Source: a virus
Lineage: Duplodnaviria; Caudoviricetes
Direction: 5' to 3' (one strand)
Length of the DNA: 45,930 nucleotides
Virus record (IMG/VR): IMGVR_UViG_3300017766_002452
Coordinates: 1 to 45,930 of that record
Shown here: piece by piece, positions 1-45,930 of the stretch
How the letters are laid out: each line of letters begins with the position of its first letter
Numbering within the stretch: the first letter of the stretch is position 1
Translations under genes and position numbers: made by a program
Notes under the pieces: model-generated
Database searches by the model: none
What the model was told of the DNA's origin: nothing
What the model saw: only the letters and a program-made list of their open reading frames with translations

Positions 1-123
1 CAGCACCCACGAGGAGGCCCAGAAGGAGGCCGATCAGCGCGAGCGCAACACCCGCGACGCTACGTCCTTCGAGCGTGCGAACGCCGACAGTGAGGCGGCG
101 AGAGCCTGATGGCCCTCGTCACC
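1..123. repeat. 123-bp direct terminal repeat, left copy
   Basis: 1-123 is identical to 45808-45930 and ORFs read through the junction. Most likely circular-assembly overlap (unit genome ~45,807 bp). Confidence 0.95.
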
Positions 124-282
124 CTCACCGTCGGCGCGCCCTCGGGCGTCGGCTATCGCATGGCCCACGAGGACTGGTCCCGCACCCTTGAGGGCTGGGA
201 CTGCACCCACGAGACCGAGGGGCTCGACCCCACCATCTACCCCACAGAGGAGGCCTGCCAGCAGGCGATTGACGCCCTGTGA
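109..282 (+). CDS. small hypothetical protein (57 aa)
   Basis: Hand translation MALVTLTVGAPSG...QQAIDAL; TGATG coupling to the 45692-45916 ORF across the junction. Confidence 0.65.
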   Translation: MALVTLTVGAPSGVGYRMAHEDWSRTLEGWDCTHETEGLDPTIYPTEEACQQAIDAL

Positions 283-431
283 CGCCGACGCGAGACGCCG
301 CCTGCCGCCGCCTGATGCGCCTGTACGATCTTCAGGAGCAGGCCATCATCGAGGCAAAACGAGAAATCCGGGGGCGCTATGCTCCCAAGATCGCAGCCGC
401 GAAGGCTGCTCTTGAGAAGGAAACGACATGA
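279..431 (+). CDS. small hypothetical protein (50 aa)
   Basis: GTGA overlap upstream, ATGA overlap with 428; MTPTRDAACRRLMRLYDLQEQ...EKETT. Confidence 0.55.
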   Translation: MTPTRDAACRRLMRLYDLQEQAIIEAKREIRGRYAPKIAAAKAALEKETT

Positions 432-1207
432 CCGACACCAACATCCACCTGCCCAACTCCGTCGATGCTCCGCTCGTCGATCCCGAGTTCATCGCCAACA
501 AGCACAAGGACGCTTTCGTCGCCGCCAGCGACGTGCTGCGTCAGGCGCAGGACTGGCCCACCGAGGTCGTCAGCGAGGCTGACGTCGCCACCCTGACCGC
601 CGGGGTCCGCTCCATCCGGGGGGCCTTCACCACGCTGGACAACGCCCGTGACGGCGAGCGCCGCCGGTTCACCACCGCCGCGACCGAGGTGCAGGGCCTC
701 TTCAAGCCCCGGCTGGACAAGCTCGTCGCGGCCAAGGACGCCGCGCTGGCAACCTTGACCCGGCACAACAGCAGGGTCGAGGAGGCCGAGCGCATCAAGG
801 CCAAGGAGGCCGCCGACCGTGAGCGCGCCGAGAGCGAGCGCCGGGCCGAGGCCGCCGCCGCGATGGAGGCGAAGGGCATGGGCGACGTGGCCGATGCCGT
901 CATGGAGAAGGCCGTCGACAGCCAGCGCATGGCCGAGCAGCTGGATCGCCAGTCGACCGGCCGCGCCGCCGATCTGGTCCGCACCCGCACCGAGGGCGGC
1001 ACGCTCTCCAGCTCCAGCAAGACCGACTTCGAGATCATCGACGCCGGGGCTCTGCGGGGCACGCTGGGACCGCTCGCCGACTATCTGGGGCAGGACGCCA
1101 TCGACAAGGCGATCCGCGCCTACGTCAAGGCCCAGAAGCTGGCCGCGAAGCCGCTGTTCATCGTCGGCGTCCGGTTCTTCGACGCATCGAAGGCCATCGT
1201 CCGATGA
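428..1207 (+). CDS. coiled-coil early protein (possibly Gam/Gp157-like, recombination-associated)
   Basis: AAGGA SD; 259 aa, Ala/Glu/Arg-rich helical; same operon as the exonuclease and recT. Confidence 0.7.
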   Translation: MTDTNIHLPNSVDAPLVDPEFIANKHKDAFVAASDVLRQAQDWPTEVVSEADVATLTAGVRSIRGAFTTLDNARDGERRRFTTAATEVQGLFKPRLDKLVAAKDAALATLTRHNSRVEEAERIKAKEAADRERAESERRAEAAAAMEAKGMGDVADAVMEKAVDSQRMAEQLDRQSTGRAADLVRTRTEGGTLSSSSKTDFEIIDAGALRGTLGPLADYLGQDAIDKAIRAYVKAQKLAAKPLFIVGVRFFDASKAIVR

Positions 1208-1458
1208 CGGAGCTGACGCCCCAGTGGGCGGGCCAGTTCGACACCTTCGATGGCTGGGTCAATCGCGCGACCCGCGCTCTCGCGGACAGGCCCGACAGCA
1301 ACGGATGGGCGGGCCTGCCCGCCGTCTGCGTCGATACTAAGGGTCGGCGCTGCTCCAACGGAAAGGACTTCATGCGCGCCCGCGACGAAGACGCCTTCCC
1401 GGTTCGCTACTTCTGGCACATGAACCCTGACGAAAGCCCTGACCCCTATGACCACTGA
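1204..1458 (+). CDS. hypothetical protein, paralog of 39449-39766
   Basis: ATGA overlap; shares W.NRATR.L, A.C.D..G.R..NG.DF.RA and A.PV...W motifs with the paralog. Confidence 0.8.
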   Translation: MTELTPQWAGQFDTFDGWVNRATRALADRPDSNGWAGLPAVCVDTKGRRCSNGKDFMRARDEDAFPVRYFWHMNPDESPDPYDH

Positions 1459-1819
1459 ACCCCTCCCCGGCCTCCCCCAGCCCGCCCCCGCCGAGCTGAC
1501 CCAGATGGAGATCGTGACCCTGAACCTTCAGGTCTCGCTCGACCAGTTTGCCCAGCAGCTCCTCGTCGACCGCCCCGGCATGAACCCGGCCGACGCCGCC
1601 GGGGCACTGGGCGAAATCTTCGGCAAGCATCTGGCGACCATGATGTCGCCGGGCGCGGTCCGCGTCGGCCTGCTCGTCGCCTTCGAGCAGAGCCACGAGG
1701 AGCCGATGAACTTTATCCGCATCAATCAGGCCAAGGAGGCTCTGACCAAGCTCGCCGAGCGTCGCCGCAACCGGGACAAGATCACCGCTGGCGGCATCAT
1801 CCTGCCGGGGCAGCCGTGA
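1448..1819 (+). CDS. hypothetical protein
   Basis: Tightly packed in operon; GC3-biased codons. Confidence 0.75.
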   Translation: MTTEPLPGLPQPAPAELTQMEIVTLNLQVSLDQFAQQLLVDRPGMNPADAAGALGEIFGKHLATMMSPGAVRVGLLVAFEQSHEEPMNFIRINQAKEALTKLAERRRNRDKITAGGIILPGQP

Positions 1820-2307
1820 TCGAGATCGCTCTCTCGTGTGGCCGCATGGCCCTCATCGACGATGAGGACGCTGCGCTGACCCACTTGACGTGGTCCCTCT
1901 GGAAGGGGCGCGGCGGCCATGAATATGTCGTGCGTCACAACTCCACGCGCGGCGGAATGGCCCGCTCGCAGGTCGCTCTACATCGCGTCGTCATGGGAGT
2001 GACTAACCCTAAAATCCGGGTGGATCACCGCGACGGAAACGGCCTCAACTGTCAGAAGTCGAACCTGCGGATCGCCACCGCCCAGATCAACGGCCGGAAC
2101 CGGGCGGGGCCGAACAGCAACACGACCACCGGCCACCTCGGGGTCAGCCGGTGCGGCGACCGCTTCCGCGCGACGATCCGGGTTGACGGCAGGGTCAAGA
2201 ACCTTGGCCGGACCGACACCGTGGAAGCCGCCATCGCTGCCCGTCTGGCGGCAGAGAAAACCTATTGGGGCATCGAGCCCCGGCGCGAGGAGGCGCACAG
2301 AACATGA
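1816..2307 (+). CDS. HNH endonuclease with C-terminal AP2-like domain
   Basis: LHRVVM...VDHRDGNGLNCQKSNLR HNH_3 motif, then GVS...FRATIRVDGRVKNLG...AIAAR AP2-like tail. Confidence 0.9.
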   Translation: MIEIALSCGRMALIDDEDAALTHLTWSLWKGRGGHEYVVRHNSTRGGMARSQVALHRVVMGVTNPKIRVDHRDGNGLNCQKSNLRIATAQINGRNRAGPNSNTTTGHLGVSRCGDRFRATIRVDGRVKNLGRTDTVEAAIAARLAAEKTYWGIEPRREEAHRT

Positions 2308-2555
2308 AGACCCACTACACCAACAGCGCGGGCGAGCAGATCGAGATCGCCTCGCTCAACGTCCACCACCTGCGGGCGGCCCACGCCAAGGCCGTGCGCG
2401 GCGAGGAGCGCCGCCATGAGGAGGCGCACCAGCGCGGCGGGGATTACGAAAACCCCGAGCGCGAGGCCGAGATCGACGCCATGAAGGCGCGGCTCGATGC
2501 GCTCGACGCCGCGCACGCGCAGGCGGTCGAGGCTGGCGAAGGGTTCCGGCCGTGA
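2304..2555 (+). CDS. hypothetical protein
   Basis: ATGA overlap, GAGG SD; MKTHYTNSAG... Confidence 0.7.
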   Translation: MKTHYTNSAGEQIEIASLNVHHLRAAHAKAVRGEERRHEEAHQRGGDYENPEREAEIDAMKARLDALDAAHAQAVEAGEGFRP

Positions 2556-2743
2556 TCGACATCATCCTTTTCACCACCAGCTACCTGCTGTTCGGCATCG
2601 CCCTGCGCGCCACGATCCGACTGATCGAGCCGTCCGAGAACCTTCTCGGCTGGTGGCTGGCGACGATCTTCATGGTCGTGGCGTGGCCGCTGATCGCCTT
2701 CCTCATCGTCCGGTCGTTCTGGAGGCATCGCCGTGACCGATGA
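2552..2743 (+). CDS. small membrane protein (2 TM)
   Basis: Two hydrophobic segments; GTGA overlap. Confidence 0.7.
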   Translation: MIDIILFTTSYLLFGIALRATIRLIEPSENLLGWWLATIFMVVAWPLIAFLIVRSFWRHRRDR

Positions 2744-3077
2744 GCCGCAGCCCGACCTGTTCGGTGCCTACCCGGACGCGCCGGGCTGGAAGCGGACGGA
2801 CACCTCGAAGGCCGCCGCCAAGGCCGTGAAGCCCAAGGCGGCATGGGTCAGGGCTCGCGTGATCGACGCCCTGACCCGGCTCGGGCCGATGACCACCGAG
2901 CAGATCAGGATCGCCGTGGGCCTGCCATACGAGACGGTCCAGCCCCGCACCAGCGAGGCGCGGGCGCAAGACCTGATCCACGACAGCGGAGCGCGCGGCC
3001 CCAGCCGCGACCCGGACAAGCAATCCATCGTCTGGGCCATCGGGCCTGCGACCAAAACTGACGCACCCCCGGCGTAG
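2733..3077 (+). CDS. winged-HTH DNA-binding protein
   Basis: RVIDALTRLGPMTTEQIRIAVGLPYETVQPRTSE..LIHDSG wHTH pattern. Confidence 0.7.
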   Translation: MTDEPQPDLFGAYPDAPGWKRTDTSKAAAKAVKPKAAWVRARVIDALTRLGPMTTEQIRIAVGLPYETVQPRTSEARAQDLIHDSGARGPSRDPDKQSIVWAIGPATKTDAPPA

Positions 3078-3086
3078 AAGGATCAC

Positions 3087-4223
3087 ATGACCAGTCCACA
3101 TGACCTGCCCGACGGCCTCTACTTCGGCCTCGACGAAGACACCTACCGCGCCGTCCCCGCCCTCGGGTCGACCGACCTCAAGCGCCTGCTCATCAACCCG
3201 GTGGGGTGGTGGGCAAACAGCGAGCCCGGCAAGGCCACCCTGCGCGGCCTCGGCTTGCTGAAGGACGAGGAGGCCGACGAGGAGGAGAGCCTCGGCAAGC
3301 TGTTCGGCCGGGCCTGCCATGTGCAGGTGCTGGAGCCGGAGCGGTTCGACGATGCCTACGTCGAGAAGGAGGATATGCCGGTCGACTACCTCGCCAGCCG
3401 TGCCGAGATCGGCGAGGAGCTGATGAAGATCGGGGCCTACTGCCCGCCCGGCAACGCCCTCCGCGCCGACTACATCATGGCCGCCAAACGGGCAGGCCTG
3501 AAGGTCAGCGACGACTGGAAGGTGGACGAGCTGATCCGGGCCGAGGGCCGCGACATCCTGTCCAAGCGGTGGATGAGCCAGCTGCGGATGATCGACTACC
3601 TGCTCAACGCGCAGCAGCCCGCTCTGGATGGCCGCTCGATCCGCGAGGACACCCTCTCCGGCGGGCACGCCGAGGTCTCGATCATCTGGACCGACGAGGC
3701 GACCGGCGTCCGCTGCAAGGCGCGCCTCGACTACCTGCGCCTCGGCGCGATCATCGACCTGAAGACCTACGGCTGCCCGCCCGACCTGCCGCCGGTCTCC
3801 TTCTTCCTCGGTCAGGTCGCCCGCTACGGCTACGATTTCCAGCGGTCCTGCTACGTCCCGGCGTGGCGCGCGATGGGCCAGCTGATCGCCGACGAGAAGG
3901 TCTTCGGTGACCACGATCCGAAGTGGGTCAAGGCCATCAAGGTCGACCGCGAGCCGCTCTGGCGCTGGGTCGCCGTCCAGACGATGGGGATGCCCGAGGT
4001 CGACTGGGTGGACTGGAACGCCAGCCTTGCCGCTGGAGCCGCCGACGCGCAGCGCCAGCAGGCCTTGGCGGCCTTCGTTCAGTACCGGGACCGCTTCGGC
4101 CTCGACACGCCGTGGGTGGCCCTCCGGGGCCGCATCGTGGTGGACGACGTCACGCTGGACGCGAGCGGGGTTGCCCGCCGCATGATGAGCCGGGGCGAGC
4201 CGACGTGGACGGCAAGCGCATGA
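3087..4223 (+). CDS. PD-(D/E)XK exonuclease (RecE/exonuclease VIII-like)
   Basis: LGSTDLK, FGRACH, EVSIIW, CKARLDYL and IIDLKT motifs; upstream of recT. Confidence 0.85.
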   Translation: MTSPHDLPDGLYFGLDEDTYRAVPALGSTDLKRLLINPVGWWANSEPGKATLRGLGLLKDEEADEEESLGKLFGRACHVQVLEPERFDDAYVEKEDMPVDYLASRAEIGEELMKIGAYCPPGNALRADYIMAAKRAGLKVSDDWKVDELIRAEGRDILSKRWMSQLRMIDYLLNAQQPALDGRSIREDTLSGGHAEVSIIWTDEATGVRCKARLDYLRLGAIIDLKTYGCPPDLPPVSFFLGQVARYGYDFQRSCYVPAWRAMGQLIADEKVFGDHDPKWVKAIKVDREPLWRWVAVQTMGMPEVDWVDWNASLAAGAADAQRQQALAAFVQYRDRFGLDTPWVALRGRIVVDDVTLDASGVARRMMSRGEPTWTASA

Positions 4224-4507
4224 AGCCGTTCAAACAGAAGCCGGTCCACCTGCCCCGCGCCGTCCAGACCGAGGCGCAGAGGCGGGCGACTGCCAACAAC
4301 TTCCTCATCATGCGCCTGCGCGGCCTGTGGTGTCTCGCCTGCATCCTGACCCCCGCCCGGCGCGAGGCCGTTCAGGCCATCATCGACGGGGACCTGCGTG
4401 ATCTCGGGGCCGAGCCGCACCGCGTCCGCGTCATCCGTGAGCGCGCCGAGCTGGGCAGCCAAGGCCCCTTCGACAACGGCTTCCACACCCAACCGATCCC
4501 TTTCTGA
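4220..4507 (+). CDS. hypothetical protein
   Basis: ATGA overlap; MKPFKQKP...QPIPF. Confidence 0.65.
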   Translation: MKPFKQKPVHLPRAVQTEAQRRATANNFLIMRLRGLWCLACILTPARREAVQAIIDGDLRDLGAEPHRVRVIRERAELGSQGPFDNGFHTQPIPF

Positions 4508-4520
4508 AACGGAGACGACC

Positions 4521-5426
4521 ATGACTGACATCGCCCTCGCCGACGCCCCCGGCGTCCGAGACCTGATCCCCACTGACCGCCAGCTCCTGCCCGCCCCGAT
4601 GGCGGCGCTTCAGGAGGTGGCCAATATGCTGGCCGGAGCTGGCGCTCTGGTCCCGAAAGACCTGCGCGGAAAGCCGGACGTCTGCCTCGCCGTCGCCTAC
4701 ATGGCGGCCCTGCATGGCACCGACCCGGTGGCCACGGCCAGCCAGACCTATCTGGTCGGCGACAAGATCGCATTCATGGCCCAGTACATCAACGCCATCG
4801 TCCAGCGACACCTCGCCGAGAAGCCGGTCTACAACTACCAAGGTCAGGGCGCGACGCGGGCCGTGATGATCTCGGCCAAACTCAAGTCCGGGCAGGTCAT
4901 CACCTACACCTCGCCGCAGGTCGGCCAGATCAAAGTGAAGAACAGCCCGCTCTGGGTCACCGACCCGGACCAGCAGCTGGCCTACTATGCCGTCCGCGCC
5001 ATGTCGCGCCGCCATATGCCGGACGTCCTGCTCGGCATCTACGCCGTCGAGGAGCTGCAAAACATCAGCATCCGCGACGTCACCCCCTTGCCGCCCGCCG
5101 ATCTGGACGCGGGCCTGCCGGTCGACGATCTGGAACACGTCGAGGCGACCGAGGAGGGCGAGACCTTCGAGCCGTCGGGCGGCTTCCCCGGCGATGCCAG
5201 CGAGCCGGTGCAGGGGCCTGCCGTCAACCCGGTGCCGGACGACCTGATGGAGTTTGCCGCGATCCTGAAGGCCGACGCCAAGGCCGCCGACACGCCCGAT
5301 GATCTCGTCACCATGTGGCGGATGAACCGGCCCGGCCGCGAGGCCCTGAAGGCTCAGGACCCCACGGTCTACGCCGATCTGGAGCAGGCCTTCATCGACC
5401 GCCAGAAGGAGCTGTCGACGACCTAG
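4521..5426 (+). CDS. recT: RecT-family single-strand annealing recombinase
   Basis: GGAG SD; VPKDLRGKPDVCLAV, KNSPLWVTDPDQQLAYYAVR and PDVLLGIY..EEL motifs. Confidence 0.85.
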   Translation: MTDIALADAPGVRDLIPTDRQLLPAPMAALQEVANMLAGAGALVPKDLRGKPDVCLAVAYMAALHGTDPVATASQTYLVGDKIAFMAQYINAIVQRHLAEKPVYNYQGQGATRAVMISAKLKSGQVITYTSPQVGQIKVKNSPLWVTDPDQQLAYYAVRAMSRRHMPDVLLGIYAVEELQNISIRDVTPLPPADLDAGLPVDDLEHVEATEEGETFEPSGGFPGDASEPVQGPAVNPVPDDLMEFAAILKADAKAADTPDDLVTMWRMNRPGREALKAQDPTVYADLEQAFIDRQKELSTT

Positions 5427-7306
5427 ACGTCGTAGACGACCGCCATTGTGATGGCCCCCGTCACAGCCATTGTGCCGGGGGCTGTCGACGTGACCGACCC
5501 CGTCGTGTCGCGCTCCAGCAGAACCACCGACGCTGCCGCCGCGATACGGCCGTTGATCCGGTACATGGTCCCGGACGTCGCCTCGAAGCGCCCGTGGACG
5601 TCCACCTGATTGTAGGCGAACGACGTCGGATGAGGCAGGCTAAACGACAGCTGGCCGCCAGCCCCAAAGCTCGTCGACGCGCCCGGAAGGAAGCGGATCA
5701 TGGCCCTGATGGTCCGACCCTCGCGGCTGTAGCGCCCGATGATCGAGCCGTCGCCCAGCGTGATCGGGGTGCCGCCAGCGTAGCAGACCGGGGTGTAGTC
5801 GATGTCGTTGGTCGAGTAGACGAGGTTGTCTCCCGTGCCGGAGACGTCTTCCCAGCCGTTGTTGTAGATGTTGGGGCCGAGAGAGAAGACGGTGGTCGGC
5901 TTCAGACTGACCTTGGAGCCGACGTCGCAGCCGACGATGTTGCCGCTGCCGTAGATGTTGAGGTTTGCCGCCGACGCAATACGGCACCCGACGATGGTGA
6001 CGTTGCGGCTGTATTCGCGGACACCCGCGCTATACACCGGCCAGCCCAGATCGTAGAGCGCCGACGCGCTGATGAGCGTGTTGTTGCTGGCCCCGAAGTA
6101 GAAGCTCTCCTTGCCGCCCGTCTTGATGTTGACGAAGTGACGCGGCGTGCCGCCGGGGGCGGTGGCGCTGTCCTCGATCTTGAAGGCCCACTTCAGGGTT
6201 CCGGGCGTGACGCCAGACCCCAGTGCCGAGCCGTACATATAGGCGGTCACGTTCTCGTAGTGGCAGTTGGCCCCGCTGGTCACCGTGAAATAGACGGCGG
6301 TGTCCTGCGTGTCGTAGATGAACAGGTCGGTGACCTGCTGGTTGCCGCCGATGTGTTCGATGCCCTTGCCGGTGTAGGTCGCTCCGACACCATCCATCCG
6401 CAGGCCGTGCAGCTGCGAGCCGTCGTCCAGCGTGATGAAGGTGCCGTTGAACGCCTTGATGAGGAAGGACGAGGATCGGTGCCCGTCGCCGTACAGGCGA
6501 GCGCCGCCGGGCACGACAATCGTGCTGCCGATCTTGTAGCGGGCGTTGGAGCCGGGGACGTAGACAGCACGCCCGGCCAGCCCGCCGACCGAGGCGGTGA
6601 GGGCGGCGTTGAAGGCAGGGGCATCGTCCGTCGTTCCGTCGCCGACAGCGCCGAAGCTCTTGACGCTCAGGGGCTGGTCGAGAAGCCATGCCTGAAGCGT
6701 CCGCAGAACCGCGCCGACACCGTTCGCCTTCCACGCCACCAGCAGTGCGCCGCCGATGCCAGCCAGCGCGCTGGCCGACACCTTGTCGGCGGTGGCGGCC
6801 CGGTCAGCTGCCGTTGCCGCCCGGTCAGCAGTGGTCTGGACCCGGTCAGCAGTGGTCTGGGCGGCGTTGGCAGCCACCGTGGCCACGTCGCCAGCGAAGG
6901 CGGCCAGAGCCTCCTCGGACGTGATGATCCGATCCCTCATGTGGATGTCGCGGAGCGCGCCACGGTCGAGGGCTTCGTTCAGGTTCCGCAAGCTGGAGGT
7001 GTCGTCGTCCCAGACCTGCCCCTGCTCGAAGGACGGGAGCGCCCGGACATACAGGTTGCCAGCCGGAACGCTCGCCGCGCCGACGCCCAGCTCGACCGAT
7101 CCGCCTTCGATGGCCGCGCCGGTCGCGTCCTCGTTGATCTCGACGGAGTAGTCGCCGGGGTCGACCGTGGTCTCGACGCCAGCGCCTGTGATCTGGACCA
7201 CCTCCAGCTCGGCTGCGTCGTGGACCTTGAAGTCGAACGGCAGGGACTGGGCCAGCCCAGTGGGCGTGAACGGCCCGGCGGTCAGGGTGGTGACGGTGAT
7301 GGTCAT
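5423..7306 (-). CDS. tailspike / receptor-binding protein with beta-helix depolymerase domain
   Basis: N-terminal PFDFKV podovirus adaptor-binding domain, Ala-rich repeat linker, SVKSFGAVGDGTTDDAPAFNAAL pectate-lyase-3-like start. Confidence 0.9.
   Translation of the reverse strand: MTITVTTLTAGPFTPTGLAQSLPFDFKVHDAAELEVVQITGAGVETTVDPGDYSVEINEDATGAAIEGGSVELGVGAASVPAGNLYVRALPSFEQGQVWDDDTSSLRNLNEALDRGALRDIHMRDRIITSEEALAAFAGDVATVAANAAQTTADRVQTTADRAATAADRAATADKVSASALAGIGGALLVAWKANGVGAVLRTLQAWLLDQPLSVKSFGAVGDGTTDDAPAFNAALTASVGGLAGRAVYVPGSNARYKIGSTIVVPGGARLYGDGHRSSSFLIKAFNGTFITLDDGSQLHGLRMDGVGATYTGKGIEHIGGNQQVTDLFIYDTQDTAVYFTVTSGANCHYENVTAYMYGSALGSGVTPGTLKWAFKIEDSATAPGGTPRHFVNIKTGGKESFYFGASNNTLISASALYDLGWPVYSAGVREYSRNVTIVGCRIASAANLNIYGSGNIVGCDVGSKVSLKPTTVFSLGPNIYNNGWEDVSGTGDNLVYSTNDIDYTPVCYAGGTPITLGDGSIIGRYSREGRTIRAMIRFLPGASTSFGAGGQLSFSLPHPTSFAYNQVDVHGRFEATSGTMYRINGRIAAAASVVLLERDTTGSVTSTAPGTMAVTGAITMAVVYDV
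6798..6860. repeat. 21-bp tandem repeat in tailspike (QTTADR/ATAADR heptads)
   Basis: cccggtcagc recurs with a 21-nt period; coiled-coil linker. Confidence 0.8.
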
Positions 7307-7324
7307 TCTTCGATCCCAGCGATT

Positions 7325-7345
7325 GCCCACGTCTCCGACGTTGGC
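7325..7345 (-). promoter_or_regulatory. leader hairpin upstream of tailspike gene
   Basis: Minus strand GCC-A-ACGTC-GGA-GACGT-G-GGC; related to the capsid leader hairpin. Confidence 0.5.
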
Positions 7346-7372
7346 TCAGAAGGCCTTACAGCAGAGCGCCGG

Positions 7373-7651
7373 TCAGCGCCAGAACTGCCACCACTGGCGG
7401 TTCTGGCTCTCGGCGATGGCGACCACCGCATCCTTCTTCAGGCTGCACACCCGCAGGTCGGCGTCACCGCGCACGATGGCGTTGCCGAGATCGCCGACGG
7501 TCTGGGCGGTCGAGACGTCGACCGTGGAGACGCACTCGGCACGCAGGCTATCGGGGATGCTGATCCCGGCCGCCGCGCCGCACCCGCTCAAGGTCTGCGC
7601 CAAAGCCATCAGGCAGACGCTCATCAGCGCCGTCGATTTCAGCCACCGCAT
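7373..7651 (-). CDS. o-spanin (Rz1-like lipoprotein)
   Basis: Signal peptide with lipobox LSGC; overlaps the 3' end of the i-spanin in another frame. Confidence 0.85.
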   Translation of the reverse strand: MRWLKSTALMSVCLMALAQTLSGCGAAAGISIPDSLRAECVSTVDVSTAQTVGDLGNAIVRGDADLRVCSLKKDAVVAIAESQNRQWWQFWR

Positions 7652-7853
7652 CGGTCTTCTCCTGTTGATCTTGCCGGATCGCGTCGGTGCCGGTCGACAC
7701 CCGATCCATCTGGTCTCCGACCACGACGGCCTGATCCCGCTCCGCGCCCGCGCGCTTGGCCGCCTGACACCCTGAGCGCCAGCCCAGCAGGGCCAGCAGG
7801 AGCAGGACGATCAGGGCCAGCAGGCACCACTGTTTGACGGTGAGTTTCGGCAT
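7548..7853 (-). CDS. i-spanin (Rz-like)
   Basis: N-terminal TM plus coiled coil; directly after the endolysin. Confidence 0.85.
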   Translation of the reverse strand: MPKLTVKQWCLLALIVLLLLALLGWRSGCQAAKRAGAERDQAVVVGDQMDRVSTGTDAIRQDQQEKTDAVAEIDGADERLPDGFGADLERVRRGGRDQHPR

Positions 7854-7855
7854 GG

Positions 7856-8461
7856 TCAGGCTCCGTACAAGGCGGCTTCAGCCGCGCGGCGGCGGGTCAG
7901 TCCGTTCAGGACGACGCCCTTCGCCTTGTTCCACTTCGCGAACTCGGCCTTCGCCCCGGCGTAGTCGCCGTTCAGATGCTTCCGCAGCAGGGTGCTGTCG
8001 CCGAGGCCCTCGGCCACCGTGTCGTCGTCGATGTCGGGGCCGACGTTGTAGGCGAAGCTGACCAGCGCATCGAACTGGTTCTGGGTCGTCGGGCGACCGG
8101 CGATCAGGGTGTTGACCGCCGTCTCGAAACGGGCGAGGTCGGCCGCGAACCGGGCGTCGGCACGCTCCTGCGTCCAGACGTCGCCGAGCTTGATCGGGCG
8201 GCCCTGCTCGTCGGTGGTCGAGCCCCATCCGATGGTGATCGGCAGGCCCGTCGGGCCGGGATCGCGGTAGGCGTTCAGCACGCAGGTCTCGAAGCCGTGG
8301 ATCAGGTCGCGGCCAGCCTTGCCAGTCCGCATCCCGGTCTGGGCGGCTGTGGCGACGGCAGCGCCGAGCGCGCGGTTCACCGCGTCCACATCAGCCTGCG
8401 TCAGCGGGCCGGGGCCTCGGGACTTGATCGCCCGGATGGCGTCAAACAGAGCCTTGCTCAC
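7856..8461 (-). CDS. endolysin, GH24 phage lysozyme
   Basis: FE...AYRD...TIGWG catalytic residues; TQNQFDALVSFAYNVG; GLTRRRAAE. GTG start coupled to the upstream stop. Confidence 0.93.
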   Translation of the reverse strand: MSKALFDAIRAIKSRGPGPLTQADVDAVNRALGAAVATAAQTGMRTGKAGRDLIHGFETCVLNAYRDPGPTGLPITIGWGSTTDEQGRPIKLGDVWTQERADARFAADLARFETAVNTLIAGRPTTQNQFDALVSFAYNVGPDIDDDTVAEGLGDSTLLRKHLNGDYAGAKAEFAKWNKAKGVVLNGLTRRRAAEAALYGA

Positions 8462-8832
8462 GGCTTGATCTCCTCGACTTGAACCGGATCGCCCGGCTCG
8501 TTGGTTACGACGACCGGCGCGGGCTCGCCGCCGGGCAATGCCCCCACCTGACGCAAGCTCGCCGCATTGTCGGCCAGCGCGCTCGTCTTCTTCTCGCTCC
8601 CCTGCGTCGTGCCGAGGAAGAACTGCCACGCTGGGCCGACCATCTGGCCACTGATGAAGCCAACCAGAGCGGCGACCAGCTCGCGGGCGTTCTCAGGGAT
8701 CGACCGGCCGAGCAGGCGATAGGCCAGCCACCAGAGGAACGCGCCCGAGATCAGCGCCAGAATGAACTGGGGCTGGACGAGGCGGTCCACAAGGATGTGG
8801 ATCATCGGCTGGCGCTGGTGGTGGTCAGTCAT
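8458..8832 (-). CDS. holin candidate (2 TM)
   Basis: Two TM segments plus FFLGTTQGSEKK; adjacent to the endolysin. Confidence 0.65.
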   Translation of the reverse strand: MTDHHQRQPMIHILVDRLVQPQFILALISGAFLWWLAYRLLGRSIPENARELVAALVGFISGQMVGPAWQFFLGTTQGSEKKTSALADNAASLRQVGALPGGEPAPVVVTNEPGDPVQVEEIKP

Positions 8833-9262
8833 CGTCGGGTTCCGTTCCGTCCTGCCCGTACACCCGAACCGACGACGCGGACAGCTGCTTCAGCTGGCGC
8901 ACCTCTCCGGCGAGCAGGTCGCGCTCGCCCCGGAGCCGGACCACGTCGGCCTTCAGCTCCTCGTTCTCGACGGTCAGCTTGTCGTTTCGCTCGTGCGCCA
9001 GCAGGAGCGCGTCCTCGACGCGGCGCAGGCGCTCGCGGAGGTCATTGATGTCGTCGGCCTGTCGCTCGGAGATCGCCCTGAAGGCGTTGGTCAGCGCCTC
9101 CATCGTCTTCTGGTCGGCCTCGGCGTCGGTATGCCGCAGCGCCGCGCCGTCCTTCTTCACCTCGGCGCGCGTGCGCCAGCGCCGGAGGGCGTCTCCCAGC
9201 AGCAGCGTCGACAGGCCGGTGGCCAAGGCGATCAGCCCGGTCTGCACTGTGACATCCACCAC
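8825..9262 (-). CDS. N-terminal TM + coiled-coil lysis-cassette protein
   Basis: GGAG SD, TAGTG coupling; one TM then a long coiled coil. Confidence 0.65.
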   Translation of the reverse strand: MVDVTVQTGLIALATGLSTLLLGDALRRWRTRAEVKKDGAALRHTDAEADQKTMEALTNAFRAISERQADDINDLRERLRRVEDALLLAHERNDKLTVENEELKADVVRLRGERDLLAGEVRQLKQLSASSVRVYGQDGTEPDDD

Positions 9263-9588
9263 TAGAGGCTCCGGTGAAGACGCCAGCAAGCGTGGCCGAT
9301 GCTCCACGCCACCATTAGCGCGAGTGATGCCGTAATGCCCGTCATGGCTGCGGAGATCAACCGATCCGACCCCGCAAATGCCAGCACCATCCTCGACACC
9401 GCCCCCGTCACCAGCAGGGCGACCACCAGCCACAGGCCGAAATAGAGCGACGACAACGCCTCCCTCACCCGCAGCGGCATGGCGTGGGCGAACTCGTGTC
9501 GGAAGCGGGACGACACGAGCATCGCCCAGACCAGCGTACCGGCCACAACCATCACCGAGATCGAAAGCAGCGCGCTCCATACGTCCAT
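9262..9588 (-). CDS. membrane protein (3 TM), holin/antiholin candidate
   Basis: Three hydrophobic helices; TGATG-coupled to the giant ORF. Confidence 0.65.
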   Translation of the reverse strand: MDVWSALLSISVMVVAGTLVWAMLVSSRFRHEFAHAMPLRVREALSSLYFGLWLVVALLVTGAVSRMVLAFAGSDRLISAAMTGITASLALMVAWSIGHACWRLHRSL

Positions 9589-12500
9589 CAGCTTTCTTGA
9601 CTTTCCTGCGGGCCTTTAGCGAGGCCATACAGGAACTCCGCGACGTTGTCAGGGGCCTGTGTTCCGTCGAACACCTCCTTGACGTACTGGGCCGTCGAGC
9701 TGATCTGCCCAGTGGGCAGGCCGACGAAGTAGCCAGCGGTCTGGATCGTGTTCTTCAGCCACTTCTCGCTGACCTCCTCGCCGGTCAGCAGGTCGGTGAT
9801 GTCGTCGCCGGTCCGCAGGACTGCCGACCCCGCGCTGCTCACCGGGCTGATCGAGTAGCTGGAGAACTCGCCAGCCACCTTGCGCTCGATGGTGCCGGTG
9901 AGGTCGCGGACATAGGGCACGCCAGCGAACAGGTTGAAGAAGACCTTGCGGCTGATGAAGCTGACCCACTTCTCCAGCGGGTCGTCGCCATCATCCTCGT
10001 CCGGCCAGTCGCCGGTCAGCAGAGCGCCCATGACCGGAGCCATCATCATCACCCAGAAGGTCATGGAGATCGCCTTGCCTGCGTCGCCGGTCGTGGAGTA
10101 GCGGGCGATGTCGCGCTGGCGGTTATACTGGACGCTGAAGTAGCTGTAGAACAGCGTGAACAGCTTCATGAACTCGCTGTTCGGACGCTGCACCGAGGCG
10201 AGCGCATACTCCCGGCCGGTGCCCTGCGTCCGGCGGACGGCCTTGTCGCCCAGCGCCACCGCGTCGGCCTCGTCGGCCCCGCGCTCGATGGCCTCCTCGT
10301 AGGCGGCCATCCACGTCGGCACCGAGACGAACTGATCCATCACGCCGATGTGGACGAAGGCCGCCCGCTGGATCGCGGGCAGCGCGCCGCCCTTGCCGAT
10401 CAGGTCGCGCATCATGTCGCGCATATCCCGGTCGCGGTTGGACATCCGCTGGCGCAGCTCCTCCGACTTCTCGAAGACGAAGTCCGACAGGTCGTTTCGC
10501 CCGGCCCGGATCGAGGCGGCGTACTTCACGATGTTGGCAGCCAGCCGGACGTTGCCGACCACCGCCGCCGACTGGGCGAAGCCAGCGATCTGGGCGAGGC
10601 CGGTCGAGACGCGGAAGCCCATCGCCACCATCTGGACGTTCATGCGGGCCTGCTTGACGAAGGCCTCGATCCCTTCGAGGTCGCGGTCGTTGCGAGCCCG
10701 GTCGGTGACCTGCGCCTTCAGCCACGGCTCCAGCTGATCGTAGTACTCCGGCCCGACCTTGTTGGTCACCGTCGCCCGCACGCGCGGGTCGCGGATGAAC
10801 TTCAGGGCCGAGGCGACGTACTCGCCGTAGGCGATCCGGGCGATGACGCTGTTGAGGTGCCCGAACAGGACGCCCTCGACGGACAGCAGGATCGGCCCGG
10901 CGTAGCCCGTCCGGCTGATCGTGTGGCCCTTCGGCGTGGCCGCTCCGGTGATGACGCCGGAGAACAGGTCGCTGGCCTCCGCCGCCGCCCACTGGTTGGC
11001 GTTCGGGTCGCGCGAGCGGTCGTACTTCACCGGGTAGTAGCCCCCGCGCAGCGTGCCCGCCGTGGTGGTGACCACCTCCTGCGGATCGACACGCTCCGGC
11101 TCGACGCCGGTCAGGCGGCGCTCGGCGGCGGCGATGTCCGGCCACAGGATTTCGAGACCATCCCAGACGCCCTGAACGAACGTCCACTCCTCGGCCGTCA
11201 GCTCGCGGTTCAGGACGGTCATGATGTCGGCATCGGCCCACTCCTCGCCGCGCGCGAGCTTGTCGAGGTTCGATGCGTTGCCGACGTTCAGCGCCATCGC
11301 GATCAGGTCGGAGCGGACGAACTGGCTGGGCTTGCCGGTCAGCATATCGGTCAGCTCGGGAGCGACGACCTTGTCCAGCCACTTCTTCTTCTGGTCCTTC
11401 GGCACGGCGTCGTAGACCGCGCGAAGGGCACGGCCCACCGTCTCATGCAGCTGGTCCTCGCGGTTGGCGGCATCGACCGCCGGGCGGAGCAGGACGCGGT
11501 TGAAGACGCCGTTGACCTCGTCCTTGTCGAGCCAGTCGAACAGGGTCTCCATCTTCCAGAGCGCGGCGTCGAACTTCCGCAGCCGGTTGGGCTTGCGGTT
11601 GCGCTCCTCCAGACCCTTGCGGTTCTTCAGGTCCATGACCTGACCGAGCATTTCGTCGATGACCTGCTCGAAGTCCCGGCGGTCCCGGTTGTCCAGCAGG
11701 GTCTGCTTCATCCGGCCGAGGTGGGCCAGCGAGCGGACGGTGTCGTCCAGCGCCCGCAGCTCGTCGACCGTCAGGTCGGTGTAGTGCTGCTTCGAGGCGG
11801 CGTCGATCAGCTCCTCGGGCACATGGATTTCGTTGCCCAGTGCGAGCTGGGCGTTGACGAACTCCATCAGCGACTTGCGCCGCTCGACCTGCCTGCCGCT
11901 GGCCTTCCGCAGGTCGTACTGCTCCAGCAGGGCGTGGATTTGCTCAAGGTATTCCTGATCCATCGAGCGCATCGTGCGCTTCTGGTCGAGCTTGCCCAGA
12001 CGGCGGACGGCGCGGGCGGCGAACTCCTCCGCGTGCCGGGCCTCCGAATAGAGCAGGTGGTTCATGACCTGCGACTGCTTCTGGCGCGCGGCCTCCTGAC
12101 GATCCCCGGCGGCGAGCGCCTTCTGGACCGCGTTGGCGGCGGAGCGTTCGGCGCGCAGGAACTTGCCCGAGCGGGCGTCGCGCACCGGGCGCGAGCCGAT
12201 CTGGGCGCGAGCCCACGAGCGCAGGGCGGCGAGCGGCGGAGGGGTGTTGCCAACCCGGCGAGACAACACCCCCAGCTCGATGGCCAGCACCTCGGCCTGA
12301 CGGCCGGTGTGCAGCGCAGCCATCGCCTCCGCCTCGACCGATCCATCCGTGAGGGGGTCGCCGAGGATTTCGTTCACACGCGCTTCGATCTCGCGGTCGA
12401 TCCGGGCCTGCCGGACGCTGCGCTTATCCTTCATCGCGCGCATGGACCGGGTCTCGGCCTCGTGCGCGGCCAGCCCATCGAGCAGCTCCATGCCGGAGCC

Positions 12501-15500
12501 GTAGCCCGCCACCTCGGCGACGCTGTCCGGATGGACGCCGTTCTTGGACACGAGCGGAGGCACACCGCCCGGCAGCAGCTTGATGCCTGCAGCGTCGCCC
12601 AGCATGGCGATGACGATCTCCCGGTTAAGGGCGACCTTCGATCCCCGCAGCCAGTTGACCGCACGGATGTCCGGCTGGCTGTCGATCTCGGCCGTCACCT
12701 CCTCTCGGATGGCGTCGGCCTCGGCGTTCCACTCCTCGCGCCGCTTCTGGCGGATCACGCGCATGGTGCGGCGGAGCAGCTCATCGTCGGCGTCGTCGCG
12801 GGCGCGGGCCACCAGACGCTGGTAGTCGGCGAAGGCCTCCTCGGTCATCCCGGCTGCGGCGGCATCGGTGAACCCGGCCTCGATCTTCAGCTGCTCGCGG
12901 GCAGTGACGATCTCGTCCTCGCTGGCCAGCAGCCGGTCCATCACCGCCCTGATCTCGTCGGTGATCGGCACGTCGATCTGGGCGTGCTTCACCGTGCGGT
13001 AGATGCCGACGAACCAGCTCTTGATCCGGCGCATGACGTCGCGCAGCTCGACGGACGGGGCGCGGCCTTCGAACAGATACCGCTCGGCGGTCGAGGCCCA
13101 CAGCTCGTGCTGGTCCCGGCCGATGTCGCGCGGGTCGCGGACGTTCAGGTAGCCGAGAACCGTGGCCAAGTCCTGCTGCGTCTGGGGCGAGGAGCGCGGA
13201 TCGGCGGCGTCGCGGATCAGAAGCTCCAGCGACAGGTGGCCGAACGCCTCGTGGAACGGGGTCGTCGGGTCAGCCTTGCTGAACAGGGTGATCGCCGCCT
13301 TCTCGGGATCGGAGAAGTCGATCTGCCCGCGTGGCCCTTTGGCCTTGCCCTTCTGGAACAGCGGGAAGCCGGACATGGCCTGCGCCTTCAGGGCGGGCGT
13401 GATGGTGAAGCCGTTTTGGATGCCGAGCTTGTTGGTGGGGCGGTCTTCGGAAAAGGCCTGACTGGGACTATCCACCGCCCTCGCAGCAGCCTCCGGCGTA
13501 GCCCCCAGCCCGACCTCCTCGGCGATGGCCAGCCGCCGCCACTCCTCGGGGTTTTCGAGCCGGAACTTGTCCGCCTCGCGGACGTCCTTGGACCGGAAGT
13601 CCACAGGCCCGACCTTCGCCCCGTGCTTCTTCAGCAGGTCGTTGGTCACGTTGACCAGATTGCGCTCGTAGAAGAAGGAGCCGTCGCCGCCGGTCTGGCC
13701 GCCGTTCTGCTGGTTGCCGTTGATCCAGACAACGCGCTCGAAGCCGTTGTCGACGGCGTAGCGGATCAGGCGCTTCATCACGAGCGCCGACCAGCTGGTC
13801 CTCCACGGGCCGTCAGGGATGCCGCGCCCGAGGTCTTCGACCGCTTGATCGGCCTCGTTCCTTTCGAGGTTGGCTTGATCGGCTTGCTGCTTCAGCGGGA
13901 TCAGGGCCTTTCGGGCCTCGCTGCCGCCGAACGACCATGCGTTGTCCGCCATCCGCATGATGACGGTGCGGTAGGCGTCGCTGACCGCCACCACCATGTT
14001 GGTGTCGGCGACGTCCTGCCGCAGGCGGTTAGCGAGGTTGGAGTGCTTGGCCTGAAGCACGGAGCTGAGGGTGTCGCTCGGGAGCGAACCCATGACCTCG
14101 CTCTCCTTCCGTGCGGCCTCGCCGTAGCCCGCCGCCACGACGTCAAGCTGGTCCGCCGCTGCGCGCACAAACGCGGACACGGCCTCGACGTAAGCGGCCC
14201 TCGCCTTCTGCTGGCGACCCTCGACCTCTGCGCGACGCTCAGGCGTGACGTCCGCCGCGTACCCCTGATCCCGACCCTTCTGGTGCCAGTCGCTCTGGTT
14301 CTCACCGACCACCATCGTCTTCGGCTCGCCGGGCGGCAGGGCGGCTTCGGCGATGCGTGCGTGGGCGATGACGTTCGGCACGTCCCAGTGGGTCGATGGG
14401 CCCTCGATGTCGGGGGTGGTGAGGAGGATTTCGCGATGCGATCCTTCGACCATGCCCTTGAGGAAGTACCCCGCGAAGCGCGTCCGACCGGCTTGGCTCT
14501 CGCGAGCGTTCTCCATCACATCGCGCCGGGCATAGTCCTCGGCGTCACGCGCGACGGCAGCGCGCTTCAAGGCGTTCTGCTCTGCGGCGAACGCTTCCGC
14601 CTCGGCCTCGGTGGCGAAGCTCTGATCCTGCCACTGGATGTAGTTGTCGCGGTTGTAGATCGTCCACGACCCGTCGTCGCGGTCACTCTCGGTGGCCGCG
14701 TATGTGGGGCGCTCGTCAAACTCACGCAGGGCGCGCTCGACCTCGTACACGATCTGGCGCTCCGAAGCCTCGCTCAGGGCGACGGGGTCACCCAGAACCA
14801 CCTCATCCAGCCGCACGCCGCCAGCTCGCACGAAGGCGAGGACAGCGTCCTTCGAGACGTTGCCTTTGGCGTCAACCAGCAGGCGTCCATCGGTGAACCC
14901 GGCGGGCCAGTTGTCCGGCATCGGCTGGGCGGTCATGTCGAGCCAGTCATTGAGGCCGACGATGTCGATCTCCTCCTTCTTCACGCCCGGCGTCTTGGCG
15001 AGCGTCGCCTTCCACTGTGCGGCCGGGGCCTTGGTGGTCGGGCTGGCCTCGACGGCGCGCTCCAGCGCGGAGAAGAAGGGCGGGGCTACGTCTTCGTCGG
15101 ACTGATTGAAGACGCGAGCTTGCGCCTCCGGCCGCACCGGCATCGGCTTGAACACCGTCGCCGTCATGCCCAGCACGTTCTTCAGCCAGTAGCCGTCGTA
15201 GCCAGCGGCCTCGATCTGGCGCTCGATCTTGTTGATGCGGTCCCACTGGGGCACGCCGTCGAGATTGTCGCGGAACCCGTCAGGATCGGCAGCGGCGTCG
15301 TACAGGCGGCTCGCGTCGATCTCGGTGACGTAGACGGTCCGGCCGCTGAACTCGGGCCTGTAGCCCCCCTCCATGCCCACGCCGATCCCGAAGTAGGTGC
15401 GCTTCAGGTGCGAGGAGATCATGTTCCGCTCTTCGCGGGGCAGGAAGTTGCCGCTCCGGCCCCACTTCGTCGGGTCGGTCTCCGTCAGGGCGGGCTCGAC

Positions 15501-18500
15501 GCTGTAGTGGGTCAGCGTGATCGTGCCGTCGGGGTTGACTGGCGGGCGCTGGAGGCCCGGCGCGTCGGTGCCGTCAGGCTGGTTGAACGACACCGTCCGC
15601 ATCTTGCCGCCGAGCTTCAGACGCCTCGTCGGCTGTCGCGCCATGTAGTTGGGGCCGGATGGGGCAAAGCCCAGCCCGGCATACCAGTCGCGCAGCGCCT
15701 CCTGCGTCATCGTCTTCCCGGCAGGAGCATCGCTCGGTATCGGCCACAGCTCGATGGTTGCGCCGCTGGCGTCCGCGACCCGGATCAGAGCTTCCATAGC
15801 TCGCCGCCCGCCGCCCCGCTCGATGGCGCGCAGGCCGCTGACGAACAGCTTTTGCCCCTGCTTCCGGGCGGTGATGCCGCCGCCGTCGACCACAAGCTCG
15901 CGCTCGTTCAGGGGGTTCGGCTGGCCCAGCTCTTGAAGGGCTACCAGCGCGGCGTCGACCGGCGATGCCTCGACCTGCGCGAGTGGACCCTTCGCCTTCT
16001 CTGCCAGCGCCAGCACTTCCGGCGTCGCGATGAACGCCTTCTGGTCGGCGAAGCGGCGCTCGGGGATCGGCACGAAGCCGTCCTCACCTTTGGCCGGGAG
16101 AGACCCGTCTTCACGGCGCAGGTGCGGGCCGAAGTTGACCCATGCGTTCTGCATCAGCGTCTCGGCAGCGAGCGCCGGGACAGCCTCGTCGGAGTACATC
16201 GAGGCGTGTTCCAGATAGGCGTTCAGCTCGCCGACCGGGCCGAAGTTGAAGCCCTGCTGCGCGTGGCCGAAGAAGTCGTGGACGATGCGGAACAGGTCGT
16301 TCGCCAGCAGCTCGGTGCCGTCGGCCAGCTTGATGCCGGTCTTCTCCAGCAGCGGATGGCCAGAGCTGTCCGCGCCCTCGCCGAAGCCGTTGTCGGTCAG
16401 GAAGAACCAGAGGTGGCCGGAGCGGACGTCGGCCAGCATCGCCTTTGAGTTGGCGTAGGGCTCGCCCTCGCCGCGCCACGCCTCAACCGTGATGTCGCCC
16501 ATCATCAGGAACTGGGCGACGGTCTCGTCGATCAGCGCCCGGTATGCCTTCTTCACCTTGGCGTTCTTCGGCGCGTGCTTCGCCGCCTCCAGCGCGTCAG
16601 CGATGGCCTTCATGTCTTCGACCACCGGCTGGACCGGGCCGACGAAGGCGGGCTTGTCGATGCCCGACATCGCCTTGTAAGTCTCAGCCAGCGCGCGGGC
16701 CTGCTCCATCGACTGCTCGTAGGCCACGCCCGGCGGGGTGGTCGGGGCATCAGCCAGCGCATCGACGGCGCGCTTCACCTCCTCGTAGGTCGCGGTCTGG
16801 GCGTTGAGCCCGGCGTTGGCCAGCAGCTCCTCCAGATCGTCGAGCGCGCGCGCGTTGTCCTCGGTCGCGAGATCGCGCTCGGCGTTGGTCGAGAAGACCG
16901 GACGGCCCGCCATTTCGTTCCGCAGGGCCTCCAGCAGATCGTTGCCGTTCGACCCCTCCGGCAGGTAGCCAGCGGCGATGGCGCGCTCGGCCACATAGTC
17001 GGAGCCGAAGTTGCCCTCGCCCGGCGTCCGCACGAGCTTGCGGCGGAACCGCTGGCCACGGTGCCACTGGTCCGCGCCCATCGCGGCCAGCTCGCCGCCC
17101 GTGTCGAACATCCCGCCCTCGGCGCTGACGAACTCCGCCAGCGACCGGCCGAACATGGCCCTCTGCGACGGAGCCGCCTTGCCAGCCTTCAGGGCGGTGT
17201 AGAGCGTCATCAGGCGGGCGTCAGGACGCTCCGCCCGCAGGCTCTCGGGGAAGGCGCGGGCGATGGTGACGTTGGCGTCCTTGTAGGCCGCCCATGCGTC
17301 AGGGAACATCGTCGGGTTGCGGGCCGCGCGGCGTTCGAACAGGCGGGCCATGATGACCGCGTTGGCGTCGGCGACGTCACGGGTCAGGCCAGCGGTGCGG
17401 CCCTGATCGAGCCAGTCCTGATAGACACGCTGCGCCGGGGAGCCCTCGGTGGCGATCTTGGCGGCGGTCGTGGCGGCGTCCGCCAGATCGCTCTCCAGCT
17501 GCGCCTCACCGCTCTCCTTCCACGCGGCGGCCTCCTTGACCGACATCGCCTCCAGACCGTGGCGGACCTCGTCGCGCCAGACCTCGTGCGCGCCGCTCGG
17601 GGCGACCTGCGTCAGGTAGGTGGCCGTCGGGATCGCGATGTCCGCGCCGGACACCATCGCCTGCTCGTACTGGTCGCGCAGGTCCCACTGGTCGAGGAGC
17701 GCCTCGTTCTCGGGGCTCGACTGGAAGAAGGTCGCGGCGGCCTCGGCGGGCAGGTAGACCGTGCCCGAGGCGTCGATGCTGGAGAGGAAGTCGCGGAGGT
17801 GCGGAGCGGAGCGCGAAAGCAGCTCGCTTCCCGCAACGCTTTCCACAAGTTTGTCGAAGTCATTGGCGCTGCCGTCGGCCCGCTCGGCGCGCATCGTGTC
17901 GCGCACATACTGGCGTCCGGGGATCGCGGTCAGGATCGCGGCGCGGGCGATGGAGCCGACGAGCGCGCCGACGGAGCCGCCCTCGACGGTGCCGTCCAGC
18001 AGGCCGGTGTCCTCACCCAGCAGGGTCATGGCCAGCGCGTTCTGGCCCACGCCCTCGGTGATCTCGGAGACGCCCTCGGCGGCCCCGGCGAACAGGATGT
18101 CGGCGAAGGCGCTGGTGAACTTCGAGCGGATCGAGGCGGGCATCCGGCCCAAGATCGCGTCGAGGCCGAGCTTCTCGGACAGGGCCGTCACGGCACCGCC
18201 GCCCAGCAGGGCTGCCATGTCGCCGACGCCGTAGCTGGTCCGGCCATCGGCCGCCATGTCGTTCTGGACGCGCTCGTCCATCTGGCCGACGCCTTGGCCG
18301 AACAGCAGCGGCAGGGCACCGCTCGTCCCCCCGGTGCCAATCGCCATGAGCGCCTGACCGCCGAGCTGGCCGAGGCCCCCGGCGACGTCGGTAGCCAGCC
18401 CCATGTCGGCGCTGTTGGGCATCAGGTTGCGGGTCGCTGACGCGCGCTCCTCGGCCGTCAGCTGGCCCGCCGCGTTCCGGCCGCCGCGCTCGATGCGCTG

Positions 18501-19040
18501 ACCGGCCTCGGCCAGCATCTGGCCCAGTGCCGTCATTCCTTGGCGGGACGCCGGATTGGTGCCCGTGCCTGCGATCTCGACCGTGCGGCCGAGGCCTCGC
18601 GCCGCCGTGCCGACCCCCGTGATCGCGCCGCCGAAGGCCTGCCGCCCGAGGTCGCCGGTCACGGTCAGGCTGTCGGCCTGCCGGTTCTGGACAGCCAGCA
18701 TCGCGTTGATGGGCGCGGAGAAGGTGTTGTAGAGGCGCTCCATCGCCGACAGGCTCTCGACCTGATCGTGGGCCACCTCGGCGTTGCCCGGCTGGCCCAG
18801 CCAGCGGATCGACCGCTGGGCCTCCGACAGGGCGGCAGCCTCCTGCCGCACGCGGGCCTGCGTGAGCAGCTCCTCGTTCTCTCGCACGACACTCGGCGGC
18901 AGGCCGAGGACGGCAGCGGCCCGGCCAGCAATGGCGGCCCGGCCGGGGTCCATGCCCCGTGCCCGATAGAGAGCTTCGGCCGCGCGTTCGCGCTCCTGCC
19001 TCAGACGTTGCTGTTCGGGCGTTTCCGGGGTGATGGGCAT
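9588..19040 (-). CDS. giant polyvalent internal virion (ejection) protein, 3150 aa
   Basis: Position equivalent to T7 gp16; LPD22-like N-terminus, hydrophobic segment, HDFFGH, GNAT-like, ART-like, ENQSDWHQ and HEAFGH domains. Confidence 0.85.
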   Translation of the reverse strand: MPITPETPEQQRLRQERERAAEALYRARGMDPGRAAIAGRAAAVLGLPPSVVRENEELLTQARVRQEAAALSEAQRSIRWLGQPGNAEVAHDQVESLSAMERLYNTFSAPINAMLAVQNRQADSLTVTGDLGRQAFGGAITGVGTAARGLGRTVEIAGTGTNPASRQGMTALGQMLAEAGQRIERGGRNAAGQLTAEERASATRNLMPNSADMGLATDVAGGLGQLGGQALMAIGTGGTSGALPLLFGQGVGQMDERVQNDMAADGRTSYGVGDMAALLGGGAVTALSEKLGLDAILGRMPASIRSKFTSAFADILFAGAAEGVSEITEGVGQNALAMTLLGEDTGLLDGTVEGGSVGALVGSIARAAILTAIPGRQYVRDTMRAERADGSANDFDKLVESVAGSELLSRSAPHLRDFLSSIDASGTVYLPAEAAATFFQSSPENEALLDQWDLRDQYEQAMVSGADIAIPTATYLTQVAPSGAHEVWRDEVRHGLEAMSVKEAAAWKESGEAQLESDLADAATTAAKIATEGSPAQRVYQDWLDQGRTAGLTRDVADANAVIMARLFERRAARNPTMFPDAWAAYKDANVTIARAFPESLRAERPDARLMTLYTALKAGKAAPSQRAMFGRSLAEFVSAEGGMFDTGGELAAMGADQWHRGQRFRRKLVRTPGEGNFGSDYVAERAIAAGYLPEGSNGNDLLEALRNEMAGRPVFSTNAERDLATEDNARALDDLEELLANAGLNAQTATYEEVKRAVDALADAPTTPPGVAYEQSMEQARALAETYKAMSGIDKPAFVGPVQPVVEDMKAIADALEAAKHAPKNAKVKKAYRALIDETVAQFLMMGDITVEAWRGEGEPYANSKAMLADVRSGHLWFFLTDNGFGEGADSSGHPLLEKTGIKLADGTELLANDLFRIVHDFFGHAQQGFNFGPVGELNAYLEHASMYSDEAVPALAAETLMQNAWVNFGPHLRREDGSLPAKGEDGFVPIPERRFADQKAFIATPEVLALAEKAKGPLAQVEASPVDAALVALQELGQPNPLNERELVVDGGGITARKQGQKLFVSGLRAIERGGGRRAMEALIRVADASGATIELWPIPSDAPAGKTMTQEALRDWYAGLGFAPSGPNYMARQPTRRLKLGGKMRTVSFNQPDGTDAPGLQRPPVNPDGTITLTHYSVEPALTETDPTKWGRSGNFLPREERNMISSHLKRTYFGIGVGMEGGYRPEFSGRTVYVTEIDASRLYDAAADPDGFRDNLDGVPQWDRINKIERQIEAAGYDGYWLKNVLGMTATVFKPMPVRPEAQARVFNQSDEDVAPPFFSALERAVEASPTTKAPAAQWKATLAKTPGVKKEEIDIVGLNDWLDMTAQPMPDNWPAGFTDGRLLVDAKGNVSKDAVLAFVRAGGVRLDEVVLGDPVALSEASERQIVYEVERALREFDERPTYAATESDRDDGSWTIYNRDNYIQWQDQSFATEAEAEAFAAEQNALKRAAVARDAEDYARRDVMENARESQAGRTRFAGYFLKGMVEGSHREILLTTPDIEGPSTHWDVPNVIAHARIAEAALPPGEPKTMVVGENQSDWHQKGRDQGYAADVTPERRAEVEGRQQKARAAYVEAVSAFVRAAADQLDVVAAGYGEAARKESEVMGSLPSDTLSSVLQAKHSNLANRLRQDVADTNMVVAVSDAYRTVIMRMADNAWSFGGSEARKALIPLKQQADQANLERNEADQAVEDLGRGIPDGPWRTSWSALVMKRLIRYAVDNGFERVVWINGNQQNGGQTGGDGSFFYERNLVNVTNDLLKKHGAKVGPVDFRSKDVREADKFRLENPEEWRRLAIAEEVGLGATPEAAARAVDSPSQAFSEDRPTNKLGIQNGFTITPALKAQAMSGFPLFQKGKAKGPRGQIDFSDPEKAAITLFSKADPTTPFHEAFGHLSLELLIRDAADPRSSPQTQQDLATVLGYLNVRDPRDIGRDQHELWASTAERYLFEGRAPSVELRDVMRRIKSWFVGIYRTVKHAQIDVPITDEIRAVMDRLLASEDEIVTAREQLKIEAGFTDAAAAGMTEEAFADYQRLVARARDDADDELLRRTMRVIRQKRREEWNAEADAIREEVTAEIDSQPDIRAVNWLRGSKVALNREIVIAMLGDAAGIKLLPGGVPPLVSKNGVHPDSVAEVAGYGSGMELLDGLAAHEAETRSMRAMKDKRSVRQARIDREIEARVNEILGDPLTDGSVEAEAMAALHTGRQAEVLAIELGVLSRRVGNTPPPLAALRSWARAQIGSRPVRDARSGKFLRAERSAANAVQKALAAGDRQEAARQKQSQVMNHLLYSEARHAEEFAARAVRRLGKLDQKRTMRSMDQEYLEQIHALLEQYDLRKASGRQVERRKSLMEFVNAQLALGNEIHVPEELIDAASKQHYTDLTVDELRALDDTVRSLAHLGRMKQTLLDNRDRRDFEQVIDEMLGQVMDLKNRKGLEERNRKPNRLRKFDAALWKMETLFDWLDKDEVNGVFNRVLLRPAVDAANREDQLHETVGRALRAVYDAVPKDQKKKWLDKVVAPELTDMLTGKPSQFVRSDLIAMALNVGNASNLDKLARGEEWADADIMTVLNRELTAEEWTFVQGVWDGLEILWPDIAAAERRLTGVEPERVDPQEVVTTTAGTLRGGYYPVKYDRSRDPNANQWAAAEASDLFSGVITGAATPKGHTISRTGYAGPILLSVEGVLFGHLNSVIARIAYGEYVASALKFIRDPRVRATVTNKVGPEYYDQLEPWLKAQVTDRARNDRDLEGIEAFVKQARMNVQMVAMGFRVSTGLAQIAGFAQSAAVVGNVRLAANIVKYAASIRAGRNDLSDFVFEKSEELRQRMSNRDRDMRDMMRDLIGKGGALPAIQRAAFVHIGVMDQFVSVPTWMAAYEEAIERGADEADAVALGDKAVRRTQGTGREYALASVQRPNSEFMKLFTLFYSYFSVQYNRQRDIARYSTTGDAGKAISMTFWVMMMAPVMGALLTGDWPDEDDGDDPLEKWVSFISRKVFFNLFAGVPYVRDLTGTIERKVAGEFSSYSISPVSSAGSAVLRTGDDITDLLTGEEVSEKWLKNTIQTAGYFVGLPTGQISSTAQYVKEVFDGTQAPDNVAEFLYGLAKGPQESQES

Positions 19041-19049
19041 GGGTAGCCC

Positions 19050-21242
19050 TTACCTGCCATTTGACAGCGGGGAAAGCCTCGGATTGGAGGCGGGGTTCCG
19101 AAGGTATCGACCGTAGGCCGCGCCGAGCGTCTCGGCGTTGACCGGCTGGCCAGACCGGCGGAGGCCAGCCTCCAGCCCGCGCCGCACGTCGGCCGGGATC
19201 ACCAGCGCCGAGCCCGGAGCGCGAGCCGCCCAGACCCGCTCGGTGCCGTCTTCGTCACGGGTGCGCGAGAGGAGCAGGGCGAGGTGCGCCTGCGCTTCCT
19301 GCTGCGTCGGGTTGGGGTCCGGTCGGGATCGGTTGGCGCGGGCGAAGCCCTCCGCCCACTGCATCATCTGCTCGTTGACCGCCGCGATCTGGGCCTGCTG
19401 GTCCGGCGTTCGCGGTCGGGCCGCCGTCGCCACGCCGAAGACCTCGTTGATGTAGGTCTGCACCACCGGCCGCAGGGTCTGCAGGATGCGCGGCGCAGTG
19501 CGAGCGCCAGCCGGATCGGCCGTCAGGATGTCGGCCTGCATCTTCGAGAGCTGGACGTAGCGGCTCTCGCCGATCACGTCGCGGATGGCGCGCAGGTCCC
19601 GACGCGCAAACTCCTCGGGGGTGGCTGCCGCCTCGCCGATGAGGCCGACATAGACGTCGTTCGACTGCGCGTTCCCGCCGCCCTCTGTGGGGCTGGGGGT
19701 CATCTGGTTTCGCACCGTCACACGGTCGCCCGGCGAGAGGCTGGAGCGCAGCTGTGCAGGGGCCTGTTCCCACGTCGCGTCCGGGTTGGCTGCGCGCCAC
19801 TCATCGAAGGCGCGGCGGCTCTCGTTCTCTTGGTCGTTGCGAACCGCCCGGCGGCGCTCCAGACGATCCATGCCCGCCCTGCGGATCGCCTCCTCCAGAC
19901 GCCAGTCACCCCCTGCCCGCTCGCGGGCGTAGTCCTCGACATCGTCGATGGTGGCGAACTCGACGCCAGCTCCACCGCCCCCGCTCACGGTGGTCGACTG
20001 GCCGAGCGCGCTGTCTGGGTTCTGGTACTCGCCGTTGACCCGCACGGCGAAGTGCAGATGCGGGCCGGAGCTGTTGCCGCTGGAGCCGGACAGGCCGATG
20101 CGCTGGCCCTGCTCGACGCGCTGGCCGTCGGTGATCGTCGCCCCGTTCAGGTGGGCGTAGATCGTCTCCCGGCCGTTGCCGTGTTCGACGACGACGTAGG
20201 TGCCGAAGCCGTCCGGGTCCTGCCTGACGCGGGCGACGCCGGGCAGCGCCGCCATGACGGCGGTGTTGGGCGGGACGGCCCAGTCGATGCCCCGGTGGTT
20301 GGAGCTGCCACGACGGCCGCCGCTGGTCGCCGGGGCGTTGCGCGGGCCATAGCCGGACGACCGCCGAGGCGTGCCGGAGACCGGCGGCTGCATTTCGAAC
20401 GTGCCGCTCTCGCCCTCGACATCGACCGGGACGCGCGAGCCGCTGCGGCTCTGGATGAAGCCCTCGATCTCGGCCTTCGCGACATAGGCGTTCCGGTCGT
20501 CACGGACCTGCGGCATCAGCCGGGCGTAGACGTCCGGCGCGATCTGGTCCTTGTTCGCCTGAAGGTAGGACCACGCCTCGTCCGGCTGCTCGTTCTGGAG
20601 CTGCTGGATCGTGGCCGTGTGGACGGCGGAGTAGGTGGCCATCGCCAGCTCCTCACGCTTCTCCGGCGAGAGGCCGCGCCGCGCGGCAATCGCACCGATG
20701 GCGGCAGACAGCTGGCCTCCAGCCATCCGGCGCTCCTCGGAGCCGACCGGCAGCATGGCGGTCTCCCGCGACAGGTTGGCGACGTGACCGTCCTCCTCCC
20801 CGGCAGTGTAGACCTCGGTCTCGCGGGCGACGTGCGTGGTGGCGCGGCCGACCCAGCGGTCCCGGCGCTGGCGGGCGAGGGCGTCATAGGCGGCGCGCTG
20901 GCGGTCGGTCTGCAGGCCCGCCCGGCCAGCGGCAACCGTCTGCACCCACTCCGCCTCGATGTCGGGCTGCAGGTCCATCGCGTTGCGGCCCTGCGCGGAC
21001 AGCAGCCGCTGCTCGACGGCGGCCAGCTGTTCGGACGTGGCGGTGTCTGCCTCCAGAGCGGCGGCCTCATCGACCCGCTGGACGTACTTGTCGCGCTCCT
21101 GCGCGGCGACGTTCAGTCCTTGGCCGACAGCCTCGATACCCTGACCAACGGCCTGCCCGAAGCCGGTCGAGACCGGGTTCTGCTTGGCCCCGGTCATGGC
21201 CTGCGTCTGGACCTGCGGGGAGTAGACGGTAACGCGAGACAT
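19050..21242 (-). CDS. internal virion protein with M23 peptidase domain
   Basis: HRGID (HxxxD), YAHL and GPHLHF (HxH) motifs intact; position equivalent to T7 gp15. Confidence 0.9.
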   Translation of the reverse strand: MSRVTVYSPQVQTQAMTGAKQNPVSTGFGQAVGQGIEAVGQGLNVAAQERDKYVQRVDEAAALEADTATSEQLAAVEQRLLSAQGRNAMDLQPDIEAEWVQTVAAGRAGLQTDRQRAAYDALARQRRDRWVGRATTHVARETEVYTAGEEDGHVANLSRETAMLPVGSEERRMAGGQLSAAIGAIAARRGLSPEKREELAMATYSAVHTATIQQLQNEQPDEAWSYLQANKDQIAPDVYARLMPQVRDDRNAYVAKAEIEGFIQSRSGSRVPVDVEGESGTFEMQPPVSGTPRRSSGYGPRNAPATSGGRRGSSNHRGIDWAVPPNTAVMAALPGVARVRQDPDGFGTYVVVEHGNGRETIYAHLNGATITDGQRVEQGQRIGLSGSSGNSSGPHLHFAVRVNGEYQNPDSALGQSTTVSGGGGAGVEFATIDDVEDYARERAGGDWRLEEAIRRAGMDRLERRRAVRNDQENESRRAFDEWRAANPDATWEQAPAQLRSSLSPGDRVTVRNQMTPSPTEGGGNAQSNDVYVGLIGEAAATPEEFARRDLRAIRDVIGESRYVQLSKMQADILTADPAGARTAPRILQTLRPVVQTYINEVFGVATAARPRTPDQQAQIAAVNEQMMQWAEGFARANRSRPDPNPTQQEAQAHLALLLSRTRDEDGTERVWAARAPGSALVIPADVRRGLEAGLRRSGQPVNAETLGAAYGRYLRNPASNPRLSPLSNGR

Positions 21243-21865
21243 CAGCGGGCCCCCCATGCCGGGGCACCGGCAATGCCACGAGCGAAGCCGGGTGAACGGG
21301 GACGCGCCATCGCGCCGACGGAGGCGTAGCCCGTCTTTATCGGGCCGGTCGCGCCGCCGCTCTTGGCGGAGGGCAGGGGCTTCATCCCGGCGATCTGCGA
21401 GGAGCCGCCAAGGATGTCAGCACCGACCTTGAGGGTGGTGCCGATGACGAGCTGGTTGGCCTGCCGCCTCTGGGCGCGGGCTTCCTCTTGGAAGTTCTGG
21501 GCGTCGATCAGGTGGCCGCGCACCTCGCGCCCGGCGTTCTCCTGAATGGCGAGCTGGTCGAGCTTGCCGAAGTAGTCGGTGTCGGCGATCACGTCAGCGG
21601 CCGAGCCTGCCGACGGGTCAATGCCGTTGGCGGCGAAGGCGGCGATCTGGGCGGAGCGGATGCCCGCCACCTCCCGGCCCTGCCGGAGCTGCTCGGAAAG
21701 GCCGCGCTCGGTGGTGTCGACGGCCTGCTCGCGGGAGAGCTTGGCGTTGTTCGACGCCACCCGCGACTGGTAGGCGGCCTGCCCCGCAGACGAGAAGCCG
21801 GTGTAGGCGGTTCCGATGGCGGACACGGCCATCGACGCCATCATCAGGGTGGTGGGCTCACACAC
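21242..21865 (-). CDS. internal virion protein (T7 gp14-like)
   Basis: MCEPTT start typical of this family; Q.AAFAANGID...GSA motif; synteny. Confidence 0.8.
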   Translation of the reverse strand: MCEPTTLMMASMAVSAIGTAYTGFSSAGQAAYQSRVASNNAKLSREQAVDTTERGLSEQLRQGREVAGIRSAQIAAFAANGIDPSAGSAADVIADTDYFGKLDQLAIQENAGREVRGHLIDAQNFQEEARAQRRQANQLVIGTTLKVGADILGGSSQIAGMKPLPSAKSGGATGPIKTGYASVGAMARPRSPGFARGIAGAPAWGAR

Positions 21866-22325
21866 AGCTTCGGGCCTTGCTGAAATGCCGGAAGGGCACG
21901 CCGCCCAGTACCACGATCTCGTCGTCGATGGCAAAGCCCAGCGCCTTCAGGAGGCGGATCGCAGGGGCGTTCTCGACGGAGACGTAGTTCTCCAGCCGGG
22001 GGAACTCGCGGAGCATCCCCTCAACGAAGCGCGGCCCCCAGCGCATGAATGGCCGAGCGCCCTTCGAGACGTCGTCCGTGCCGAGGAACCAGACGCCTCC
22101 GACGCCCTCCATCAGATCGTGCGCCGACGCTCCGAACATGGCCACCGGCTGGCCGTCCATGAGGACCGTCCAGCTCATGAACGACGCGGCGAAGCTGTTC
22201 CGCATGGCGCGCTTCGGGGTCTTCCCCAGAGCGGAGACCTCGCGCACGTCGTGCGGCCGCATCCGGTTGGCGATCCGGTTGATGTGCCCCGCTCGCGCTG
22301 GGATGACCTGCCACCTAGCCGCCAA
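21858..22325 (-). CDS. GNAT-fold virion assembly protein (T7 gp13-like)
   Basis: MRPHDVRE, WFLGTD and LENYVSVENAPAIRLLKALGF motifs; synteny. Confidence 0.85.
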   Translation of the reverse strand: MAARWQVIPARAGHINRIANRMRPHDVREVSALGKTPKRAMRNSFAASFMSWTVLMDGQPVAMFGASAHDLMEGVGGVWFLGTDDVSKGARPFMRWGPRFVEGMLREFPRLENYVSVENAPAIRLLKALGFAIDDEIVVLGGVPFRHFSKARSCV

Positions 22326-24129
22326 GTTCGATGTCCGGCGAGATCGAGCGGATGACCATCGGCAGCGGCTGCGTCTGGGCGACCGTCACCTTGGCATCCT
22401 TCCAGTCCTCCGCGCCCAGACCGAGCGGGTCGATCAGGCCCGTAAACAGGGGCGGCGGAGCGCCGACGCCGCGCGGGATCGGGGCGTCGTAGAGCAGGTT
22501 GATGTCCGGGTCTGTGCCCGCGCCGATCTTGATGCCGCGCGTGTTCAGCACACTGACGATGGCGTTGGCCGCCGACTGCTTGCGTCCGCGCGTCGAGCCG
22601 TTCCCGCCGTCACGGACGATGGGGAGCGTGCGGATGTAGGCGGCGTAGGGCAGGCCGACCGTGATGCGGTTCGCGCCTCCGTTCGGGATCGGCGGCGTCA
22701 TCACGCCGTCGACCACGGTGCGATCCTTGTGGACAAAGCCGTCAGCCAGAGCGGTGACGGTCAGGCCCTCCAGCCACCAGAGCCGCGACAGGACGGAGAC
22801 CTTGTCCTCGGAGTAGAAGGTGACGGCGCTGTCGAGGATGATCGCCTCCTCCTGATCCTCCCACGTCTCCTCGATCCACTTCGGGTCGGCCATGCGCTCG
22901 ATGTAGCGGTGGTCGACGCCGCCGACCTCCCGGCGGATCGAGGCATACAGGACATCGCGCCCGTCCTCGGACACCCGGCAGATGCTCTCGACCACGCCGT
23001 TGGTGTAGCAGAGCGTCCAGCCCCAGACCTCCTGCTCGGCCATCCACGTCAGGGCCAGCAGCTGGCCGTCGTCGCGCAGGCACCACATCACGCAGGAGGG
23101 CTGCTCGCACCAGACCATTTCCAGCACCTTGTAGGAGGTGAAGAAGTGGCGCGAGAAGACGGTCAGGTCGTTGCCCTTGAAGCCGTCGCGCTCGAAGCTA
23201 TAGCCCAGCGTGCGGATGCTCTGGCCTCGGGCGGTGGTGTAGAAGCCCACCTCGTCCACCGTGGCCGGGCGGCAGTCGCCGACGCCGCGATAGCCCTGCA
23301 CCTTGCTCTCGATGGAGGTGGGGGTCAGCACGCCCTCACCGGCCTTCAGTGCCAGCACGCCGTCGCCGGTCAGGGCGAGCAGCTCGCCGAGCGAGAGGAG
23401 GTGGCGGATCGCGTTGATCCCCTTGCCGACGAGGTTCAGCTCGATGCTGTCCGTGGCGCGGAGCGGGCGGGACTTGTCGTGGTTGAACAGGTCGTCGGTC
23501 TGCGAGCCGTAGACCGTCGAGGGCTTCGACAGGGTCCGGCCATAGAAGGTCCGGCGGCTGTGGAAGGTGACCGCCGAGGGGTACTCCTCATCGGCGAAGG
23601 GGTTGTGATTGGTCGGCGGCCCGTCGCTGAAGTCGGCGAGGATGTTGTCGTCCACGAAGTCCGTGGCCGGGGGCAGCAGGGTGCCGATGTAGCCGTAGGA
23701 GCCGTTCTTCTTGCGGTAGACCCGGTACTCTGAGGTCCCCGCCACGGCGTCCGGCGTGATGGTGTTGAAGTTGCCCTTGACCGTGATGTCGTTGTTGATG
23801 ATCGAGCTGTCGGTGACTTGGCTCTCCCGCCCGTCCAGCTCCCGCACGGCGCTCACCGCATACTGGTGCGGGCTCTCGACGTAGCCGTCGGCGCTCTCGG
23901 AGTTGTTCGGGTTGGTGACGACCGCGTCGACCGCCGCCGGGGCCGTGGCGGTGGTCCCGATGGGGGCGTCCTCCAGCCGCCAGTTGGCGTGCCCGAACCG
24001 GCGCAGGAGCTGCGGATGGACGCCGCGCACCACCAGCACGAGGCCGTCTCCGGTCTGCTCGTAGCTGATCGCCCGAAGGTGGCCCTCGGTGAAGGGGGTC
24101 TCGATCTGGTAGATGGCGGCGATGGGCAT
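22315..24129 (-). CDS. tail nozzle (tubular protein B), C-terminal part
   Basis: YPSAVTFH.RR, DLTVFSRH, EQEVWGW and VGLPY motifs; lacks the family N-terminus. Confidence 0.85.
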   Translation of the reverse strand: MPIAAIYQIETPFTEGHLRAISYEQTGDGLVLVVRGVHPQLLRRFGHANWRLEDAPIGTTATAPAAVDAVVTNPNNSESADGYVESPHQYAVSAVRELDGRESQVTDSSIINNDITVKGNFNTITPDAVAGTSEYRVYRKKNGSYGYIGTLLPPATDFVDDNILADFSDGPPTNHNPFADEEYPSAVTFHSRRTFYGRTLSKPSTVYGSQTDDLFNHDKSRPLRATDSIELNLVGKGINAIRHLLSLGELLALTGDGVLALKAGEGVLTPTSIESKVQGYRGVGDCRPATVDEVGFYTTARGQSIRTLGYSFERDGFKGNDLTVFSRHFFTSYKVLEMVWCEQPSCVMWCLRDDGQLLALTWMAEQEVWGWTLCYTNGVVESICRVSEDGRDVLYASIRREVGGVDHRYIERMADPKWIEETWEDQEEAIILDSAVTFYSEDKVSVLSRLWWLEGLTVTALADGFVHKDRTVVDGVMTPPIPNGGANRITVGLPYAAYIRTLPIVRDGGNGSTRGRKQSAANAIVSVLNTRGIKIGAGTDPDINLLYDAPIPRGVGAPPPLFTGLIDPLGLGAEDWKDAKVTVAQTQPLPMVIRSISPDIELGG

Positions 24130-24776
24130 CAGAAGACCTCAAGCTGAACCGGGACATAGGGGTCCAGACGCGGCGGCACCGTGTCGTCGTCGTCGATGCC
24201 GGGAGGCGTGGTCGGCGGGGTGCCCGGCTCCCCGCCAGTGCCGCCCTCGCTGTCCCCGGCCACGCCACCGACGGAGCCGGTGAAGACGCCGAAGTCGGTG
24301 CTGTCGATGTCGAGGGTGACGGTATCGGTCGTGACAGCCACGACCTCGCCGATCATGCCGTTGATCTCGACCATGCCCTCGATCCCGGTGACCTGCGCCC
24401 GCCAGCCGACCTGATACCCGTGCGCCGGGACGGTCACGACAGCCTGCGCCGCGTTGGTGATCCCGGTGACGATCAGGGCGGGGCGGATCACGGGGCTGCC
24501 GCCGGACATCACGCGCATTGTGCCCTCGCTGAACTCCAGCGCGTAGCTGTCCTCGACGGTGAAGAAGAACTCGATCAGCCGGTTGAGCTTGGTGTAGTCG
24601 ATCACCCGGTCCACGAACTCGAAGCCCGCGCGGATGTAGACGCCGCCCTCCGGCAGGAGCAGCACGTTGCGCGCCCGCTCCAGCGCGGTCTGGCGCTTGG
24701 CGACGTCGTATCGGTCGGCGATCTTGGCCGAGACCTCCCCGCTGGAGAAGGACGGCAGGCTGTCGCGGAAGCTCAT
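24129..24776 (-). CDS. tail nozzle N-terminal part with FCCH-like beta domain
   Basis: SFSSGEVS...R.D..K...GG...R.G..F nozzle N-terminus; ITNAAQAVVT..AHG...GM.EING domain; Pro/Gly tail. Confidence 0.8.
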   Translation of the reverse strand: MSFRDSLPSFSSGEVSAKIADRYDVAKRQTALERARNVLLLPEGGVYIRAGFEFVDRVIDYTKLNRLIEFFFTVEDSYALEFSEGTMRVMSGGSPVIRPALIVTGITNAAQAVVTVPAHGYQVGWRAQVTGIEGMVEINGMIGEVVAVTTDTVTLDIDSTDFGVFTGSVGGVAGDSEGGTGGEPGTPPTTPPGIDDDDTVPPRLDPYVPVQLEVF

Positions 24777-25429
24777 TCGGGGGCCTCGAAGTGTCCGGCC
24801 AGCACGGACGGGATGAAGTTCTGCCCGTAGGTGTTCTGGGTCGGGTTCCGGTTCAAGTCCCCGGCGAAGGTGCGTTGCCGGTGCAGCTCGGCCTCGGAGA
24901 GCAGGTCCTGCTTCAGCTGGCGGTCCTGCTTGATCGGCATGGCCAGCCGGGAGGCCAGCGTCAGGGCCAGCAGGCGGATGAACCGCTTCGACATCTTGGC
25001 GTAGTCGGGGTTGGTGACGACGTACTCCAGCACCGCCTCGCGCTGGCCGGTCCAGAGAGCCGAGCCCTCGAAGTCGAACAGGACCGGCTCGAAGGGGTAG
25101 GCCCAGCCGGTGGTCGCCAGACGCTGGCCCTCCAGCAGGTAGCTCTCACCGGCCGGGGTCTCGGGCGGCAGGACGCGGAGCGGCATCGCCATGTCGTTGG
25201 GGGTCGCGTAGGCGTAGCCCCAGCTCGACGTCCGGTCGTTGGTGATCTCGCTCAGGGTGGCGCGCTTCAGGGCGAAGCCCCACTCGCCCTGCTCCATCAG
25301 CTCGCCCAGCACCTGCGGCAGCTGGTCCCGGCAGGTCTCCGCCGCCAGACTGTTGTCCAGCAGGCTGGTGATCTTGCGGTGCGGCAGCTCTTGAAGGGCC
25401 AGATTGCAGGCGGCGACGGCGGAGGTCAT
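24773..25429 (-). CDS. tail adaptor (tubular protein A)
   Basis: CNLAL..L, W.FALKR, W.YAY..P.D and F...LA..LA..LA motifs. Confidence 0.85.
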   Translation of the reverse strand: MTSAVAACNLALQELPHRKITSLLDNSLAAETCRDQLPQVLGELMEQGEWGFALKRATLSEITNDRTSSWGYAYATPNDMAMPLRVLPPETPAGESYLLEGQRLATTGWAYPFEPVLFDFEGSALWTGQREAVLEYVVTNPDYAKMSKRFIRLLALTLASRLAMPIKQDRQLKQDLLSEAELHRQRTFAGDLNRNPTQNTYGQNFIPSVLAGHFEAPE

Positions 25430-25438
25430 GGTTCACCC

Positions 25439-25470
25439 AAGCGAAAGGGGCGGCAGTTGCCCGCCGCCCC
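25439..25470 (-). terminator. intrinsic terminator/attenuator after head genes
   Basis: GGGGCGGCGG-GCAA-CTGCCGCCCC-TTTCGCTT; the short U-tract suggests leakiness. Confidence 0.7.
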
Positions 25471-25495
25471 CCGATAGCACGGTCGAAAGGCCGCG

Positions 25496-25978
25496 TCAGG
25501 CCTTCTTGTTGTGGTCGTCCAGCAGCTTCGCCAGCTCGTCGCGAGAGAGCTTGCTGTCGAACGTCACGCCAGCGGCGGTCAGGTCGGCAGCGATCTCCGC
25601 CTTCTTGCGCGAGCCACCGGCTTCGCCGTCCTTGTCGTGGTCCAGAGCCGCCACGGCGGCCGGGGTCAGGTCGGTCGAGGTGTCGCCAGCCGTCGGAGCC
25701 GTCGGGGCCAGAGCCACGTCGGCGTTCAGGATGTCTTCGCCGGTCGAGGCAGCGAGGCCCTCGCGTTCCAGCTTCTGGGTCACGTCGTCGGTGGCCTGAC
25801 CCTTCTTGCGGGCGAGCAGGGCTTCGAGCTGCTCGACCGAGAGCTGGCCAGCCGGGGTGGTGCCGGTGACGAAGGCCTCGGAGCCCGAGGCTTCCTCCGG
25901 GTCGTAGCTCTCGCCGATGGCGATCAGGCGACCGCCGACGAAGCGGGGGTTCGGTCCTTCGTTGATAATCAGGGGCAT
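25496..25978 (-). CDS. head-region protein with C-terminal HeH/LEM-like domain
   Basis: KKAEIAADLTAAGVTFDSKLSRDELAKLL; DHDKDG motif; GGAG SD. Confidence 0.75.
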   Translation of the reverse strand: MPLIINEGPNPRFVGGRLIAIGESYDPEEASGSEAFVTGTTPAGQLSVEQLEALLARKKGQATDDVTQKLEREGLAASTGEDILNADVALAPTAPTAGDTSTDLTPAAVAALDHDKDGEAGGSRKKAEIAADLTAAGVTFDSKLSRDELAKLLDDHNKKA

Positions 25979-26016
25979 CGGATGTCTCCAGTGATGCTTC
26001 AGATGGTGGAACGGTC

Positions 26017-26044
26017 AGGGGCCAGAGCGGTTGCTCCGGCCCCT
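26017..26044 (-). promoter_or_regulatory. intergenic hairpin after the cement gene
   Basis: AGGGGCC.GAGC/GCTC.GGCCCCT inverted repeat with no U-tract. Confidence 0.5.
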
Positions 26045-26051
26045 TCATCCG

Positions 26052-26477
26052 TTATCGGCCGGTGTAGTAGGTCGGCCGCTCGGAGGTGTCGAGGACGGCG
26101 GTCTCGACGATGCCAGCCGTGATGCCGCCCGTGGTCGGCGCGGTGCCGACGAGGGTGGCAACGAGGCCGACGTACTTATGTGCCAGCGGGATCGTGGAGA
26201 ACGGCGCGACGTAGCGGTAGCCGCCAGCCGCGTTCAGGGTGGCCAGAGCGATGGCACCGCTGTCGGCGATGGTCGTCGGCGACGACAGGTCAGACGCCGC
26301 CGAGGACACGAACTTCCACGCGAACGACGTGGCGTTGTTGATGGCGCTCTGGTTCTGGATGAACAGATCGAGGTTCTGCTTCCGCATCCGGCTCGTGACC
26401 TTGACGACATCGCCAACGGTGCCGGAAGCGGTGACTGCGAGGTTCTCGCAGAACATATTTTCGCGGTCGGTAATCAT
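26052..26477 (-). CDS. capsid cement protein (Bbp16-like)
   Basis: MITDRENMF..., KYVGL...VGT.PT.G.ITAGIV; follows the major capsid gene. Confidence 0.85.
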   Translation of the reverse strand: MITDRENMFCENLAVTASGTVGDVVKVTSRMRKQNLDLFIQNQSAINNATSFAWKFVSSAASDLSSPTTIADSGAIALATLNAAGGYRYVAPFSTIPLAHKYVGLVATLVGTAPTTGGITAGIVETAVLDTSERPTYYTGR

Positions 26478-26519
26478 GGGGTGCCCTCCTTGGGCATGGA
26501 GTTGATCTCGGTGGTCAGC

Positions 26520-26548
26520 GCCGGGTCTGGGATGGCCCCAGACCCGGC
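26520..26548 (-). promoter_or_regulatory. 12-bp perfect hairpin after the capsid stop (mRNA stabiliser or pause)
   Basis: GCCGGGTCTGGG-GCCAT-CCCAGACCCGGC, no U-tract. Confidence 0.6.
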
Positions 26549-26557
26549 CCCGGCCGG

Positions 26558-27583
26558 TTAGACGACGCGGGCCTCGTCCACGTTCAGGGCGTCCATGCGA
26601 CGGACCGGGACGCCACGGAAGGCAAGGCTGTCGATGCCCGGACGTCCGAAGTTGGCGCGGTTGAAGCCGTTGAAGGCGCGGCCGTCCTGCGAGGCCTGAC
26701 GGTCCAGCATATTGTGGATGTCGCGCGAGGCGTAGAAGGCGGCGTTGCCGTTCAGGCCTTGGATGCGACCCATCATCTGGACCATGATGTCCTGCAGATC
26801 AGCGCCGGTCGCCCGGTCCTTGGTCAGCAGGCTGAAGTCGATGTTGGCCGCGCGGACGATGTAGCGCGGGTCCTTGATCTTCAGGCCGCAGTCCCACGTC
26901 CACATATCGCTGTAGGCGAGGTAGGTGTTGCCGTTGGCGTCCAGCACCTTGTCACCGATGGGGTGACCATCCGGGCCGACGGCGTTGTTCGCCGTCGTGT
27001 CCATGTGCATCAGCCCACCCTTGGTGTTCTTCGGGTAGAGGCCGGTGACCTTGTCCGGAGCCCAGACGATCAGCCAGATCGAGCGGTTGTCCGTGCCGGT
27101 GCCGCCCGCGTCGATGACCTGCGAGTTGCCCACCGAGTTGAAGCGCGGGGTCAGACCCGTGAACTCCTTGTCGGCGAACGCCTCGTTGCCATAGAACATG
27201 GTCTGCCAGAACTCGTCCGACATGGCCTCGATGAACGAGCGGCCTTCGTCCAGACGATACTGGGCGATGTTGCCAGACAGGATCGCCAGCTTGCGGTCGA
27301 TCTGGTTCTGGCCTTCGAGCATCGCGGCCTTCTCGTCGACCTGCGCGGTGCCGCTCTTCGACTTGGCGACGCCCTCGTTGATCCGGCGGAAGCCGACGGT
27401 CGGCTTGTCGGTCCGAACGGTGTGGCGGTCGCCGGTCACGAGGTTACCAGCCGACCAAGTGATGTCGTCGTTGGCCTCGTTGGTCTGGGTCAGGATTTCG
27501 GCGATGCCAGCGAGGCCGCCGTCCGGGTCCAGTCGGTTCATCACGTCCATGAGGGACGGGAGGGTTGCGTTACGAACGCCCAT
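26558..27583 (-). CDS. major capsid protein (BPP-1/epsilon15 type)
   Basis: IAEIL.QTNE, FRRINEGV, FIEAMS, FYGN, F.GL.PRF, SIWL..W, GLYPK, FRGVPVRR.DAL; GGAG SD. Confidence 0.93.
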   Translation of the reverse strand: MGVRNATLPSLMDVMNRLDPDGGLAGIAEILTQTNEANDDITWSAGNLVTGDRHTVRTDKPTVGFRRINEGVAKSKSGTAQVDEKAAMLEGQNQIDRKLAILSGNIAQYRLDEGRSFIEAMSDEFWQTMFYGNEAFADKEFTGLTPRFNSVGNSQVIDAGGTGTDNRSIWLIVWAPDKVTGLYPKNTKGGLMHMDTTANNAVGPDGHPIGDKVLDANGNTYLAYSDMWTWDCGLKIKDPRYIVRAANIDFSLLTKDRATGADLQDIMVQMMGRIQGLNGNAAFYASRDIHNMLDRQASQDGRAFNGFNRANFGRPGIDSLAFRGVPVRRMDALNVDEARVV

Positions 27584-27605
27584 TGGTCTTCTCCATCTTT
27601 GGGCT

Positions 27606-27630
27606 GCTGCACTGTCTCGCGACGTTCAGC
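27606..27630 (-). promoter_or_regulatory. capsid leader hairpin resembling 23S rRNA helix 93
   Basis: GCTG-AAC-GTC-GCGA-GAC-A-GTG-CAGC: GNRA loop and bulged A, just upstream of the SD. Confidence 0.55.
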
Positions 27631-27651
27631 CGGGTCGGGTGGTCGGGGTGC

Positions 27652-28479
27652 TTAGTCTTTGGGGACGTAGGCGGGGTAGAGCTTGTGGGCGAGCGGCACG
27701 TCTTCCTTCGCCGTGCTGTCGCCGATGTGGATCGAGCCGTCGCTGATCTGCCTGCCGATGCGGGCGAAGCCCTTCAGCATGGCGGGGTGGTTGGTCAGCT
27801 GGGTCGTGGTGAGGAACTCGCGGAACTCGGGCAGGTCGCCGAAGAAGGCGTCGCGGGCCTTGGCGGCCAGCGCGCGGCTCTCGTCGTACTTCGCGCCCCC
27901 GACCTCGGGGTCGGCCTTGGTCTCCTCCGCCCACTGGCGGGACAGCTCGATGCGGGCGGTCTCCTGCGCCTCGGCGGCCTGCGTCAGGGCCTTCTCCACC
28001 ATGCCGCTGATGACGGGTGCGGCCCGGTTGATGAAGTCCTGCGCCTTGTCGTCGGGGACGCCGAACTCGCGCATCAGCGGCGCTGCCGCCGCCAGAGCCT
28101 CGGTGTCGAGGGCCTCGAAGCCTTCGGGAGGGGTGAGGCCCTCGTAGGGCGCGACCTCGGCATCAGCTCCGTCTTCCGACGCTGCGTCAGCTTCATCAGT
28201 CGCGCCCTCCGTGGCGGGCTTGTCAGCCGCGCCGTCGCCCCAGTCCGCTGCGTCCTCTGACGCGACATCGGTAGGGGCAGTGCCTGCCGGGCTCCCCGCG
28301 CTTGCATCGCCGTCGGCTCCGGCACCCGCATCTGCACCAGCTTCAGCCGCCGCGTCAACAGGGGCGTCCGCCTCGGCCGCCGGGGCGGCGTCAGGGTGGC
28401 CATCAGGCGAGCGCATGAACCGCCCGAGCGCGCGCTCTGCGGGGGTCATTCGGCCGATCAGGGTGTTACGGATTTTCAT
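27652..28479 (-). CDS. capsid scaffolding protein
   Basis: Acidic Ala-rich N-half; W....K.DPE.GG, L.NHP...K.F..IG..IS.G and LYP motifs; precedes the capsid gene. Confidence 0.85.
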   Translation of the reverse strand: MKIRNTLIGRMTPAERALGRFMRSPDGHPDAAPAAEADAPVDAAAEAGADAGAGADGDASAGSPAGTAPTDVASEDAADWGDGAADKPATEGATDEADAASEDGADAEVAPYEGLTPPEGFEALDTEALAAAAPLMREFGVPDDKAQDFINRAAPVISGMVEKALTQAAEAQETARIELSRQWAEETKADPEVGGAKYDESRALAAKARDAFFGDLPEFREFLTTTQLTNHPAMLKGFARIGRQISDGSIHIGDSTAKEDVPLAHKLYPAYVPKD

Positions 28480-28825
28480 CTTGGACCTTCTTCTCAAGTT
28501 TGGCTTGCTCCACCGACAGGGCGATGGCCATCTGCGGGTCAATCCGCAGAAGCTCGTCGAGCAGCTCAATCCCAAGGGCACGGCGACCGGCTTCGTAGTC
28601 CTGTCGGCCTTGTTGTGCGTGGAAGGCTGCGCGGTAAATGCCAGCGCGGGCCAGCACTGTAAAGAAATATCTCACGAAGGCGGGATTGCTGACCAAGCTC
28701 TCGGCATCGAGCGAGGCCTGCATGGCCAGCGCACCGGCCCGGCGCTTCTCCGCCTCGCGCGCCTTCTCCTCAGCGTCGACCCTGCTGTCGTCGAACTCGT
28801 CGAACCCGATCTGCTCTCGGCTCAT
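28466..28825 (-). CDS. Bbp19-like head-module protein
   Basis: F.RYF..VL..AGI....F...EAGRRALG..L pattern, between portal and scaffold. Confidence 0.75.
   Translation of the reverse strand: MSREQIGFDEFDDSRVDAEEKAREAEKRRAGALAMQASLDAESLVSNPAFVRYFFTVLARAGIYRAAFHAQQGRQDYEAGRRALGIELLDELLRIDPQMAIALSVEQAKLEKKVQDENP
28635..28663 (-). promoter_or_regulatory. candidate sigma70-type promoter for scaffold/capsid
   Basis: TTTACA-17-CATTTA inside an AT-rich codon patch. Confidence 0.35.
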
Positions 28826-28826
28826 C

Positions 28827-30551
28827 CTACACCCCCGGTCGCGGCATCAGGCGATCCAGCATCGGCTGGCCGCCCACGTCTGTCTCGGACAGCAGGCGGG
28901 CGGCCTCGGCCCCCTGCGCCATCGCGGGCATCATGGCGGCCTGCTGCTGCTGGGCGGCCTGCTGGGCACGGGCGTCGCGAGCGGCCGACACGTCGTCCTC
29001 CGACCGCATCAGGCGCGCAGGCGCGCCGAGGCGGTTGGTGTACTCGTCGAGGATCATGTCGAAGTCCGGCTTGTCCGTGATCTGCGGGTAGACGCCAGCG
29101 ATGTTGCCGATGAAGCCGAGCGCCCGCTCCATCGTGCCCAGCCCGATCATCTTCTGGGCCTGCGCGAGGATCGAAATGAACTCCAGCCCGATCTCCTTGC
29201 CGTTCATCGACGGCGGGACCGGCGGGAGCATCTGGGCCTTGGACAGGATGTCGAAGGCCTGCAGCACGATCACCGAGAGCTTCTCGATCTGGACGCGGTC
29301 GACCACCGGGCCGAGCTGGCCCAGCTGCTCCTCGTGGCGGCGCACGATCTCCTCGACGTTGCGCGGCTGGACGCCCGGCATCCCGCGCGTGATGGCGAGG
29401 AACAGGGGTTCGAACAGGGCCTCGCGGATCGCAGGCTCGGTGCGCTCCTGCATATCGCGTGCCATCCACTGGAGCGCCCCGGCGTTGATCTCGTAGATCG
29501 GCCCGGCCCGGCCGCCAGCGTCGGTCGTGGTGGTGTAGGTCAGGCCGCCGGGGATCAGGTTCGCACCCCGGTTCATATCGCCGACGCTCATCTGGAGCGG
29601 CGGGCGCACCAGATAGTCCTGCGCCTGCTGGAACCGCAGCTCCTGAAGCTGGAGCTTGCGGCTGTCGGGCAGGGCGTCGAAGGCGGGGCCAGCCGAGTAC
29701 GGGTCGGAGCCCATGCTCTCCCAGCGCGGGGTGAAGAAGGGCTTCCGGTCGAAGCCCTCGAAGGCGAGGATGCCCGCCTTGTCCGAGCCCGGCTCCCAGT
29801 AGATGGAGCGGTAGGGCTTGTTGGTGCGGTCGATCTTGCCGTACTCGCGCTCAAGGTTCGGCTCGATGGCGTGCATCACCTCCACCGAGGTGTGGAAGTT
29901 GCCGCTGTCGAACAGCCTGCGCGCGGCCTTCGACAGGGCGTCGTAGCCGAACTTGGCCTTCATCTGGCCGACCGTCATGGCGGTCGTGCGGTAGAGCGTG
30001 TCGATCCGCAGGCCGTAGTCCTGACCGAACCAGTACTCGCCCCACGTCAGGGGGTAGGCGACGGCCCCGTACTTCCAGTCGGGGACGAACAGGCCAGCCT
30101 CGGAGCCGGACCACATCAGCTCTTTGTAGCCCGCCTGCATCGCCTGATAGATGTTGGTCTGGGCGAGGAAGTCGTAGAGCTGGTTCTGGACGTCGTCGAG
30201 CCAGACCTTCACCTCGTGGAAGGCCATCAGCTCCTTGTCTTGGAGCTTCAGCTTGAACCACGGCTGACTGGGGGACGACATCCCGCTCGACATCCCGTTG
30301 GTGCCGGTGCGAAGGGCGCGGCCAGCGGTCGAGTTGTAGAGCCGGTTGTTGGCGCGCATCGTGCGCTGGCCGGACAGGCTGCCGTTCTGACTACCGACCT
30401 GCGATGTGCGGCCGACATAGGGCGGCAGGACGCGCAGGGTGTAGCGAGCCGCCTCCTCGTTCGGCGTCTCCCACGGGCGGCGCAGGTTCGCCAGACCAGT
30501 CTTGGTGGTCTCCAGCTTCTTGCGAAGCTCCTCGTTGGAAATGGCGGCCAT
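28827..30551 (-). CDS. portal (head-tail connector) protein
   Basis: GM.SGMSSPSQPWF, HAIEPN, SIYWE, PRW...G.D.Y, E.L..LGPV..R...E.L and ISILAQAQK motifs. Confidence 0.93.
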   Translation of the reverse strand: MAAISNEELRKKLETTKTGLANLRRPWETPNEEAARYTLRVLPPYVGRTSQVGSQNGSLSGQRTMRANNRLYNSTAGRALRTGTNGMSSGMSSPSQPWFKLKLQDKELMAFHEVKVWLDDVQNQLYDFLAQTNIYQAMQAGYKELMWSGSEAGLFVPDWKYGAVAYPLTWGEYWFGQDYGLRIDTLYRTTAMTVGQMKAKFGYDALSKAARRLFDSGNFHTSVEVMHAIEPNLEREYGKIDRTNKPYRSIYWEPGSDKAGILAFEGFDRKPFFTPRWESMGSDPYSAGPAFDALPDSRKLQLQELRFQQAQDYLVRPPLQMSVGDMNRGANLIPGGLTYTTTTDAGGRAGPIYEINAGALQWMARDMQERTEPAIREALFEPLFLAITRGMPGVQPRNVEEIVRRHEEQLGQLGPVVDRVQIEKLSVIVLQAFDILSKAQMLPPVPPSMNGKEIGLEFISILAQAQKMIGLGTMERALGFIGNIAGVYPQITDKPDFDMILDEYTNRLGAPARLMRSEDDVSAARDARAQQAAQQQQAAMMPAMAQGAEAARLLSETDVGGQPMLDRLMPRPGV

Positions 30552-30731
30552 CTAGCAGGTTCCCGGCGGGTGGACGTACAGTCGGTGACAGGCGGCGCAG
30601 GTGCCGAGCTGGCGAGCGGTGGGCTCTGGGCGGTTACAGACGCCGGAGCAGCCGATCAGCTCGCCGTCGCCCGCGATGACCAGCGCGACCTCGTCCGGGG
30701 TCAGGTCGGTGAGGATCGCGGCGGCGTCCAT
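30552..30731 (-). CDS. small Cys-rich protein (59 aa)
   Basis: TGATG-coupled; MDAAAIL...CSGVC...CAACH...C. Confidence 0.6.
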   Translation of the reverse strand: MDAAAILTDLTPDEVALVIAGDGELIGCSGVCNRPEPTARQLGTCAACHRLYVHPPGTC

Positions 30732-30919
30732 CAGGCCCCCAGAACAGCCTTGCCGGTGGTGGAGACAGCGCCCATCCCGCCGGGCGGGGTCGTAATCATC
30801 GAGGCGAGCGTCGACCGCTTCCTCGCGTTGGCGTCCATGCGCGCTGCGTCCGGGGCGTCCGGCATCCTCGGCGCGTTGCGCGGTCCGGGGGTCGCAGGGG
30901 CTTTCGGGATCAGGCACAT
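30731..30919 (-). CDS. small pre-portal protein
   Basis: MC...P-rich...ITT..GG...KAVLG pattern typical of the gene before the portal in these podoviruses. Confidence 0.7.
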   Translation of the reverse strand: MCLIPKAPATPGPRNAPRMPDAPDAARMDANARKRSTLASMITTPPGGMGAVSTTGKAVLGA

Positions 30920-30921
30920 GG

Positions 30922-32487
30922 TCACATTCCTGCGTACGGGTCGTAGTCGGTCTGGACCCCCGCATAGGGGTCGTGTTCTCCGCCTGCCTTTACAGCCATC
31001 AGGTCTCGCAAGCTAGTGGGCACGCGGACCGGCTGGACCGGCATGGCGAACGTCAGGGCGAGGGCGTCGCCGTGGTCGGGAGAGGGCAGGCCGCGCTTCT
31101 TCATCGCCTCCTTCTTCTCCAGCATGATCGCGTTGTCCTCGGTGAACCCGTACTCGCGGGTCGTGAGGTCGATCTCCAGCAGGTCATCGTCCGGCGGCAG
31201 CGCCCCCAGCTTCAGCCACTCGCGCATCGAGACCCACATCGAGGCGGCGTGGTTGCCGGTGCGCGCCTCCATGCCGTTGAAGCGGGCGATCCCGCCCTTG
31301 GCCCCGAAGTTGACGGCGTAGACGTTGGGCACCCGCATCTGGATCAGGCGGTCGTAGACGCCGACCCCCATGCCGCCGATGTCGACGAACAGGGCGTCCG
31401 GCTTCATTTCCATGCACCACTGGGCGACCTCCCCGGCGAGGAACATGGTGTCCACCCCGCGCCAGACCTTCTTCGGGATCGAGGCGGCGTCCCGGCCGCG
31501 CCGGGCGTGCAGCACCGAGGCGTCATCGCCGAAGCGGGCGATGTCGAGACCGGCCACCAGCGGATCGGAGGGGATGTGTTCCGCCTTCCGGGCGCGGGCG
31601 TTCATCACGTCCTCGGTCGAGATCAGCTGGGTGGTGCCGACGCGAGGGAAGACGCCCCTGATCCGCACTCGGACGAAGTCGCTGTCCTCGCCCCACGCCG
31701 TGACCATGTCGGCCAGCTCGGCCTTGTTGGTGCGCTTGACCTTGCGGCTGTCGATCTGGCGCACGTTCCAGCTGCCGCGCAGGCGACCGGCGACGATGTC
31801 CTTGAAGCGCCCGACGTTCTTCGTGGGGTTGCCGTAGACCAGATAGATGATCTCGGTCCCCTCGCCGCCGTCGGTCATCGCCCCCTCGACCGTGTCCCAG
31901 ATCGGGTCCTCGATCTCGGAGGCCTCGTCGATGATGACCAGCAGGCGCTTGCCGTCGTTATGCGACCCGGCGAAGGCGGCGGGGTTCTTCGGGTTGTTCG
32001 GGATGGCGTCGATGCGCCACGTCGAGGGGCGCTCCTTGGACCTGAAGCCCGAGGCGGTCAGCTCGAAGAAGTCGGAGGCGACCGGGTGGGCCTCGCACAG
32101 CAGGCTCCACCACTTCGCGACCTCGGCCCACGTCTTGGTGCGTAGCTGGGTGTCGGAGTTGGCCGTGATGACGCCGCGCGTGTCGACGCCGGTCATGCCC
32201 GCCCAGAGGATGACTATCGAGGTCTGGGCCGACTTGCCGATCCCGTGGCCGGAGGCGGTCGCGCCACGGTACGGGCGGCCGGGGTTGGAGCGGATGTGGT
32301 CGCCGATGCTCTCCAGCTGCTCGCGCTGCCACTCGTCCGGGCCGCTCTCCTTCTCCAGCGACGAGCCCTCGACGCCCCACGGGAAGGCCCACATGGCGAA
32401 GCCGTATGGGTCGTCCGCCAGCTCGACGAGCGCGTCAGCGAAGGCCTGCTGGGCCTCCTCGTGGGTCAGATCGGTCGGGGCTTTCAT
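30922..32487 (-). CDS. terL: terminase large subunit
   Basis: Walker A SGHGIGKS, Walker B IIDEAS, nuclease GLDIARFGDD, SPDHGDALA. Confidence 0.95.
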   Translation of the reverse strand: MKAPTDLTHEEAQQAFADALVELADDPYGFAMWAFPWGVEGSSLEKESGPDEWQREQLESIGDHIRSNPGRPYRGATASGHGIGKSAQTSIVILWAGMTGVDTRGVITANSDTQLRTKTWAEVAKWWSLLCEAHPVASDFFELTASGFRSKERPSTWRIDAIPNNPKNPAAFAGSHNDGKRLLVIIDEASEIEDPIWDTVEGAMTDGGEGTEIIYLVYGNPTKNVGRFKDIVAGRLRGSWNVRQIDSRKVKRTNKAELADMVTAWGEDSDFVRVRIRGVFPRVGTTQLISTEDVMNARARKAEHIPSDPLVAGLDIARFGDDASVLHARRGRDAASIPKKVWRGVDTMFLAGEVAQWCMEMKPDALFVDIGGMGVGVYDRLIQMRVPNVYAVNFGAKGGIARFNGMEARTGNHAASMWVSMREWLKLGALPPDDDLLEIDLTTREYGFTEDNAIMLEKKEAMKKRGLPSPDHGDALALTFAMPVQPVRVPTSLRDLMAVKAGGEHDPYAGVQTDYDPYAGM

Positions 32488-32498
32488 CAGGGCTTTCG

Positions 32499-32687
32499 TC
32501 AGGCCTTGTTGCCCGTTGGGGCAGACGGTGACTGGGGCTGGCGGTTCACCGGGGGTGCGCCGCGCTCCAGCAGATAATGCGTCGCGCTGAAGGCTGTGTG
32601 GACCCGCCAACCCTCGGCGACCTTGGCGTCGCGGGCTGCGGCCATGCCCTCGGCAGTGGCGGTCAGGTCTTCGTACTCAAGAGCCAT
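32499..32687 (-). CDS. hypothetical protein
   Basis: Coupled operon member. Confidence 0.6.
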   Translation of the reverse strand: MALEYEDLTATAEGMAAARDAKVAEGWRVHTAFSATHYLLERGAPPVNRQPQSPSAPTGNKA

Positions 32688-32877
32688 AGCGCACCCACTC
32701 GGCGAAGTCGGCCAGCGCGTCGGCCACGCCGCCGATCAGATCGGCCAGCCGGTCGCGCCACGGCAGGTCTTGAGCTGGCCTGTCACCGTAGAATAGCTCC
32801 GTCAGGAACCGCTGGTCGAACTGCTCTCCCATTTCGGCAGCCTTGGCGCGGAACGTCTCGGGGTCAGGAATGGCCAT
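32677..32877 (-). CDS. hypothetical protein with capsid-helix-like segment
   Basis: GGAGG SD; MAIPDPETFRAKAAEMGEQFDQRFLTELFYGD... Confidence 0.65.
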   Translation of the reverse strand: MAIPDPETFRAKAAEMGEQFDQRFLTELFYGDRPAQDLPWRDRLADLIGGVADALADFAEWVRYGS

Positions 32878-33076
32878 CACACACCTCCGCGAACCGCACC
32901 CCGGCCAGTCTGGCCCGGCGCGCTGCAGGCTCGTCCATACCACCGGGCATGAGCAGGACCAAGTCGACGTCTCTGGGGGCGGTGTCGGGCGGCATCAGGA
33001 ACAGCTCGCCGTGCCAGAGGGCGAGGCGCTTGAGGTGGGACTGGGGATCGCCGGGGCCGAGGACGAGGACGTTCAC
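32864..33076 (-). CDS. short SLOG/DUF2493-like protein
   Basis: DLVLLMPGG....ARRARLAGV..EV resembles the SLOG C-terminus; GTGA-coupled. Confidence 0.45.
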   Translation of the reverse strand: MNVLVLGPGDPQSHLKRLALWHGELFLMPPDTAPRDVDLVLLMPGGMDEPAARRARLAGVRFAEVCDGHS

Positions 33077-33384
33077 AGCTCGCGACCCTCGAAGTCCCAT
33101 ACCGTGACCCAGATCGAGGACGGGTCTTCGACCGGGAGGGGCTGGACGTCGTATCGGGGCAGCAGGCCCTCAAACTGGCGTAGCTCTGCGTCTGGGTCGC
33201 CCTTCCAGACACCCTCCCAGAAGCGGTCCACGACCCTGCCGACAACGCGATCCTCCCACTGGGCGCGCAGGGCCAGCAGCTGCCGATACCGCTCGGCTGG
33301 CGACATCGGCAGCTCGGTCGGCGCAGGCATCGCGGCCGACAGCGCCAGCGCCCCGGCTCCACGGAACAGGTCTCTGCGGTTCAT
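33073..33384 (-). CDS. protein with twin-arginine-like signal peptide
   Basis: MNRRDLFRGAGALALSAAMPA; AAGGAG SD. Confidence 0.65.
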   Translation of the reverse strand: MNRRDLFRGAGALALSAAMPAPTELPMSPAERYRQLLALRAQWEDRVVGRVVDRFWEGVWKGDPDAELRQFEGLLPRYDVQPLPVEDPSSIWVTVWDFEGREL

Positions 33385-33581
33385 GTCGTCTCCTTCAGCA
33401 CATACCGTCCGCTGCGCCCACCGCCGCCCTCGGTCTTGATGTCGTAGCCTTCCTGCCGCAGCCGCCAGATGTTGGCGTTCAGGGCGTGCCGGGACTGGCA
33501 CAGGCCGGACCAGTCGTCGCCGGGCAGCGGCCCGGCCCGCAGGCGGGCGAGCAGCTTGTCCCTCACTCCGTTCTTCCTCAC
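33381..33581 (-). CDS. small winged-HTH protein
   Basis: SRHALNANIWRLRQEGYDI...G.Y.L wHTH pattern. Confidence 0.65.
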   Translation of the reverse strand: MRKNGVRDKLLARLRAGPLPGDDWSGLCQSRHALNANIWRLRQEGYDIKTEGGGGRSGRYVLKETT

Positions 33582-33847
33582 AGGCCTGTTCCTTCCCACA
33601 TTTCTCGCCGGGTGATGGCGACCTCGCCGCTGTCCTGCCGGGTCAGGTGCCACTGGCGACACCCGCAGCAGGCGTAGGGCCAGAGGCGGTCGGTCTTCTC
33701 GCCGCCGTGGAGGCGGCTGGGCTCGGGATTGGCCAGACGGTCCCGGCCGACCCGCCGGGCGTCACGCTCCGAGCCGTAGCGGGCCTTGATGTGACACTTC
33801 CCCTTGAGCCACGGGTCGTTGGCGGCGCGGATCAGCTTGCGTTTCAT
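33578..33847 (-). CDS. hypothetical Zn-binding protein
   Basis: C..K.RY...A and YAC..C..WHLT motifs. Confidence 0.7.
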   Translation of the reverse strand: MKRKLIRAANDPWLKGKCHIKARYGSERDARRVGRDRLANPEPSRLHGGEKTDRLWPYACCGCRQWHLTRQDSGEVAITRREMWEGTGL

Positions 33848-34086
33848 TCCGGGCTCACTGGCAGGTTGCGGGGGTCGAGGCCCTCACCGCCGCAGTCATA
33901 GCAGCGGAACGGCTCGATGACAGGCTCCAGATTGCTCCCGCCGGTCCGGCGGAGGGTGAAGCCGTCGCCGTCGCAGGTGGGGCACATGGTGGCCCCACCG
34001 ACCCGGCGTCCGAAGGAGCGGAGCTTGAGGTCGGCCCGGTTCACGCCGTCGGCCTGTCGGTGGGGGTCGTAGGCCGGGCGGGTCAT
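33844..34086 (-). CDS. DnaJ-type zinc-finger protein
   Basis: CPTCDGDG and CYDCGGEG repeats. Confidence 0.7.
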   Translation of the reverse strand: MTRPAYDPHRQADGVNRADLKLRSFGRRVGGATMCPTCDGDGFTLRRTGGSNLEPVIEPFRCYDCGGEGLDPRNLPVSPE

Positions 34087-34223
34087 CGGGGCCTGCCCGT
34101 GACGGCCGGGAACCGTTCGCCGGAGCCGCCGCAGTTGGGGCAGGCCTTGGTGCCGCCGCTCCACCACCCGCGAGCGGGCACCTGACCGCTGCCGTGGCAG
34201 GTCTTGCAGGGTCTGGTCTTCAC
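34083..34223 (-). CDS. DnaJ-type zinc-finger microprotein (46 aa)
   Basis: CKTCHGSG and CPNCGGSG; GTGA-coupled. Confidence 0.7.
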   Translation of the reverse strand: MKTRPCKTCHGSGQVPARGWWSGGTKACPNCGGSGERFPAVTGRPR

Positions 34224-34372
34224 GACGGGGCTCCACGAGCGCGCCAGTGCCAGAGCAGGCGGTCGAGGGTGCCCAGCTCGATGCCGAGGCGGCGCTCCAT
34301 CCCGGCCAGTGTCCAGCCGAGGCCGAGCTTGCGCCAGCACAAGGCCAGCGTAGCGTCAGAAGGGGTTGTCAT
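34220..34372 (-). CDS. small HTH-like protein (50 aa)
   Basis: Strong AGGAG SD; MTTPSDATLALCWRKLGLGWTLAGMERRLGIELGTLDRLLW... Confidence 0.65.
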   Translation of the reverse strand: MTTPSDATLALCWRKLGLGWTLAGMERRLGIELGTLDRLLWHWRARGAPS

Positions 34373-34439
34373 TCGTCTCTCCTCTCCCGGTCCGACACCG
34401 GGCGTCTGCTATCTGGCACGGGCGAAGGTGATCTGTCCA
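34373..34439 (-). promoter_or_regulatory. promoter-hairpin-SD module, copy 1
   Basis: TGGACA-17-CCAGAT-8-CCCGG TGTCGGA CCGGG-AGAGGAG...ATG. Confidence 0.65.
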
Positions 34440-34624
34440 CCGTCGTCCACAGCCTCCCACGAGAACCGCTTCAGGGCGAGGCCGGGCTTCTTGACCCGGT
34501 CCTTCATCCACCGCTCGCTCCGGCCCTTCTCACCGGCCCGGACCGGGTCGCGGCAGGGGTGCGGCGGCCCCAGTGGCGTCACGATGAACGGCACCGAGAG
34601 CGACGTGGCGTTGGGGGCGCTCAT
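34409..34624 (-). CDS. hypothetical protein
   Basis: ATGA-coupled. Confidence 0.55.
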   Translation of the reverse strand: MSAPNATSLSVPFIVTPLGPPHPCRDPVRAGEKGRSERWMKDRVKKPGLALKRFSWEAVDDGGQITFARAR

Positions 34625-34815
34625 CGCATCCCGTCCCGCAGGTCGCGGAGGCGGGCCAGCATGAAGCTGGTGCCCTTCTCGGAGCTGTGACCACTGCCGA
34701 TGCTCGACAGGTTGTCGATCATGGCGTCGAGGACGGCGTTGACGACCGCGCCGGGAACGCGCCCCCCATCCATCGCCCTGTCGGCGGCCCTCACCAGCCT
34801 CTGCTTCTCAATCAT
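34621..34815 (-). CDS. hypothetical protein
   Basis: Overlaps the terS stop; purine-rich SD. Confidence 0.6.
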   Translation of the reverse strand: MIEKQRLVRAADRAMDGGRVPGAVVNAVLDAMIDNLSSIGSGHSSEKGTSFMLARLRDLRDGMR

Positions 34816-35401
34816 CCTTCTTCTCCCTTGCTCGACGCAGCCGCTCTCGGGCCTGCGCCATCTTGCCCATGAGGCCGTCCGTGACGGTGACCTCGATCTT
34901 CTCGGTGAGCATCCCGTGGTGCTTCGCCAGCAGGGCCAGCGCCGCCATCTTGTGCGGGGCCTTGGCCTTCACCCGGCGTACCTCTCGGGCGTCGTCTCCC
35001 CGGCCGTCCATGTAGTCCTCGATCACCAGCTCCCCGATGGCCGCCATGTCGTCCTCGGTGGCCATCGACAGGTCGATGTAGGGCTCGCCCCGAGGGGTGA
35101 TGTGCGTGATCGACTTGATGTTGAACCGGGCCAGCCGGGCGATCTCGGCCAGCGTCTCATCGGCCCCCATGTGCAGGGCCTTGAACTTGGATCGACGCAA
35201 GTAATCGACACGGGCCGCTACATTAGGTTTTGCTATGAGCTGGCACGCGCCGACAGTCGCGGCCTTGCCCGGCTTGTACCCTGCCCGGATGTAGGCCTGC
35301 GTGGCGTTCATGTCCTTCAGGTACTCGATGCAGAACGCCTCGTGCCGGTCGTTGGCGAGCGGCTCCGATCCTGCCTCTGGTGCTGTGGTGGTCTGGGTCA
35401 T
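34808..35401 (-). CDS. terS: terminase small subunit
   Basis: F..EYL.D.NATQAYIRAGY, L.EIARLA and K..AL..L.KH.GM motifs. ATG 35401 lacks an SD but follows TGCTATAGG (possibly leaderless). Confidence 0.92.
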   Translation of the reverse strand: MTQTTTAPEAGSEPLANDRHEAFCIEYLKDMNATQAYIRAGYKPGKAATVGACQLIAKPNVAARVDYLRRSKFKALHMGADETLAEIARLARFNIKSITHITPRGEPYIDLSMATEDDMAAIGELVIEDYMDGRGDDAREVRRVKAKAPHKMAALALLAKHHGMLTEKIEVTVTDGLMGKMAQARERLRRAREKKDD

Positions 35402-35408
35402 GCGAGGC

Positions 35409-35678
35409 CTATAGCACACCGTCGAAGACGAGGACGCCCTCGCACATGATGCGCCAGCAGCAGTGGTTGGGCGGCTCCGCCCATTCCAGCTCGAAGAGCA
35501 GCTGGTCTACGATCACGAGGCCAAGCGGCGCGGCCTCCAGCCTGAAGCTAATCTGGGGCTTGGGCGCGATGTTAATCCGGCACCTGCCCTGCTTGTGGCA
35601 AGCATCGAGGACGAAGCCCTTCTTGCGGTCGAACGCTTCGCGTATCTGGTTCGCTCTCGCCTCCGTGGTCTCGGTCAT
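35409..35678 (-). CDS. hypothetical protein
   Basis: GGAGG SD, ATGA-coupled. Confidence 0.6.
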   Translation of the reverse strand: MTETTEARANQIREAFDRKKGFVLDACHKQGRCRINIAPKPQISFRLEAAPLGLVIVDQLLFELEWAEPPNHCCWRIMCEGVLVFDGVL

Positions 35679-36094
35679 CCGTCCCTCCACCCGTCCCGTC
35701 CGAACGTCCGGCGGTCTTGCATGGCGAAGTTGAAGCCGCCCTCGCCCCCGAACCAGCGCACTGTCGTCTGCTCCGCCTTCGTCTTCGGCCGCACCTTCAC
35801 CCCGGTCTCGCCTTCGACGATGACGGGGTAGCCGAGGTAGGTCCGGACGGAGAGGGTGGTCGCCTTGGCCATGCGCCCCTGCGGGGTGTCGTCCCTCAGC
35901 AGTGTCTCGACGATGGCCTGCGCCTCCATCTTGCCGAGGACCAGCTCGAAGCCGCCCGTGGTGGCCTTGCCCGGCGCTGGCGGGTAGAGTTTCTCGGCGA
36001 CTGAGAGCGCCCCGCGCACATACAGGTGCTGGGCCTGCTGATGGATCAGGACGTCGACCGCTTCGCGGATCACTTCAGAGGGCGCTTCGGCCAT
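35675..36094 (-). CDS. hypothetical protein
   Basis: AAGGAG SD; MAEAPSEVIRE... Confidence 0.7.
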   Translation of the reverse strand: MAEAPSEVIREAVDVLIHQQAQHLYVRGALSVAEKLYPPAPGKATTGGFELVLGKMEAQAIVETLLRDDTPQGRMAKATTLSVRTYLGYPVIVEGETGVKVRPKTKAEQTTVRWFGGEGGFNFAMQDRRTFGRDGWRDG

Positions 36095-36477
36095 TTGTAT
36101 TTCTCCTTGGGCTTCTCGAAGCCACGGTTGTCGATGAGGCCCTTGCCCCGGCGTTGTCGTCTGGCCCACTGGCCGGTCTCTCCGGCTTGGGCCTTGGCCT
36201 TGGTGATCCGGGGCATATCGAGGCCCCGCGTCTTGGCGTCCGAGCAGGGCTTGCGCCAGATCGAACGGTTGGTCAGCTCGTTGGTGCCGGTCAGGGCGAG
36301 GGGGTCGAGGTGTTCGTCGATGGTGCCCTCTCGGGCGTGGTCCAGCTTCCCCCCGCATCCGCAGCCACACAGGCCGTCCTGATCGAGGGCGAGCTGGGCT
36401 CGCTGCTTCGGCGTCAGGGGCTTGCGCTCGACGGTCGAGCGGTCCGGCTCCGGGATGAGGGAGACGTCAGGCTTCAC
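36070..36477 (-). CDS. HNH-like endonuclease upstream of the terminase
   Basis: CGCGCG..., DEHLDPLALTGTNELTN and C..AKT..D motifs (degenerate HNH). Confidence 0.7.
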   Translation of the reverse strand: MKPDVSLIPEPDRSTVERKPLTPKQRAQLALDQDGLCGCGCGGKLDHAREGTIDEHLDPLALTGTNELTNRSIWRKPCSDAKTRGLDMPRITKAKAQAGETGQWARRQRRGKGLIDNRGFEKPKEKYKWPKRPLK

Positions 36478-36758
36478 CGTCCTTCCCCTTTTGCGATGAT
36501 GGCGAGGATGGCGTCGGTCAGCGCCCCGCTATCGTACATCTTCGAGCGCCGACCAGCGTTGTGGATGACCTCGGCTTCTTGCTGAACAACCCGCGCAATC
36601 GCCTCCCGCATCCCATCAGGGGCGGGGGCTGCTGCGAGCATGGCGTCCCACACCGCGCACGGGTGAAACGGCTCGTTAGTGGCCAAGGCAGCCGCGAACA
36701 TCGCCTCTGTCGGCTCTACCGGAACAGTCCGCCACACCGGCTCTAGTCTGGTGGTCAT
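36474..36758 (-). CDS. hypothetical protein with VP.EPT.AM motif
   Basis: VPVEPTEAM...WDAMLAAAP; GGAG SD. Confidence 0.7.
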   Translation of the reverse strand: MTTRLEPVWRTVPVEPTEAMFAAALATNEPFHPCAVWDAMLAAAPAPDGMREAIARVVQQEAEVIHNAGRRSKMYDSGALTDAILAIIAKGEGR

Positions 36759-36776
36759 GGTTGTTCTCCGGTTTCA

Positions 36777-36809
36777 TGGTGCACTTCGCTTCGCTCCGTA
36801 CCGACCGAG
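36777..36809 (-). repeat. GGTACGGA-GCGAAGC intergenic repeat, copy A
   Basis: CTCGGTCGGTACGGAGCGAAGCGAAGTGCACCA. Confidence 0.65.
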
Positions 36810-36822
36810 TTTGCAGTTCTGG

Positions 36823-37182
36823 TCACCACAAATCCTCCGAGAACAGGGTGTCTTTGACGGTCATCGCCTCGGCGGTCACCTGCCCGGCTGCGATGGCGAC
36901 TTGAGCTGCTCGCTTTCGGTCGGCGTATGTCCCGTCAGACAGGATGAACCCGCTGTTTCGCGTCGTCTGTTCGTCCGCGATCATGCCTCGCTCTTTCAGG
37001 TGATATTCGAGGCCGCACAGGTTGTGATGGCGGGCAGGCGGCGGTGCGCTGATGATCGTCCGGACGGACCGCGTGTCGTTCAGCGACGGGACAATCTCGT
37101 AGGCCGCAGCGATCACCCGAAGGCCTACATCCGGTTTCTCCGTCGCAGGCTGGGTATGAGCCGAAGGCGAATGAACCCTCAT
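36823..37182 (-). CDS. conserved-looking phage protein ending LFSEDLW
   Basis: PARH, GF..SDG.Y.DR..A..A..AGQ and LFSEDLW motifs. Confidence 0.75.
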   Translation of the reverse strand: MRVHSPSAHTQPATEKPDVGLRVIAAAYEIVPSLNDTRSVRTIISAPPPARHHNLCGLEYHLKERGMIADEQTTRNSGFILSDGTYADRKRAAQVAIAAGQVTAEAMTVKDTLFSEDLW

Positions 37183-38045
37183 TCCTCACCCCCATCAGCA
37201 GGAGTAGGGGCGGCAGGGAGGGCGTAAAGGGCCGTTTCCGTAATCTCGAACTCGTTGATGTCCTCGTCGGAAATCGCTTGCCGCTTCATGCTCAAGCGGT
37301 GGCGTGGGCCATCTTTCCAGCGGTTCTCGGTGTAGAGCCACGCGGTCGGCTGTCGGCTCTCTCCCTGAGTGGCGGAAAGGGCTGTGAGCGCCGCTGCTGT
37401 CGCCGCCTCACGACCTTGGGGCCACGCGGCGACCATTGCCTCCCGACAGCGTCGGTAAACGTCGGCTGTCGCATAGCCTTTGCCGTCCGTCAGATGCTCG
37501 CCCTCAAAGTCATTCCATGTGTCCGCGAAGCCGCCGTTTTCTGTCTCCGCGCTCTCTCCCTGAGTGAGGGCGGCTGACAGGTTCTCCATCACCGCGTCGT
37601 CGATCTGGTCCGACAACTCATCGTCCTCGCTGGCGCGGTAGCAGGCGGTCAGAAGTGCATCCGCCGCTTTGGCCAGCCCCTCCCATTCCGCTGAGAGGCG
37701 TTCGACGTGCAAGAGGATGGACCGGATGTCGGCTGCGTGTTCAGAAGCCACGGACTGCGCCATGAAGTGGTCAACGGTCTCGCCGTCGCTGAACCAGCCA
37801 GCGATCTCGCGCAGCCGCTCCACCACGCTTGCCGCGCCCACAGGGCGCGCTGCGTGCCTCTCACAGGCCGCCTTGCAACTATCCAGAGCCGCCGCGACCA
37901 GCAAGCTGTCGCCCGATACGCTGGCGTTCCATCCTTTGTCGTCTATGCGCTCGACGACAAGATATAGGCCACTCTCCCACGCGCCGCCCGGCGTTTTGCT
38001 CCATGCGAGCGCCACGCTTGCCGGTGTTTGTTGTTCGGGGGTCAT
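37179..38045 (-). CDS. mosaic hypothetical protein
   Basis: ATGA-coupled; internal 16-bp repeat encoding TQGES twice. Confidence 0.7.
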   Translation of the reverse strand: MTPEQQTPASVALAWSKTPGGAWESGLYLVVERIDDKGWNASVSGDSLLVAAALDSCKAACERHAARPVGAASVVERLREIAGWFSDGETVDHFMAQSVASEHAADIRSILLHVERLSAEWEGLAKAADALLTACYRASEDDELSDQIDDAVMENLSAALTQGESAETENGGFADTWNDFEGEHLTDGKGYATADVYRRCREAMVAAWPQGREAATAAALTALSATQGESRQPTAWLYTENRWKDGPRHRLSMKRQAISDEDINEFEITETALYALPAAPTPADGGEE

Positions 38046-38233
38046 GCTGCTCTCCCAAGGTGATGAAACGTCTCGATGCGCTTCAGGAAGTCTCCGAAGC
38101 CCACCCCGCGTCCGTAGCCAGCCTCACGCCACGCCCGGTAGGTTGAGTACCGCGCGGCACCGGCTGACTGTGCGGTGACCTCATGGCCATCGAAACCGAC
38201 AAGCGCGATCCAGTAGCGTTTCAACGCTGTCAT
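38042..38233 (-). CDS. hypothetical protein
   Basis: GAGG SD; V.A.SAG.ARY motif. Confidence 0.65.
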   Translation of the reverse strand: MTALKRYWIALVGFDGHEVTAQSAGAARYSTYRAWREAGYGRGVGFGDFLKRIETFHHLGRAA

Positions 38234-38262
38234 CCCTCACCCCTCTCTATTGGGTTGGTTTT

Positions 38263-38296
38263 TGTTCACTGCGGCTTCGCCTCCGTACCCACCGAG
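38263..38296 (-). repeat. GGTACGGA-GCGAAGC repeat, copy B
   Basis: CTCGGTGGGTACGGAGGCGAAGCCGCAGTGAACA. Confidence 0.65.
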
Positions 38297-38319
38297 GGCC
38301 GATGTTCGTTCCGTGGTGG

Positions 38320-38472
38320 TCATGCCGGGTCTCCATATCGGCGGTTCTCAATCACGCCGCCGAGAACCGCCAAAATCGCCAGCGTCGTCGCGATGTCGTG
38401 GTGGCCGAGGAGCCCGAGGGCCAGTGCTGCACCGAAGAGCGCGCTGTGGGCCTGAATAAGATACCGCCTCAC
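38320..38472 (-). CDS. small membrane protein (50 aa)
   Basis: GTGA-coupled; MRRYLIQAHSALFGAALALGLLG... Confidence 0.5.
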   Translation of the reverse strand: MRRYLIQAHSALFGAALALGLLGHHDIATTLAILAVLGGVIENRRYGDPA

Positions 38473-39452
38473 TGTCCTGCCTCCTCATCATGTCTGGCAG
38501 CGTTGATCAGTTCCAGGATTGCGGCGGGGTTGGCGGCTGCGGAGAACGCTTGTTCGTCGGCCCCGTCAAAGCTGGCGACCCACTCGCCGTTCGCGTCGAT
38601 CAGTTCAGACGGCAGGTTGCCGTGTGGTCCACGCTCGCGCGGCTTTACCGACCACGGGGCCGGGGCTTCTGCCATCGCCGCCTTCGCCAGCCGTTCAAGG
38701 TCAGCCCATCTGTCAGCCACAGGCTCGGTGGGTACGACCGCCTCTTGCGGGCGTGAACCAAATCCTCCGGCTATGGGGGTGGCGGGAGGGGTGGCTGCAA
38801 GCATGGCGATGAGCGCATCCGAAGCGGCAATGGCGTGATCCCGCCCCTCAATGTCAGACCCGCAGGAACCCCGGCAGGTCTTCAGGTAGCCGTTGACCTC
38901 GCGGAGAAGCCGCTTCCACTCAGAGGCCCGCTCCAGCACATAGGCGCGGGGCCACGGGAGCGAGCGCAGGTCTCTGTTCTCGGCGGTAAGCCTTGATACC
39001 TCGGCCTCAGCAATCGCCAGCCGCGCTACAACACCCCCATCCGCTTGCTCGGAAGCCGAAGGCTGTAGTGCGCCCCCTCCTCCTTCGTCCCATGCAGCGC
39101 TTGCCCACGACAACTGAACGTCAGCCTTCAGGGCGCTCCAATCTCTGTCGGGGTACTGAATGTGAAACAGCCGCTCTGCCGCTTCGTAAAGCGTTTCTCG
39201 ACCCCCTCCTCCTTCTATAGCGGAGAGAGCGGCGCGGACCTTGTTCGATGCGTCTAGAGTTGCGGTGACGCGTCCGTGGTAAGCCCCCGCCTCGCGCAGC
39301 CATCCACCGGCCAGTTGAAGCTCAACGGCGGCGACAGTCAAAGCCTCCACCAACTCCCGCACTCCCCCTTCTATAGGGACAGGCGGGCTAACTTGATCGC
39401 ACGGAAGCGCGCCGCACGTCGGACAAGGCTTCAGCCCCTCTACCCCGCTCAT
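38469..39452 (-). CDS. mosaic protein (Lar-like KPCPTCG start, Ead/Ea22-like end)
   Basis: LKPCPTCG N-terminus; L.RLAKAA...PW...F.AAANPAAILELI C-terminus. Confidence 0.7.
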   Translation of the reverse strand: MSGVEGLKPCPTCGALPCDQVSPPVPIEGGVRELVEALTVAAVELQLAGGWLREAGAYHGRVTATLDASNKVRAALSAIEGGGGRETLYEAAERLFHIQYPDRDWSALKADVQLSWASAAWDEGGGGALQPSASEQADGGVVARLAIAEAEVSRLTAENRDLRSLPWPRAYVLERASEWKRLLREVNGYLKTCRGSCGSDIEGRDHAIAASDALIAMLAATPPATPIAGGFGSRPQEAVVPTEPVADRWADLERLAKAAMAEAPAPWSVKPRERGPHGNLPSELIDANGEWVASFDGADEQAFSAAANPAAILELINAARHDEEAGQ

Positions 39453-39766
39453 GCGTCACCTGTAGGGCGAAGGGCCGAAACGATCTGGTCAGGCCAAATC
39501 CACCAGACGGGGTACGCCCCCTCGGTCGTCGCGCGCTTGAAATCGCCTCCATTCCGCATCCGGTTTCCGGCCTGATCGAAACACAGGGCCGTGAAGTGCG
39601 GTCCTCGCCAGCTCTTGCTCTCGCCGTGTTCCGTGTTGTTGTAATCCGGGTGCGCGGTCAGGCATCTGGTCGCGCGATTGATCCAGTCCTGTTCGCAGCT
39701 GAACGACTGGCCTTCGATGGGGACAAAGGATGAACCCCCATCTTTCGTCTTGTCTGAGGCAGTCAT
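39449..39766 (-). CDS. hypothetical protein, paralog of 1204-1458
   Basis: WINRATRCL, ALCFDQAGNR..NGGDFKRA, AYPVWWIW. Confidence 0.8.
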   Translation of the reverse strand: MTASDKTKDGGSSFVPIEGQSFSCEQDWINRATRCLTAHPDYNNTEHGESKSWRGPHFTALCFDQAGNRMRNGGDFKRATTEGAYPVWWIWPDQIVSALRPTGDA

Positions 39767-40164
39767 TGAGATGCTTCCTTGGCGCGCAATACAGCGATGC
39801 AGAGGGCGAGGGCGGGGGTGGCCCCCTTGTGGTCAACGAACCGGCCCGAACGATCACAGCCAGCGGGCTCGCAGTCCGCGTCCCACTGGCCCTCATGCCG
39901 CCCGACGTAGATTTCGGCGTTCGGGAAAAGACGTTCCGCCAGAGCAAGAGCAGCGTCTAGGGAGGTGGTGTAGCGAGGAGCGTCCCATCCAGCGCCGTTC
40001 GGCCCCATAGTCACGCGCCCGTCCTCCCAGCACGTCAGAGGCGTAGTGTCTTTCGCCGCCCACGGCGGTCGGTTGTTGAGCGCGCGGTCGATCAGGCTGT
40101 CGCTTTGACGATCTCCCACCTCCGCAGCTTCAAGCCGCGAGATCAGGCTGTCTGAGGCAGTCAT
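39763..40164 (-). CDS. phage ABA-sandwich-like protein
   Basis: PRYTTSLDAALALAE and ATPALALCIAVLRA motifs. Confidence 0.7.
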   Translation of the reverse strand: MTASDSLISRLEAAEVGDRQSDSLIDRALNNRPPWAAKDTTPLTCWEDGRVTMGPNGAGWDAPRYTTSLDAALALAERLFPNAEIYVGRHEGQWDADCEPAGCDRSGRFVDHKGATPALALCIAVLRAKEASQ

Positions 40165-40742
40165 TGGTCGGCTCCCTTCGGCCATTTGCCGGTCTCGCGC
40201 ATCCAGCTGATCCGGCCGCGCAGCTTCGCATGGTTGATCTCAAGGCGGTCGGCCGCCTCGCGCAGGGTCAGGCCCTCCTCGCGGACCAGACGGTTGGCTT
40301 CGAGGGCCTCCCGGTCGGTCACGGCCTCGTCGGTGCCCGCTTGCCGCGCCCGCCATTTGTCGTGCAGGTGCATCGCGGTGTGGTGGGGCTTGTAGCCCAG
40401 CCGGTAGCCGATCATGGGGTAGGAGAACAGGCCAGTGGCGTACAGCTCGGCGACCAGATGGGCGCGGGCGTCGACGACGTGCGGCTTCTGGCGGGCCTTG
40501 TGCTTGCCGACCAGTGCGTCCGGGTGGATCGCGTGCCGGGCGGCCACCATAGCCGCGACCCGGTCGAAGGCCTCCTGCCGCTGCTGGGCCACCAGCAGGC
40601 GGCCCTTGCCCTCGTCGTTGACCGGCATCAGGGCGTTCCACGCGGCCGACGTCAGCTTGTTGAACAGGTCGCGGGCGCGCAGGGGATCGGCGTCGATCAC
40701 CCGGCGGCCGATGTCGGCCAGCTCGGCCTCCAGATCGCTCAT
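40161..40742 (-). CDS. DnaA C-terminal-like HTH protein with a second HTH
   Basis: VAARH.I..DAL.G...VV.AR......SYPMIG..LG...H.T.MH, then GLTLREAADRLEI. Confidence 0.7.
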   Translation of the reverse strand: MSDLEAELADIGRRVIDADPLRARDLFNKLTSAAWNALMPVNDEGKGRLLVAQQRQEAFDRVAAMVAARHAIHPDALVGKHKARQKPHVVDARAHLVAELYATGLFSYPMIGYRLGYKPHHTAMHLHDKWRARQAGTDEAVTDREALEANRLVREEGLTLREAADRLEINHAKLRGRISWMRETGKWPKGADQ

Positions 40743-40927
40743 GTGATGGGCTCCAGTTCGACGATGAACCCGTAGGTCCGGGTGTTGCGGCAGTAGAGCC
40801 ATGCGGCTCTACCCGCGAAGGCGGGCGTGCAGCCCGAGAGGAAGGCGAGGACCGGAGCCCCGCCGCAGCGCCGGATGAGCGCGCGGCAGGGCTGATCGGC
40901 GGCTGGCGGGTGGGCGAAGCGGGTCAC
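40739..40927 (-). CDS. hypothetical protein
   Basis: Coupled at both ends. Confidence 0.5.
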   Translation of the reverse strand: MTRFAHPPAADQPCRALIRRCGGAPVLAFLSGCTPAFAGRAAWLYCRNTRTYGFIVELEPIT

Positions 40928-41070
40928 GAGACACGCATCGGGGCTTGGCCACCGTAGGGGTGGAACCAGACCTCGCCTTTGAGCGTGACGTACTCGCCGG
41001 GGACCACGGTTCGGTTGCCGAAGCGGTCTTGGATCGTGCGTGTGCCGCGCGTGCAGGTCATCGAGCCCAT
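40924..41070 (-). CDS. small hypothetical protein (48 aa)
   Basis: TGATG/GTGA-coupled; MGSMTCTRGTRTIQDRFGNR... Confidence 0.5.
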   Translation of the reverse strand: MGSMTCTRGTRTIQDRFGNRTVVPGEYVTLKGEVWFHPYGGQAPMRVS

Positions 41071-41225
41071 CACAGCACCCCCGCCAGCATGACGAGGATG
41101 CCGCCGACCGTCACGACGACCCCGGTCAGCAGACCTGTGCAGACGAATAGGAGGGCCGCGATGTGGAGGAGCGGGGCCTTGCTGGGGTCGGGGACGGCGG
41201 GCCAGCTCTTGGGGTCGCGGGTCAT
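41070..41225 (-). CDS. small membrane protein (51 aa)
   Basis: MTRDPKSWP...LLHIAALLFVCTGLLTGVVVTVGGILVMLAGVL. Confidence 0.6.
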   Translation of the reverse strand: MTRDPKSWPAVPDPSKAPLLHIAALLFVCTGLLTGVVVTVGGILVMLAGVL

Positions 41226-41443
41226 GCCGCCACCTGCCCGAGATAGCCTTTAGCGTAGTCGTCGCGGTCGCGGACCACTACGACGAAACCAGCTGTCGAG
41301 CGATCCTCGTTGAACCGGCGCTTGATGTCGTACTGGAAGTCGACGCCCATGTCGTAGGCGGCGATGGCCTCGGCAGCCTCCCTGACGTCACCGTACAGGA
41401 AGCCACTGTCGGCGCGGGTCACCTTTCCGATCATGGCGGCCAT
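41222..41443 (-). CDS. hypothetical protein
   Basis: TGATG-coupled. Confidence 0.65.
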   Translation of the reverse strand: MAAMIGKVTRADSGFLYGDVREAAEAIAAYDMGVDFQYDIKRRFNEDRSTAGFVVVVRDRDDYAKGYLGQVAA

Positions 41444-41712
41444 CACGACGCCACCGTCGCTTCCCACGCGGCCTTCAGCTTGAGGTACTCGGCGCGGTCG
41501 ACCTCGCGGGCGTCGACGATCTCCGTGGTGTCGCCCGGCGCACAGTAGCGGGAGGCCTTCTCGGCCAAAGCGCGGGTCCCAGCCCAGCTGGAGCGCCAGT
41601 GGCCCTCGCCGCTGCGCTTCACAACGTGGGCGGCGGTGTAGGTGCGGCTGGCGCTGGAGCGCACGACGGTCTGGCCGTCAGAGGCGGTAGCGGCGAAGTA
41701 TTTGGTAGCCAT
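41443..41712 (-). CDS. hypothetical early protein
   Basis: First gene after module copy 2; AGGAG SD. Confidence 0.75.
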   Translation of the reverse strand: MATKYFAATASDGQTVVRSSASRTYTAAHVVKRSGEGHWRSSWAGTRALAEKASRYCAPGDTTEIVDAREVDRAEYLKLKAAWEATVAS

Positions 41713-41779
41713 CTTGTTCTCTCCTCGCCCGTCCGACCGGGCATCTGCTTCCTTTAGGGCCTCAAATCAGTCCTGTCAA
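41713..41779 (-). promoter_or_regulatory. promoter-hairpin-SD module, copy 2
   Basis: TTGACA-17-TAAAGG-8-GCCCG GTCGGA CGGGC-GAGGAG...ATG. Confidence 0.8.
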
Positions 41780-41790
41780 CACCGTTGTCA

Positions 41791-42168
41791 TCAGACCGTC
41801 GGCATCCCAACGGTGACCTTGATCGCCCGCGCCGCCTCTGCCTTGACGTCGTCTGGCAGCTCCGGGGCTTCGGCGTAGCCAGCACTTCCGCGCAGGTCTC
41901 CGATGATCGGGGACCAGCTGTGGCAAAGAAGCGCGTCCCACCAAGCTGTCCGGCGTTCCTGCGTCGCGCCGAACCCATGCCGGTGCGTTCCAAAGGCCGA
42001 CCGCTTGGACAGGGTCAGGTTCCGGTGGCGGGGGGTGGGCTTGGAGCCCTCCTCATATACCTCCAGCGTCAGGTTGATGGCCATATCTGTGAAGCGGCGG
42101 CGAAAGGTCCATCGACGGACCTGTGTCCCGTCCTCCGAGGTCCGCTCGATGACGATGTGTTCACTCAT
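41791..42168 (-). CDS. hypothetical protein
   Basis: ATGA-coupled; MSEHIVIER... Confidence 0.7.
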   Translation of the reverse strand: MSEHIVIERTSEDGTQVRRWTFRRRFTDMAINLTLEVYEEGSKPTPRHRNLTLSKRSAFGTHRHGFGATQERRTAWWDALLCHSWSPIIGDLRGSAGYAEAPELPDDVKAEAARAIKVTVGMPTV

Positions 42169-42371
42169 GATCCTTGCTCCTTCAGGATCGCGGCCCGGTC
42201 GGCCGCGATGTCGGCCATAGCCTGCGTGGCGTGCTTCATGTGCCGGTCGTAGCGGCTCTGGTCGCCAGCCATCCAGAAGGCGTTGGCCATCGTCAGGTGG
42301 CGGGCGAGGCTCTCGGCCCTGATCTGGGCGACCGGCAGGAGGCCTGCGCCGGGGAAGCGGGGATCGGCCAT
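42165..42371 (-). CDS. hypothetical protein
   Basis: TGATG-coupled; MADPRFPG... Confidence 0.65.
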   Translation of the reverse strand: MADPRFPGAGLLPVAQIRAESLARHLTMANAFWMAGDQSRYDRHMKHATQAMADIAADRAAILKEQGS

Positions 42372-43156
42372 CAGACCAGCTCCCACTTCGCGCCAAAGGC
42401 ACCAGTCTCGCCGAACTTGACTGTCCGCAGGCCAACCGTGCCGTCCTTTTTCAGGAGGCGCACCATCGGGTCGCCGGGGCTGAACCACTTTCGGCCGGGT
42501 CCGGTGTTCATGCCGTGCTTGTATGTCACGACGACGCCGAGCTGCTCGTCGAACTGCTTTTCGGAGGGGCGGGGGTTCCAGCGGCTGCCCATGTTCTTCG
42601 GCTCCCGCATGACGACCTTGCGCCCCTCCCACTCATGGACCGGCGCGGCGGCGTTCTCGGCGGCCAAGAGCGCGCGCCGAGCCTCGCCCAGCGCGCGGCT
42701 GGCGGCGTTGCGGGCTTCGGCGTGCTGCTTCTCGACGACCAGACGTGCGGCGGCGCGATCATCCTCGAAGGCACGCTCGATCCTGCGCTCCTCGATCTCG
42801 GCGGCAGTGACCGCCGAGCGGGCGGCCATGACCGACGCCCTCGACCAGCTGATGAACCGGGCGGGGTCGAACGGACCCCAGTCGGCGGCGCGGGGGCCGA
42901 CGATTTCCCCCGGCTGACCTTCGGTCTGGATGGCGACGCACTCTTGGTCCAGCGCCGCGCACAGGGCGTACAGGGCGGCGGCGGTCGGCCCCTCCTCCAG
43001 CACAGCCACCAGCGTCTGCTCAGTGTCGCTCTGGACGATGGCGTAGCTGATGGGGCGGTCGCCCGTGTGGCCGAGGATTGCGGCCAGAGCCTGATGCTCG
43101 CTGACCCGCAGGTCTCGGTCGCCGATGGCAAGTCCGATGTTGATGGTGGTGGTCAT
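42371..43156 (-). CDS. hypothetical early protein (apparent two-domain fusion)
   Basis: First gene after module copy 3; ETLVA..L.QECVA...WGPFDP.RF domain, coiled linker, second domain. Confidence 0.75.
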   Translation of the reverse strand: MTTTINIGLAIGDRDLRVSEHQALAAILGHTGDRPISYAIVQSDTEQTLVAVLEEGPTAAALYALCAALDQECVAIQTEGQPGEIVGPRAADWGPFDPARFISWSRASVMAARSAVTAAEIEERRIERAFEDDRAAARLVVEKQHAEARNAASRALGEARRALLAAENAAAPVHEWEGRKVVMREPKNMGSRWNPRPSEKQFDEQLGVVVTYKHGMNTGPGRKWFSPGDPMVRLLKKDGTVGLRTVKFGETGAFGAKWELV

Positions 43157-43223
43157 GCTGTTCTCCTCTGCCCGTCCGACCGGGCCATGCGTCCTCTCTA
43201 AGCCTGCGGTTTCTGGCTGTCAA
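43157..43223 (-). promoter_or_regulatory. promoter-hairpin-SD module, copy 3
   Basis: TTGACA-17-TAGAGA-9-GCCCG GTCGGA CGGGC-AGAGGAG...ATG. Confidence 0.8.
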
Positions 43224-43692
43224 CAGACTTTTCATCAAGCAGCTTGATGGCGTGCTGCACGGCGCGGAGCCTGACGGTGTAGCCGGGGTCGACCAGCGCC
43301 AGCAGCTGGCCCGGCGTCGGGGCGAACCGTGCCGCCGAGCGGCGGTAGGCCCGACAGGCCGCAGCCAGCACCGCTGGGGGCAGGTGGCCGACATCCTCGG
43401 CCCAGTCCTTCCAGACCTGCTTCTCGCCGCCCTCGGAGAGCTGGCGCGGCGGGTAGTGCTGGAACAGGGCCTCCAGCAGGGCAACCATGCCTCTCGGCTC
43501 GACCGGGACCATAGCCAGCTGCTCGACCGCCTCCATCTGGCGCAGCAGCGGCAAGTCTCCGACACCGATCTCACCCCTGATGATCTGGCCCTTGATCGTC
43601 GCCCTGCTCGTCAAGGAACGCCAGAGCGCCTCGGCGGCGAGCTGCGTGGTGGTCGGCTTGGCTGACGCCACGGCGGGCAGGCTGCTGGTCAT
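43198..43692 (-). CDS. helicase loader-like replication protein
   Basis: W.ED...LP...L..AC..YRR....F.PTPGQL pattern; follows the initiator. Confidence 0.65.
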   Translation of the reverse strand: MTSSLPAVASAKPTTTQLAAEALWRSLTSRATIKGQIIRGEIGVGDLPLLRQMEAVEQLAMVPVEPRGMVALLEALFQHYPPRQLSEGGEKQVWKDWAEDVGHLPPAVLAAACRAYRRSAARFAPTPGQLLALVDPGYTVRLRAVQHAIKLLDEKSVDSQKPQA

Positions 43693-44431
43693 GGTCGATC
43701 TCCGCTTCAGGGATGGGTCGGGTGTTGAGCGCGTGCCTCTCGGCGATGGCGCTGTCGAAATAGCTCCACGAGGTCAGGGGGCGACCGGCGCGCTGGGCGA
43801 GGGCGACCACCGTCGGGACCACGGCATCGGCCCAGCTGAACCCCTGCCGCTGCCATGCCGCGATCCGACCGGCCGAGGTGACCAGACCGGGCTGTCGGGA
43901 GGGGTCGAGCTTCACGGTGTGAGCCTCGGCGACGAGGATGGCCGACAGCTCCCGAGCGTCCTTCGACGGCCAGTCGCCAAGCCCCTCGCCCGTAGCAGCG
44001 GCGGCTATATTTACTCTGACATCTGATATGCTAGCCGTTTGCTGTGGCAAAACAGGTGGCAAACCAGTAGCATTTGCTAGGACCGGCTTGAGCCTTTTCA
44101 ATGCTTTAGCGCGCCCACCCTTCGCCCCGGCGGTCGCACGTTCCTCGCTTTTCTGGGCGACGGAAAGTAGCGTTATGGTCAGCTTTTCGTGCTGGACCGA
44201 CGCCTCGTCGACCTCGAAGAACTCCATCACGTCGTCAGAGATCGCCCGCCATTTCTTCACGGAGAGGCCGACGATGTGGGCCAGCTTGCGCTCGTCGTTG
44301 GGCAGCACGCCGTGAGCCCGCCAGAGAGCGCGGATCAGCCGCCAGTACGCCCCGTCCTGCTCGCAGGACAGGTGCTGGGTGTCGGCGGTCCAGTCGGCCA
44401 CCCAGACCGTCATGTAGGGCGGTGACGCCAT
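43571..44431 (-). CDS. replication initiator, DUF1376/YdaU family
   Basis: PYM..WVADW.ADT.HLS.EQ.GAY..L....W N-terminus; AGAKGG linker; YF...I C-terminus. Confidence 0.85.
   Translation of the reverse strand: MASPPYMTVWVADWTADTQHLSCEQDGAYWRLIRALWRAHGVLPNDERKLAHIVGLSVKKWRAISDDVMEFFEVDEASVQHEKLTITLLSVAQKSEERATAGAKGGRAKALKRLKPVLANATGLPPVLPQQTASISDVRVNIAAAATGEGLGDWPSKDARELSAILVAEAHTVKLDPSRQPGLVTSAGRIAAWQRQGFSWADAVVPTVVALAQRAGRPLTSWSYFDSAIAERHALNTRPIPEAEIDHDQQPARRGVSQADHHAARRRGALAFLDEQGDDQGPDHQG
44008..44110. other. putative replication origin inside the initiator gene
   Basis: AT-rich patch with 12-bp-period units gtggcaaaacag / gtggcaaaccag / tagcatttgcta. Confidence 0.55.
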
Positions 44432-44808
44432 CAGTCGCGCTTCCACATGAAGTGGCCCTCGACGATCCGCTCGAAGGCCGGGATCAGCAGGCCAGCCTCC
44501 AGCAGCCACTCCATCTTCTGGGTGTCGAAGGCCGCGCCCGAGCGGTGAGCGCAGAGCCAGCGCACGCCGATCTGGCCGCCGATGTCTTCGCGCAAGAAGA
44601 CGACGCCCTTGCGCCCGGCACGGCGGATGTCGGCGATGGCGTCCGGGTTCAGGTCGATCTCCAGCTCGGCGAGCCGGTCCTTGATCTCCTTCGGCTTGCG
44701 GCCGGGCAGGCGCTCGCGCGTCTCGGTCATGTTCAGACCGATCATGGCGAAGTTGCGGAGCGACGACGTTTCGCCGACGGACCACATGGGCACGTTTCGC
44801 TTTGCCAT
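44431..44808 (-). CDS. Myb/SANT-like HTH protein
   Basis: WSVGE...L......RLPGR....I..RL..L; GGAG SD. Confidence 0.6.
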   Translation of the reverse strand: MAKRNVPMWSVGETSSLRNFAMIGLNMTETRERLPGRKPKEIKDRLAELEIDLNPDAIADIRRAGRKGVVFLREDIGGQIGVRWLCAHRSGAAFDTQKMEWLLEAGLLIPAFERIVEGHFMWKRD

Positions 44809-44819
44809 TTTCTCTCTCC

Positions 44820-45272
44820 CTATGGCTTGCACCGGAGCGCAAAGCCCCAGTCCGACAGTGTTTCGTACAGATGGTCGAGCGTCTTGCCGCTCGCGCCGCG
44901 CCCAGCTTTCGACAGCACTTCCAACAGCACTCGCTGCTCTGCCGTGAGTGATCCGCCGGGGGCCTTGACCTCATAGTGGTAGGTCTGGCCTGCGGCCGGG
45001 CCGGTGAGCCGGACGAAGACCAGATCGAACAGGCCTTTGCGGAGCCCGAGCGCCGAGGCCTCGCTGATCTGCTTCTTGGTCAGGCGCACGCCGTTGAGCG
45101 TCGCCGACCACCAGACTTGCGATGGGATCAGGGCGAGGTCGAGGTACTCGACCATCGTCTTCTGGATCGGGGCCTCACGCTGAACGACGCGACGCTTCGG
45201 CTTGGGGGCCAGAGGCCTGCCCAGTGCGTCGCGCTTCACGATCAGGTGCTTCTCGGAAGGGGGCCAGCCCAT
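44820..45272 (-). CDS. VRR-NUC-family nuclease
   Basis: E..IQ, GL.KGL.DL.F and EVKAPGGSLT.EQ motifs. Confidence 0.8.
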   Translation of the reverse strand: MGWPPSEKHLIVKRDALGRPLAPKPKRRVVQREAPIQKTMVEYLDLALIPSQVWWSATLNGVRLTKKQISEASALGLRKGLFDLVFVRLTGPAAGQTYHYEVKAPGGSLTAEQRVLLEVLSKAGRGASGKTLDHLYETLSDWGFALRCKP

Positions 45273-45553
45273 CAGGGTTGGCTCTGGCCGGTGGCCACGG
45301 GAGACGCAGCCACCGGCCCGCCACCTGCCGATGTCGGATCAGGCGAAGCGGCGCGAGTGGTGCCGTCTATCTCATAGGTCACTACCCGGCGCAAGCCGAG
45401 GGGACGCAGGATCGCCGCAGACGGCTCCTTGCCGCACTCCAGCACATCCCGGACCCATGTGAGCGATGTGCCGATCCTCTTGGCCCATGCCTTCATACTG
45501 CCGTGGTGAGCTATCTGCTCACGCATCAAGTCGCGAACGCCGTCGGCATCCAT
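45272..45553 (-). CDS. Cro/XRE-like HTH regulator
   Basis: GS.KAWAKRIG.S..WV.DVL..G.EP...IL..LGL; AGGAG SD; first gene of the leftward operon. Confidence 0.75.
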   Translation of the reverse strand: MDADGVRDLMREQIAHHGSMKAWAKRIGTSLTWVRDVLECGKEPSAAILRPLGLRRVVTYEIDGTTRAASPDPTSAGGGPVAASPVATGQSQP

Positions 45554-45580
45554 GCTGTGTCTCCTGTTGATCGAGCCGCA

Positions 45581-45609
45581 CAACTGCACCCGCTACGGCG
45601 ATAAGTCAA
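45581..45609 (-). promoter_or_regulatory. leftward promoter of the divergent early region
   Basis: TTGACT-17-CAGTTG, back-to-back with the rightward TTGACA. Confidence 0.55.
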
Positions 45610-45624
45610 TCAGTGTTTTTGTTG

Positions 45625-45691
45625 TTGACACCCATTTCGCCCCATGCGACACCACGACATCGCCGGGGTCGGACCCGGCAGGGAGAGACAG
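45625..45691 (+). promoter_or_regulatory. promoter-hairpin-SD module, copy 4
   Basis: TTGACA-17-GACACC-8-GCCGGG GTCGGA CCCGGC-AGGGAG...ATG. Confidence 0.7.
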
Positions 45692-45916
45692 ATGACTGAC
45701 CGCCGCTTCACCGTTTTCGCCCGGCCCGCCGCTGACGGCCGCACCCCCGAGTTTGTCGTCATGCAGAGCAACGTCGTTTGCTCTCGGGCCGGGTTCACCA
45801 TGACCTTCAGCACCCACGAGGAGGCCCAGAAGGAGGCCGATCAGCGCGAGCGCAACACCCGCGACGCTACGTCCTTCGAGCGTGCGAACGCCGACAGTGA
45901 GGCGGCGAGAGCCTGA
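45692..45916 (+). CDS. hypothetical protein, first gene of the rightward operon
   Basis: GGAG SD; MTDRRFTVFAR...; TGATG-coupled to the ORF at 109. Confidence 0.7.
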   Translation: MTDRRFTVFARPAADGRTPEFVVMQSNVVCSRAGFTMTFSTHEEAQKEADQRERNTRDATSFERANADSEAARA

Positions 45917-45930
45917 TGGCCCTCGTCACC
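45808..45930. repeat. 123-bp direct terminal repeat, right copy
   Basis: Identical to 1-123. Confidence 0.95.

Follow-up and report, generated by a model that had tools for sequence, protein, structure and literature searches.

To our knowledge, RNA operators read by phage helix-turn-helix (HTH) proteins have been established only for Aca2 and Aca1. A repeated unit of sigma70 promoter, stem-loop, Shine-Dalgarno (SD) sequence and start codon is known from the PeSL cassettes of T4-type phages, where it lies in variable early regions and first genes are swapped at it (PMC2839356; PMC4122927). The PeSL stem-loop is located mostly between the -35 and -10 boxes or over the -10 box and was shown to terminate transcription (PMC2839356), whereas in the podovirus studied here, with 2-4 copies in 45 kb, the hairpin lies downstream of the predicted transcription start site (TSS), lacks a U-tract and carries a fixed loop. 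The SAS/ESAS elements of Cluster K mycobacteriophages are comparable as repeated, oriented sequences at the start codons of non-structural genes that are absent from the host; SAS is a fixed 13-mer containing the SD (PMC3203893), in contrast to the covarying hairpin upstream of the SD in our phage.

The window, that is, the whole stretch of 45,930 nt analysed in our study, is the complete circular genome of a BPP-1/epsilon15-like podovirus with a GC content of 68%. It contains no GANTC site, and its host is therefore likely an alphaproteobacterium. The gene layout is lambdoid, with a recombination row leftward and a replication row rightward. In GenBank phages, the nearest relatives of the capsid and terminase are 44-46% identical, a blastn search of positions 38000-45930 against GenBank phages matched a single unrelated piece of 240 bp, and a tRNA search of the genome found none.

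The original prediction located four modules, each with a -35 box, a hairpin, an SD and an ATG, at positions 34373-34439 (-), 41713-41779 (-), 43157-43223 (-) and 45625-45691 (+), and all four are present there, with a spacer of 17 nt and a gap of 8-9 nt between the -10 box and the hairpin. Copy 1 (34370..34439 with its start codon, minus strand) has a weak -35 box, TGGACA (GG-TGGACA, 34434-34439), and a hairpin at 34386-34402 with the stem CCCGG/CCGGG and the loop TGTCGGA, followed by the SD and the ATG (34370-72) of a small HTH gene. Copy 2 (41710..41779, minus strand) has TTGACA at 41774-79 and a hairpin at 41727-41742 (GCCCG/CGGGC, loop GTCGGA) before the SD and the ATG (41710-12) of an orphan gene of 89 aa. 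Copy 3 (43154..43223, minus strand; TTGACA at 43218-23) lies directly downstream of the replication genes, among them a gene of the DUF1376 replication-initiator type (43571..44446, minus strand); its hairpin (43170-43185) is, as had been claimed, the same 16-mer as in copy 2, and its SD and ATG (43154-56) belong to a 261-aa phrog_11722 gene. Copy 4 (45625..45694, plus strand; TTGACA at 45625-30) carries a hairpin at 45662-45679 (GCCGGG/CCCGGC, loop GTCGGA), then the SD and the ATG (45692-94) of a 74-aa gene. The -10 boxes are credible in copies 2 and 3 (TAAAGG and TAGAGA) and poor in copies 1 and 4 (CCAGAT and GACACC). An E. coli-type promoter scan of positions 30000-45930 found no promoter. 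The description of the modules as heading accessory operons holds only in part: the row headed by copy 4 crosses the contig junction and ends with the exonuclease VIII-like and RecT genes (3087..5426, plus strand), and the rows behind copies 1-3 extend, without a change of strand, as far as terS and terL.

The word GTCGGAC alone is not enriched in the window (12 sites against 14.2 expected); combined with an SD, it occurs four times, against none in the reversed control. A scan for -35 box, hairpin, SD and start that was blind to the loop found five modules in the window, four of them with a GTCGG loop, and in 40 dinucleotide shuffles the same scan gave a mean of 0.5 modules and a maximum of one, none with TCGG. 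The presence of four modules thus exceeds chance.

Six related records contribute 10 further copies, giving 14 UCGGA sites in seven records with five different stems and one unchanged UCGGA core, although the sample is small and related, since eight of the 14 sites have one stem and one record (G004) repeats another (G003). Lack of loop conservation in related phages had been set beforehand as a refuting condition, and the core is kept at every one of these sites; GTCGGAC, which had been called invariant, is so only within the window, because the relatives alter its closing pair. Double changes were found in five of the six stem pairs, with a covariation score reached by none of 500 shuffles, a control that ignores relatedness; the true register pairs at 85%, against 24-44% in slid controls. 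The distance from loop to ATG is 22-25 nt at all 14 sites and the stem ends about 12-14 nt before the ATG. All copies are oriented alike relative to their genes, and for 13 of the 14 the sense strand is the more stably folding one. A loop-blind scan of the relatives returned nine modules, every one with a TCGG(A) loop. These observations support a strand-specific hairpin, predicted from sequence, with a covarying stem and a conserved loop. At 13 of the 14 sites the leader predicted before the stem measures only 0-4 nt. The proposed location of the hairpin at the extreme 5' end of each mRNA is not general: one copy (L045) is intercistronic and has no -35 box, and it keeps the same distance to the ATG. 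The repeated unit sits at gene-swap points. First genes behind homologous modules are unrelated to each other, and in one relative (G002) the module at the copy-3 position is followed by a gene homologous to the first one behind copy 4 in the window.

A loop-blind scan of 80 terminase-related loci also revealed a sister lineage, with a terminase 59% identical, in which three modules at homologous positions have three different stems and one loop, GUGGG. These three sites, the only ones known, occupy the copy-3 and copy-4 positions in G409 and the copy-1 position in G408; a promoter motif is common to the two G409 modules only. The switch of loop between lineages favours a sequence-specific reader over plain stabilisation, and copying or gene conversion would have equalised the stems too, not the loops alone. 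Nearest-neighbour energies account only for the G.A or G.G at the loop ends and leave the inner bases unexplained: of 4096 hexaloops, 256 tie in energy, as do 64 of 1024 pentaloops. Of the earlier suggestion that the conserved loop points to protein recognition, the general part has therefore become likelier, whereas the CsrA-type and nut/boxB forms proposed for it are not supported, as discussed below.

The element, which had been reported as unrecognised, gave no match in the window at the Rfam gathering score, and among the loci Rfam gave four weak matches (E 0.3-5.6) in four of them, none over a module. Caulobacter phage Jess A and Rhizobium phage RHph_TM3_3_3 contain no module. Pattern scans of metagenomes (50 stretches) and genomes (29) gave mostly chance matches: beyond copies of known records, L045 was their sole true module, L058/L086 and L059 have a hairpin at 21-23 bits and no clear full module, and L123 and L127 were rejected as they have no stem. 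It is important to consider that the GUGGG modules escape our model R1, which gave 13.7 bits in G408 and no match in G409, so negatives obtained with the model or with the TCGGA pattern do not exclude other loops. In the open-access literature, we found no paper on these loop words with a hairpin or phage, nor on covarying hairpins that are conserved at the SD in prophages of Alphaproteobacteria.

By occurrence, the best candidate reader is a 193-aa DnaA-C-like HTH protein (40161..40742, minus strand) encoded inside the row headed by copies 2 and 3. A profile search identified its homologs in all seven records that cover the module position, in both loop lineages. The second candidate is a 50-aa three-helix HTH-like protein (34220..34372, minus strand; pLDDT 88), the first gene behind copy 1; outside the UCGGA lineage no complete homolog of it was seen. 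Both match HTH families only below the cut-off: the former has Pfam Bac_DnaA_C at E 0.009 and TIGR00362 at E 0.005, and fold searches with the latter gave HTH-type matches only, all above E 0.001. Common descent confounds the co-occurrence of either candidate with the module. The small gene in the cro position (45272..45553, minus strand), divergent from copy 4 with a promoter (TTGACT at 45609) that lacks the hairpin, was rejected as a reader on two grounds. The proteins of the window, G001 and G003 are dissimilar yet their loop is the same, and those of G001 and G409 are of the same family (E 3e-11) yet the loops differ.

We consider the chances about even that the element is an RNA operator adjoining the SD and bound by a phage protein, similar in logic to those of Aca1 and Aca2. 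That the loop is read in the mRNA by a regulator is likely, and that regulator is probably phage-made. In the proposed mechanism, host sigma70 RNA polymerase would fire the TTGACA promoters early, and the hairpin would fold at or near +1, unpaired with the SD, so that the first genes could be translated at once. As the regulator accumulated, it would bind the GU(C)GGR loop, which adjoins the SD, hinder 30S loading and damp translation of the early gene rows together, an RNA-level effect that would persist once replication has raised the number of DNA copies. With the SD lying outside the hairpin, any repression would need to act by steric hindrance. What the sequences show is the element itself with its spacing, its covariation, its restriction to a clade and the change of loop between lineages; the TSS, folding in vivo, the existence and identity of the reader, and the sign of regulation are all inferred here. 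Among the points against an operator are that binding by Aca1 gave no translational silencing in reporters (PMC13551039) and that GUCGGA and GUGGG may share an unmodelled stable fold and require no reader. A more ambitious version, in which every early row of a non-integrating alphaproteobacterial podovirus family is tagged with the hairpin and the loop (GUCGGA, or GUGGG in the sister lineage) is read by the regulon-encoded DnaA-C-like HTH protein as an evolvable RNA address code, appears to us distinctly unlikely.

The main rival, possible although on the unlikely side, is a passive expression cassette like PeSL, in which the hairpin would shield the 5' end from RppH, RNase E or RNase J and keep the SD free in a GC-rich genome. 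The whole promoter-hairpin-SD unit would have been copied as a gene-swapping junction, and loop identity would reflect descent and a stable loop fold. The short predicted leader agrees with this, as 5' secondary structure blocks the access of RppH and RNase E (PMC3997798); so do the loops, which are in or adjoin the most stable first-mismatch class, the identical 16-mer of copies 2 and 3, and the exchange of first genes behind the modules, including that in G002. It accounts less well for several double changes in stems while five loop bases stay fixed, for the other loop of the sister lineage at three positions with differing stems, and for the intercistronic copy; besides, PeSL stem-loops have a different position and act as terminators, whereas no terminator was called at the four module sites.

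Antitermination of the boxB type, in which a phage protein would bind the loop on nascent RNA and modify RNA polymerase to pass terminators in the long rows, is improbable. Phage-specific boxB loops are known, which counts in its favour, as does the lambdoid layout. The element resembles the lambdoid nut boxB in its short stem (5-6 bp) and its purine-closed (G.A or G.G) loop of 5-6 nt downstream of early promoters, boxB being described as an N-read pentaloop with a GNRA fold (PMC9074901). Nevertheless, a boxA-like motif, sought within 25 nt before the loop with one mismatch allowed, was found at none of the 17 sites. Among 21 small ORFs we found no conserved Arg-rich N-like protein (two have five Arg in 10 residues, neither of them conserved as an N-like first gene), the cro/replication promoter has no hairpin, and the distance to the ATG is fixed. 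Furthermore, the number of terminator-like sites in 30000-45930 is what chance would give (6 against 7.6).

Slightly more improbable is the reading in which a dimeric repressor recognises the element as DNA, as an operator or cruciform within the initially transcribed region. In its favour, the inverted repeat spans about +1 to +20, where operators usually lie, TC-G-GA is itself pseudo-palindromic, and the phage encodes several HTH-like proteins. However, it is the arms, the would-be half-sites, that vary and the centre that stays constant; this centre does not share an axis with the arms, and its register differs from copy to copy. In addition, the copies share one orientation to the gene with the sense strand more stable in nearly all, and one copy has no promoter to repress. 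Recognition by an RNA-binding protein of the host, whether CsrA/RsmA or a different one, has a very small probability: a loop GGA beside the SD GGA is the CsrA arrangement, but high-affinity CsrA sites are ANGGAX hexaloops (PMC4005645), whereas here U replaces A (UCGGA, 14/14) and GUGGG (3/3) lacks GGA, no CsrA match was found among the window proteins scanned, in agreement with the original prediction, and the TCGGA pattern showed no enrichment across 401 genomes from the taxonomic class to which a Methylobacterium genome belongs (50 matches against about 78 in the reversed control, by hand tally; 30 of the 50 inspected, none a full module), which argues against a host regulon.

Between them, these syntenic phages carry two naturally occurring loops, and each loop comes with a distinct version of a candidate reader. 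If the element is read by a protein, RNA-binding HTH regulation would extend beyond anti-CRISPR operons, and small orthogonal translation switches for Alphaproteobacteria would become available. Under the address code, a novel family of RNA-binding HTH proteins would exist outside those operons, with loop and reader switching together as repressor-operator immunity groups do, but on RNA. If no protein reads it, it would still be a compact expression cassette marking gene-swap points.

With respect to Aca1 and Aca2, scans of general libraries (PHROGs, Pfam and NCBIfam) among proteins encoded downstream of the modules gave no Aca or Acr family match, and the two HTH-like genes belong to other families. 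Aca regulation also has a DNA side, a palindrome in the promoter, and the 10 UCGGA promoters examined share none. The stem ends about 12-14 nt before the ATG here and about 20 nt before it in the Aca systems, and the rows here include recombination genes and run on to the terminase. Both systems share a covarying hairpin of about 20 nt immediately following the predicted TSS and close before the start codon, several copies per genome with some between genes, motif variants specific to host lineages, and small HTH genes within the rows that the element heads.

The four modules of the original prediction were found in the window as described: copies 1 (34370..34439), 2 (41710..41779) and 3 (43154..43223) on the minus strand and copy 4 (45625..45694) on the plus strand. 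Our loop-blind scan recovered five units of -35 box, hairpin, SD and start, four of them with a GTCGG loop; 40 shuffles gave a mean of 0.5 units, with a TCGG loop in none. By itself, the GTCGGAC heptamer occurs at chance level in the window (12 versus 14.2 expected). That the modules head gene rows held up, but not that these are accessory throughout: copy 1 stands before the small genes that separate terS from terL, copies 3 and 2 lead the row that follows the replication genes, and copy 4 leads a recombination row. The divergent cro/replication promoter lacks a hairpin. The module transcription starts are predictions, because the -10 boxes are poor in copies 1 and 4 and an E. coli-type promoter scan called none of the four.

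The window covers an entire virus record, which carries direct terminal repeats (123-nt overlap) and has a GC content of 68%. Its genes include ones for a GP7-type major capsid, a portal, tail tubular proteins, an LPD22 protein of 3150 aa, terminase, exonuclease and RecT, as well as a DUF1376 replication gene. The capsid shares 40-46% identity with the capsids of BPP-1, phiV10, Ab31 and Caulobacter phage Jess A, and no integrase or CI-type repressor was matched among the 52 window proteins scanned. The 3150-aa virion-region protein (9588-19040(-)) has LPD22, at its N-terminus, as its sole match. A lower-GC3 stretch of long, poorly annotated ORFs (36400-40200(-)), within the row behind copy 2, was apparently acquired more recently. 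GANTC, the CcrM site, is absent from the window (0 versus about 98 expected in 45.9 kb, both strands) and occurs twice in Jess A (102 expected). Most of the -10 boxes have no T at -7, as is characteristic of alphaproteobacteria according to the available text of PMC8407463; together with the GANTC absence, this points to an alphaproteobacterial host.

Pattern and protein scans for relatives raised the number of records carrying the module by six (G001-G004, L009 and L045); together with the window these contain 14 sites with five different stems: GCCCG/CGGGC (8 sites), GCCGGG/CCCGGC (3), and CCCGG/CCGGG, CTCGGC/GCCGAG and TCGGC/GCCGA, the last with its loop shifted (1 each). The loop is conserved in these related phages as an unvarying TCGGA core over all 14 sites; the longer GTCGGAC, said to be invariant, is not, since L009 has a C-G closing pair. 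A loop-blind scan of the relatives found nine modules, all with a TCGGA-type loop, and none in Jess A or the more distant relative G005. Among 12 aligned sites, two of whose rows were mis-registered by the aligner, 85% of cells are base-paired (24-44% in slid controls), double changes occur at five of six stem pairs, and the covariation score was reached by 0 of 500 shuffles, a control that takes no account of relatedness. At 14/14 sites the loop precedes the ATG by 22-25 nt, and at 13/14 it follows the start of a -35 box by 41-44 nt. In the main predicted fold the hairpin does not pair with the SD, except at the G003/G004 site, and the predicted accessibility of the SD varies (0.2-0.9). Homologous modules often head unrelated first genes, and members of one gene family follow different modules in the window and in G002, so the module also marks gene-swap points.

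A terminase alignment supplied at least 80 loci from 13 of 64 parts of the collection; most matches of the loop-blind scan there were single and scattered, with unrelated loops. At least two records (G408 and G409; terminase identity 59%) carry one new loop, GTGGG: GCGAC[GTGGG]GTCGC and AACGGC[GTGGG]GCCGTT at the copy-3 and copy-4 positions of G409, and CGCTC[GTGGG]GAGCG at the copy-1 position of G408. Their spacing matches, with 22-26 nt to the start and 41-46 nt from the -35 box. Within each lineage, paralogous positions have one loop on differing stems, whereas between lineages the loop differs (joint consensus GU(C)GGR); had the modules been copied recently, their stems would be alike as well. 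Modelled energies, with mismatch bonuses taken from the accessible part of PMC9074901, tie 256 of 4096 hexaloops with GUCGGA and 64 of 1024 pentaloops with GUGGG, and account for loop-end bases only. The loop switch, comprising three GUGGG sites, is the strongest argument for a putative sequence-specific reader; a stable fold outside the energy model is possible instead. This case contributes a concerted change of loop from one syntenic phage to another, through which the question of the reader can be tested directly. Both G409 modules (locus L251, 9362-9410(+) and 6297-6250(-)) have a common promoter motif, TTGAC-N16-TGTCAAT then TTGCACA, possibly a DNA operator paired with the RNA hairpin. 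GANTC is also absent from G002 and L172 and reaches 13-18 per 10 kb in the GUGGG lineage; the two lineages may therefore have different hosts or methylation strategies.

The most likely reading, to which we give roughly even odds, is that the hairpin is an RNA operator. The steps from TSS to repression, as we infer them, would be strong early transcription from the module promoters, immediate translation of the first genes, and then damping of translation by a phage protein binding the hairpin beside the SD. The main rival, a passive 5'-stabilising mobile cassette, is rather unlikely as the explanation, and the two can both hold. It is favoured by the predicted leader of 0-4 nt before the stem at 13 sites; 5' structure is described as blocking RppH and RNase E in the part of PMC3997798 available. 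The proposed extreme 5' location of the hairpin is not general, since the second L045 copy is intercistronic and has no -35 box. The suggested nut/boxB-like antitermination is improbable, with boxA absent at 17/17 sites and no clear N-like protein among the 21 small ORFs checked. A DNA operator, slightly less probable again, is a poor fit because the arms vary while the centre is fixed. The original prediction likened the layout to CsrA/RsmA-type sites, but neither the UCGGA nor the GUGGG loop fits the A(N)GGAX requirement as stated in the available portion of PMC4005645. Least probable is a host reader: in 401 genomes from the class of a Methylobacterium genome, a host regulon is not evident, since the TCGGA pattern plus SD matched 50 times, compared with a hand tally of about 78 for the reversed control, and the best model score among 30 of the 50 matches and 8 other loci was 24 bits (35-54 bits for true copies, mostly training rows).

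For an RNA operator read by a phage protein, two candidates remain, and the occurrence patterns of both are confounded by descent. The 193-aa protein (40161-40742(-)) weakly matches the DnaA C-terminal domain; a profile search detected homologs in the window, in G001-G004, in L045 and in G409, and none elsewhere among the loci examined (L009 and G408 are fragments starting downstream of the gene position); each homolog lies within the row that the copy-2/3 module heads. Copy 1 is followed by the 50-aa protein (34220-34372(-)), which comes from a family of 57 representatives and has a predicted three-helix fold (pLDDT 88) weakly resembling HTH domains. It is complete in 6/6 UCGGA records covering the region, was not found in G408, and is truncated and fused in G409, where helices 1 and 2 of the small HTH family join a DnaA-C-like ORF in frame at the position after terS (L251, 15563-16123). 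Ahead of the copy-1-position promoters stand TGTGGAC or CCACAG-CTGTTGATA words (window 34434-34460(-), L009 about 2555-2575, L171 about 2700-2720), which resemble DnaA boxes and might serve the DnaA-C-like protein as a DNA site. The cro-position gene (window 45272-45553 and homologous positions) was rejected as reader, as it does not track the loop across relatives; it has three dissimilar types (window, G001/G409 and G002/G003), and on the opposite side neither CI nor integrase was found at these positions.

Other start-linked hairpins were also observed. G005 (L032-L034; capsid identity 54%), without the UCGGA module, has 11 TTGGAGGAC sites, about five of them in hairpins with the SD itself in the loop and varying outer stems, three of these behind TTGAC boxes (examples at record positions 21283(-), 25436(+), 28845(-), 33261(+) and 44969(+)); this is a different start-linked hairpin. 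Two related viral loci (L181 +12432 and L195 +19842) share a unit of -35-like box, hairpin and SD with a TGACG loop, their stems differing by one base.

The module has no match in Rfam, and no description of it was found in open-access papers. SAS elements, in the available text of PMC3203893, are fixed sequences that include the SD, unlike the covarying window hairpin. By description, the Aca1/Aca2 RNA motifs in the accessible text of PMC13551039 resemble the window hairpin in position and logic, but the module does not qualify as one of them: the 10 UCGGA promoters examined have no palindrome in common, and no Aca or Acr family was matched in PHROGs, Pfam or NCBIfam. The PeSLs, as far as the available parts of PMC2839356 and PMC4122927 describe them, have the cassette layout and swap-point role in common with the window module, but their stem-loops lie within the promoter and act as transcription terminators (PMC2839356).
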